NCBI GenBank assembly: GCA_040954595.2
Contig: CM082578.2
Coordinates: 1,222,831 to 1,286,830 of the forward strand
DNA from: Balanoglossus misakiensis
Taxonomy: Eukaryota; Animalia; Hemichordata
Direction of reading: 5' to 3'
DNA: 64,000 bases
Part shown: piece by piece, positions 1-64,000 of the stretch
How positions within the stretch are numbered: the stretch's first letter is position 1
Layout of the letters: each line of letters starts with the position of its first letter
The notes under the pieces: model-generated
Databases searched by the model: none
What the model was told of the DNA's origin: nothing
What the model saw: the letters and a program-made list of their open reading frames with translations, nothing else
Program-made: the position numbers and the translations under genes

Positions 1-601
1 AGTGGCCAGTGTCGTGCCCATCAATTTTGAGTGTTTGGTGGGGTCAACCTTTGCGTAAACCTTGATTAACCAGGCCATGCAGAGCTAGTGGCCAGTGTCG
101 TGCCCATCAATTTTGAGTGTTTGGTGGGGTCAACCTTTGCGTCAACCTTGATTAACCAGGCCATGCAGAGCTAGTGGCCAGTGTCGTGCCCATCAATTTT
201 GAGTGTTTGGTGGGGTCAACCTTTGCGTCAACCTTGATTAACCAGGCCATGCAGAGCTAGTGGCCAGTGTCGTGCCCATCAATTTTGAGTGTTTGGTGGG
301 GTAACCTTTGCGTCAACCTTGATTAACCAGGCCATGCAGAGCTAGTGGCCAGTGTCGTGCCCATCAATTTTGAGTGTTTGGGGGGGTCAACCTTTGCGTC
401 AACATTGATTAACCAGGCCATGCAGAGCTAGTGGCCAGTGTCGTGCCCATCAATTTTGAGTGTTTGGTGGGGTCAACCTTTGCGTCAACATTGATTAACC
501 AGGCCATGCAGAGCTAGTGGCCAGTGTCGTGCCCATCAATTTTGAGTGTTTGGTGGGGTCAACCTTTGCGTCAACATTGATTAACCAGGCCATGCAGAGC
601 T
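1..601. repeat. 86-bp tandem repeat, ~7 near-identical copies, runs off the window start
   Basis: Unit agtggccagtgtcgtgcccatc...ccatgcagagct recurs at 1, 87, 173, 259 etc. Confidence 0.95.
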
Positions 602-1754
602 ACATGTATGTTGCCTGTAAGGCACACATCTCCAATTGGTACATTGGGCCTATCATACTGTACATGTACAACTAGGAAAATGTACTTCATCATATTTCCA
701 TAGTCAGCAGCTTCAAGAACATGTTGCCTTCTCTATATGAATGTTTAGACTAAAAAGAAGTATAAGAAGAATAAAGTTGTCCAATTATTGTTGGCAGGGG
801 GTGGGGATGTGTGCTCCCATACAAATGTATATGGGTATGTACTCTTTAAAGGTCACATGTCATGCTTTGGAAAGTTTTCATTTTTCCACGTCAAAAGCTC
901 ACCTAGAGTACCTGTCTATGCATTGCCTATTGTGTCGGTTCTGAAAAATGTGCACGAATGCCGGAATTTGCCATCTTTTTTCATGCCTGTGATCAGGGAG
1001 CCACTTCGCACTCGAGCCAGGCGAAGGTATTTGCATATGGACAAACAAGTACACTATGTCCTAGTGTACCATTCTGCTAACAGTAAAGTGTAATTAGCAG
1101 TCCATGAGTATTTAAGTCCACAGACAAAGACAAGCTATATAAACAGTGTTCAAAGCAAATGAAGCCCTTGCCTCACATTACAGGCAGAGGATTTACGAAG
1201 GTGTGAAAGACTATTTGTCCACATCAAGATAAGTCTTCGACTGAGTTGGGTTAGGGGTACACGCCCACCCGCCACTTTTACTTGCTTGTTATCTAAGCAC
1301 AAGGGGCAAAACGCATTGCAAGATAGTAACATATGTTAACTTCAAGACCCAAATAGTGATTTTACGCGTGGTTGTATAGGGCATGGCACGTGACCTTTAA
1401 GAAAAACCTTCATATGCAAGAGAAAAATGGTAAATGACAAAGAAAATTTGACTGGTATTACAATAGGTCGGGTTTTTGGCATTTACACATATTGATGTTA
1501 TCAACCGGGAAGCACACTACGTGCTGAAAATAATTGGAGACCTCTCGCCCGGGGTGTCGGCCAGTGGCCACATACATTTCCAGTCCTAAACCTTGCATCA
1601 GTTCTGTGGTGCGGATTAAGAAATAAGATTGGCGCTACAATATGCCCACTTAGTTTGAAATGGATTCTGCATATATACATGTAAACACATTGAAAATGAG
1701 ATATTACACATATAATCATGGGACAAGAAGGGCAAAAATTAAATTATCCAGCAG

Positions 1755-2450
1755 GTGTTCGAATTATGCAAATTAGAACAGTTGTCTAATATTGCCATGT
1801 CAACCACGTTGAAATTGTTTTAGGTACCCATATTAATTAAAACCGTGAAAATGCGACATTACACACCATATAAGACAAACCAGGGAAATGTACATGTTAG
1901 AGAAGTTTGTCGGCCATTTTGGATTATGCAAATTAGAACAGTTGTCTAATATTGCCATGTCAACCACGCTGAAATTGTTTTAGTTACCCATATTGATGAA
2001 AACCCTGCAAATGCGATTTTAGGCACCATATAAGACAAAACAGGGAAATTTACATTTAAGAAGAGTTTGGTGGCCATTTTGGATTATGCAAATTAGAACA
2101 GCTGTCTAATATTGCCATGTCAACGACGTTGAAATTGTTTTAGGTACCCATATTGATGAAAACCCTGCAAATGCGATATTACACACTATTAAAGACAACC
2201 ATAGTAAATTTACATGTTAGAGAAGTTTGTCGGCCATTCTAGATTATGCAAATTAGAACAGCTGTCTAACATTGCAATGTCAACCACGTTGAAATTGTTT
2301 TAGGTACCCATATTGATGAAAACCCTTCAAATGCGATACTACACGCTATTTAAGACGACCATAGGAAATTTACATGTTAGAGGAGTTTGGCGGCCATTTT
2401 GGACTATGCAAATGAGAAGAGTTGAACAAAAAATGCCATATTTGCAATGC
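1755..2450. repeat. 160-bp diverged tandem repeat, ~4.3 copies
   Basis: ttatgcaaattagaacag...attgccatgtcaac recurs at about 1764, 1924, 2084, 2244, 2404. Confidence 0.9.
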
Positions 2451-2875
2451 TGTTGTCTTGTTTTGGGTGCCTATGTTAAGGCTTGAAAATGAAAGCTTAT
2501 TCACCATTTTGGCACAAACAGTGGCGAGAAGGTGTTCCAATGTAACTTAGAAGAGTTGCCATATTTGCAATACAGTTATATTGTTTAAGGTATGAATGCA
2601 AATCCTGAATATTAGATTTATAACAATTTCATTGGAAAGAACATTTGTAGGTTCATCATTGACCCCATAGGACTGTCAACTGGACTACAGACAGTCTCGA
2701 TGAACACAAGACATGATCCCAATTTGCAAGCTGAGTTGAAACTGACTGCTGCAGTAACTTTAGCTCTGGGAATGTCTTGTGTGATTTAAAGCAATTGATG
2801 ACCAAATTTAACACAGTTTCTCTGAGGTAACCACTTAGCTTTCGTGACTGGTTGTTTAAGAATCCAAAAAACATG

Positions 2876-3700
2876 AATTCTACCCAATGAATTCAACCCT
2901 TAGAATTTCACAACTGTAACAGAGTTTGCAGTCATGCACAAAAGTGTGTATCATACACATAAGAAATTTCTCACATGTATTTTTATGATGGCAACACATT
3001 TAACTGTAAACAAACATTGACATCAGTCAGTAGCGCTATTTTGTCAGTGAAATGGCTTCATCATCATCCCTCAAACCAAAGTTGAAACTGAGTTGCAAAT
3101 ATTGCACAGCTTGAAATCATAAAATGTTGCAAAATTGAACCAACAGTTCGGTCAATGATCAAGTTCTTACAGCTATTATTAGAACCAGACAATCTCAGCG
3201 AACAAGAGACATGGGCCTTATTTGCAAGTCGAGTTAGAACTGCCTTTGCCTGCCCACGGACGCCCCAGTTTCAGCAAAAATTATTGCATTAAAATGTGAG
3301 TATGGAGAACTATGCTCTGTGTTCCTTTTGTTAGCTTACATAGCTGTTGTCATTCTAGTTTTTCCTCTGTCCTGTGAACAGAGTTTCAGTTGCGAAAACC
3401 GACAGTTCTCAAAGTACAAAAGTACACCTAAATTGCCTCGGTGATGAGCATGCAGATTTTATCTGATGCTTTTTACTGGCAGAAGGACCCCACCAGTTGC
3501 AGATTGTCAATTCCATGGCACAAGGGAATTTACGCTTTGCGTTCAAATATAAATAATTAAAACCTGTTTAATTTTTCTATATGTTCTTCAGTGATGATTC
3601 AAAAGTATTAAGACTGCTAGTGTGATTAATATTCTATTTTCAAAATGTGTTTCTCTTAATGATTATGAATACATCAAAATTTATGCTTTAAAATTATATC
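2876..3700 (+). repeat. ~0.8-kb dispersed repeat module; inverted copy at ~8715-9530, direct copy at ~19455-20290
   Basis: 3150-3550 is a near-exact reverse complement of 8880-9330; 2876-3270 is collinear with 19458-19840. Confidence 0.85.
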
Positions 3701-6700
3701 ATTTTACCTGAAATATTGCAAATATTTGGAGGGTTGCATTTAATTTGAAGTTCTCGATCAAAGTTTTAGGCATAAAAAAGGTGCTACACCCCCGAAAAAT
3801 TGGTAGCTATGAATTCAATTCAAAGAGTGTTGAAATGTCTGTTTTGCAACAGGGTGCCAGTTCAACAAAGCGCATGAGGATAGTAAATCACCTTTGTGAA
3901 TTTTGTGCACCACAGTAAGAATTCCCTAGAAACTGCAGACTAAATTGCAAAGCAATCAGACAAAAATGGCAGAAATTGCCAACACAAAAAAAAACAATAT
4001 TGTCACTTCCATCACTGGGTTTGTTAAATTGTCATAAAATCACACCTAAGAACATGCAAACCAAATTTTAAAAAAAATGTGGGTAGAGGTTTCTGAGTAT
4101 ATGACGACCAAAATCACCCCAAAAATATACTTCAAAAATGAAAAACAAAATCTGTATAAAGTCTCAATAACATAAATACACACCAATTTCTAAAGCAATC
4201 TGACCAGTACCTTCTTGAGTTTCTGAGTTTAGAACAATTTCACATTGGTCCCAATGGTATATTGACATATACAAAATTGGACCTAAAGAGTAAAACACAT
4301 TTCAAAGATTTTACAATTAAAGCCTCACAAGCTGCCAAATTTTACACATCTTTTTCCACAATAACATTTTTCAAATCATCCACCTATCCTTTAAAATCAG
4401 CACCATTGAGCCATATTACTTGAATTTGCATGGGGTTTGTCATCTCTCTGCGATGTGTACCCTCCATATGGAGGCTGATTAAAACAGGTGTGGCGCTCGT
4501 TTAATATCTGACTTCTTTAAATTGCAACATACAGGCACATTCATTAGTCAATAAAATGTTCATGTATACCTATCAGTCAGTTTGTTTAGATGAACAAATC
4601 TAAGATGGAAAGTAATATCATGAAAATACTGTAAGATTGGAAACTCTGAGTTTGAGTCTAAGGATAACAAGGGAACCTCTCTACTATTTGAAGCACCAAA
4701 GCTATGAAAAACTTCCTTCTTTCCCTCAAATATTTTTTATGAATATGTTCTACTCCGTGATTAAAATTTCCCTTTTACCAAATGTACATATGTAAGAGAC
4801 AAGATTTTTTCAGCAAAATTTCAAATGGCCTAGGGTGACTTTTTACCTACTTACCCATATTGGGTAGCATGAAACACAGAATGGCATACCAGTGGGTTAG
4901 AGATACAGCGTTTTATATTAACATGAATTAACATGAAACTAAAAATTTGATGGTTTACTTAGGACTGCCTTGATCCATGGTAACCTCATTAAATATGTAC
5001 ATATCTAATTCTAGGCTATCCAGTTGCGGTTGAAACCTGGACATGGACAACTTTGGGGTCAAAATCTTTTGACAAAATGTTTGGTGATCTTGGGTAAACT
5101 TTGACCTACATTCCTATATCTTGGCATCCGGCACAGATACATTCTTGACACTTGGAGTGATGATACTGCATAATGGAGTATTATGTCTCAGCTAGTCACA
5201 GTGCTTTTGCTGTGTTTTATGTCTTTTATTCAGCCAAATTAGATGTTTTTCATTACACATTGGCTGTGTTTGCCAGTACTTTTTAGCTGGTCACACTGCC
5301 TTAACACAATGTATTCTCAAAATACTCTGCAATCTTTATGAAGCATATACAGCAGACAAAGTTGTGGTAAGACTGAACTTGCCCTTCTTTGTGATTAAAG
5401 CATGACCGGCCTGTCTTAGGTGGCCCCTACCTAGGGGCTTTACCCGTCATTGGCTCACAGTCTGAGAAATCAGCTCTGCAGGGAAGTTAATGATGTAACC
5501 CACCATTAAAGCTTGGATTTCCGCTTTTTGTATTTGATGCCTGGCTGAGGCCTTCTTAGGATCTACCCAACGCTGAGTAGGCTATCCCGTCATTGGCACA
5601 CAGTCTCAGGGAGGGAGTCAAAAGTTCAGTATACCATCAAAGCCTTTATATTGTCCATTCTTTTTAAGAGAAGGCTGGCTGCTGTAGAAAAATGTTGATC
5701 TCAAATTTATCATGTCCAAAAAGCCAGACTTCCAGCCCTATTGGTTAGGCTGGCATTAGGTAAGTACATAATTAATGAGGCAAGACATAATACTCAATCA
5801 AATAGTTCCATCACTCCAAGTGTCAAGGTTGTATCTGCTCCGGATGCTAAAATATAGGAATGTAGGTCAAAGTTTACCCAAGATCACACAAATGTTTGTC
5901 AAAAGATTTTGACCCCGAAGTTGTCCATGTCCAGGTTTCTACTTCAGCTGAATAGCCTAGAATTAGATATGCACATATTTAACGAGGTTACCATTGCTCA
6001 GGGGGGTCTTAAATTAACCATCAAATTTTAGTTTCATATTAATGCATATTAATATAAAACACTGCATCTCTAACCCTACAGGTAAGCCTAGAATTAGGTA
6101 CATGTACATGCGTAAGTGTTTGACAAGACAGTTAAGCTGTAATATATATACATGAACCTTGACAATTGACTTAAAATAACATAAAGGCAGAACTGATACT
6201 GATTGGAGATAGATATTACTAATGACAGTGATGTTTATTACACCAGGAATGTTTGTCTTAGTATACGGTAGCTAACCGACTGCTTGAGGTTAAGTAATGA
6301 AAGTGCCCACTTGCGATTCACCTTCAAATAGCTACTTAGTCTTTGGTACATGTACATTGTTTTTCCAATGATTAGACAAAGGATATACATACGTGTAATT
6401 AAGGTTGGGTAGCATTTTCAATGTAATAAGCCCTGCCTTCACTATAATCTTACACCAAATCAACACTGTTCAGTAATGTGATAGGCTTCAAAGCGACGCT
6501 AGTTACATCATAATTCCCAGCAAGGGGTATTAGTTTATTGGGCAAGTGGCATGAGTGAGGCCAGACATTAGTTTTGGAAGCAAAGCGGACAGAACACTGC
6601 CGGGCATAGACTAGGTAGTTCTGAATGTGACCATGGACGTTACCACATTAGACTCTGTATTGTAAGTTTCTGAAGAATCGCAAAAAATCATCAACAGTCT

Positions 6701-7599
6701 ACATGTACTTCAACCTTGTGAGAAGTACTGTATAACACACAGGATATACTAGTCACTGTTGGTCAGGTTATTACACACTGTGGTCCCATCTGGGGATTAC
6801 ACAAAATTAGGTATGTCTGTGTTCATGGGAAAAATCATGTGACATTGGCAAGCAGATATGACCTACTGTAAGAACATTTCAAAGGAACCAGACAAGTATT
6901 TTAGGGAAAACAACATTCAACAATGACTGCCTGAAACCACATCTATCCAACGATCAACAAATTGTATAACATCTACTTCAATCACCACGCCTACCAAAGT
7001 TGAAAGCAATCTGACTAGTAGTTTCAAAGAATACAAATTGCAAAAATTGCCCCAAGACCACAATATGTAAATTTCACCAAAATGATATACAACATTACTT
7101 GGGTTACCTCTTGGAACAAGCATACCAAAATTTAAAAGCAATCTAAGGAGTTTCTCAGAAAATGAATTTTGACCAAAAATGACAGATTACAAATTCTGCG
7201 ACAATTTAAACAAAACCAACTAAGATCACCTACCGGAAGTGTCATACTAAATTCTAAAGAAATCAGCCAATCTCTTTAAGAGGAAAAGATTTTTTTTCAA
7301 ATGGTAAAACAAGACAAAATAATTGCATAAAAAATAGACAATTCACGATATAAACTCAAAGTATATCAGGTATGATGACATTACCTACATGCATACAAAT
7401 GTTCAAAGCAGTCTAACCAGTTGAGTTTTGATCAATTCCACATATTTCACAGGTTATTTGCGTATTTTTGCAATGACAACTTCATTTAAGCAAAATCCCA
7501 TCTACACACCAAATATCAAGGTGATACGCGAAGTGGTTTCATGTTTTGGATCAGGGCAGACATACATCCATATATACATGTAACATGCATACACACATG

Positions 7600-7702
7600 T
7601 ACACACACACACAAACACATGCATACATGCATACATACATACATACATACATACATACATACATACATACATACATACATACATACATACATACATACAT
7701 AC
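7600..7702. repeat. (CA)n/(TACA)n microsatellite
   Basis: Direct read of sequence. Confidence 0.95.
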
Positions 7703-8580
7703 AGAGGGAAACGGTCTGGTAATCAATGTTGTGACACTAGCATTAGGCCTTAAACCCCGGTACGGAAAGTACTGGGGTTCGGATTAACGTGTGTTTGTAC
7801 AGTTGTTTATTTGGGAGTGGTCGTCGTGCATAATAACTGTGTAATTGATCTCATGTACATAGAAAATAATTGAACACTTTACACCTCTATGCGATTGACA
7901 GCTGTTTGAATGGCGTGGTTATTGTTTCCCAGGGATGCTTCTGAAAAGCACTGAAACCAGATTTCTCCCAAAATCATCGTTGTTTCAAAAGCTCGTGTAC
8001 TTTTTCATCAATAACTTTATGTTGTGTGTGTTTATAAAGCCAACCACTGTCGTTGTGTGGTGTAATTCTTTATGCTTGGATCTGTTTGGGCCGATTTTCA
8101 TAGAGCCAAGGTCGTTGGTGTTGTCTGTTGTCAGTCAAACGGCATTAAGATTCGCCACTGATTTGGGGGGTCTTTTATACCACGCATCGGGGTTTAATAA
8201 TGTTTACGATATCAGGACAATTTATATCATATGAAGTTTTATGTATTCATAATTATTATACATCTAGTGCCGAGAACAATAGATTTTGGCGTGCAATAAA
8301 AAGCCGTACGGAACGGTACGTACGGAACGCGCGTTAAATAAGTTTTAGGTTTCAAGGCGCCCCCAACTCACCGTGTACAGGTATGCGTTGTTATGGTTGT
8401 GGACGGTTTCAAGACACCCCCACTCCAACGCACGTGCGCGCACGTAAACAAAAAACAAAGATGGCTGCTCACTGAGTCAACTGAGCGGTTTTCGATCGAT
8501 TGTATCGGCATTTTTGGCGTTTTGAAAGCCAAGTAACATGCAACACAAGAACTAACGGAGATGTAAGATGTATAATAATA

Positions 8581-8709
8581 AGGTTATTACAAAAATACCG
8601 CAAAGTATGCACTCGGACATTAGCGCAGCGCATCGCCCTCCGCTACGCGTCGGGCGATACTTGGCGCTAATGTCCTCGTGCATACTTTGCGGTATTTTCG
8701 TAATAACCT
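8581..8709. repeat. ~130-bp near-perfect hairpin, probably an end of a non-autonomous element
   Basis: aggttattacaaaaataccgcaaagtatgcac ... gtgcatactttgcggtattttcgtaataacct. Confidence 0.8.
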
Positions 8710-11700
8710 CATATTATTCAGAGAAGAAAATTTTTAAAAATGTGAAATTGTTATCAATCGGATGTGCACTGACAGCATGCTTATATGGAATACAGGTACT
8801 CTAACACAATCAGTCATAACACTTTTGAATCATCAATAAATAACATATAGAATAATTTTACAGGATTTAATTATTTATATTTGAACGCAAAGCGTAAATT
8901 CCCTTGTGCCATGGAATTCACAATCTGCAACTGGTGGGGTCCTTCTGCCAGTAAAAAGCATCAGATAAATTCTGCATGCTCATCACCTAGGCAATTTAGG
9001 TGTACTTTTGTACTTTGAGAACTGTCGGTTTTCGCAACTGAAACTCTGCTCACAGGACGGAGGAAAAACTAGAATGACAACAGCTATGTAAGCTAACAAA
9101 AGAAACACAGAGCATAGTTCTCCATACTCATATTTTAATGCAATAATTTTTGCTGAAATTGGGGCGTCCGTGGGCAGGCAAAGGCAGTTCTAACTCAACT
9201 TGCAAATCAGGCCCATGTCTCTTGTTCCCTGAGACTGTCTGGTTCTAATAATAGCTGTAAGAACATAATCGTTGACCAAACGGTTGGTTCAATTTTGCAA
9301 CATTTTATGATTTCAAGCTGTGCAATATTTGCATGAAGCCATTTCACTGACAAAATAGCACTACTAACTGACATCCATATTTGTTTACAGTCAAATGCAT
9401 TGCCATCAGAAAAATGCATACGAAAAAATTCTTATGTGAATAATACACACTTTCTTGCACAACTGCAAACTCTGTCACATTTGTGAAATTTTAAGGAAAT
9501 TCATTCATTGGGTAGCTTTATGAATTCTTAAACAAACTTAGTCATGAAACCTAAATGGTTACCTTACACATCTGGCGGCTCGACTTCTGTGATATGATAG
9601 TCTTCAATTAATGTGTATGTGATTCCATACAAATCCATATGATTACCTGAACGTACAAAACAAATTAAAAATTAAAAATAAATTAAAAATAAATAAGTAT
9701 CTCATACATATGCATAAGTGCTTGTGATTAATATATCCTGTATTTAAATAAACCTGTCATTTATTGACCTCGTTTTCCTATTAACCCAAAGGACTAGATT
9801 GCACTGTAATATTATTACAGCTTCATTTCAATGCAACAGGTACACTACATCATATTGGAGCAAATATGCCAGCTCAACATTGATATAAAGAGTGTCAAAA
9901 TATTGGTGGCTACAAAAGCTTGTGTCCCTTCAATCCATCCTCGCACTCAGGTGAAAACGAACGTCATTAGTTTTTGGGAAAAAACCTCTGAAATCAATTT
10001 CGGTGAGGCCAAATGTGTTCCAAAGGCAAACCGTTTCTGGTAAACAAATCAATGGCAAATAATTACTTCGGCGACATACCAATCAGTCAACATGGCTGCC
10101 TAATCGTTGGATAGCCCGGTTTCATCTCGCGATCATTCTATCTTCCGATATGGCGTTGCATGGTTAAATTCGTCTCTTCTTTGCCGACATAGTCGGGCGA
10201 CAGCGGTCCAGAAGCATAGGCAGCGACGCCATCTTGTTTACAATGTGAAGTATCGACTGCGCATGCTCAATAATTTTCCGCGGTTTTTTTTTTGCCAACG
10301 GCGCGCGCGCGGTGTCTGGTATAGAGAAAATAACATGCAAGTGCGCGATTATTCATTTGTAAAAAATCAGTTATACATTTGTCATCAACGTTTGAAAACT
10401 TTCAATGATCTTACCTCGGTAAGCATTTCAAATAGGTACATTTTTATTTAGAACCATCGTATGTGGAAAATAATAAAACACAGAGTGGGGATTGACCCTA
10501 TGTTTGACTTGATCATACCCAGCTCGGTTTGCGTTTTGTCATTGACGAGGGTGTCAGACTTTTGCTGAGAGAGTGAGTTTCTATAGCGTAAACGTTTATC
10601 GACTGGACTTTCTGTGCGCCAACAATTACATTATTTGTGGCCGGGGAACACGTGCAACTTTTGATGACTGTTTTTCTAGTGCCGTGTTTTTATCTTACGA
10701 CCTAGAATACCTGCTTGCGTCACTATGGTCTGCTCTGCACGTACTATGCTTTCCAGTTTATGTAGCTTGAAGTTGTACCACATTTTGGTTTCCGAGCTGT
10801 AGCGAACATAAAACCGAAACTAATAGCTACGTGTTTACCGCAGCGACTGCGTTTTTTTTGTTGAGCTCGCTAAATTCCAAGTATTCCCAACCTACAGTTT
10901 ATTCTCATGCAGCTCAGACTGAGGTCGCTTCTAAGAGAAAAAACAACAACATATTTTGGCTGCTGCCAGACCAGGAATGGAAAATCTTGAGTGGCGCTGG
11001 GCTGCATTTCTCTGTAGGACTGTAGTTGTATTGTGCAAGGGTTCGCCAGCATCGCCTTCAGACTTGTTGTCATAGTCACTGGTGGCGGTTTGTCCTGCAC
11101 TACTCGTCGTTCTATTTGATGTGGTGGTATTATTCCCAGATGTCTGTGCCGAGGATCCTGCCCGTTTTCCGATTCTCTTCGTTTTGTCGGCCATTTGCTT
11201 CACTTTTTCTGTCATTGTTGCGACGTCAGTCTCTGTTGTTGTTCGAAGGAGGCGAAAGTCCATTCACTATTAATAGCCGAATTTCCAAGATCGTCCGTTA
11301 ATTACAATGCGACGTCACGCTATCATGTCCTAAGAAAGACTACAGGGCACATTTTTTTTATCTCGTGCGCACGACTTACGTGTGCATGTGATATTTTCTC
11401 GTGAACACGAGTGCGCTCGCAATTTTCTCGTGCGCACGAGATATGCACGATATAGCATGTTTCTCGTGCACACGAGAAAACATCTCGCTGGAACAAGATA
11501 CTATCTCTTGCACAAGAAATAGAATAACTGGAAGCCACTATGATGTCTGCCACAGGCAAATTTAAATATTCCACTCTGGATCTTCTTTCAGCCCTTCGGA
11601 AAACATGAGCATTTATGAAATCCGGCTCTCAATTTTTCGAGAAGTTCCAGCAGTTGTGGTGTCGCCAAAAACGAATGTATGCCATTCCTGGCGGAAAAAA

Positions 11701-14014
11701 ATATGCAAGAGACGCTTGCAATACACTGCCATCTACCTGACCGCCCTACATGCCTTAATGTACGGTAGAAGGTCGGGCGGTAGGAAGAGTTCACCAAAAG
11801 AGGGCGCATTTTATCATCCATTGATTTATACTGTGTACGAGCAGAGAAGCCTCAGTGTTCGCGGTTAGAACCGTATCGGTAAGACAAAGACAGAAGAGTT
11901 GACAGACAACAAACTTATTCAGTTTATATCATATAATTCTTACTGTAAAACGTTCCCTGAATAAAGCATTGTGCTCATAAGAACATTGAAGATTGTCGCA
12001 TACAGACCGACACCCTTTTATCTATTGTAGGTATTGAATGGAACGCTAAATACCTGTGTATTTCTTATTCATTAAGCAATGATGTAACACAACAAGTTTC
12101 GGACAGTGTGAAGAAAGGGCCAAAGCACTCTTGCAAGTTAGTGTGGTGTACTCTTTTCCAACACTGCTGCAAGCTGTTCAGCACCTGATGCTGCTTGTAT
12201 CTCCGATGACAAATGGACAGTCTGTGTGCTGTCAAAGTAAATCCATCAATTTTGCGGAGCTGAAAGGAAAATGACAGCTTGTCAAACTCAAATCTGCCAG
12301 ACGAAATAGGGAAAGAAATGCATAACAGGTAATCCACCATACTATGAATTTTAGCCAGCATCCTATGAAATGCGGTGAAACGGAACTGCAATTAATTTTA
12401 AATGAATTCTGCTCAAATTGTTTTCTTAGTTCTCAACATTGGATTGGAACCGTTAAATATAATGTACCGTATAACATTATCATACAGGTTAGTATGTCAA
12501 ATATTTTTCCATTTGGCATTTTCTTCTTGAGGTCATTTCAACAGTATGCACACCACAGTTTGTGAGATATGGACAGAAACAAACATGAATCTATGCAATG
12601 TTATAATAGTATATTATTGTTAACAAGAAAGCGGCAACTCTCTGCCTGGCAGAGAATAATGATAGTCTTTTTGAAAAAAAAAGGGGCGTGCTGAGGATAT
12701 GGTCAGTCAAAAACATACATGTATAAGGTATGCCTGAACTAATTTTTAACATGGTGTACATAAATATTTATGCATTGTCACAATGACTGGAGGTCTTTAA
12801 ATGACCAAGCTGTATGGACACCTCATTCAATGTTACATATATTTGTTATTACATGTTTTATTGAAATTGCCAGTTGTCTGTTTTAATTCTGGCAGTTCTG
12901 CTGTGTCTTTTGTCTTGCCCTGACAGAATGCAGTAATATTTGCAGTACAAGAGGAGTGTCAGTAAATAGTGGAGCAATATCTTTCTACGAATGTACTCAT
13001 GCATTGCTCCGAAGTGAAGTACATTCGCAAAACCGGTTTGGGAAATCGGGACTCTTTTCAAGATAATACCACATTTTTGTGGATGTCACATGACATGGAA
13101 ACACTCTAGAATCACGATTGAGATAAGGTTTCGGTTTGATATACCACTTCCTTGTTATTTCAATCTGTATGTTTTCTTAACCCCCTCCCTCGAAAAAAGG
13201 TAATTGAGGTAATTGTAAAATTACCTGAAAACAAACAGGCTACTCTAGCCTCCATTTTATGAGGTTTGTGATGTAACATATTTTGAATTTCGTGAATCGA
13301 TCAAAAGTTTCCGTGCACCAACTATCAAAACTACACCAAAAAATAATTTGGGCAATTCATAAGGAGAATCTAGTGGGTCAGCGGCTATAGAACTGACGTA
13401 AGTGTAAGTATCAGAGGATTGTGGGTACGAGGCTGAGAAGAGCAAAACTCGAACACTCATGAAATCTACACGTGACGCCAAATTCTTTGTAATATGAACA
13501 GTGGAAAACTGCCATGCCATCCCTCTAAGTGCAAACTTCCAAAGATTTCAATCTGGTGATATTTAAAAAAAAATATTTTATTCAAATTCATGTGGTGATA
13601 TTTTAAAAAAAATATTTTATTCAAATTCATGTTATAAATTAAACTTGCATCTATGATATAGAAATGACTCTGTCTTATATAACAAAAATACAAATAACTT
13701 GGTTAGATGACCAAAGATTTCCCATCTCGAAAAGTTTCTACCAAAATGACTAACTCCAAATCTGCTAAGAGAGCCCTAGCAAATTTAATCACTGCACATT
13801 ACTCTCGATAAAACGAAATATTGCGCATTCATTTTGTCCTTGAATTGAAATGCATGGCCAGTGTTCATAGACTTCACACACACAGGATGTTTAAGGAGTT
13901 GAATTGTTATTGACAGCGACCAGGTCGGTAGATTCTATAGGATGAAGAAAAAATGAAAAGACAGTCAGTACATAGCTAAATTCTCCTATACAAGGGCGTC
14001 TTCAATTGGTACAG

Positions 14015-14127
14015 TGACTGACTGACTGACTGACTGACTGACTGACTGACTGAATGAATGAATGAATGAATGAATGAATGAATGAATGAATGAATGAATG
14101 AATGAATGAATGAATGAATGAATGATG
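14015..14127. repeat. Compound (ACTG)n(AATG)n microsatellite
   Basis: Direct read of sequence. Confidence 0.95.
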
Positions 14128-15011
14128 AACGGATGAGTCGTAATAATATGCTTCAATCATAGGGGCTTTGAAAATTATTAAAAAAAAAAAATAATGTACT
14201 CACAACCGACATTTATACAACAGACAGCTCAAGAAACTCCTCCATGTGTACAATACTTTGCCAATTTAGTGACAACATCAGCTTGCAGAGCACGTGAGCA
14301 CCGCTTTCGCCAGCCTGTGGTGCCCGCATATCTTTTTTGTTCAGCAGTAACATGCACGACACATGCAGAGACACAAACGTCCATGTTGCAAATTGTAGAT
14401 GAAAGCATCAGCTGCGCTGGTTTTATGGTCAGCATCACTGGCTGTTACATGAAAACTGTTTGTCACATACCTTAACCAACATATACGTGTATCTGTATGG
14501 AAAGAAAGTAGGCTCACCCCCGGTACAGTATTATTTTTTTTGCATGCACGCAATGGCCTGAATTTGCTAAACTGGGATCATCTGCGCGCATTTCAAAACG
14601 TGCTCGTTGCTTAACTTCGCGTGCTTTACTACTCACAATTATTCCACTTGTGAACGAACACGTCACCCAATTTTACAGTGTAGCCATGTGGAAAACTGGT
14701 GACAAGGTAATGTTTCATTCGAAGATCAACCTACGTTCAGAAAGTTTGCATTGTGGTGAATTCTCACTGCTCTCGCAATGCGGTCTGTGGCTCACTGCCG
14801 CAGACCGCATTACACGTAGAAATAAATTCTGTACGTCACAGTTCGTAGGTCGCATAGGTCATGGAGTTAATCCATTATACATTGCGGCTTACAATTTCTC
14901 GTGACCGTCTTATCATGCAGCTTGTGTGTTACTGACCACTGACGCATGTCAAAACACTCAATATTTTTTTTAAATTTGCAAAATCTTTCATTTTAAAGTC
15001 GTGATACTCAC

Positions 15012-16100
15012 TGCAGATAGCATTCTTTTCAGTAGGAACTATTTCTGCTGCCATTTCAATATTGTCTGTATTCCATGTAAATATATTTCCTCCAATTGAA
15101 CAGTCCCCCGCCACAGCTGCAACCTCTTCTGCAGTCAGAACTTTTAACCACATGTATGTCATTTAGTCAAGACAATTTGGGAGAACTGTAGTTTAAAGCC
15201 TCCAAAGCTGCCACTTTTTGCATTATTTTCATGATTTTATTTTCCAACTTAAATTGGTTCATCAAAATAAGCTTACTGATTGGTATACATAAACATCTTA
15301 TCGATGCCCGATTGTGACTGCATGTTGCAATTGGAACATGCTATGTATTAAAACGGTGCCTCACCGATTTAATCAGCCTTCATACAAACAATAGCAGCTA
15401 AGCAGCTATCGTGAAATGCGACGCCAAGTGATGACAAACCAATGCAAATGCAAGTAATATGGCTTAATGGTCACGGGTGAAGATTTTAGGGAATAGGGAA
15501 TATACATATGAAGTATTTTACTCTGGAAAAAAATATGCCAATTTTAGCAGCTATAGGGTTTTTAAAGCGCGGGCGAAGTATGAAAAGATGCAGTAAATAT
15601 CGATACATTGTATTTTGGAGGTTTCTCATAACCATGATTGGTTGGCTAATTATGCGGCGTTTTCTAAATAAAAGGAACAATATTAATTTATTGTTGGGGC
15701 TCACCTCCGTTAACATCTTGCCGTCTCTGCTGAGTGTTGGCCTCTTCCAGCGGCACGTGTTTGTCCTTTACGTCCTGTAAAATATTTAGAATAGCGCTGC
15801 CATTTGATCAAAGGATAAGCTGGCTTCGCGTGTTAGGGATGTGTGTCTGACGACTATGCCTCGAAGCAAAAGACACAGCCGACCCTGCCACGCAGATTCA
15901 TTTGTTGTGTCACACATTTTCGATCCAAGAAGAGAATATCAACCTTGACGTTGCGAAAATGACAAGAAACTTTCACTCATATAGGTTGTGTGATTACTTA
16001 CCCGCAACTTGTTGGGAATTGCTGTCACCAGAGGCGCCCACAGCGTGAAAGCCAGAATGACTGCGACGCCTGCATTGGAGTTCGTCATGAATGGAAACAT
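15012..16100 (-). pseudogene. Decayed secreted pentraxin-domain gene; exons 16100-16002, 15774-15705, 15185-15012
   Basis: Signal-peptide-like exon MFPFMTNSNAGVAVILAFTLWAPLVTAIPNKLR|gtaagt; phase-compatible exon 2; exon 3 VLPNCLD*MTYMWLKVLTAEEVAAVAGDCSIGGNIFTW matches the pentraxin C-terminal MWxxVLTxEE..C..GN..W pattern but has an in-frame stop and lacks most of the domain. Confidence 0.6.
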
Positions 16101-18537
16101 CGATGAACACGTTCGGTCTTCGATGAGGCTAGTGTCCACAGAATAGGCATTCTTTTAAAACGCAGCTGGGAGGTGGTAAATCCATTGTGATCACCATGCT
16201 ATTAGTAGCCCAAGCAGTCAAAATTTGCGAAAAATATATCAATATGGAAAAATATATCAATGGGATCAATAGTTATTAAGCACTTTTTAAAAACAAATGA
16301 CACCGTAAGATCAATTATCTTGTTCTCCGCGACAAGTTTCAACATGGTATGTCAGCGCTACCAGTGAATAATATTATTAGAAACTATGACAGCTGTAACC
16401 GTGCGATTAATGATTTGATCAATTTTAATCATATACTTGTAAATATTTGCGCGGGTGCTGGTTTAATAAACTGTGTTGATATATAGGTGGAAGACTGTTT
16501 AGTTTTCCAGTCAATTATGTGATGTATTACGCCTGACGCTTAAATGATTTGGTCCAGGGAGAATAACCGTGTTTGGCCGGTCAAGCGAACCCTGGATCTT
16601 GCAGGCTCTGCCCACTTTCCAATCAACAACCATTGAGCATGCGCAGTTGATACTTCACATTGTAAACGTTGATGGCGTCGCTGTATACAGCCCGAACGCA
16701 ACCACCCAACGATGAGGGCGTTTATTGGAAAAAGTCACGTGACTATTTTCAAAATGGTAGCTTATTTATGTGGTTGCGCTAACCTTCATAAAACACGGGC
16801 GATTTTGTCCGATTGGAGAGTCTTTACCTTGAAATGACAACAGTATCGATAAAACTAGAATCGTACGGATATGTTGGCAGATTATCGCGCCTTAAGCATG
16901 GTGGGATTGGGTTGTAGACGTTTTTTCCCCACGATCGACCGTGAATGAAAAACGGAGGTATTGCGATGTTTTTCAAGTTTACCGACCCGTATCTCAAGAA
17001 ATATTGGAGGTTGCACAATAATCTTCACACCGCAAGTTAGGTAATTTATCAGTCTAAAGCTGTGTGAAATTTGAAGTGTTTCGGACGTTTTATATAAAAG
17101 TGCTGCACTTTCTCGTGAACCCTTCATTTTCCGGTGAACGCGAGTTATTGTGACATTTCTCAAGTTCACCTATCCGTCTTTTAAGAAATATTTAAGGTTG
17201 CCCGACAGTTTTTACATCGCGAGTTAGGTTATTTATCAATCTAACGCTAGGCAAAATTTGAAGTGTTTCAGACGTTTTATAAAAAAGTGCGGCGCTTTCT
17301 TGTGAACCTTGCACTTTACGTGACGCGGCTCGACTTCCGCGTTTCGTGCAGGCGCAGCCAGTGTACACGATGTGAAGTGAACTGCGCGATTTGTTTTGTC
17401 TAGTGACCATGGAACGAGCCACACTTTCTTGGATATAATAAACAAAACAAAAAATACTGTAAAACTGTGTATGACTCTGTTCCTACAGATATATTCCTAC
17501 GATTTGCAATGTCAATTTTCAGTGCATTATTGCCGATGCTACGGCCGGATGCTACGGGCACTGTTAGCTCTGCTTGGCTGGGCTGCGTGTCTTATCACCG
17601 CAGACGTACACACAAAGCCCCGGCTGCCACGCAGAGCTACGGGCACTGTGTACGTGCACGTATGTCCACGGTTCATCTTGATTGCCACAGTGATTCATAG
17701 TTTGAAGACTTGAGCACAGTGTCAAAAGAAAAGAAATGACTGAAGTTATGTTTATTGAGAACAAGCTTTTGTAATTTGTCTATTCTGATACATAGACTGA
17801 CCGCGTCCACGATATAGGCACTACGTACGACTACGAATGAAATCCTCAACTAGGCCCCCTGTGACTTTGGCCTTCCACTCTCCACAAACTGTTCAGAACG
17901 GGGAGAGAGCAAGGGGAGGCAGTACAAGATTTATACGCTGAAATACAGCGATCATGCTAGCCAATTTCGACACAACGAAAATTTGATGATTGCAGACTCT
18001 GCAGAGCAACACTTCGGCGATACAACTCGGCCAAGTACGTGCAATTCTATGAGCTACTCTGAGGCTGTTGCGTCACAATACGGGCTGAGTTTAAGGAGCT
18101 CTTGAGCGAATACCTCTGGGGGTTGCATCATGATTTTTTTAATTTTATTACAAGATATATCGAATTCACTGAAAATGATGTTTAAATTTAAAAATTCATT
18201 TTTATATAAAAGTGCGGCAGTTCGTAAAAACCCGGAAGTGCGGCGTGTTTTGATTTTAGTTGTTCTGGGGTCACTCCGTAATTCGCTCATTTTTGCAAAG
18301 AAAACATGTTTTTTACCAACAAAAAACATACAGATATGTAGTTTAGATATAATTTTGGCCATGTTATCAGTTTGAGTCATTCAACTGCCGTCCCTGCTTG
18401 TTAATTTGGCATTAAAAAAAGCGCGGGACTTTCGCATGCCACTTCTGGCTGTGTGTACGACAGAACGTTGAGGGCGTCACCAGAACTAAAAAACTGGGCA
18501 ATTAACGGTCAAATGGCTGACCTGCGTTCGGGCTGAT

Positions 18538-21500
18538 ATGCTTCTGGACCGCTGTCGCCCGACTATGTCGGCAAAGAAGAGACGAATTTAACCAAGCAAC
18601 GCCATATCGGAAGATAGAATGATCGCGAGATGAAACCGGGATATCCAACGATTTGGCAGCCATGTTGATTGATTGGTAAGTCGCCGAAGTAACTATTTGC
18701 CATTGATTTGTTTACCAGAAACGGTTTGCCTTTGGAACACATTTGACCTCACCGAAATTGATTTCAGAGTTTTTTCCCAAGAACTAATGACGTTCGTTTT
18801 CACCTTTCTGTCCCGAAGTTGCAAACGTGTTGTCTCTGAGAAAATAAATGTGATTTGTACCCGCGATAATCATAGTTCGGATTTCAACCCACAACATCAA
18901 CGCCAGCCATTCACCAACATGTGCCAGATAATGTTTATCAGTCATATTTTCTCAGTCTGAATTTACAAAAGACTAATTGTATTGTATGCACATTGCAATT
19001 TTAATATGTAACACGTTTGACCTGAGTGGGAGGATGGATTGAAGGGACACAAGCTTTTGTAGCCACTTATATTTTGACACTGTTTATATAAATGTTGAGC
19101 TGGCATATTTGTTCCCTTATGATGTAGTGTACCTGTTGCATTGAAATGAAGCTGTAATATTAAAGTGCAATTTAGTCCTTTGGTTTACTGGGAAAATGAG
19201 GTCAATAAATGACAGGTTTATTTAGATATATGATATATTTCTCACAAGCACTTATGCATATGTATGAGATACTTATTTATTTTTAATTTATGTATTTATT
19301 TTTTATTTATTTTGTACGTTCAGGTAATCATATGGATTTGTATGGAATCACATACACATCAATTGAAGACTATCATATCACAGAAGTCGAGCCTCCACAT
19401 GTGTAAGGTAACCATTTAGGTTTCATGACTAAGTTTGTTTAAGAATTCATAAAGCACGAATTCTACCTAATGAATGAATTTTCTTAGAATTTCACAACTG
19501 TGACAGGGTTTGCAGTTATGCGAAAAAGTGTTATTATTCACATACGAAACTTTTCGTATACATTTTTCTGATGGCAATGCATTTAACTTTGAACAAATAT
19601 TGACGTCAGTTAGTAGTGCTATTTTGTCAGTGAAATTGCTTCATCATCATCCCTCCAACCAAAGTTGAAACTGAGTTGCAAATATTGCACAGCTTGAAAT
19701 CATAAAATGTTGCAAAATTGAACCAACAGTTCGGTCAACGATTATGTTCTTACAGCTATTATTAGAAGCAGACAGTCTCAGGGAACAAGATACATGGGCC
19801 TGATTTGCAAACTGAGTTGGAACTAACCTTGCCTGCCCATGGATGCGCCAATTCAGTGAATCTTATCGTATTAAAAATGAATATGGAGAACTATTCTCTG
19901 TGTTGTGATTGTTAGCCTACATGTATACATATATACCTTGAGTGATTCCACTTTCTTCAGTGTCCTGTGAATTCAGTTGCCATAACTTGCGCTTCACACA
20001 GCGCATACATGTAGGTCTAATCAATTGGGCAACTGGGTCTTACAATATTATCTGATGCCTCTTACTGGCCAAAGGACCACAAGTTGCATTTTCACATCGC
20101 ATATAAATAGAAAACCCATTAATTTCTACTGTATGATTTTATTGACGATTCAATAGTTTCATGACTGTTAGTGTTAATTACAATACCTAAATTTCCAAAT
20201 GAAAGCATGCTGTCAGTTTTCATGTGATTGATATTAATTTTACAATTTCAAAATATGCTTAGCTCTGAATGATTATGAACATATCAAACTTCATGTTAAA
20301 TAAACTGTCTTGATATTGTATACATTAAGGCCTACTACCAGTGTCACAACATTGATTTCCTGCATTTTTGCTCATGCCTTCTGACCAGTCAGTTGCCTCT
20401 GTATGTGTGTATGTATGGATGTATGTATGTCTGTCCACATCAAAAACTTGAAAACCCCTTCGCGTATCCCCTTGATATTTGGTGTGTAGATGCAGGCCAG
20501 CCTGTAAATAGGATTTTGTTCATATTAAGAAGGTTGAAGTATTTTCATGATTGGTTTTATTTGATTACTCCAGAAACATACAATACAGAGTCTGTGTGGT
20601 AAGTCTTGATATTGGGTTTTTAGATGCAGGCACGCCTGTTCAAATGAAATATGCTAATTACCTGGAGCAATGTGAAATTGATCAAAACTCAGAAACTCAA
20701 CAACTGGTCAGATTGCTTTGAACATTTGTATGCATGTAGCTTATGTCACGCCTGATATACTTTCAGCTAATATCGTGAATTGTATCTAGAATTTAGTATG
20801 CTATTTCCTATAGGTAATCTTTGTTAGTATTGTTTAAATTGTGGCAAAATTTGTAATTTTTGGGAAATTTTGTCATTTTTGGTCAAAAATCATTTTCTCT
20901 GAAACTCCATGTCAGGTCAGGTTGCATTTTAATTTTGGTTTGCTTGTTCCATGAGGTAACCCAAGTAATGTTGTATATCATTTTGGTGAAATTTGCATAT
21001 TTGTGGTCTTGAGGCAATTTTTGCAATTTTTATTCTTTGAAACCGCATGTCAGATTGCTTTCAATTTTGGTAGGCATGTTCCTTGTGGTGATTGAAGTGA
21101 GATATTGTTGGATTTGTTGATATCTGAATTTTTGTGGTTGAGGCAGTTTTTGTCATTGTTGAAGAAATGTTGTTTTCACTGAAAATACTCCGATTCCTGT
21201 GAAATTGTATTAGGTTACCTGGTAGGTCATATCTGCTTGGCAATGTCACAGCGGTGTACACACCTATTTTTGTGTAATCCAAAGTGTCTAATAACCTAGC
21301 AAATATTTACTAGTAAATCATGTATGTTCTACTTCTTACAAGGTTGAAGTATGTTGATGTCTGGGTTAAATGGGATTCTTCAGAAACATACAATACAGAG
21401 TCTGTGGTACAGTTCATGGTCACATTCAGAATTACCTAGTCTATATCCAGCCGTGTTCTGTCCGCTTTGCTTCCAAAAGTATCATCTAGTGTCATGCATG

Positions 21501-23415
21501 CCACTTGCCCAATAATCTGACACCCCTTGCTGGGAAATTTGATGTAACAAGTGTCCCTTAGTGAAGTTATTAACATAAACTGAACAATGTTGATTTGGCG
21601 TAAGATTATAGTGAAGGCAGGGCTTATTACATTGAAAATGCTATCCAGCCTTAATTACACATTATGAATATCTTTTGTCCAATCATCGGAAAAACAATGT
21701 ACCATAGACTTGCATAGCACTTTGAAGGTGAATCGCAAGTGGTCACTTTAATTACATTACCTCAAGCAGTCTTTTACATGTAGCTATAATAAGACAAACA
21801 TTCCCGGTGTAATTAACATCACTGTTGTTATTAGTATCTATCTCCGATAAGTATCAAGTCTGCCTTATGTTATTTTAAGTCAATTGTCAGGTTCATGTAC
21901 ATATTTTACAACTTATCTATCTTGTCAAAAACTTTCGCATGTACCTAATTCTAGGCTTACCAGTAGGGTTATAGATACAGTGTATTATATTAACATGCAT
22001 TAATATGAAACTAAATGTTGATGGTTAATTAAAGACCCCCTTGAGCTATGGTAACCTCATTAAATATGTGCATATCTTATTCTAGTGGATGTGGTAACCT
22101 GGACATGGACAACTTCGGGGTCAAAATCTTTTGACAAACTTTTGGGTGATCTTGGGTAAACTTTGACCTACATTCCTATATCTTGGCATCCGGCACAGAT
22201 ACATCCTTGACACTTGGAGTGATGGAAGTATGTAATGGAATATTATGTCTTGCCTCATTAATTATGTACATACCTAATGCCAGCCTAACCAATAGGGCTG
22301 GAAGTCTGCCTTTTTTTGGACATGATAAATTTGAGATCAACATTTTTCTACAGCAGCCAGCCTTCTCTTAAAAAGAATGGACAATATAAAGGCTTTGCTG
22401 GTATACTGAACTTTTGACTCCCTCCCTGAGACTGTGTGCCAATGACGGGATAGCCTACTCAGCGTTGGGTAGATCCTAAGAAGGCCTCAGCCAGGCATCA
22501 GATACAAAAAGCGGAAATCCAAGCTTTAATGGTGGGTTACATCGTTAACTTCCCTGCAGAGCTGATTTCTCAGACTGTGAGCCAATGGCGGGTAAAGCCC
22601 CTAGGTAGGGGCCACCTAAGACATGCTTTAGTCACAAAGAAGGGCAAGTTCAGTCATACCATAACTTTGTCTGCTGTATATGCTTCATAATGATTGCATG
22701 GTATTTTGAGAATACATTGTCTTAAGGCAGTGTGACCAGCTAAAAAGTACTGGCAAACACAGCCAATGTGTAATAAAAAACATCTCATGTGGCTAAATAA
22801 AAGACATAAAACACAGCAAAAGCACTGTGACTAGCTGAGACATAATACTCCATTATGCATTTCCATCACTCCAAGTGTCAAGGTTGCATCTGCTCTGGAT
22901 GCCAAGATATAGTAATGTTGGTCAAGGTTTACCCAAAGTCACCCAAAGTTTTGTCAAACAATTTTGACCCCAATGTTGTCCATGTTTAGGTTTCTCCCTC
23001 CACTGGATAGCCTACAATTAGATATGCAAATATTTAATGACGTTACTATAGATTATGGCGGTCCTAAATTAACCATGAAATTATAGTTTCATGTTAATTC
23101 TTGTTATTACAAAACACTGTATCTATAACCCTTCTGGAAGCCATACTTTGTTTCATGCTACCCAATATGTGAAAGTAGGTAAAAAATCAGCCAAGGTTAT
23201 TTGAAATTTTGCTGAAAAAAATCCGGTCCCTGACATTTGGTAAAGGGGTCAAGACACTTGGCAACACATTTTTGTCCCAGATTAGAACATATTCATAAAA
23301 AACTCAGGGAAAGAAGGAAGTTTTTCACAGCTTTGGTGCTTCAAATAGTAGAGAGGTTCCCAAGTTATTTCAATGAAACCTTAATGTCAACATTACATCG
23401 TTAGACTCAAACTCA
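18538..23415 (-). repeat. Right arm of giant inverted repeat
   Basis: Reverse complement of 4650-10218; homology ends abruptly after ttagactcaaactca at 23415. Confidence 0.85.
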
Positions 23416-23429
23416 TCTTTTGAGCGTCA

Positions 23430-23655
23430 GATTTGAGGAGACGGAGAAGCCTGGCGGGAAACGTAAGCGCAAGTCCAGTCGACCCGTTGTCGACTCGGCC
23501 GATGAGACAGAAGCTCCACCCCGGAGTGATGAGGTGACTGCGGAGGCGGGCGAACCAGCCAGTACCCCGACAGAAGCTCCACCCAGGAGTGACGAGGTGA
23601 CTTCAGAGGCTGACTTACAATCCAGTAAGCAGCAGAAGTCTGGCGGGAAACGTAA
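23430..23655. repeat. GC-rich minisatellite (60-bp unit and a longer duplication) interrupted by an Academ-type insertion; one more partial unit at 25721-25748
   Basis: gacagaagctccacc..ggagtga.gaggtgact occurs twice 60 bp apart; ctggcgggaaacgtaa twice; accagccagtaccccgacagaag at ~23554 and ~25726. Confidence 0.7.
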
Positions 23656-25720
23656 TAGACCATGAGCCAGTAGGGGTTTACCTCCCCCCCCCCCCCCCCC
23701 CCCCGGGGGAATTTTCGAGAAATGTGAGGTTTTGCAAAACATGTCTCTGTGCAATTGTACTGATGAAAACTGATGAAAACTGTGATGTGTTTGGTATCAA
23801 CAGAAAGCTGATTGAGTAAAGTATCTAATTATTGCAAAAAATTGATATAATAATCAATTACGTCATCATTACGTCATACTTCCAAGTACCCTTACCAATT
23901 AGTGACTATGATGACAAGTTATTACCCTAGGAGATAGGTGCCTTTAAATAAAAAAATTGGTAAGGAAGGTTTGTGAAGTCCATTCTAGTAAAAAATGGTG
24001 CTGATTCCAAAAAAGTCAGTCTTATTGACCCCACCCAAGAAAAAATTGCCATTTTAGCACTTTTTAACCCAAAAAATGTCATTTTTAGAAAACACTAAAA
24101 ACACACTGTTTTCATCACATTCGAAGATCTGATGACATATGATATGCCTATTCTATGTAAAATTCGGTTGATATTACGAAATAAGCAGTCTGACTGACCC
24201 CAAACGAGACAGAATTGCCTTTTTGACCATTTTTTGCCCAACAAAGTCATTTTTAGACAAAACTTAAAACACACTCTACTCTTCATATTGATTGATTTGA
24301 TGATATATGGAAAGTCAATTCTATGTGTAAAGTGGTGACTATAAAACATAAAGCAGTCTTTTTTGACCCCAATCAATACAAAAATGCCATTTTTGGCCAC
24401 ATTTTTGAGGTCAAAAAGGTCATTTTTACAAAAAAACCTAAAAACAAACTGTTTTCTTCATATTCAGAGATCTGATTATGTATGAAAAGTCCATTCTATG
24501 TAAAAAAAAAAATCTGATTGACCCCATTCTAGTCAAAATTGCGTTTTTGGCAATTTATTGCCTAAAAAGACCTACTGAAGACAAATTTATCATTTTAAAC
24601 ATTTTCTAGAGAAAAAATGTTTGCATTTGGAGATAGCCCAAATTGAACTCATAATGATGATGAAACAGCGTCGAGAGTAAAAGAAGTTATAAGAATTGAA
24701 CCAAAGTCACATCGATGAATCTAAACACGTCGCCCAGGACCAAGCATTAAACATGATACAGGCGACAAAAAGACAGGCACTGCACATGGCAAAGTCCCAA
24801 ATATTCACTTAGAGCATCTCCAAATTGAAACGTCAAGGAATTTAAGAGTTTTTAGTATATTTATTAGGTTTAAACCCACATTTTCCCTGTTGTGTTGTAG
24901 TTCAGGGGCCAGTTTTAGCTCTATTGAGTATTTAGCATCGTGGGATTGCACCCCTGTCCAATCAAAATGACGGAGGTATCATGATATAATATAATTTCTG
25001 ATTTTGTATTCCGAACGAAGAGGATAAATGTCAACAATCTATCCGGAGCTGGTATAGATGTACATAAAAAAATTTATACCATGTATAACCGACTTATAGT
25101 ATACAGTGTGAATACATGGATCGTCTCGTTTTATTGTTGAGTTCCATTTTAGGCTAAATGTGCCAAATTGTGGCAACTCTGCCTTTCAATATCATCAATT
25201 CAACTGATATCATATGGTATGACATTTTAAATATGCAAATATAACATCAAAACTCAAAAGGCAAAAAACACCAATTATTTTGTTTTCTGAAAAAGACAAT
25301 TGTTGACTAGAAGATGGCTTAGTGGCAATTTTGTATTGAGTGGGGTCTTAATAAGACTGTTGTGTTGGTATCAGCATATTTTTTGCAAAAAATGGACTTT
25401 CCATTCATAATCAAACATTTAAATACGAAGAAAACAGCTTGTTTTCATTTTTTCTTGAAATGACCTTTTTGACAAAAATGGCCAAAATGACAATTTTGTA
25501 GGGCTGAAAAGTATTTTTTTTTGGAATCGGCTCCCTTTCAACAAAAATGGACCTTCTCCGTACATCATAAGATCTCTGAAAATAAAGAAAGAAGTTTCAA
25601 ACAGTTACCTTTTTGAGTAAAGTGGCCAAAATGGCATTTTTTCCCTCTGTGGAGTCAGTAAGAGTGCTTTTTTGGAAAAATCGCTACTTTTAAGATAGAA
25701 TGGACTTTTATTTATTATTA
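23656..25720 (+). mobile_element. Truncated non-autonomous Academ-type element, same family as 47710-52069
   Basis: Starts TAGACCATGAGCCAGTAGGGG; collinear with 47710-49925 with indels; right TIR absent. Confidence 0.85.
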
Positions 25721-26454
25721 GGGCGACCAGCCAGTACCCCGACAGAAGATCGTTACCAAACCAGAGTATGCGTTTTAGATTAGATAGAAACCTAATGTCT
25801 GGCTTTTCAATTTTCAAAAGTCGGTCGAACATTCGAGATATTATCGATCGAAAAGTGTCACTCGTCCTGGGGACGTGCGTTACCGACGTAAAATGGCGTT
25901 TGGGCGATGTCGCAAATTTCTCTCTGAAAGGTATACATAGGACATACTGTTTCATGAAAAAAAAATCATAGCAAATATAACAGTGATGCACATGAACAAC
26001 GTCCACCATGACTGGGAGGAGCTGAGCTGAGCTCACGCATAGTTTCATACACATACACAACCCGGCGATCGAACACGGCACTTCCGGTCACCAGATTCGC
26101 AATGGTTTTGTATACGGATTTGTTGTATTTTTCCGTTTTTTATTCATGATTAATCCAACACTTTTCAAGACACATTCTAAGCAAAAATGAAAATTATTGA
26201 CTACACTTCGATGGCACTCTCTGCTCCGTAGAACAAAGTGTCCCCCCTGTCCCCCCTTTTTGGTAACGCACGTCGCCAGACTCCATGAGAGCGATTGCAT
26301 ACCCTTCCTTACATCAGTACATACACTGTATACGAACGCGTCTGTCCTGGCTAGCAACGGAGTCGTACGATCGTCTGCCGCGCGCGCTGGGCCGGGCGCG
26401 TGCGCGCGTGCGGTTGTAGATTGCTCCATCACTTCCGCGGAACGCGGCGCTAGT

Positions 26455-26912
26455 TAGTCTCGGTTACCCAGACGCCTTTGCTCTTCCGATGCTCTCCAGA
26501 AAAGGGGTCTGGGGAAATGCTATTGAAAGCTTTGTAAAACAAAATGGCCGATGTCAGGATTTTGATCATCGCCTGATTGGCTGAGCTGTCAGTATGACCC
26601 GGGTCACTGACTCTCGACAATGTGTGATTATTTGTCGTATCTTCATATCAAGAGACCGGTACTTGTTGGTTGATGCGAAAGGCAAAAGGCGTCCTCTGTT
26701 AGCATTGTTGGAGAAATTATATGAACTATCTTTGGTAGACGGTTGTCGAAACTATTGCAGTGACCCGGGTCATACTGACAGCTCAGCCAATCAGGCGATG
26801 ATCAAAATCCTGACATCGGCCATTTTGTTTTACAAAGCTTTCAATAGCATTTCCCCAGACCCTTTTCTGGAGAGCATCGGAAGAAGCAAAGGCGTCTGGG
26901 TAACCGAGACTA
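26455..26912. mobile_element. AcademH-type MITE (458 bp, ~155-bp TIRs, 9-bp TSD)
   Basis: TAGTCTCGGTTACCCAGACG...CGTCTGGGTAACCGAGACTA flanked by GGCGCTAGT at 26446-26454 and 26913-26921; TAG termini with 9-bp TSD fit AcademH. Confidence 0.85.
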
Positions 26913-27224
26913 GGCGCTAGTGCGTTCGCTCGCATATTTTGCAAGTCCAGCTGTAGCTAGGCCGTTCGTGAGTGTAGTTCTCGTTCACATAAAAAAAAAC
27001 ACGAAATAATTTATTGTGTGTTCGTTTAGGCCTATGCTAAATTATCCATACACTTTATTGTTCCATGACGCCCGTGGTCTAGCTAGCCCCACACCCTCTA
27101 GCGAATGAAGTAAATAAACATCATGAAAGAGATAGTGTTGGTCCCCCCCCACGCATTAGTACATACAAGGTAGCGAATTTTTGTGTTACATGTATCAGCA
27201 AAAAGCCCTACTTGTTGTCATCTA

Positions 27225-27406
27225 AATGGTTTCTGCGTGCATAAATTATAGAGCTGACATCAATGGTTTCTGCGTGCATAAATTATAGAGCTGACATCAA
27301 TGGTTTCTGCGTGCATAAATTATAGAGCTGACATCAATGGTTTCTGCGTGCATAAATTATAGAGCTGACATTAATGGTTTCTGCGTGCATAAATTATAGA
27401 GCTGAC
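27225..27406. repeat. 37-bp tandem repeat x5
   Basis: aatggtttctgcgtgcataaattatagagctgacatc repeated. Confidence 0.95.
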
Positions 27407-27686
27407 ACGTGCCCAATCCAGTTTGTGGTTCGGGTTACCGCACGTACGTAGGCCTACATCACTGTACGATACTGCTACAGCATGTAAAGCGCCTACAGAT
27501 CGGAGTCCTAGCCTCGCCCGTTCTGTTTTCTTTCAATGTTTTTTTGTTTTTTTTTGCGTGCATGTCATACAAAAGTTACATAATCTTTGTGTGCATGCAT
27601 CACAGTTTTACAAGAAGCTTACAATTAAACGATGGTCAATAAATATTAGCTCATGATATTTTTATCTGACTGTATTTTCATTTTGG

Positions 27687-28640
27687 ATGTACAGAACTAC
27701 CTCTGATGCGAGATTGCTGGTTAACCCTGACAGTGTAAAGGAATGGACAGATGATCTGAACCTTTTACCAGATGTTGAACTTCCAAGGGTTATTATGTTT
27801 TTATTTTCCAATGGGTGGTCTAAGTCAATGATCAATAATTACAAATTATCAGATGGATGGAAACTACATAATGATGGCCATGTCAATAAAGTAAGTTTCT
27901 ACTTGTATCTTGTTTTCCCATTTTTGCTTGAATCTCAGAATGTATATAGAAAAATAGTTTGAGTACAGTTTGCTTTACATGTAAATGCTTGTACACTATA
28001 GTTGTAGTGAATCTCCTGTGTGGGCTCATTGGCTTTGAGTCCCTTGTGCACACATCAAGCAATGATGATAGCCTGACGAATTCTTTGCTTCATATGATCA
28101 TTGATGTGTAGGAATAATGTAGAACATTATATATGGGTTAACCCACATTGCTAGCGCTGAGCTGGACCCAGTTTTAATCCAAGTTCTTATATGCATTGCA
28201 TCATAATTTGACCAACTTTTTTTTCCTTCTTGACAACTTCACTTGTGTTAGGTACAAATGTACAAGATCGATGACAGATTTATATATGTAAGAGGAGTGT
28301 GTGTCAGAGAAACTGAACAACAAGCTCTGTACAAGTTATGGGTGATTTTAGAGGAAGCAAATATCATGTCGTCATCTTGTGAATGCCCTGCGTAAGTAGC
28401 AACTAAATACAATTTCACACATTTATAACCAAAGTACGAATATGATGCATCCCGGTAATCATTTTTTTTTCAAACTTACTATCAGGCAATATCATTTTAT
28501 AGACAGTTAGCTGAATCAATTCATTGATGAAAACTGCATTTCTTGTCACAGGGATGACCAGGCGTGCAAACATGTTGCCGCCATGTTGTTTGGCTTATGG
28601 TCGTTTGGCGAGCGACACCAGGACAGAAACACTGTGGTTG
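27687..28640 (+). CDS. 5' exons (27687-27890, 28252-28391, 28552-~28640) of the ISL2EU accessory gene with SWIM zinc finger; interrupted by the Academ insertion
   Basis: GT-AG spliced frame reads ...YVRGVCVRETEQQALYKLWVILEEANIMSSSCECPADDQACKHVAAMLFGL (SWIM CxC-xn-CxH); frame stops at TAG 28664; true start may be further upstream. Confidence 0.75.
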
Positions 28641-31600
28641 CAGCCAGAACGCAACACCTTCATTAGCATATTATCGCCTATCCAGATCAGGACCGTTACA
28701 TTTTGAATGGCCGCTCACAGACCGTTTTTTGAGGCATTTTCAACTTGCCGTAACTTTCGTTAGAGTGCGTTATTTTAAATCATGTAAACGCGAAAACCTC
28801 CCCTGACATGTCTTATTTCGTGCCATCCAAATGGATTTTGGAATTATTTGCTGAAATATTGATATTACGGCGATTTTCCGAAGGTTACTTCAGCGGTCGA
28901 AAATATGGTCCAGTTTTTCACTTCCAGTTTCCATAATATGCCCCGGAAAGTTTACAGAATTCAGGGTAATGTGGGTTTTTGTACACTTTAAATGACCGTG
29001 TAAAGAAATTTGGTAAAGATACAAGTGCAACGGTCAGTTCAAGAATTTTCGCTAAAAAACGGGCGATTTTACCCGGAAGTCGTCACATGACCTACGTGAC
29101 CCGGTCCGTGACCCGAGGTTTCCAGGCCGGTGCTCGTAAATGCGGAAGTATCCCAGTTGCTGTTTGCAGTCGCTGTTTAACGCGATTTTGGACTCATTGA
29201 AAGAATCGGATTGATTTTTTTGTCGCTCAATAACGTTTTTCTTCTTTGTGAAACACTACAGTCGACGAAATCTGTAAGTATTTTATTCTTCAAGGCAATG
29301 CATGCATGAGTTGTGTGTTCGACGCGTCACAAGTAGATACTAGTACATGTAAATATGTTCTAATGTAAACTCAATTATTAAAGTAATGACACTTGACTAA
29401 GACGTAACTTCGGTTTATGTGGATTTTTAATGCATACACCCAGCCGCCAGTGGACAGCGTTCATCATGCATGTACATGTATAATAAAAAATCGATGGTTC
29501 ATGATACTTCTGAGTTTTGAAAGCAGGTTGTTATCACAACACCTCTTAGTTGTAGACCAAAAACAGGTAAACAAACAATTACATGAAAAAAACTAAACAG
29601 TTGAAATTTCATGTAAATTAAGCACATTATAGTCTCTCCAAAACTTGGTAGTTCTGTGCCCCTCTCATTTTCATGTCACAGGCAGAATCCCTGCATTATG
29701 AAGATGGCTTCATCACTTCTTACCATCGAGGTCAAAACAGATTCATGCGTGGCTAAGTTGACAGTCAGGTACTAACAAGATTGTTACATCCAACTTGAGT
29801 ACAAGTGTAATGATTGCACTTGCAGTACTGTTATATCAATTTTCATTATCATTACAATCAGCATAATTTATTTCATCACTACTGGAAAAGTCTATTTCTT
29901 CATTGCCTTCTCCCCAGTTATATTCATCAATTAAAACTTCATTATCAGAATCATTTTCCAGTATGCCTTGTTGCCCTTCAATCAATTGCTCATATTCTTG
30001 TGCTTCCTCCTGGATAATAACTTCAAGGTTTATGTCATTACTTGTACTAGCAACTCCAGTAGTGATAGAAGTTGACGATTCTGTCACTTCTCTAAATTTT
30101 GGACACATTCCTGAAGTTTTAGAGCCTGCACAAAATCCTGGTTCCAAGTTGTGTGGATTACTGCAGTCTTTGCAACGGCAGCCTGGACCACAATTTCTGT
30201 GTGCCTTAAAACATTTACAATTTCTCTTGTCACAAGTAGGCATTTTTTTACATCCACAACCTTTTGTCAAAACCTCAACATTCTGTTTGATTTTTGCTAG
30301 GTTTTCATCCGAATCCCACACTATACCAAGTGACCCATCAAGAGATATTGTATACCCATAGTCAGACAAACATGGAAAACTTACAGAGAACTCACTAGCC
30401 TGTGCCCACAATTGCGAAACCCAACATGATCTTTTCCAGTGCAGTTCCAAAGCTTCATATGAAGGAATGAAGTCTTCCTCATATTGAATCCGTGGCCAAA
30501 TTGCTTCACGTATGTGCGCCAGCCATTTCCTATGATTTATGTGAACAGTTTCATCTTCACTGGCTAGTTTTCTGTATAATTCCAGAGGAGTGGACACTTC
30601 AAATGCCTGTAAATGCTTCTTGAAATAGACAGTCCCAATGAGACGTAAGAATGAAAGCAACCCAAGATCCATATTATCTTCATTTGTATATGACAGCATA
30701 CCAGGAAGTACAGAGCCACTAGTTATAAATTCAGCATATTGCAGAAATGACTTATAGAAAAATAACTTTCCAATACCACAAAAAAAGGACACAAAATCAC
30801 AACCTGTACAAATGAAAAGCATCTGCAATATTTTACCAATAGATAGAGTTGGTATGTGTTGAAGATCTGGGTCAAATCTGAAATCAGATTTTAGTTGATT
30901 CATATCTAAATAGGTCAAATTAGAAAGATCATTATCCAGTTGAACAAATACCTCTTTCTCTACATGTTGATACAAAAAAGGCAACAGAACGTGGTAAGTA
31001 TCTGTATCAGGTGAATATATTACACCTTTCTTGTAAGGAGATATTACAGCATGGAGGACACACCGACTATCTGCCTCTTCATGACAACTTTCATTGCACC
31101 ATTCGTTGACCACACCCTCTTTATTTACACATAGACTCTTGTCTTTATTTTCTCCATCAAACCCACCAGCTGTAATGAAAACTTGATCTCCTTGTAAGGC
31201 AGGAATGATCTTTCTCAAACATGCCTCTGATAAAAAGTTCACCAACTTTCTTTTGCTTGGCCTGTGGCCTATCAATTTCCTCCAATTACTAGGAAGATCA
31301 GTGGTCTCTCTTATGTCATCTGTGGCATTAGTATCCTCAATGTTTTGGTCCCTTCTTGCTCTCTCAATGTCCTTTGGACTAGGTCCAAGTCTATTAGGAT
31401 CATCAAATAAAAGGTGGACTTCAAAGTAGTGTTGTCTAAAATGAGGTACAAGCCAGCGTCTGACAAAGAAATCAGCATACTGACCGAATGTGGTATGAGC
31501 TGCAAGTGGGGCCTTATTTATTAGGAACATACCATCCAGAATCATGAACTGTCCCTGCCAGCCAAGGGGTAAATAATCTTTGATGACTTTATTGTAACGA

Positions 31601-34600
31601 GATTTGAAAAACCTAGTCACATTACTCTTTTGTCCTTTATATGGCAAACCCTCAGCCATGCAGATTGCACGTGGGAACATGATAAATTGGTCTAAACTTT
31701 GAACAGGTTGGCCAGTTTTCTTTGACTGTGCAATTTGAATTTTCAGACAGGCTGTCACTGTTCTGTGATCTTTGTCACCCCTTTTCGATTTTACCCGTTT
31801 TATTATTTTACCAGAAAATGTTTTGAGGCGGCGCTTTCTGACAGATGTGTCAGCACTGGGCTTATGCATTATTCGAACCCTAATATATGCATCTAGGTCT
31901 TTCTTTCCAATGTCTCGGAATGATAACAAGTCTTCTTCAATGATTTTATCAGCCTCAATCTCCAAAAACACATTTCGTAAACATTTCATACTGGATTGGG
32001 AAAAAATATCTGTTGTTTCAATTGCAGTAATGTATAACCTACAATTGTCCTCATGAACTTTATGTACACTTCTAAAGCTACCCTGCTGTGCTTGGCTTGG
32101 AAACAACTGTGTTTTTAGATTTTTGGCTGCCATTGCTCTGTATGGAAGATATAATGTTAACCTCTCCATTATTCCTTCAGCTGCTGTATGGATAGCAACT
32201 TTAACATCTTTATTTACACCCATTTCGTGAGCTTCATCAAGTGCTACATTAGTCCATTTTGACCCAGAAAAGTTACACACGAAACCTCCTGATTGTAAGT
32301 GTTCTAAGAGAGATGCTGGCATTTTCAAAACATCAGCAAGATGTCTAGGAATCAATCTCAAATACAGGGATCTGTCAAACGCATGAAAGAGAGGACACAT
32401 TTTCTTTAAAGCAGACATTCTGAGGTTCCAGTTTCCTGACCTTATAGCTATATACAAGGCAATATAGGAAAAGCAATCTTCCTGAATGAATCTCAGCCAA
32501 AATTGAAATGTACTGTCACTCTCAGACTTCTTTTTGCAATACACGTGAAAGTCTTCCTCTAGTCCTACTAACCTGCTTTGGAGGTCACTGTAAATTTGAC
32601 ATATAGAGTCATCATGTGTTTCAGAGTTGAAGTATTCATGGGCTTTGATAGTTGCATCTAAAATACAATCATTTATGGATTGTGTGTCAAGAGGGCAATG
32701 ATACTCAGCCTCTGATGCTTCTTGATGATGATACTTTAAAAAAGATTCAATCAAACAACGAAAGAAACTTTCCCAGACTTGAACTAGGAAACGATGAGTG
32801 AGTTTAAAATTTGTACACAAAGCCAGTGTCTCTAATGTACCACCCTTATGGTTAAACCCAGCAATTTGTTTCAAGCCAGCATCCCAAAATATTTTCATCA
32901 GGACTGGCTGATAGTTCTTCAGTGTGTGCCAATCACCAATAAATGGTTGTAACCAATCCAGATCGACACCGTACATGTCTTTCAATCTGACAAGATGATT
33001 GAATGTCTTGCCGTCACCCACTACTACCAGGTATTTTAACCTTATTTCAACTTTAAATGTTTGGTATAGCCTATTGATAACAGCATGAACAGTCTCTATA
33101 GAATCAGCATGTTCACTTGAAAGACCAAGATACAGCACCTTTGAACTTTCACATTCGGTATTGTTAATTTCTGAACTTAGCTTAGTTTTGAAGTCTGGTA
33201 ATAGAATATCAGAGTTAGATCTATGTGTAAAGTTTTTCTGCAAAATGAAAGTGAATGCATCAGAGTACAATTTTGACCATGCATTACTTTCACCTGGGCT
33301 TATGTCAAAATCTTGTAGGGAAATATTAGGAGAAGGGCAATGTTCTCTTATTAATGGTGGTTTGAATACATGTGTAGTATCTTGGTTTGCTTGGCTACCT
33401 TCAGTAAAAGTTCGCTTCTTTTTTGATGGTTTACATGATGAACTGTCACTACTAGTGTTTGGCAGGTCAGTACACCCATACTGAGCTGAACTGAGAATTT
33501 TTTGCATGTTGTATTCTTTCATTTCCATTGTACAAAAATTGTCATTAATCTCCTGCCATCTAGTGAATGAATTGTCAGTTTGTTCATTAAGTAAACTCTC
33601 TTTACTATTTATGAGTTGCCGATTCAACAGCAAGTCATAGTGTCCTGGTTGACCTGGCTGGTCAGGAGTATATAGTAAACAAACTGGCTCAGTATTAGTA
33701 AAAAAATCTCCAAAAGTTTCCCCTCGTACGAAGTTGTTATTTTGTTTTGTGTAAATGTGAAGAGGACATTTTGATACAAAAACAACACACATCATTTCTG
33801 GCATTCCAGCATACTCATCAGTTTTCTTCATACATTGTGCTCTGTGGAGTATATCCATATACCTATTCCCATCCAACAGAACATCAAGATGAGCATCTGA
33901 TAATTCATCAAAATATGCATGATTGGCTTGGAGAATGTCTGCAGTGTCAACTCTCAACCTATCAGCAAGCACTCTCTCCCTCTCAATCAGTGTGTGATCA
34001 CTGGGAAGACCATTTCTTTGACGGTTACACTGACGCAATACATAATCATTCCTGATAGCAATGCACCTAAAAAAGCACCTGCCATCACCAAAGATCTTAA
34101 TAAGTTTTAAGTCTTCAATTTTTGAGTGTATGTCAACACTACCAAACACCAAATCATCAGCTGTGTTTGTTATTGTCTTTGGCCTTGGTTGCACCATTTG
34201 ATATGAGGTCCCATGAAAACCTCTGGCGTTTTCATCTGACCTTACCACTGCATATTTTGCGGACTTATCAATGTTATCAATGCTAGTCACTGCAAATGCA
34301 TTACTTAATATGTTGTTTTCTATAAAAGTATCTGATTTTCTGTCCTCTATGACAGATACCATATATCTGTGCAAAGTATCAACAGAGCTGACTAAACCAA
34401 ATCTATTTAAAATTTTCATTAAAGTAGTAGAACCACTGTATCCTTCCACAATATCAGCCAAATACAAATGGAGAGGATAGCAACATTCATCAACACACGT
34501 ATACAGCAACAAACATACAGAGAAGAGTCGTCTGAGAAATCTAGCTCTACTATCCATGGATGATTTGTTGTAGAATTCTAAATAATGAATGTTCCAATCA

Positions 34601-37600
34601 AAATATGATCTCCTCAGTTGTTTACGTTCTGTACTGTTCACTGTCAGATATACTATAGTGTTCCATAATATTGGATCAATTTCAAAAACAAGTTTTTCGA
34701 AATCAATGATGCTCATATCATATTTCTCATTTTTTAGATATTTTACAAATTCATGGGCTTGTTGATAAAGCTTAATATTTAAATTATCAACAACCACATC
34801 AAGCATGTTGAAAAAGTCAACATCTGCCTTACCCATGTCTCTCATCCTTTGTTGTAAGCATGTAATTTGTTTTTCAGAAGATATAATATGTTGGTTGTAT
34901 TCGACAAGTAAAGTGTGCAAAGCTAATGTTAAGTCAGACCCAGTTCTGTACATAAGAGTTGAGAAGTTCTTGTTGGCATGAGTCTTTATAGATAGATGAG
35001 AAGGATAAAAGATAGAAAGAAGTTCGCGGAGAAGCCAGCTGTTTGATTTCTGGAAGGAATAAAATGGTTGAGTTGACTCATCAACTTGCATTACTTTATA
35101 CTGCTTTTCCAATTCCTCATTGAAATGTTTCTTAACATCCACCAAAAGTATTGCATGCTTTCTGAGAAGAATCTCTCCAAGAAATACAGCAGTTTCACTC
35201 AAAGCACAAGATACTATATTTGTTTCATCACAACATCCCTTTTCTATAATTAATCTATGTTGGGACATAATCTCATTCAAATCTGAGTTGTCTGACATTG
35301 CCATGCCTTTCTGGATATCTTGCGTAACTTTTTTTGCCAACTCAGTGAATGTTTTGTAGCACTTTACGCAAACTGCACAGTTCTCTGTGAGTGAAAATGG
35401 TGTGCCACTTTCTTTATAGAACCTGTCAACATTTTTAAATTCTGGAATTTTTGATAGGTTACTTTTTTTTGTCTTTGTAAGACAAGAAGAGCAGACACGG
35501 AAAGATCTTCTCATAGCATGAAAATAGTGAGATGCACATAGTGGATATGACCCCTGGTTCTGAAAAGGTGTAAAATCCACAGAAATGTTTTCACAGAGGA
35601 CTTTGAATGCATCTAAAGAACAATCATGGTCACTTTCATTTTCACAAAGACCAACACCAACTAGAATACATGTAGAAAGCTTTCTTTTTCTTGTTGCACA
35701 CTTATAGTTTGGGTCCTTAAAAGTTCGTTTTAGCGTCATTCTACATGCATCACATATACAATCTGTATTTTTCAGATTATATTCACTATCCAAAAACAAC
35801 TGTAGATCTTCTGGCCAATCAAAAGCATGATTATATCTTGGCTCATCTGTTTTTCCACAGTTTTTACAGGAAGTACACACTCTTCCTGGGTGGATTTTCT
35901 CCCAAGGTTTTTTCCTTGCCCCACCTCTACTATGGAAATGTGCTACAAATTCACTGCTTCGAATTGGTACCATAGTATCATCAGACAGTCTTTTGCCATT
36001 GATACACAGACTGAATTGATCACTTGGTACTGCTGTGTGGGACTGAACAATGTGTTTTAGGTCTTTGATGGTATGAAAGATAGACACCTTTACATTTATG
36101 GATCTATCACTAACTGAAACTGTATGGTAAGTTTGACCATTGAGGAAAAGAAGAAAGGAAGATAGAGCTAGAAGACACGCACATTGTGCAAGTACATTTG
36201 GATCATGTTTTCTGACCTGGTCTGTTGTTATACGAGTATTTACTATTTTGCAATTTTTCCGAGATGAAAGTTTTGTTTCAGTACCTTGTTTAATATTCAA
36301 AAAGACCAAAAGAGAAGAAAGAGCAAGAAGTATTGCTACCTGAGTAAGAACAATCTCGTGTTGTGTTGTGTCATGAATGTCTGCACTATGTTTTGCCTCC
36401 CAACTTTGTCCGTCTGGCAATATATTTTCATCAACTGTCGGTTGCCGAGGACAGGAACTGTGGGGATTGTGTTGTGTTACTTGATCTATTTGTACGGGCA
36501 ACAGAATATTAAACGATGACAGCAAAGATATGGAGAGATTGCAAAAGCAGATGTGGTGTAATAAAGAAAATAAAATAACAATTTCCTCAACAACAAAACC
36601 ATAACCCACAAATACATCTGGGAAACCAACAATACAGCAAGTTACAACCGATGCAACCAGAAGTTTAAAAACAAGTTCACTTGACTGTGTGTCATGTAAA
36701 GATTCACTGGTATCACACAGATTTATTGACTGATATCGAGGCTGTTTGGTTATTTCACAAGACTTTGGTCTGGGTAGGTAGCAAGAGGGAAAGCAATAGC
36801 GATGCACACAGTATAGGATTACTTCCAAACTCTTTAAGAAATAAAATATAAAAAGAATAAAATAAATAATGAAGAAAATAAAAAGGAATGGGAAAAGCAA
36901 AATGAATAAAACAGAAATCAAATCAAAAACTACTTGAAAGAAGCAAGTACTGTCAATCGGGCTAGGAGAATCACTCCTTGTGCCACCATGAACCGTATAA
37001 GGTTGGTCTTTATTCTCAAACAGACAAACATGGTCACAAAGATACAATAGTCCAAAGAAGACTAATGTAATAAAATAGCAAAACCGATGTCTCGCTGAGA
37101 TTATCATTTTAAACAATTTCAAAGTTTGATATTTGACTGTCAGAAAAGTATTCGTGAAAATATAATACAATATTAAAAGATAAATAACTATGTTCTTAAC
37201 TAGCAAAATAAATACAGTAGCTAAAACAAAACTGTCACTGCGAACTGATGAAGGTAAGCTTCTTCTTTCAAGTATCCAACACTGACTAACTGGGAAAATC
37301 TGTAAATTCCAAAACTGCAAACTCCAAACAGACGAACCTGCAATATAAAAACAACACAGCTGACACAATGCGTACACAGTACAGACTGGGAACTACGAAG
37401 ACAAATTTGTACTAGTTTCTGTAAACCATACATGTACCAGGATGTAATGAACAGACGTGTTCGTTATCTCAGTGTTCGAGTTTAATAGCGACAACGCTCA
37501 GCTCGAAATGTAATTTAACTCTTGAGTAATCTATGTTAAATCGGTCCAAAAAACGTAGTTTAGGCAGATCTCGACGATCACCTTTAAATTTCACAAATAT

Positions 37601-38285
37601 TGGGTACCATGTTTGTTTTAAAAGTCGATATAAAACGAACTCATTTCCAATATGTGCATTTATCAACACTACATGTGGGACGTGGAACAATACACATGCT
37701 GCACTGAACGCTCGCTCGACATGGGCCACGTAGTAAACTCCCGCCATTTCCCACCGAAAATGACCTCGTCACGGCAAAAAGTAAACAAACTTTAAATCTT
37801 CATAACTTCGTTAATATGCCCTGGAAAGTATACAAACTTCACAGGGAAAAGGGCCAATGTCTATATTTTATAAATATTACTTCGGATTTGTACAACAACT
37901 TGGTGCAACAGTCCGTTCAAGAATTTAGCGAGGCATGTTTCGACAACGTGAATTTTCATTACTCTGTACTTTTCGTTATTTCTCTGAAACTATTGCATTA
38001 ATCATCAAAAATACTTCCGAAGATATAGTTCGATATACGTACCTTTACATTAATCCAACAAAACTTCTTATAACGCTCTCCGTTTCCAGCGGGCAATGGC
38101 CAAAGGTGGGGAAAAAACTGACCCAATTCACACACCCTCTTTTGGGCTCAGTGTAACGACCTCGTTTTTGATTTACATTGCATGGCCTGTATTTCCCATG
38201 ATGCCCGGTGATGATCAAGCCTCGCTTCTGTAGTTTTGCTGACTCGTGTTGTGCATGCATTAAAGTTGTTCTTTGAGTCAACCTG
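28641..38285 (-). mobile_element. AcademX-like autonomous DNA transposon nested in ISL2EU (ends tentative)
   Basis: Single 2513-aa ORF with DDE, XPG-like and Cys-rich domains; separates the SWIM and YqaJ exons; candidate ends TTG|CAG...CTG|TTG. Confidence 0.7.
29836..37377 (-). CDS. 2513-aa Academ-type transposase: hydrophobic N-terminus, ubiquitin-like domain (RGG), Cys/His zinc modules, DDE core with inserted OTU protease, XPG/FEN1-like nuclease, CXC tail
   Basis: IDNID..GFHGT, VGDGKT..IGDWH and LDEAHEM (DDE); GDGRCFFR..GHYDLL (OTU); LDGMF, HEEADSR, SPDTD, GCDFVSFFCGIGK (XPG/H3TH); CGCKKMPTCDKRNCKCFKAHRNCGPGCRCKDCSN (CXC); uninterrupted 7.5-kb frame. Confidence 0.9.
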   Translation of the reverse strand: MYALCQLCCFYIAGSSVWSLQFWNLQIFPVSQCWILERRSLPSSVRSDSFVLATVFILLVKNIVIYLLILYYIFTNTFLTVKYQTLKLFKMIISARHRFCYFITLVFFGLLYLCDHVCLFENKDQPYTVHGGTRSDSPSPIDSTCFFQVVFDLISVLFILLFPFLFIFFIIYFILFIFYFLKSLEVILYCVHRYCFPSCYLPRPKSCEITKQPRYQSINLCDTSESLHDTQSSELVFKLLVASVVTCCIVGFPDVFVGYGFVVEEIVILFSLLHHICFCNLSISLLSSFNILLPVQIDQVTQHNPHSSCPRQPTVDENILPDGQSWEAKHSADIHDTTQHEIVLTQVAILLALSSLLVFLNIKQGTETKLSSRKNCKIVNTRITTDQVRKHDPNVLAQCACLLALSSFLLFLNGQTYHTVSVSDRSINVKVSIFHTIKDLKHIVQSHTAVPSDQFSLCINGKRLSDDTMVPIRSSEFVAHFHSRGGARKKPWEKIHPGRVCTSCKNCGKTDEPRYNHAFDWPEDLQLFLDSEYNLKNTDCICDACRMTLKRTFKDPNYKCATRKRKLSTCILVGVGLCENESDHDCSLDAFKVLCENISVDFTPFQNQGSYPLCASHYFHAMRRSFRVCSSCLTKTKKSNLSKIPEFKNVDRFYKESGTPFSLTENCAVCVKCYKTFTELAKKVTQDIQKGMAMSDNSDLNEIMSQHRLIIEKGCCDETNIVSCALSETAVFLGEILLRKHAILLVDVKKHFNEELEKQYKVMQVDESTQPFYSFQKSNSWLLRELLSIFYPSHLSIKTHANKNFSTLMYRTGSDLTLALHTLLVEYNQHIISSEKQITCLQQRMRDMGKADVDFFNMLDVVVDNLNIKLYQQAHEFVKYLKNEKYDMSIIDFEKLVFEIDPILWNTIVYLTVNSTERKQLRRSYFDWNIHYLEFYNKSSMDSRARFLRRLFSVCLLLYTCVDECCYPLHLYLADIVEGYSGSTTLMKILNRFGLVSSVDTLHRYMVSVIEDRKSDTFIENNILSNAFAVTSIDNIDKSAKYAVVRSDENARGFHGTSYQMVQPRPKTITNTADDLVFGSVDIHSKIEDLKLIKIFGDGRCFFRCIAIRNDYVLRQCNRQRNGLPSDHTLIERERVLADRLRVDTADILQANHAYFDELSDAHLDVLLDGNRYMDILHRAQCMKKTDEYAGMPEMMCVVFVSKCPLHIYTKQNNNFVRGETFGDFFTNTEPVCLLYTPDQPGQPGHYDLLLNRQLINSKESLLNEQTDNSFTRWQEINDNFCTMEMKEYNMQKILSSAQYGCTDLPNTSSDSSSCKPSKKKRTFTEGSQANQDTTHVFKPPLIREHCPSPNISLQDFDISPGESNAWSKLYSDAFTFILQKNFTHRSNSDILLPDFKTKLSSEINNTECESSKVLYLGLSSEHADSIETVHAVINRLYQTFKVEIRLKYLVVVGDGKTFNHLVRLKDMYGVDLDWLQPFIGDWHTLKNYQPVLMKIFWDAGLKQIAGFNHKGGTLETLALCTNFKLTHRFLVQVWESFFRCLIESFLKYHHQEASEAEYHCPLDTQSINDCILDATIKAHEYFNSETHDDSICQIYSDLQSRLVGLEEDFHVYCKKKSESDSTFQFWLRFIQEDCFSYIALYIAIRSGNWNLRMSALKKMCPLFHAFDRSLYLRLIPRHLADVLKMPASLLEHLQSGGFVCNFSGSKWTNVALDEAHEMGVNKDVKVAIHTAAEGIMERLTLYLPYRAMAAKNLKTQLFPSQAQQGSFRSVHKVHEDNCRLYITAIETTDIFSQSSMKCLRNVFLEIEADKIIEEDLLSFRDIGKKDLDAYIRVRIMHKPSADTSVRKRRLKTFSGKIIKRVKSKRGDKDHRTVTACLKIQIAQSKKTGQPVQSLDQFIMFPRAICMAEGLPYKGQKSNVTRFFKSRYNKVIKDYLPLGWQGQFMILDGMFLINKAPLAAHTTFGQYADFFVRRWLVPHFRQHYFEVHLLFDDPNRLGPSPKDIERARRDQNIEDTNATDDIRETTDLPSNWRKLIGHRPSKRKLVNFLSEACLRKIIPALQGDQVFITAGGFDGENKDKSLCVNKEGVVNEWCNESCHEEADSRCVLHAVISPYKKGVIYSPDTDTYHVLLPFLYQHVEKEVFVQLDNDLSNLTYLDMNQLKSDFRFDPDLQHIPTLSIGKILQMLFICTGCDFVSFFCGIGKLFFYKSFLQYAEFITSGSVLPGMLSYTNEDNMDLGLLSFLRLIGTVYFKKHLQAFEVSTPLELYRKLASEDETVHINHRKWLAHIREAIWPRIQYEEDFIPSYEALELHWKRSCWVSQLWAQASEFSVSFPCLSDYGYTISLDGSLGIVWDSDENLAKIKQNVEVLTKGCGCKKMPTCDKRNCKCFKAHRNCGPGCRCKDCSNPHNLEPGFCAGSKTSGMCPKFREVTESSTSITTGVASTSNDINLEVIIQEEAQEYEQLIEGQQGILENDSDNEVLIDEYNWGEGNEEIDFSSSDEINYADCNDNEN

Positions 38286-38343
38286 TTGTGTACTTCACTG
38301 ATGGACCCGACACTACAGACAACATATTTATATTTTGTTTCAG

Positions 38344-39160
38344 ATGGAAACGTGTGTGTGACAGAGATTCACTTGCCAGCCGCTACTTGTCAGACAGTGA
38401 CTCTGAAAGTGATGACGCTCATTTACCAACATTTACAGAAATTTGCAGGAAACATAAATTAAATGGGGGGATTGAATCACTTGCGTCAGAATATACCCAG
38501 GATCTATGTAATTTAATTGAGGAAAGCACCAGGGGTCAAGCAACCAATCAAGGGTGGGTTAATCAGAGGGTTGGGAGAATTACCGCCAGTTTAGCTTATA
38601 AAATTGTTCATGTTAAAAATCAATCATCCAATCATTCAATTCTTAAATCCATTCTTAATTGTAATCACTTCTCAGGAAATTTTCAAACTGAATATGGCAT
38701 AGAAAAAGAAAATGTTGCTAGAAGTTTATATTTTATAGAAAATGAAAAAACGCATAAAAATTTTAAAATATGGGAAACAGGGTTATTTGTTGACCCAGGT
38801 CAACCACATTTTGGGGCAAGCCCAGATGGCATGGTTGAATGTCAGTGTCATGGGAGGGGGGTAATAGAAATTAAATGCCCAAGCATTGGTGCCGAGTGTG
38901 ATTTACAAGAATACGTGAAACTGAAAAATAATGTCAGCATGGACCAAAACAAAAATATTCATCTCGAATCTGGTCCATGGCTGACCCAAATTCAAATGCA
39001 GATGGCAATAGCCAGGGTGGAATACTGTGATTTTGTTTTGTATTTAGGAAAGCATCCATATGTTCATGTAGAGAGAATATACCGTGATAAAGAATTCTGG
39101 GATTTGTTAAGCACCAGATTGACAGATATATTCCTTTCTTGGGTGTTTCCAAACATTTAA
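38344..39160 (+). CDS. Terminal exon: YqaJ/lambda-exonuclease-like domain of the ISL2EU accessory protein
   Basis: TRGQ..W...R.GRITAS, YG..E, TGLFV, GASPDG, EIKCP and QIQMQM motifs (PD-(D/E)xK fold); acceptor ttttgtttcag ends at 38343. Confidence 0.9.
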
Positions 39161-39429
39161 AGAGAAATTTGTTGCCACTGTAAATTTTTGAGTGTTGTGT
39201 TTTGAATCCGGTAATAAATAACAGTTTTACCCCACATGAATTATAACATTCATTTCTCTGAGTGGTTTCTGGGGAAAAAGACAGCAATACAATCTTTTCC
39301 ATGAGAAAATTTATTTTAGGGGACAATTATGCTGTAAATGAAAAAAAGAAAAAGCGCAAAACAATAATTTTCTTGATATATTATATTTATTTGCATTTCT
39401 GTCATTTTGTTGCACCAGAATTGCGAATG

Positions 39430-42400
39430 TTAATTCTTCACAAGTGGTTCATAAAGATTGCACAGTGCTGCTGCAACTATCAACATCTGATTGGTAACAG
39501 GTTTTAAGAGACAATGGTATGATTTGAGATAAAAGGGAATTTTTTTTTATTCTTTCAATGGCTCTCTCAACATGGATTCTCAATCTGGCAATATCACGAG
39601 TTTTCACAATTTCTTTCAAACTAAGATGTTTACCCTTTCCCCATGAACATTTACGTGTGAACGGTGGAATTGCAAGATCTGCATGCCTTTTCAAACATAA
39701 ATCCCTTATCAAAAAACCCCTATCAGCCATGACCAAGTCCCCCCTTTCAAGCAAATCAATTATACCACATTCCTTAGTAATGTGTCGATCAGATGCATTC
39801 CCACCCCACAACTTTGAAACAAAACTGATGAAGCCATCTGGTGTTATACCTATAAGAGCTTTACATACTGTATTTCGTGATTTGTAATTAGAGTATGTTA
39901 TATATTGTGCTTTGGGCATTGATGGTTTTTGTATATAAAATTCTGTGCAATCAATGATTACTCTGGTCGTTCTATACTTTGACTTAAAACTACGAGGCAA
40001 GTTTTTCGACACACGTCTCCTGGATGGCCATTTCAGAAGAGGAGACATAGCTGACGACAATACATTAATCCATGTTATGAACACCTGGGACACTCGAGTG
40101 GTTGATGTACCAAACATGTCAGCTAAAATAAACAAAGACAATCCCACCCGTAGCCTCATGAGTGTCCACATAAACTCCTGAAAAGGACTGAGTTTTCGCT
40201 GTCTTCCTCGTTTCCTGGGTATGGTTCCTCCATTGTTCTCTTCCCTGAAAATTGGCCAGCAATAAATCATTATGTTGGGATAAAAGCAAGTGATGAGTGA
40301 AACAAAGTTCATGAAGGTACACCATCCCTATCCTAGCGAAGAGTTTCTGATGGACAAATGGTCAGAAAAACATGCATGAATAGAGCCCAGCAAGTTATCC
40401 ATCATCTTAAAGGGCTGCAAACAATTTACATATGCCAATATATGGTTAGAGGAGTTTCTAAATAATAGATAAGCTTTTCGCAAAGTCACCTAGGGAAAAT
40501 ATGTCATTGGCTAGATACATGCACAATGATATGGTCAAACACTATCTCTTTCTGACACAGAATCAAGTAACAAATGATTGAGAAATAACAAAAAAAATGG
40601 AAATATTAACTGAGACTAGGTTTTCCTTGCCAGTATTTTATATTTGTTGATGACGATGCAATATCAAAAACATCAGTAAGTTGGCTTCTTGATTTTATAC
40701 CTACAGTATGTAATAAGAAATTATCTAATTATCAGATTTCACGACAAAATAAAAAATTCACAAGTTCATGGCACACAACTCATTGGCCTCTATCACTATT
40801 CCAAGCTTTAGCCCGGTAGCTGCTATGGTTTTCCAGATTGACCATAGGCCCTTTAGGCACGGGCCCCTAAAAAACACTACAAATACAGACAGCAGATATA
40901 CCACTCTTCACTGTAAAATGAGGAAAACAGTGAAGTCATTGCCAAGTCTAAGCTTTTTTCCAATATGTACCATATACATGATTTCCATAGCTAACCTGTG
41001 TATTTCATGCAGCTTTTATCACTTTTCAGCAAACAATCCACAGTTAAATCGCGCCGTAATTTATCTTTATCACTCAAGACATTCTCCAGTTCATTTACCC
41101 TTTTTTGTAAAAATATATTGATTTCTTGGGCTTGCTGCAGATGTGACCCTTGAACAAAAAATTAAAAATTTGTTAATTTTAAGTTCCATTAGCTGTAACT
41201 CTTTTCTATGTTTAAGCAAAATGTACATGTACAACAATTTACTTCCTGAAGAGGATATGATCATTTATTTGTACAACAACAGTGATAATAAGGTTGTATA
41301 AAATATCCTTTTTTAAAACAGACAAATTTATATAAAAATATTGACAATGAATTAAAAGAAAATATCAATAATCATCTATAAAAATGAGCTTTGAGTGTTA
41401 AAGACAATTAATACTATACTTTACCTGTAATATCTGTTTGGGTAGCAACAGACACACCAGAACTATTTTCATTCAGATCAGTTCTACAGTAGGCATGATC
41501 ATCACTTGGAGGATTGGTGATATCAAAGACTGCATCTATGGTAAAGTTTGACAAAATGATCAGAACCATATATTATCGTTGACATATTCCTTTCACGAAA
41601 CTACAGTCATTTGGCCAATGTTTAGGTCCAAAAATAACTGAAGGTCACAACAAGACCAAGTACATTTCAATTCGAACGAACGAAAGCGATGCTATCATCA
41701 TTATCATGCGCAGGTGTTGTGCCGAATTCGGCCCCTTGCCGAATACGTCCCCGCGCATGCCTTGACAAACAAACCATGGCTTCTAAGGGATAAGATCGGC
41801 AGGTAAAGCTGCTGATTTCAGCCCCGTTGCCGATTAAGACCCCAACTAAAGTCATGTTAACTATTGAAAGCTAAAAGTGATGGTTTCGGCCTAAATAGGT
41901 GAATATCTGCCCATGGCCCTGATTTGTTGGTGGAATGAAATTAAATCCTTGCGGTAATGCAATGTCCAAGTTTACAGTGCAGTACAATGTACATTCATGC
42001 ACAGCCTTACATGCACGTTGGATGGCAAAACTTTCACACAAGAAAATGCAATATTTCAGACACATGTTACTGATGACCCGAGCATGCGCGGGACGTATTC
42101 GGCATGGGGCCGAATTCGGCACAACACCGGCATGCATTGAACACATGGCGGCGTAGACGCGCTGATTATCACACGCGTAGACGTGAACAAGCGCGCTGTT
42201 GATATCACCGTGGTTTTGGCATCCGCGTTTGTGAATGGTGACCAGTTTTCGTTAGGTTACAAGAGACAATACATTTTTCTCTTCAAATTATCAGCGTTTT
42301 CATATCCTAGCAATATTCATGCCGACAGAAAGAAAGTACGGCAAACGAGAAACTTTTGTCAATGACCAGATCGGTGATCGTAAATGTTTTAGTACGTTGT

Positions 42401-42985
42401 GATAACGAAAAGTACATGAGACAACCACTGGTATTTTCACACGTCATTTGACGGGTGCACATGGACGTTCAAAGCGGTATACATGTAGTACTTACATTTG
42501 GTGGACACAGACGGGTGACACGTTTGGCTTCCGAGGCAGCAGTCAGCAGAAACTCCAGACGTGGGTCGGCAACTGGTCGCAAAATCTACCGTCTGCTCAG
42601 CGGCGGCCTGTACCGTGTGTACCGGTACATCGTAAATCCGTTGGCGTTGCTGCCACAGGTTTCGTGGACGTAATGATTCTGATGAATTCCGTTGCCCCCA
42701 GTCATTATATGCAAATTTATGTGGGACGATGTTGTGCTTCCAGTCACCCGTTGACGGAACATTATGTTCATCGAAATGGCGTGAACATAACCTTGAAAAC
42801 TTGTTGGGAATCCAAGATGGTTCCCGGTGGCACGCTGATATCCACTTTCGGCGAATATTATTCTGGTAAATTCGATGCGGAAATGCGTGGAAAGTCACTC
42901 CTGACATCAACGGGTACTTATCTAAATTACGCAACTTCCATGTATGGGATTTGCAACCCGTAACTGCGCATTGAAACTCGGGCAT
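39430..42985 (-). CDS. Spliced ISL2EU transposase (THAP, coiled coil, HTH, DDE_Tnp_4); exons ~42985-42496, 41535-41425, 41148-40996, 40700-~40611, ~40245-39430; 1-nt frameshift near the C-terminus
   Basis: THAP MPEFQCAVTGC..FHAFP..W..LCSRHF; DHAY, VATQTD, KYTG, KYWQG; LMRLRVGL..LADMFG; IIDCTE, MADRGF, RIHVERAIERIK; tail NQMLIVAAALCNLYEPLV lies in another frame; exon 4/5 junction uncertain. Confidence 0.85.
41715..42126. mobile_element. Ginger-like MITE in transposase intron 1 (TGT...ACA, ~45-bp TIR, 4-bp TSD CAGG/CCGG with one mismatch)
   Basis: TGTTGTGCCGAATTCGGCCCC ... GGGGCCGAATTCGGCACAACA. Confidence 0.7.
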
Positions 42986-43649
42986 TATCCTAGCAACCGC
43001 AGGTCACTTTGTAAACAATACAGTCGGAAAGTGTCCTACCCTTCAAGCGGTAGGACAAACATTTCGCACACTGCGCAAGCGCACTAGATCAATTCTCGCG
43101 AGAGTTAGTTATTCGGGAATCAGGAATTCTACCGCTGGCTGCGCTGTCGCAGTGACCTTAAGCCAGGTCAAATTTGAGCTAAAAGACAAGTTCCGTCGAC
43201 ATACTCATGAATATTTCTTGGTTTCTTCGCGTATAAACTCGGGAATATTATGCCCCTGAAGCCTGGGCTGGCTTTGATGCACGTTATCGAGTATTAATCA
43301 GTCAAAGACCCACGGTAGCAAAGTAGGTAATTGTCTTTTTTCACGCGGATCCTTTGGTCATATATTCTGCATGCCTACAGCCCCACATTCGCTGATATTG
43401 CCATCTTTCTCGATAGTTATTATAATATTTAGCTAGAGACGGCCTTGTATACTCTGAATTTTAGACTAGGAATGACTCAGCTGGCATATCGTACCACTTT
43501 TTCTGTGACATTGCCGACCGGCCCGGCGCAACTACCGAGAAAGGGTACGGGTGTGCTCGTGGGAATTGTCAACTACCCGTTCATCGTTCGACTGCTCAAC
43601 ACAGATCATTGATAACACAATGTCACATTTCGAACTAATTTTGGAATTC

Positions 43650-43950
43650 TGGATAAATTTTCCAAATATCCTGTTAATCTGGGATTTTCTTCCATCACCT
43701 TGATGCAACTGTATCAGAATTTGTCTTTTAAGTTTTAAATTCACACCAAAAAAACAACAACAGCCATTTCCTGGAAATTGTCATGTTTTCTCTAAAAAAA
43801 TTAAGCTGAACTTTTTTATTGAAAGGAAACGTTCAGCAGATTTTTTTCTCCCCAAAATTCAGGTGAATTTTTCACAGATTCTTTTTTCCCAGAAATTCTG
43901 CCGAAATCTACACTAATCACACACTTATTGGAAAGGTGTAACACAAATTA
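43650..43950 (+). repeat. Dispersed repeat; second copy at ~61090-61410
   Basis: Shared collinear blocks ggataaatttt..ccatcaccttga..catttcctggaaat..tacact.atca.acactt.ttggaaaggtgt. Confidence 0.7.
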
Positions 43951-44105
43951 TAGACTTTACAAACAAAAATCTAATGTTATACATTTATGAACCTCTTATT
44001 CACCAATATTAAATGTTTTCAAAGAGGAAGGGTATTATTCTCGGACTGGAATTTCGAAATTAGTTTGGAACATGTTTGATGTGTTATAAATTGGTTTATT
44101 TTCAG

Positions 44106-44224
44106 ATTTTATGGTGGGCACTTGACAGTAATTGAGGGTTATTCTGAAAATCTTTATGCTGGAGCAGAGATTGTAAACCAGATTGAAGAGACTTCCAATG
44201 AAACAGCGAACCATGGTTGTATTG
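44106..44224 (+). CDS. uif-like exon: C-type lectin, middle part
   Basis: FYGGHLTVIEGYSENLY..HGCIG; cag|...|gtgagt. Confidence 0.75.
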
Positions 44225-44659
44225 GTGAGTGTGTCTTTGAACAGTGTTTCTCAGTGTTCCCAAATAATTTGTGGGTGTATCAAGTGTAAAAAATAACTGG
44301 TTTTGGAATTTGACAGTTTACAAGTGAGCACTGCATAGTAACACTTGAATGATAATTGTCTCAAGATGGTAATTGAAAAGCCTATTTTTTTACATCTCAA
44401 TCACCTCACAAAATATTGCCAAGTGACTCTGTATGCAGTTTTTCATCCAGACGGAGGGATGGGGGAATTCGCCCACTGTCAGCATATTGGCACCCCCTAG
44501 AAATTTGTCAAGGGGGAAATGGTGCCCGTTACAGACTCAGCGATGTCACTCATTCCCCTCCTTGCAAGAGTGCAACTATTCTTGCAAAGGGGGACATATC
44601 CCCCCATCCTGGATGAAACACTGCTGTATGCATCTTCTTTCTTTATTTCCATTTTATAG

Positions 44660-44880
44660 GATTTAGTGGACCCAATCCAGGTGGCAGTGTGGAATATGAT
44701 TTTTCAGATGGCAGGAAAGGTAGTGTCTTTGATGGTCGATGGGCAGACACAGAACCTGATGCCTCCACTGGGCAATGTGTGAGGTTAAAGTAAACCTCTT
44801 TGAAAATAATTACCCATGGTATCATGCAAGATGTGATGATGTCAGTCCGTCAATGTGTGAAGTAGCAGCTTGTGCTGAGG
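44660..44880 (+). CDS. uif-like exon: C-type lectin C-terminus (frameshifted)
   Basis: SDG..WADTEPD..GQCV, then after a frame change PWYHARCDDVSPSMCE; 221 nt between two phase-1 junctions. Confidence 0.75.
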
Positions 44881-44966
44881 GTAAGTCTGATTCAAATCAA
44901 CTAGAATCTGCCCTTACTAGCATCAGGTCTTTACTTTTCTCACACTGCTGTGGTCACTTCCCTACA

Positions 44967-44968
<2 letters not shown>

Positions 44969-45006
<38 letters not shown>

Positions 45007-45295
45007 AAAAGGGAGGGAGGGAGAGGTTGGGAGGGGAGAGTGAGAGGGGAGGGGGATCGAGGGGAGTGGGAGATCGAGGGGAGGGGGAGATCGAGGGGAG
45101 GGTGGGAGAAAGGGAGGGAGGGGAGAGGGGAGGGAGGGGGGGTAAGAGAAAGGGAGAGGGAGGGAGGGGAGAGAGAGGGGAGGGAGGGGAGAGAGAGGGG
45201 AGGGAGGATCGAGGGGAGAGGGAGGGAGAGGGGGAGGGAGAGAGCTAGAGAGGGAGGGGGGAGGGAGAGGGGGTGGGAGGATGAGAGTGAGAGAG
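44969..45295. repeat. (GA)n and G/A-rich polypurine tract
   Basis: Direct read of sequence. Confidence 0.95.
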
Positions 45296-45779
45296 TCCCC
45301 TAAGCCATACAAGATATACATGTGATAGGATATTAAACTTTAAACATCTAGACTTGGAAGAGCTCACCACTAAAAGTTAAACAAAGGGGATCAGATGAGA
45401 TCATGTCTCCTGCGGTGCAGAATGGTGTTATATTTGAAATTCAAAACGGAGGAGAGTTACTTCATTCTGGCCAGTAATTTTGTCGCTAGATAATTCCACT
45501 CATTAATTGAAATGTTATCTTTAAATTATACTTTTAGACTATTTATTTGAAACAGGTTTTCATGCTTTTTTGTTAAAGCAGTTTTACTTTTGGCAGAGAT
45601 ACAATATTGATCGTGTGATATTGTTCATAAACTTAAAAGCTTATGGGTTTGATACAAAAACTTTCATGTCCTTTCCTACATACAGAAAATTAATAAGATA
45701 TATTAGTATTATGACAAAAGTTAAAAAAATATCCATCAATGTAAATGTTATCTTTATTTTTTAAATAATTTTTGTTCAG

Positions 45780-45884
45780 GTGACTTTCGATGCTCCAATG
45801 TTAATTGTATAAATCCTGACTGGGTTTGTGATGGTACAGTTGACTGTGGTGATGGTGATTTCTCTGATGAGATTGGATGTGCAG
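45780..45884 (+). CDS. uif-like exon: LDL-receptor class A repeat
   Basis: DFRCSNVNCINPDWVCDGTVDCGDGDFSDEIGC. Confidence 0.85.
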
Positions 45885-46160
45885 GTATGTTTTTGGCAAG
45901 TGGTCTGAAACAATCATATTCTCTACGCTCACCTCAACATCATTGCAAAGTGGGCCCAGGCGATGACCAAGTTTCCTAAATGTGTGGTATAGTGTAGTTT
46001 TGGCTTGAAGTCATTATACAAAAGAATCTTGTAAATATGCGTGACAACTGATATGTGCCAACCTCAAACTACCAGACCATAATTATTTGTACATCTCCTT
46101 TGCAACTACAGACTACTTTTGAACTGTCAGCAGAAATTCTGATCCTCAAAGAATTTCGTA

Positions 46161-46352
46161 CTGTAAAACAGGAAATTTTCGTGAGCTATAAATATTTCGC
46201 GAACTGTGCGAGAGCCAAAAAACACGAAAATAAACAAGTTGTGTAAAAATGTTTTTCGAAGATAACAATGCAGTGAAAAATGAGAATTTGAAAATTAATC
46301 ATCGCATAAAAGTTGTCACTTTTGATATCACGAAAAATTTCCTGTTTTACAG
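46161..46352. mobile_element. TA-flanked MITE (CTGTAAAAC...GTTTTACAG); relatives at 54823-54987, 55033-55238, ~59065-59275, ~60612-60805
   Basis: Short TIRs with TA on both sides; shared internal sequence among copies. Confidence 0.75.
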
Positions 46353-46664
46353 TATTTCATAATTATAAATCAGAAACAAAACTGGGTCAAGTATTTTAAG
46401 AATCTGGCATCTTTCACACTGATAGTTTGAGCTTAGAGAATAATAATATGCTGTTCTTGGAATTTTCGGGTGTGATAAATGTCGTTTCAAAATTTTACAT
46501 TTGATTTATACTAATATAAAATTTGTTTTATACATGTACATTGGATACTCACTGTTGGTGAAGTAATTTTATCATCAATGAAATTTCTTCAACTTGAAGA
46601 GCTGAAGCTTTATGACCATTCATCACACAAATAAACCCTTTCTTTTTATTTTGATGATGTTCAG

Positions 46665-46798
46665 GAACATGTGGTGGTTTGGAAACTGGTGTCTCAGGGA
46701 CCTTTCACAGCACTGGATACCCAGATGATAATTATTACATTCTACAAGAATGTATTTGGACAATCCAGGGACCTGCAACATCCAGAATAAATTTTGAG
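46665..46798 (+). CDS. uif-like exon: CUB1 N-half
   Basis: CGGLETGVSGTFHSTGYPDDNY..ECIWTI. Confidence 0.85.
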
Positions 46799-47345
46799 GT
46801 ACAGTAAAACTTGTCTAATCTGGAAACCTGCCTATACAGAACACCTTTTCCCATCCATTCGTCGTACAAACACAATTTTAAAGGAACCTCTATGAAATAA
46901 ACTGGACACCTGTATTAAAAAGTTTCTTCCTTATAACAAACTATCTATAACTTCAGGCTAGTTTATCAGTATTTTTGTTTTGTGTATAAAACACATTTCC
47001 TGTCCTTATGAGTAACCCATCACACCCCTGCAGCTCTCTGCTTGTCAACAAGTCATGTGTATGTACTGACCATTGTTATTATTTACAAATGTTTTCAAAC
47101 AACAACAATGCCGATTGTGCACTCATAGATTTCAATGAGAAGATTAAGACTATGGATTTAACTCTGCCCTGGGGAGCTGAACAAGAAACTATGGTTGATA
47201 CACAGAATAGAAATACTGAAAAATGCAAGAAGTTACAGCTAATGGGGCTTAAGTCATGAATCTGTGTTTATTTTCATGTATATTGGCTTGAGACAGCTCA
47301 CTATGTATGATGTGTGTTGTAACATTTTGTTTTTATTCTTTTCAG

Positions 47346-47547
47346 TTTCCGTATTTTGACAGTGAACTTTATCATGATACTGTTGTCATTGTCGATGGGT
47401 CTGTGTTTGACCAATCCAAAGTTCTTGCAACATATAGTGGACTGGACCAGCCTGATGAAGTTATTAGCAGTGGTAATGCAATGTTGGTGAAATTTCTCTC
47501 AGATAGTTCGCATACTGCTACTGGCTTTGAAGCATCTTGGCAAGCAG
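47346..47547 (+). CDS. uif-like exon: CUB1 C-half
   Basis: FDSELYHDTVVIVDG..SSGNAMLVKFLSD..GFEASW. Confidence 0.85.
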
Positions 47548-47709
47548 GTAATACTAAGTTTTGTACATGTACATACTTTAAAACGAGAAATTAATGCTCT
47601 GTGATTACCTTAGGCAAATACTGTCTCTGAAACGTTTTAAATTTTACCCTGTGTGAACCAGGTATAACATTATAGATTGCACGTGTAGGCAATATTGGCC
47701 CTACCTTGA

Positions 47710-50700
47710 TAGACCATGAGCCAGTAGGGGTTTACCTCCCCCCCCCCCGGGGGAATTTTTGAGACAATGTTTTTCTGAAAGCCTATCATATACTGAGTAA
47801 AATTCACTTTGTTTGCCATCTGGGCACCGGGGCGTTTTCGAGTTATTGGCTTTTAAATTATATTGGGTAACGTATGTAGAAAAGCCTAAAAGTGCATATA
47901 AATTGACGTAGGGGGGTAAATTAGTCTTGTAAAATACTGTCTCTCTGAATGTATACCTAGAACAACAGGGAAGTATTTGGTATCAAAAGAAAGCTTAATA
48001 AACAAGCTTTCCATTAATTACAAAATTAAAGTGATATGACAAATCATGACATCATAGTGACGTCATAAGTCAAAATACCCTTACGAAAATGGTGTTCTGT
48101 TCACCTATAATTTGCATAAATGTGAGGTTTTGCAAAACACGTCTCTGAGCAATTGTACTGATGAAAACTGTGATGTGTTTGGTATCAACAGAAAGCTGAT
48201 TGAGTAAAGTATCTAATTATTGCAAAATATTGATATAATAATCAATTACGTCATCATTACGTCATACTTCCAAGTACCCTTACCAATTAGTGACTATGAT
48301 GACAAGTTATTACCCTAGGAGATAGGTGCCTTTAAATAAAAAAATTGGTAAGGAAGGTTTGTGAAGTCCATTCTATGTAAAAAATGGTGCTGATTCCAAA
48401 AAAGGCAGTCTTATTGACCCCACCCAAGACAAAATTGCCATTTTGGCACTTTTTAACCCAAAAAAAGGTCATTTTTAGAAAACACTAAAAACACACTGTT
48501 TTCGTCACATTCGAAGATCTGATGACATATGATATGCCTATTCTATGTAAAATTTGGTTGATATTACGAAAAAAGCAGTCTAACTGACCCCACCTAAGAC
48601 AAAATTGCCGTTTTGGCACTTTTTAACCCAAAAAAGGTCATTTTTAAAAAAACACTAAAAACACACTGTTTTCGTCACATTCGAAGATCTGATGACATAT
48701 GATATGCCTATTCTATGTAAAGTTTGGTTGATATTACGAAAAAAGCAGTCTAACTGACCCCACCTAAGACAAAATTGCCGTTTTGGCACTTTTTAACCCA
48801 AAAAAGGTCATTTTTAAAAAAACACTAAAAACACACTGTTTTCGTCACATTCGAAGATCTGATGACATATGATATGCCTATTCTATGTAAAATTTGGTTG
48901 ATATTACGAAAAAAGCAGTCTGACTGACCCCAAACGAGACAGAATTGCCTTTTGGACCATTTTTTGCCCAAAAACGTCATTTTTAGACAAAACTTAAAAC
49001 ACACTCTTCTCTTCATATTGATTGATTTGATGATATATGGAAAGTCAATTCTATGTGTAAATTGGTGACTATAAAACATAAAGCAGTCTTTTTGACCCCA
49101 ATCAATACAAAAATGCCATTTTTGGCCACATTTTTGAGGTCAAATAAGGTCATTTTTACAAAAAAACTAAAAACAAACTGTTTTCTTCATATTCAGAGAT
49201 CATGTGATATAATATAATTTCTGATTTTGTATTCAGAACGAAGAGGATAAATGTCAACAATCTATCCGGAGCTGGTATAGATGTACTTAAAAAAATTATA
49301 CCATGTATAACCGACTTATAGTATACAGTGTGAATACATGGATCGTCTCGTTTTATTGTTGAGTTCCATTTTAGGCTAAATGTGCCTTTCAATATCATCA
49401 ATTCAACTGATATCATATGGTATGACATTTTAAATATGCAAATATAACATCAAAACTCAAAAGGCAAAAAACACCAATTATTTTGTTTTCTGAAAAAGAC
49501 AATTGTTGACTAGAAGATGGCTTAGTGGCAATTTTGTATTGAGTGGGGTCTTAATAAGACTGTTGTGTTGGTATCAGCATATTTTTTGCAAAAAATGGAC
49601 TTTCTATTCATAATCAAACATTTAAATACGAAGAAAACAGCTTGTTTTCATTTTTTCTTGAAATGACCTTTTTGACCAAAAATGGCCAAAATGACAATTT
49701 TGTAGGGCTGAAAAGAATTTTTTTTTTGGAATCGGCTCCCATTCAACAAAAATGGACCTTCTCCGTACATCATAAGATCTGAAAATAAAGAAAGAAGTTT
49801 TCAAACAGTTACCTTTTTTGAGCAAAGTGGCCAAAATGGCATTTTTTCCCTCTGTGGAGTCAGTAAGAGTGCTTTTTTGGAAAAATCGCTACTTTTAAGA
49901 TAGAATGGACTTTTATTTATTATTAGATCACCAAAGGGAAACAAATAGCATGTTTTTAGTATTTTCTAAAAATGACCCTTTTTGGGCAAAAAGTATTTTC
50001 ATCTTCATTGAGATCAATAAGATTGCTTTTTCTAGAGTCAACAGCAATTTTTCAATAAATGGACTTTTCATACATGATCAAATTTCCAAATATAAAGAAA
50101 AACGTTTGCTTATTTCTTAAAATGGCCTTTTTGGGCAAAAACTTGCCAAAAAACGCACTTTAATCTTGAGTGGCGCCAATAAACCTACTTTTTTGAATAC
50201 CTACCAAATTTTACACAAGGTGGGTATACAATACATTATCAGATCTACGAAAGTGAAGAAAATATATAAGTTTTGAGTGTTTTCTAAAAATGACATTTTT
50301 GGGGCAAAAAGTGGCAAAAATGGCACATTTGCCTTGAGTGGGGGTTAATAAGGCTGCTATTTCTGGAATCAGAACTATTTTACATAGCATAAACTTTTCA
50401 TATATCACATGATCTCTGAATATGAAGAAAACAGTTTGTTTTTAGTTTTTTTGTAAAAATGACCTTATTTGACCTCAAAAATGTGGCCAAAAATGGCATT
50501 TTTGTATTGATTGGGGTCAAAAAGACTGCTTTATGTTTTATAGTCACCAATTTACACATAGAATTGACTTTCCATATATCATCAAATCAATCAATATGAA
50601 GAGAAGAGTGTGTTTTAAGTTTTGTCTAAAAATGACGTTTTTGGGCAAAAAATGGTCCAAAAGGCAATTCTGTCTCGTTTGGGGTCAGTCAGACTGCTTT

Positions 50701-52069
50701 TTTCGTAATATCAACCAAATTTTACATAGAATAGGCATATCATATGTCATCAGATCTTCGAATGTGATGAAAACAGTGTGTTTTTAGTGTTTTTTTAAAA
50801 ATGACCTTTTTTGGGTTAAAAAGTGCCAAAACGGCAATTTTGTCTTAGGTGGGGTCAGTTAGACTGCTTTTTTCGTAATATCAACCAAACTTTACATAGA
50901 ATAGGCATATCATATGTCATCAGATCTTCGAATGTGACGAAAAAAGTGTGTTTTTAGTGTTTTTTTAAAAATGACCTTTTTTGGGTTAAAAAGTGCCAAA
51001 ACGGCAATTTTGTCTTAGGTGGGGTCAGTTAGACTGCTTTTTTCGTAATATCAACCAAACTTTACATAGAATAGGCATATCATATGTCATCAGATCTTCG
51101 AATGTGACGAAAACAGTGTGTTTTTAGTGTTTTCTAAAAATGACCTTTTTTGGGTTAAAAAGTGCCAAAATGGCAATTTTGTCTTGGGTGGGGTCAGTTA
51201 GACTGCTTTTTTCGTAATATCAACCAAATTTTACATAGAATAGGCATATCATTTGTCATCAGATCTTCGAATGTGACGAAAACAGTGTGTTTTTAGTGTT
51301 TTCTAAAAATGACCTTTTTTTGGGTTAAAAAGTGCCAAAATGGCAATTTTGTCTTGGGTGGGGTCAATAAGACTGCCTTTTTTGGAATCAGCACCATTTT
51401 TTACATAGAATGGACTTCACAAACCTTCCTTACCAATTTTTTCATTTAAAGGCACCTATCTCCTAGGGTAATAACTTGTCATCATAGTCACTAATTGGTA
51501 AGGGTACTTGGAAGTATGACGTAATGATGACGTAATTGATTATTATATCAATATTTTGCAATAATTAGATACTTTACTCAATCAGCTTTCTGTTGATACC
51601 AAACACATCACAGTTTTCATCAGTACAATTGCTCAGAGACGTGTTTTGCAAAACCTCACATTTATGCAAATTATAGGTGAACAGAACACCATTTTCGTAA
51701 GGGTATTTTGACTTATGACGTCACTATGATGTCATGATTTGTCATATCACTTTAATTTTGTAATTAATGGAAAGCTTGTTTATTAAGCTTTCTTTTGATA
51801 CCAAATACTTCCCTGTTGTTCTAGGTATACATTCAGAGAGACAGTATTTTACAAGACTAATTTACCCCCCTACGTCAATTTATATGCACTTTTAGGCTTT
51901 TCTACATACGTTACCCAATATAATTTAAAAGCCAATAACTCGAAAACGCCCCGGTGCCCAGATGGCAAACAAAGTGAATTTTACTCAGTATATGATAGGC
52001 TTTCAGAAAAACATTGTCTCAAAAATTCCCCCGGGGGGGGGAGGTAAACCCCTACTGGCTCATGGTCTA
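47710..52069. mobile_element. 4.36-kb non-autonomous Academ-type element with ~1.5-kb TIRs, internal ~178-bp tandem units and 3-bp TSD
   Basis: TGA|TAGACCATGAGCCAGTAGGGG ... CCCCTACTGGCTCATGGTCTA|TGA; arms 47710-49212 and ~50400-52069 are nearly identical. Confidence 0.9.
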
Positions 52070-52137
52070 TGACTGTGATCTTGCTGATGTTCTGTTTGTG
52101 AGGTGTGTATGTTAAGATGACTTTTTCTTTCTTCCAG

Positions 52138-52289
52138 TATATTCTTTGTGTGGTGGGAATTTCATAGCACAGTCATATAAACAGAATCTCAGCAGTACAG
52201 AATATTTTGAAGGCAAGAATTATCTCAACAATGAAGATTGTAACTGGCAGCTAGCATCATTCACAACAGAATTTGTTGTCACCTTACAG
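52138..52289 (+). CDS. uif-like exon: CUB2 N-half
   Basis: LCGGNFIAQSYKQNLSSTEY..NYLNNEDCNW. Confidence 0.85.
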
Positions 52290-52724
52290 GTAAATAGGAG
52301 ACTACATGTAGATTAACTCATTTTTTTACTCTTTTTAACAATTCATTTCATGTTATTAGTGGATTCAGATGCAATTAATCGTGTGAGTTGTTTGACAGCA
52401 TGACAAAAATTAGTAATTGTATTTTAAAAAATACATTTTATTTTTGTCATTTCTGGTCAATTCTCAGTAGCCACTTTTCTGATTTCTTAAAATTTGGTTT
52501 ACAAGGACCTACAAGTATTTTTATTATGGTGTACATAAACATGTGTCAAATATCAATACTGGGGAGGAGGGGGGTGGGTAGTTTTAGACATTTTTGGTCC
52601 AAAAGTCCACTTATGTCAGATACTGCTCTTCCAGTTGTTTTGGATTTTGGTTTATTGGGATGTGAAAATATTCTTCATCAGATTTATTCTTATATTACCT
52701 CATCAATGCTAAAGGTGCCCTTAT

Positions 52725-52979
52725 AGGGACAAAGTCTCTCTCTCTCGCTGCCCTTTTCCCATTTATTATGTTTGATACAAGACACTGTTTATGTTGTTCT
52801 ACATGAGGATATATAGTGAATCAACATTCGACCATTTTTAGGATATGAGAGTAAAAATCTCGCCCAAAATGAAGCGGGATGGAATGTTGATTCACTATAT
52901 ATCCACATGTAGAATAACATAAACGATAATCAAACGATAATTAATGGAAAAGGGGCAGCGAGAGAGAGACTTTGCCCCT
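52725..52979. mobile_element. Kolobok-like MITE family (AGGGACAAAG...CTTTGTCCCT, TTAA-like flanks); other copies 53381-53727, 54339-54698, 58371-58698, partial 63660-63780
   Basis: Palindromic copies with AG termini and TTAA/TTAT flanks. Confidence 0.7.
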
Positions 52980-53093
52980 TAATGGTTTTGCGTAGGAAAT
53001 TGTGATCACTATGATTGTACGGTATGTCACATTTAAATGTACATATCAAATGGGAGCACAGTGTCTTTGATGCTATTTTTTACATCTTTTCAG

Positions 53094-53295
53094 TTTATCT
53101 CCTTTGCAACAGAAGATGGGGCTGATCAAGTGTCTGTATACGATGGCGCTGAACTGAATCCCGTCCTCCGACTTGCTTTATTTTCTGGGATGGAGTTACC
53201 CAATGTCATCATATCTTCCAAAAGTGTGATGAGAGTTGACTTTAAGAGTGATGATGCAGTTACAATGAGAGGTTTTCATGCACATTACTGGGCAG
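53094..53295 (+). CDS. uif-like exon: CUB2 C-half
   Basis: FATEDGADQVSVYDG..MRVDFKSD..RGFHAHY. Confidence 0.85.
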
Positions 53296-54116
53296 GTAGG
53301 TAACGCATTCAAATTGATCAAGATGTTGTTTGAATGAAGAGGCAATCAAGGATTCATGATACAAGAGAACAATGTTTTATAGGGACAAAGTCTCTCTCTC
53401 TACCCTTTTTCCAGGAATTATGATGATACAATACAGCATTTATGTTATTCTACATGTGGATATATAGTGAATGAACATTCAACCACACACAACTTCCATC
53501 CCACTTGTAGACATAAGAGTGAAAAAACTCGCCAAAATGAAAAATCGGTCTCTACCGTTTATTCATTTTGGCAAGATTTTTACTCTCAAATCCTACAAAC
53601 GGGATGGAAGTTGTGCGTGGTTGAATGTTCATTCACTATATATCCACATGTAGAATAACATAAACAGTGTCTTGTATCAAACATAGCTAATGGAAAAAGG
53701 GCAGCGAGAGAGAGAAACTTTGTCCCTTTAAATCACTTAAAATCCTTCCCAAAGAATTTCAACCCAGTAAGAATTGTAAGGATCACAAATATATCTTCCT
53801 TTGCCATTCTTTCTGGAGGTTTATAAGCTAATCTGATACTGGGTCATTATGGAACTTTTTAACAGAAAAAATAACAAAATGTGAAAAAAGTTAAATGAGT
53901 TTAATTTGCTAACTACATGTATAACGACAGAAATGTTTGACCTAAGGAAGTCATAAAATACAGTTAACAGTCATTTCTTCTATCGCTTACGACTTTTTAT
54001 CCAGAAGGCAATTATTATGTGATTTGATCCCCTAGCACGAAATAAAAGGCAGCCAGGATTACACCAAACCTGTGGATTGAATTAATTATTTCTTGTTTGG
54101 TATTTTTTCTTCAAAG

Positions 54117-54301
54117 GTTGCCAGGGAATTGAAATTCTGCGTAGTTTTGGTACGATTCAGTCACCAGGCTATGATGTTAGCACTTACCCTGATGATGTTA
54201 TGTGTAGCTGGGTAATCAAGGAACCAACTGGAAGACCATTAACTCTTATCTTTGATGACAACTTTGGATTAGAGAGGAACACAGATGTTGATTACATCAT
54301 T
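54117..54301 (+). CDS. uif-like exon: CUB3 N-half
   Basis: GC..FGTIQSPGY..YPDDVMCSWVI. Confidence 0.85.
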
Positions 54302-55277
54302 GTAAGTATCAGATATGATCAGGAGTCAGCCATGTTAAAGGGACAAAGTCTCTCTCCCGCTGCCCTTTTTCCATTAATTATGTTGATACAAGACACCGTT
54401 TGTGTTATTCTACATGTGGATATGTAGTGAATGAACGTTCAACCACATACAACTTCCATCCCACTTGTAGACACAAGAGTGAAAAACTCGCCAAAATGAA
54501 TAATCGGTGATTACTGTTTATTCATTTTGGGCGAGTTTTTACTCTCATACCCTACAAATGGGATGGAAGTTGTTTGTGGTCGAAGGTTGATTACAAATGT
54601 ATCTATATAACCACAGGTAGAATAACATAAACAGTGTCTTGTATCAAACATAATTAATGGAAAAAGGGCAGAGAGAGAGAGAGAGAGACTTTGAACCTTT
54701 AATGCTGACAAAATTTTGTCATATTATTTTGCAGTGATTTTAGTTTGACAATTTTGGCAGACATTACTTCAAACTATACAACTTTGGAACACAATTTTGA
54801 AATTCAATTAAACACATATATACTGTAAAACGGTAAACTTTTGCAACATGAAATGTTTGCGTTCTTGTATTTCACTGCATCATTATCCCTGAAAAACATT
54901 TTTATGCGACTTTTTATTTTTTACGTTTTGATGGCTCTCGCATAGTTCACGAAAATTTATCATTTGCGAAAATTTCCCGTTTTACAGTATTTGAGTAGCT
55001 GTTACAGCAGGAAATGCAACAAGGATTGAATACTGTAAAACGGGACATTTTCGTGAATGATAATTTTTCCCAAACTACGCGAGAGCCAATAAACATGAAA
55101 ATAAAGAGTCGCATAAAATGTTTTTTTCAGAGATAACTATGCAGTAAAATATGACAATGTGAAAATTAATTGTCGTGTAACAGTAGCCACCTTTGATATC
55201 GCGAAAATTTCCTGTTGTGAAGATTTCCCGTTTTACGGTATTTACAATGCATGCTTAATTTGTCTTTGTTTCTGAAG

Positions 55278-55461
55278 GTATACAATGGTACTGAGAGTGA
55301 TGATGATGTCATTATTGGTCCATGGAGTGGCAATTCTGATGAAGTCATTGATGGCACATTGCCACCACCCGATTGCCGTACAGACATTGGACACTTTTCG
55401 GTTGTGTTCAGGAGTAGTAGAACACGGCCAGCTAAAGGATTCAGGGCGTCATTTTCACCAG
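55278..55461 (+). CDS. uif-like exon: CUB3 C-half
   Basis: VYNG..GPWSG..GHFSVVFRS..KGFRASF. Confidence 0.85.
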
Positions 55462-55643
55462 GTATACATAACTTACTAACATTTCAGAAAAGGATGTTAC
55501 AGAATTCTTAGAAACACGCACTCCCTTTATTCCTTATGATTTAGAGTCATTAAGTGAAAGGTGGAAAGATTTTTGAATATGCTTCGTTCATTCTAAGAAT
55601 GATCTAATTTCAGGGACTTGTGGATGAATTGTCATGTTTATAA

Positions 55644-55764
55644 TCTTTACGGCCCTGATACGGGTTTTGTGGCCCGAGGTTGTACGGCGGAAGCGCCCGA
55701 CCGCAGGGAGGGCGGGAATCGTCGTACGACCGATGGCCGCAAAACCCGTATCAGGGCCGTAAAG
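55644..55764. repeat. ~120-bp hairpin at the edge of a GC-richer intronic insertion (~55640-56800)
   Basis: ctttacggccctgatacgggttttg ... caaaacccgtatcagggccgtaaag. Confidence 0.75.
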
Positions 55765-57550
55765 GTTTTATCATATGCCTTATTGAACGATAATCTACAA
55801 GAAACTAATAAAATACACATTCTGTAATATTTTGGAATGTAAATATTATGTGTTTATCTATCGTTTTGGAATGATCTATCCCGTAGCATAGAGGCGCATT
55901 CCTCCAGTTCTTGCGGATTGATATGCACGATGTCATTTGTTTATATTCTATTGCACGTGAGATATAGACGCGCTCGAACTCACAGAGCCGAGCGCGAGCA
56001 AAACATTTTTTCTTCGCGACGATCGACGCCGACAGTCACACATTAATCAAATCAAATCATCAATTTTACTATTCATATTTCCAAATAAAGCTCTACAACA
56101 TGCAGCGATTACGGAAGATGATGGGATTCGGTAGTGGCATAGGACATACACACACTGCAAGTGCACTAGTCACTGACACCGCACCAGAAAAATTTAATTC
56201 CGAACGTAGCAATGACAATTTTCGAATCTCGCGCAATAAACACAAAACTAGATCCGGATATTGAACGCGTCTTCCAAATATGGTCACCGGGCCGGGGCGT
56301 GATAAGCAAAAAAACTGCACGGATGTGAGGGCGCTTTTCCCCATAGACTTTACGTGGGCACGTGAATATAGGCATATGATAATCAGTGTTTCCGCTACCC
56401 GCTCGCCAAATCGCAAATGCGAGTAAAAAATTGTGTTTGGCAAGACGATTTTCATACAAATTAGCCAAACTTGCGAAGCACTGCTATCTAACATCGTCGT
56501 TTCTTGTGCCATGATCACCGTGAGTTCACTGCACTACAATGCGTGAAAGTGGACCGTTGTTCTGTTCATTGATCATCACCCCCTGTATATCATGAACATC
56601 GTAAGGCAATGCATTGAATTCAGCTCTTCCAGCTAGTGGTCGCACTCGCTTGATTTCCTGTGTGTGTCTCTGGGGACGCAAAGAATGCATGTGCGTCTTT
56701 TCCTAATTTGCATATTTTGAATGGGTTATGCTTACAAATTGATACATTTTAGGTCTGCCTTGACTGGAACGCGTCCAGTGTACAGGTTGTTATGGAAGTT
56801 TCTCTGTTTAGAAACGCTAGTGTAGTGGCTTGCCCGTCAAAAGCTGGCCGTGCATAGTGGAGTACGTAATTTTTTGGCTGCCCAAACGTGCAAGTTAGGT
56901 TGACAATTTACATGCCCTGCATCAATATTTTTTTTAAAGTTTTTTTTTTATATTGTTTTATTGAAAATCAACCAGCAACAGTATCCACAATATCTCTTGT
57001 CTCAATTATGAGCGTATATATCAAGTTCATCTCTCAATATAAAGAGAAGGAAAAAAATAAATACACTTCAATATTCACTATCCAACTCAGACATTCTCTA
57101 TTTGCCTGTTGGGTGAATTTTCAAAAAAACAAAACAAACAAAAACATGAAGACGAACAAGGACCAACAGCAGGCAAACACCCTAAGTCTCCTTACAAAAT
57201 ACTTGTGAACTTGTCATCAAGAACCACCAACATAAGTTAAACATACAGTGCATCAATATTTAGTTGCCCAAGGCAATCAGTCAAAGCTTAATTTGAAGCC
57301 CTGATTCTGTTCATTTTGTGACACCCCCCCCCCTCCGAATCAGCTGTTGCGGCAGCATTGGTTTGGCTAATGCAAAGTCAAGTTTGGCTAGTAAATTTTC
57401 ATGTCTTTTAGCCAAATTGCTAGAAGATTTTGAAACCCAGAGGAAACACTGGATAATAAACATACAAATGCGGCACGACGACCCCTCACATTTATGAGTC
57501 AAAGTATTTGTCTGCATGCATTCTTATCATTGTGATCCTTGTTCTGACAG

Positions 57551-57736
57551 ACTGTCCCGAAATTGTGATTGGTGAGGGCGTGGTGACCAGTACAGATGAT
57601 AGAAGCTATGATGTCACTGTCTCATTCCAATGCTTGGATGGTTATCAGAAAGTGTCTGGTACTGTCTCTTCTCTCACTTGTCTCTTTGGTGGAAACTGGA
57701 ATGAAGAGGATCCTCTCAAGTTACCAGCATGTCAAA
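57551..57736 (+). CDS. uif-like exon: sushi/CCP 1
   Basis: DCP..VSFQCLDGY..LTCLFGGNW..PAC. Confidence 0.85.
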
Positions 57737-58753
57737 GTAAGGCAATAGTGCACTATTCTTCGATATCAAATAACGTCTGACGCAGTTCCGTTGGCATTCA
57801 AATTTCCAGATGACGGGCAACATCAACAACTTGGTGCTGACAAAGACAGTGCAGATGAAACACCATGAGGCTGATGAGGCACCATACCTGATACATGTTA
57901 CGTGTCTGGTAGTTCTAAAGTAAAAACATACTCGGAAAAACTTTTACTGGATGCCGAAATATTGTTTTCCCGTCATCTGGAAATGACAACACCGTGGGTC
58001 ACATGGCCAGATCACATGATTGATAGTAAAGAATTGGTAGGACCGAATCCAGTAGAAGGGGTCCAGCTAATTTCTACATAATTTGGTAGCTTTGAGGTCA
58101 CTCTTTCAGAAGAAAAAAAAAACATTTTTAGAAACCCATTGCCTGTTGATTTCCAGTGCGTAAACAAGCCTACATTTCCTGTTCCACAGTTCAGTCAAGT
58201 TTAGGAGAAAACTAAAGTCGTCTCAATGTGAACTGTAACTCATGTAGGAATTAATGACTTCTCATACAGGTGTCATGTTGTTTGTAGCTATAAAATTTCT
58301 GTGATGGGAATTATTAATGTGAAGATATGATTCAATCTAACTTATATTTGTTTATTTTATGAACATTTAAAGGGACAAAGTCTCACTCGCTGCCCTTTTC
58401 CATGAATTATGTTTGATACAAGACACCGTTTATGTTATTCTACATGTGGGTATACATGTATAGTGAATCAACATTCGACCACACACAACTTCCATACTGT
58501 TGAGTAATGAGAGTAAAAATCTCGCCAAAATGAGTAAATGGTAGAGACCGATTATTCATTTTGGCGAGTTTTTCACTCTTGTGTCTATAAATGGGATGGA
58601 ATTTGTGTGTGGTTGAATGTTGTTTCACTATACCATGGTGTCTTGTATCAAAGATGATTAATGAAAAAGGGGCAGCGAGATAGACTTAATTTGTCCCTTG
58701 AATCTATTGTTAGTAACAACTTGAATGACACTAATTTGTTGTTTATTTTTTAG

Positions 58754-58933
58754 GAATAACATGTGGTGGACCCCCTGAGTGCAGCAGTGGAATTCTTACC
58801 AATGTTACCAGTACAGTGTATGGTGGAATTACTTATTATCAATGCATTGAGGGCCATCAGTTTATAAATAATGTGACTTCATTGGAATGCCAAGCAGATG
58901 GTGTCTGGGGTCCGCTTGTGCCCCAATGCGAGC
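58754..58933 (+). CDS. uif-like exon: sushi/CCP 2
   Basis: ITCGGPP..YQCIEGH..ECQADGVW..PQC. Confidence 0.85.
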
Positions 58934-59385
58934 GTAAGTTGATATTTTTGAAAACAATTAAACTGTCATTGTAGTGCACACGTAGGAGACGGATTTTACA
59001 GGGTATATTGGCCTACTGTTTGGAGTAGAACAAAACATTGCATTTGGTACAGAGAACAAAAAATACTCTAAAACAGGTTATTTTCGCAACAAAAAATTTT
59101 CGCAATATCGAAAGAGGCAACTGTTATGCGAGGATTAATTTTCGCGTTTTCATATATCACTAACTGCATTGTTATCTCTGAAAAACATTTTACGCGACTT
59201 TTTATTTTCATGTTCTTTGGCTCTCGCGTATTTCGCTGAAATGTTTTGCTTGCGAAAATAGCCCATTTTGCAGTACTTAAAATAAAGCCAATTACAAGTT
59301 ACTGTAGCTACATGTAATGTCCCTTTAAACTTTTTTCCTAGTAGTAACACGCTTGTGATGTTATCTGTTCATCTTACCCAAACAG

Positions 59386-59568
59386 CTCGTGAGTGTCCAC
59401 CACCGAATGTAGACAACTACTTATCTTATGAAATTGTTAATGGTGATTCATTGGTTTTTGGAACAACCATTGCCTACTCATGTCCATCTGGCTACAGTCT
59501 GACTGGCTACACTGTCTCTACATGTGGTGAAGATGGATCTTGGATTGGAGATCCAGGATAATGTCAAC
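59386..59568 (+). CDS. uif-like exon: sushi/CCP 3 with in-frame TAA
   Basis: ECPPP..YSCPSGYSLTG..TCGEDGSWIGDPG*CQ|gtaagt. Confidence 0.8.
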
Positions 59569-59897
59569 GTAAGTCATTTAAGGACATGTACGTTCACTAA
59601 AATTGAAAGTATGGTCATTTCTTTTAATTGTTGATTTTTGGATTCGCCTTTGTATGTATAATGAAAATCAGTAATGAAATATACGGGTCACCGTGCTTGT
59701 TTTTGAAATACAGAGCCATGAATTCAGTCGATAATAGAAGAAAAGGAGTCTATGGTATCTGGACTTTTATAGTGGGAACTTGGGGTGAAAAGGTTAAAGT
59801 TGTTTCACAATACAGGTACCTGATACATACCGGTATACCACAACCAAGTCTGAATCCACATAATCCATAAAGATGTTTTATTTTTTTTTACTTGCAG

Positions 59898-60080
59898 GAT
59901 TAAACTGCAGTGACATACTCATAACAGACCAACATTTACAAGCTGTCCCAGATAGTGGACCATATTATATGGGCAGCAACATCACATTCTATTGCGATGC
60001 TGGCTATGAATTAAATGGTGCTGATTACCTGACTTGTCAATCAGATTTACAGTGGAATGATGCAATACCATCATGCATTG
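59898..60080 (+). CDS. uif-like exon: sushi/CCP 4
   Basis: NCSD..TFYCDAGYELNG..TCQSDLQWNDAIPSC. Confidence 0.85.
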
Positions 60081-60126
60081 GTAAGTTCACATCATGATTG
60101 GTCTTCATGTGGTTGTCTGCTTATTA

Positions 60127-60431
60127 GGCCAAAAAAGGAAATGTTTCTGGTCAGACCCTTCTTTAAAAACTGGTGGGGGGACGCAAATTTAAAAATAAAA
60201 ATTTCCCTCAAGGGAGGAAGGCCGTCAGTTTTATAGTTTTTATCAATATAGTCACATGTACACTGTTCATGCAGTCATTGATTACACGCCCCAAAGTGTC
60301 CTGTGATTTATATCTAGTTGAAGCAGTTTGAGTTTGCCGTGGCCGCCACCACAAACCAGGAAAAAAATGGGGGTGACGCGCTGTTATTCAAGTGACCCGC
60401 GCGCTGACCAGAAACATTTCATTTTTTGGCC
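60127..60431. mobile_element. PIF/Harbinger-like MITE (GGCCAAAAAA..AAATGTTTCTGGTCAG TIR, TTA/TGA flanks)
   Basis: ~28-bp inverted termini. Confidence 0.6.
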
Positions 60432-60892
60432 TGAGTTATTGTAATCACTCCAGTAATTCGACTGCTCCATTAGTTTGACCACCCACTAATCTTTGGATAA
60501 TTAATTATTCTAAAACCTCCAATTGTTCGACCAGTGCGTGACTGCATAATTCCCCCACCCCTCACCCCCACCCCCTGAGTTTTAATATCCTCATATAAGT
60601 GCCCTTTATCGCTACAGGAAATTTTTGCGACCGGAAATTTTCGCGATATAAAAAGCAGAAACTGTTACGAGACGATTAAGTTTCATGTTCTCGTATTTCA
60701 CTGCATTGTCATCACTGAAAATCATTTTTAAGCGAATTTTTATTTTCACTACGTCTTTTTTGGCTCTCTAGCGTAAAAATTTACTGTTTGCGAAAATTTC
60801 CTGTTGGTCTATTACCCAGCTAAACTTGTTGGTCCGAATTTTCCCCTTGGACCTCTGGGATTTTGATCATATCTTGATGAATAACATTTCAG

Positions 60893-61021
60893 ATATCAAT
60901 GAATGTAGTACATTGGTGGCACCATGTGGAATCAATCAAGTCTGTGAAAATAGAGATGGTGACTATCAGTGTGCATGTCTGGTGGGATTTGAACCGGATG
61001 TGAATGGAACAGCATGCAAAG
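60893..61021 (+). CDS. uif-like exon: calcium-binding EGF 1
   Basis: DINECSTLVAPCGINQVCENRDGDYQCACLVGF. Confidence 0.9.
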
Positions 61022-61476
61022 GTGAGACATAACCAGTCACATACAACGTAACTTCAAGTCACTATTCACATTTAACACATTCCAAACTATCGGGATAAAT
61101 TTTCAGAATTTCCTTGTAATTTTAAATTTTCTTCAACAGACATAAGTGTTGCCATCACCTTGACACAACTTTATCATACTTTATCTTTTAAGTTCATTCA
61201 AAACCTAAAAACAGTCATTTCCTGGAAATGTTCATCTGTTTTCTCTAAAATATCAGCTGAACTGTTTTGTAGAAGGAAATGTTCAAATAATTATTTCACA
61301 GATTTTTTTTCTCCCAAAAATTGCTGAATTTTTCACTGATTTCCCCCCCCCCCCTAAATTCAGCTGAATTTTACACTGATCAGACACTTTTGGAAAGGTG
61401 TGGCACAAATTACTGAACGTACATCCTTAATGCAATTTTTTAATCCAACCCATGTTCCTTCTTTACTACTTTGTAG

Positions 61477-61662
61477 ATATAAATGAATGTGCTTCACATT
61501 CTTGTGATCAACTTTGTGAAAACACTGCAGGTGGTTTTCAATGTTCCTGTGAAGAAGGCTATCTCTTATATGCAAATAACGGCACAGGTGGATTCTATCT
61601 GCCACCTGGAGAAACTGGTCTCTCAATGTATGATGTCTACACTTTTAACCAATCATGTGTTC
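61477..61662 (+). CDS. uif-like exon: calcium-binding EGF 2 plus uif-type insert
   Basis: DINECASHSCDQLCENTAGGFQCSCEEGYLLYANNGTGGFYLPPGETG. Confidence 0.9.
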
Positions 61663-61949
61663 GTAAGTATCATGTTAAACTATAGAGTTAAAGGTATATG
61701 ATCACCCATGGAAAATTAGCTATAATAGTAACCATGGAAAATTGAAATCTAGCCAATCACAGACTTTCAGTGGGAGGTACACGTGAAAAAAGAGCGCCAC
61801 GATATGTTCTTTAGAAGGCTCTAATACGCCATTTCAGCCATATATGGGCATATATAAATTGGAGGTGACTGTATACCTTTAACCAATATTTGTCATATTA
61901 TTGACCTTTATACCGCAATGAATTTGCAGTGACAAAAATTGGACAAATG

Positions 61950-62716
61950 CAGGCCTCGATAATTCCTATCGCCCGACGCCCGTGGCAAGTGTATTTTTAG
62001 CCCGGACAAGTGAAAAATAAAAGTCTTTTGTCCGACGGACAAGTGACCTTTACCCTGTACTAAACGTGCGAGATCGTGGTTTACACCATGGTGATTACTT
62101 GTACCGTCTGCCAAGTACAATGGATGACCTTACGACCTTTATCTACAAAGTTGCAAACTTAGTTTACGGACGCGCGTTTGACTTAGATACATTTTAGTTT
62201 TTACCTACAACATTGTAACATGTTGATGGCCTATGAGACTAGGGCCTATGCTTAAACATCTGCTTCTGAAACCATGCTGAAACTGACTGATCGCCACCAT
62301 ACATCAGCAGTCCTAGGTTTTGTTGAAAAGACATCTTCTGATGGGAGTTTCAATATAGATTTCACTGCATATTTCTGGATTTAGACTGGGTTAAGACAGT
62401 ATTATTCCTATTGCATGCTTACATCAAAGGGTCACTCACATGCCCATTCAAGGAGGGGCATTTTATTTTTCAATTCAAATATGTCTTGGATTTATAGAAT
62501 TTTTTGACATATTGCCACTTTTTAGCTTGGAAATTCTTATGAATTTTTCAAAGGCCAATATTGCAGTATTGCACATGCACGCCGAAATACACATACTGTA
62601 TGGATATGAAAAAATTGTCAAATTGAAGGGCAAGTGTAATTTTCTGAAGGACAAGTGAAATTGTAAAGTCACTTGCCCTGTGGCAAGTGAATTTGTGAAA
62701 AAAATTTCGAGGCCTG
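61950..62716. mobile_element. Non-autonomous hAT-like element with 6-bp TSD
   Basis: CAAATG|CAGGCCTCGA...TCGAGGCCTG|CAAATG; repeated ggacaagtga subterminal motifs. Confidence 0.7.
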
Positions 62717-63359
62717 CAAATGGCTGAATTTCATAATTGGATTTCATAATTTTGCCGTAATTCAGTTATGAAATGTGGAGAAACTCAGCAGACCAACTTT
62801 GCACCGTTATTATTCATTTTGGATTTGTTTCTCTCCTGCTAACAAAAGTGTGCTCTCACCTTATGGCATGAACATGCATTGAATTCTGAGGAAAAGGGGA
62901 TTAATACTTGAGTGTATTTACAAAGACAAACAAGCTCACTGGTAGCATTTAAAGGGGAAGTCCGGTTCAGCTACATAATTGGGTAGCTTTGAGGTCATTC
63001 TTTCAGAAAAAAACATTGTGTAGAAATTATGCATAAATCAGCTGAACAGTACTTCCCTTTTAATATTTCCAAGCAAGGCAATTGGTTTACTGCAACAATT
63101 ATTACTTTGAAAACACAGTGTAAAACAACAATCATGATATACCGGTAAATGTTACTTTAATAGATAGTCATACTTATATAAGCATGACTGTCTATGTTGG
63201 TCTGTAAGTTGTATTTGAAAGAAAAGTTTCATGTACGAATAGTACGAAGATTGACATTTAGTGTTCTATGTAATGGCTATAGTTTGTCATTCTATAAAAA
63301 CATATATTAATTTGTGTGTACTTCACCAATATTCTCTTCTTATTCCTAATCTTGTACAG

Positions 63360-63578
63360 CCGTGACGTGTATTGTACCCAACATTTCCAACCCAATCCCT
63401 ATTCCAAATCCACGTGAAGGATCCCTAGTCTGGAACATAGAGGAAACTGGTGATATTCTGGTGGAGTTCAATAGCACCATTACATTCTATTGTTTGGAGG
63501 GTTTTCAACTGAATGGACAGTCCACTCTGTTGTGTACAGTGGAAGGCCAGTATGATGCGGACTTTCCAACTTGCACAC
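63360..63578 (+). CDS. uif-like exon: sushi/CCP 5
   Basis: VTC..TFYCLEGFQLNGQSTLLCTVEGQYDADFPTC. Confidence 0.85.
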
Positions 63579-63846
63579 GTAAGTCAATATTTTTTTTTTT
63601 AATCAGAAAACCTTGATATTATTATACATCTGGCATCGAGAACAATAGAATTTGGCGTATGGAAGTTGTGTGTGGTTGAACGTTGATTCACTACATATCT
63701 ACATGTAGAATAACACAAACGGTGTCTTGTATTAAATATAATTAATGGAAAAAGGGCAGCGAGAGAGAGACTTTGTCCCTTAAAAAGTGATTACAGATTT
63801 ATCCCAGGCTCTTCCTTCAACTCAACTCTACGTGTATTTTCTACAG

Positions 63847-64000
63847 CTGCTGTCTGCAGTGAACCAGAGAGTATTGATCATGGCAGCTACGAGGTCAACG
63901 ATCCCAACTACAACTATCAGAGTGAAGTGACCTATAGTTGTGACATTGGATACAACTTATATGGTAGCCATGTCAGAGTGTGTACCTACAGCAGTCAAGA
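63847..64000 (+). CDS. uif-like exon: sushi/CCP 6 (cut by window end)
   Basis: AVCSEPESIDHG..YQSEVTYSCDIGYNLYG..RVC. Confidence 0.85.

Follow-up and report, generated by a model that had tools for sequence, protein, structure and literature searches.

An AcademX-type transposase of Balanoglossus misakiensis preceded in the same frame by a ubiquitin-like domain with a conserved Gly-Gly, a candidate processing site

The window, i.e. the whole 64,000-nt stretch of Balanoglossus misakiensis DNA analysed here (all coordinates are positions in it), contains one uninterrupted minus-strand frame that translates, as originally predicted, into 2513 residues without a stop (Table 1). The frame had also been called intronless, and of this description the unbroken frame stands, which implies nothing beyond itself. 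Counted from the first ATG, at codon 91 (nt 37107), the product has 2423 aa. Because codons 1-90 contain no Met and an acceptor-like tract (judged by eye) lies near nt 37338, the true start may lie elsewhere, and the coding status of these codons is uncertain. The order of domains proposed from the letters alone is real: a leader is followed by a ubiquitin-like domain (UBL) ending in Gly-Gly, Cys/His modules, a DDE-type core with an OTU insert, a nuclease, and a CXC domain. Between 28641 and 38285 we found no other ATG-initiated ORF of at least 150 aa; a spliced gene is still possible there.

Table 1. Features of the AcademX-type element and its surroundings (window positions)
Feature	Position	Strand	Basis or remark
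Uninterrupted frame, 2513 codons + stop	29836..37377	-	translation
90 open codons before first ATG	37108..37377	-	P(open) about 0.002
Hydrophobic leader, aa 91-413	36139..37107	-	seven TM-like segments
Ubiquitin-like domain, aa 414-486, end HSRGG	35920..36138	-	Pfam PF00240 and PDB ubiquitin matches
Gly-Gly, predicted cleavage site	35920..35925	-	invariant in 15/15 UBL-bearing sequences
Predicted mature transposase, aa 487-2513 (2027 aa)	29839..35919	-	start at Met position of leaderless relatives; putative cleavage
Cys/His modules HPG..CxxC..CxCxxC	35308..35898	-	conserved; extent approximate
D1034, first acidic residue of DDE-type core (SIDNID)	34276..34278	-	invariant in 24/24 rows
OTU-fold protease insert, variable slot between first and second D	33625..34116	-	fold model and motifs
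D1455, second acidic residue (VGDGKT)	33013..33015	-	invariant in alignments
E1718, third acidic residue (DEAHE)	32224..32226	-	invariant in both alignments
FEN1/XPG-superfamily nuclease region	30598..31575	-	fold search; limits approximate
Tesmin/TSO1-like CXC domain, aa 2372-2407	30157..30264	-	domain search
Candidate insertion extent, CAG...CTG ends, candidate 3-bp TSD TTG	28641..38285	.	left end: contig breaks; right end tentative
YqaJ/lambda-exonuclease ORF of interrupted Kolobok-type element	38264..39160	+	
DDE_Tnp_4 transposase ORF, same Kolobok-type element	39449..40312	-	
THAP ORF of that Kolobok-type element	42437-42985		

The element has CAG at one end and a candidate CTG at the other, with TTG and a weak TIR similarity, and comparing the two end regions directly for TIRs gave no clear inverted repeat. 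Among 14 copies of relatives, drawn from three leaderless families, 11 show CAG...CTG ends and a perfect 4-bp TSD. The insertion lies within a Kolobok-type element: the SWIM-like part of the YqaJ/lambda-exonuclease ORF is found at about 28550-28640, i.e. beyond the insertion. An assignment of the interrupted element to KolobokP was dropped, as the available part of the source takes a lambda-exonuclease partner to define KolobokE.

The residues D1034, D1455 and E1718, with the motifs DN, GD and DExHE, are presumably the catalytic triad of the DDE-type core; a K occupies the E1718 position in one relative (P0041), which is outside both alignments. The ORF has a Pfam match to DUF6589, and the fold search did not show an RNase H fold for the core. 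A PDB search with the whole-protein profile matched only the CXC domain, so that identification of the nuclease required a fold search: the model of the C-terminal half (pLDDT 87) matched XRN1/2, EXO1, FEN1, and Rad2 in Foldseek (best E 4e-6). No helicase family was found in the ORF. The invariant D/D/E, the XPG/FEN1-fold nuclease, the CXC tail, and the lack of a helicase in the ORF bear out the proposed Academ identity and place the element with AcademX, which the absence of a helicase separates from AcademH. This lineage of Academ DNA transposons was reportedly described by Kojima in 2020 (Mob DNA 11:15). As far as the accessible text on AcademX goes (PMC10045372), its TSDs are 3 or 4 bp long, as are the 4-bp TSDs of the relatives mentioned above, and the window's element resembles it in having one large ORF, a DDE-type core, an XPG/FEN1-fold nuclease, a Cys-rich tail, and no visible helicase; the leader with UBL and Gly-Gly and the OTU (a pseudo-OTU in some carriers) within its DDE core set it apart from AcademX as described there. 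In the literature searched we found no description of this combination in Academ, and the AcademH paper, its supplements, and the Repbase reports may list these domains. A word-indexed homologue search with aa 400-1300 gave nothing at E 0.001 (3868 candidates), and among viral contigs 59 pattern matches included no relatives.

Residues 405-495 match the Pfam ubiquitin family (PF00240) with 27.4 bits (cut-off 25.4), and PDB sequence matches are to ubiquitin and Ub-S27a, aligned up to about residue 80, with the Gly-Gly in register with G75-G76 of ubiquitin. The predicted UBL is therefore real on the basis of sequence, and its HSRGG end was confirmed as aa 482-486. A profile of Academ leaders matches Ub-S27a across the junction, and an ESM Atlas query comprising the UBL and the zinc module gave no usable match. 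Fifteen sequences representing 14 families carry the UBL with Gly-Gly, seven of which were recovered by leave-one-out Gly-Gly-free profiles at iE < 0.3, the other eight UBLs being assigned by position and pattern. The Gly-Gly is present in all 15 UBL-like leaders despite a median pairwise identity of about 16%, and a Gly-Gly-free UBL profile revealed no complete UBL lacking it among 10,179 sequences. On a quick 83-row tree, from which P0002, P0085, P0104, P0108, and other core-poor rows were left out, the UBL with Gly-Gly requires at least three changes.

The position of the Gly-Gly is that of the start Met in leaderless relatives. When only the zinc module was used as an anchor, a Gly-Gly was found at most 18 aa upstream in 10/13 long-leader vs 0/63 short-leader rows (background: 128/4447 windows), and a Met occurs within this stretch in 49 of the 63 short-leader rows; these rows include near-copies, and short-leader proteins that come from gene callers may miss upstream exons. 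The claimed Gly-Gly is thus a conserved junction at which the plain transposase begins, and its invariance at such low identity, together with the start-Met position, points to a processing site that frees the transposase from a variable leader. In all 15 sequences the residue that follows belongs to the set G, A, V, M and S, each stabilising under the N-end rule; since nine sequences read GGG, the bond and the residue after it are placed by the alignment.

It seems improbable that release is not the main role of the junction, i.e. that a cut leader-UBL, with its free C-terminal Gly-Gly, serves as a transposon-encoded modifier conjugated to host proteins, or that an uncut UBL acts as a proteasome-targeting or chaperone module limiting the transposase. 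E1 substrates have a well-conserved UBL surface. Here that surface is poorly conserved (16% identity), and release explains more simply why the Gly-Gly coincides with the leaderless start. Such a role would accord with the varied leader modules, which may have jobs of their own, and with a C-terminal Gly-Gly being the conjugation signature of UBLs, as stated in the accessible part of PMC8354635.

The leader had been described as membrane-bound. In the window the predicted TM-like segments stand, but this character is not general: leaders of the UBL carriers are TM-like in only 6/15, and SGNH/GDSL occurs in P0032, NADAR in P0078, and repeats in P0046. No informative Pfam family was found in aa 91-413. 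A chance absence of stops in T-rich non-coding DNA was rejected for this region, as it stays open for 323 codons past the first ATG (P about 4e-9, from base composition). The same figure speaks against the view, which we consider very doubtful, that the transposase is translated without leader and UBL, these being bypassed by splicing or by an internal start (M469, inside the UBL), with the Gly-Gly as a relic. Two relatives (L010 and L032) do have separate upstream frames, probably exons, but in three others (L005, L024, L051) a single long frame spans leader, UBL, and core, and a relic Gly-Gly would not remain invariant at this level of identity.

The insert in the variable slot of the core matches the Pfam OTU family weakly (E 0.18, model positions 2-128), and a PDB sequence search with it gave 0 matches, but in its AlphaFold model (pLDDT 87) all Foldseek matches listed are OTU domains (best E 6e-6), namely OTUD1, Otu2, DUBA, and viral OTUs, with TM of about 0.55-0.67. 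Relatives P0019, P0027, P0039, P0045, and P0050 pass the Pfam OTU cut-off. The motif GDGRC ends at C1101 and GHYD provides H1246 and D1248, both motifs being common to intact relatives; the OTU domain with intact Cys and His announced in the original prediction is therefore upheld. A complex prediction for the OTU (aa 1084-1256) and the UBL (aa 414-490) scored 0.00 twice; made without alignments or controls, it is neutral.

In the original prediction the element's own OTU, or alternatively a host deubiquitinase, was to cut after the Gly-Gly, with the Gly-Gly and the OTU Cys/His retained together. Among the 13 carriers with a scorable OTU slot, five (including the window's element) have intact Cys and His, four a degenerate OTU, and four none, although among the OTU-less carriers some (P0038, P0041) are gene models derived from decayed copies. 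Eight of the 13 thus keep the Gly-Gly although their OTU is dead or missing, and the expected co-retention fails; conversely, long-leader elements L010, L032, and P0043 have an intact OTU and no detectable UBL. Taken together, these observations leave cleavage by the own OTU unsupported as a general rule and make a host deubiquitinase likelier, although the UBL tails (FHSRGG, PGLGG, PLKGG) differ from the LRLRGG of ubiquitin, so that recognition by a host enzyme is not assured.

It is accordingly unlikely, in our estimate, that the element is self-processing, i.e. that its OTU, acting in cis or supplied in trans by siblings, cuts after a private UBL, with families that lost the OTU borrowing from siblings or the host. 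Besides the five carriers with both parts, this would be consistent with the OTU or its relic in 9/13 scorable carriers, as compared with the short insert in most short-leader relatives (counts that ignore phylogeny), and a divergent UBL might require a dedicated protease. OTU-family enzymes can combine both activities: according to the accessible part of PMC3744425, the OTU-family PRO/DUB of Turnip yellow mosaic virus, a tymovirus, is a deubiquitinase that cuts its own polyprotein, with self-processing shown. It resembles the window's element in having an OTU-family domain within a polyprotein, and offers the model for self-cleavage, whereas in our lineage the comparative data speak against reliance on the element's OTU. 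Moreover, Ginger1 and Helitron/Helentron transposons carry OTU, Ulp1 or VTD proteases, of which the Helitron VTDs were shown to be active deubiquitinases (PMC2836005, PMC9741609). They share with the window's element a transposition protein with a ubiquitin-type cysteine protease, but belong to other superfamilies, the protease of Ginger1 lies at the C-terminus and not within the catalytic core, and the available portions of these sources mention no UBL with Gly-Gly fused to the OTU-carrying proteins. A sibling element's OTU acting in trans could cut the Gly-Gly of OTU-less families.

Fusions of this kind that the host cleaves are known. In FUBI-eS30 and the ubiquitin-ribosomal protein fusions a divergent UBL with Gly-Gly likewise precedes a basic nuclear protein and is removed by host deubiquitinases, USP36 for FUBI-eS30 and UCHL3, USP9X, USP7, USP5, and OTULIN for the ubiquitin fusions (PMC8354635, in the part available). 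Those fusions are encoded by housekeeping genes of the host and begin with the UBL, whereas the element discussed here is mobile and has its UBL internally, after a leader that varies. In cytopathic pestivirus, another genetic parasite with an internal ubiquitin-type signal, ubiquitin is inserted before NS3 and cut by the host, whereby the enzyme gets its authentic N-terminus (PMC8310069, in the part available); there the case is one of an RNA virus and a recent capture of true ubiquitin, whereas the DNA transposons here carry a UBL that is old and strongly diverged.

We regard it as fairly probable that the AcademX-type transposase is made as a precursor of hydrophobic leader, UBL, and transposase in one chain, from which the nuclear enzyme would be released by a cut after the Gly-Gly, made by a ubiquitin-type protease that is probably one of the host's deubiquitinases. 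The N-terminus of the enzyme would then be the one that leaderless relatives obtain from their start Met, and the enzyme would be separated from any upstream fusion, here the predicted membrane segments. The OTU would be a separate, optional accessory, dispensable for the cut, and likely targets host ubiquitin chains, e.g. shielding the transposase. A bolder version, which we think has only a modest chance of being right, makes the private UBL a cargo port in an old animal AcademX lineage, through which membrane anchors, an SGNH esterase, or NADAR would be made in one chain and then cut off; in ancestral OTU-intact elements like the window's, the own OTU would make the cut, with the transposase held at the membrane until it fires.

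Cut-and-paste transposases are normally viewed as single finished proteins. If the UBL is a cleavage tag throughout the lineage, these elements would use polyprotein processing, like RNA viruses and ribosomal-protein genes; this would tie transposition to host deubiquitinases and explain how N-terminal cargo can be swapped with the enzyme left undisturbed. If the cargo-port version with cleavage by the own OTU were true, the element would be a self-processing, protease-gated cut-and-paste transposon. Comparison of a Gly-Gly to Ala-Ala change with an OTU Cys to Ala change offers a simple handle on why transposons repeatedly acquire ubiquitin/SUMO proteases.

Translation of the AcademX-type transposase ORF, window:29836-37377 (-), yields 2513 codons without a stop, and we re-located each motif of the original prediction at its place in this frame. 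Codon 91 is the first ATG, from which the protein would be 2423 aa long; the seven TM-like segments of the leader all lie downstream of it, and the openness of the leader frame is far above chance. Residues 414-486 form a ubiquitin-family domain (UBL), which scores above the cut-off for Pfam PF00240, also matches ubiquitin and Ub-S27a in the PDB, and terminates in Gly-Gly (GG, aa 485-486). The insert at aa 1088-1251 is modeled as an OTU fold (pLDDT 87; Foldseek) and carries C1101, H1246 and D1248, while the C-terminal half gives a good model resembling the XRN, EXO1, FEN1 and Rad2 nucleases, and a CXC domain closes the folded part. Among the best-supported rows from the contigs of a second sample, 23 listed substitutions lie within the ORF: 12 synonymous, 11 non-synonymous and 0 stops, a weak sign of purifying selection. 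Immediately before the UBL, aa 340-413 (window 36140-36360) comprise a pair of alike hydrophobic segments (LAQxAxLLALSSxLxFLN-like), which suggests an old duplication; no match was found at the DNA level.

A search with the core returned 40 long homologs, those named being from mussels, echinoderms and an annelid. The full HMMER search gave 1401 matches, the best 150 of which were taken; the protein set (P-numbers) comprised 183 sequences including the query, and 80 of 135 loci (L-numbers) were retained from a metagenome scan. D1034, D1455 and E1718 are invariant in the alignments of relatives. In three multi-copy relatives the termini are CAG...CTG, and 11 of the 14 copies are flanked by perfect 4-bp TSDs, which agrees with the TSD length of 3-4 bp stated for AcademX (PMC10045372).

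A UBL-like domain with terminal GG occurs in 12/183 proteins and 3/80 loci, i.e. in 15 sequences from 14 families, with a median pairwise identity of 16% and the two glycines as the sole invariant residues. As GG contributed to the detection of some carriers, we carried out two checks independent of it. When 76 rows were anchored by the zinc (Cys/His) module only, GG was found at most 18 residues upstream in 10 of the 13 rows with at least 70 in-frame upstream residues and in 0 of the 63 with less, 49 of which have Met at that place (background GG rate 2.9%; Fisher p 3e-10, overstated because the rows include near-copies). A GG-free UBL profile found no complete UBL without GG, and leave-one-out with GG-free profiles recovered 7 of the 15 UBLs at iE < 0.3, so that the remaining 8 are weaker calls. 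P0008 and L024 match Pfam ubiquitin below the cut-off; L005 and L051 gave no match to it. The position after GG is G, A, V, M or S in all carriers. Mapped onto a quick tree built from 83 core sequences, the UBL-GG label requires three changes, hence the junction is either ancient or had more than one origin.

The leaders upstream of the UBL are mutually unrelated: six of the 15 are TM-like, and the others are SGNH/GDSL esterase, NADAR, acidic repeats or short. That the leader is bypassed altogether seems improbable. In P0032 an SGNH/GDSL esterase-like domain (aa 1-170) is fused upstream of the transposase, and in P0078 a NADAR domain (aa 36-183) is fused in front of UBL-GG. Among relatives lacking the UBL, six (P0002, P0004, P0005, P0020, P0102, P0134) have short in-frame signal-peptide-like stretches preceding the conserved Met, which are either T-rich UTR/intron read in frame or real leaders. 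One UBL-less clade (L010:2904-2930, L032:2039-2120, P0023, P0043, P0143) shares a short AGV[KR] motif opening the basic N-terminal region, which may mark a splice junction or a further site of cleavage.

The OTU domain is inserted in a variable slot flanked by the first and the second D; in most relatives this slot is filled by 35-150 residues of low complexity. Its state was scored in 13 of the 15 carriers, the other two being fragments: it is present with intact Cys and His in five (P0001, P0027, P0042, L024, L051), degenerate in four (a profile call for P0038 and L005, an alignment-only call for P0032 and P0085) and absent from four (P0008, P0046, P0078, P0041). Even among the seven stringently called UBLs, P0008 and P0041 lack the OTU, and that of P0038 is dead. 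Conversely, L010, L032 and P0043 have an intact OTU and a long leader with no UBL detected; thus neither module requires the other. The original prediction of a real UBL, an OTU with Cys/His and a GG junction is borne out, and its interpretation is partly supported: of the two cutters it proposed, the element's own OTU is not supported as the general rule, and the alternative, a host deubiquitinase, fits better. We regard self-cleavage, or cleavage in trans by OTUs of sibling elements, as a less probable alternative, with the tymovirus PRO as its precedent (PMC3744425). L010 and L032 also have a separate upstream SGNH frame (L010:436-1527, L032:23-1039). A non-transposase protein, P0090, combines a Mab-21-like region with three degenerate copies of the query's OTU family, and perhaps derives from Academ elements of this OTU-bearing type.

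The Academ element has inserted into a Kolobok-type element, which is similar to KolobokE in having a lambda-exonuclease partner and, judging from its high contig depth, may be present in many copies. At the left end of the insertion, CAG starts where contigs break, at 28640; the right end is tentatively placed at 38285, a position that gives a TTG duplication of 3 bp and keeps the empty site in frame. The end regions 28934-29048 and 37812-37926 have short direct-orientation stretches in common at a single offset of 8878 bp and contig depth far above that of the ORF, possibly including nested or non-autonomous derivatives. The duplication flanking the 458-bp MITE has the TSD length given for AcademH.

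Elements surrounding the Academ insertion in the window
Feature	Coordinates	Description
Kolobok-type element interrupted by the Academ element	27099-43100	SWIM-like and YqaJ nuclease on +, DDE_Tnp_4 and THAP on -
MITE, 458 bp	26455-26912	long near-perfect TIRs, TAG...CTA ends, 9-bp duplication on each side
MITE-like insertion, 422 bp	41710-42131	42-nt TIRs; within the Kolobok-type element
Large inverted repeat, 912 nt, 99%	47740-52041 and 23769-25490	~170-bp tandem units, partial second copy; foldback-type element

Ubiquitin-type proteases are already known in transposons, namely Ginger1, Mutator and Helitrons (PMC2836005, PMC9741609, PMC6431247), so for Academ the OTU by itself is a modest novelty. 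The new part would be the conserved UBL-GG junction, for which an earlier catalog entry is possible; no description of it was found in the literature searched, Repbase and the AcademH paper lying outside its scope. On the simplest reading, UBL-GG would serve as a ubiquitin-fusion strategy, in which a single chain would be made in the order leader-UBL-GG-transposase, and a cut after GG would create an enzyme N-terminus equal to that starting from Met in leaderless relatives. Because GG persists in carriers whose OTU is dead or missing, the cut is probably made by a host deubiquitinase, for which the FUBI-eS30 and Ub-RP precursors (PMC8354635) and the ubiquitin inserted before pestivirus NS3 (PMC8310069) provide precedents. 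A role of UBL-GG in conjugation or as a degron seems improbable. Of the 15 leaders, 9 have no TM-like segment; in the copy of the window, membrane retention of the uncut precursor would be expected, which could gate nuclear entry of the transposase.
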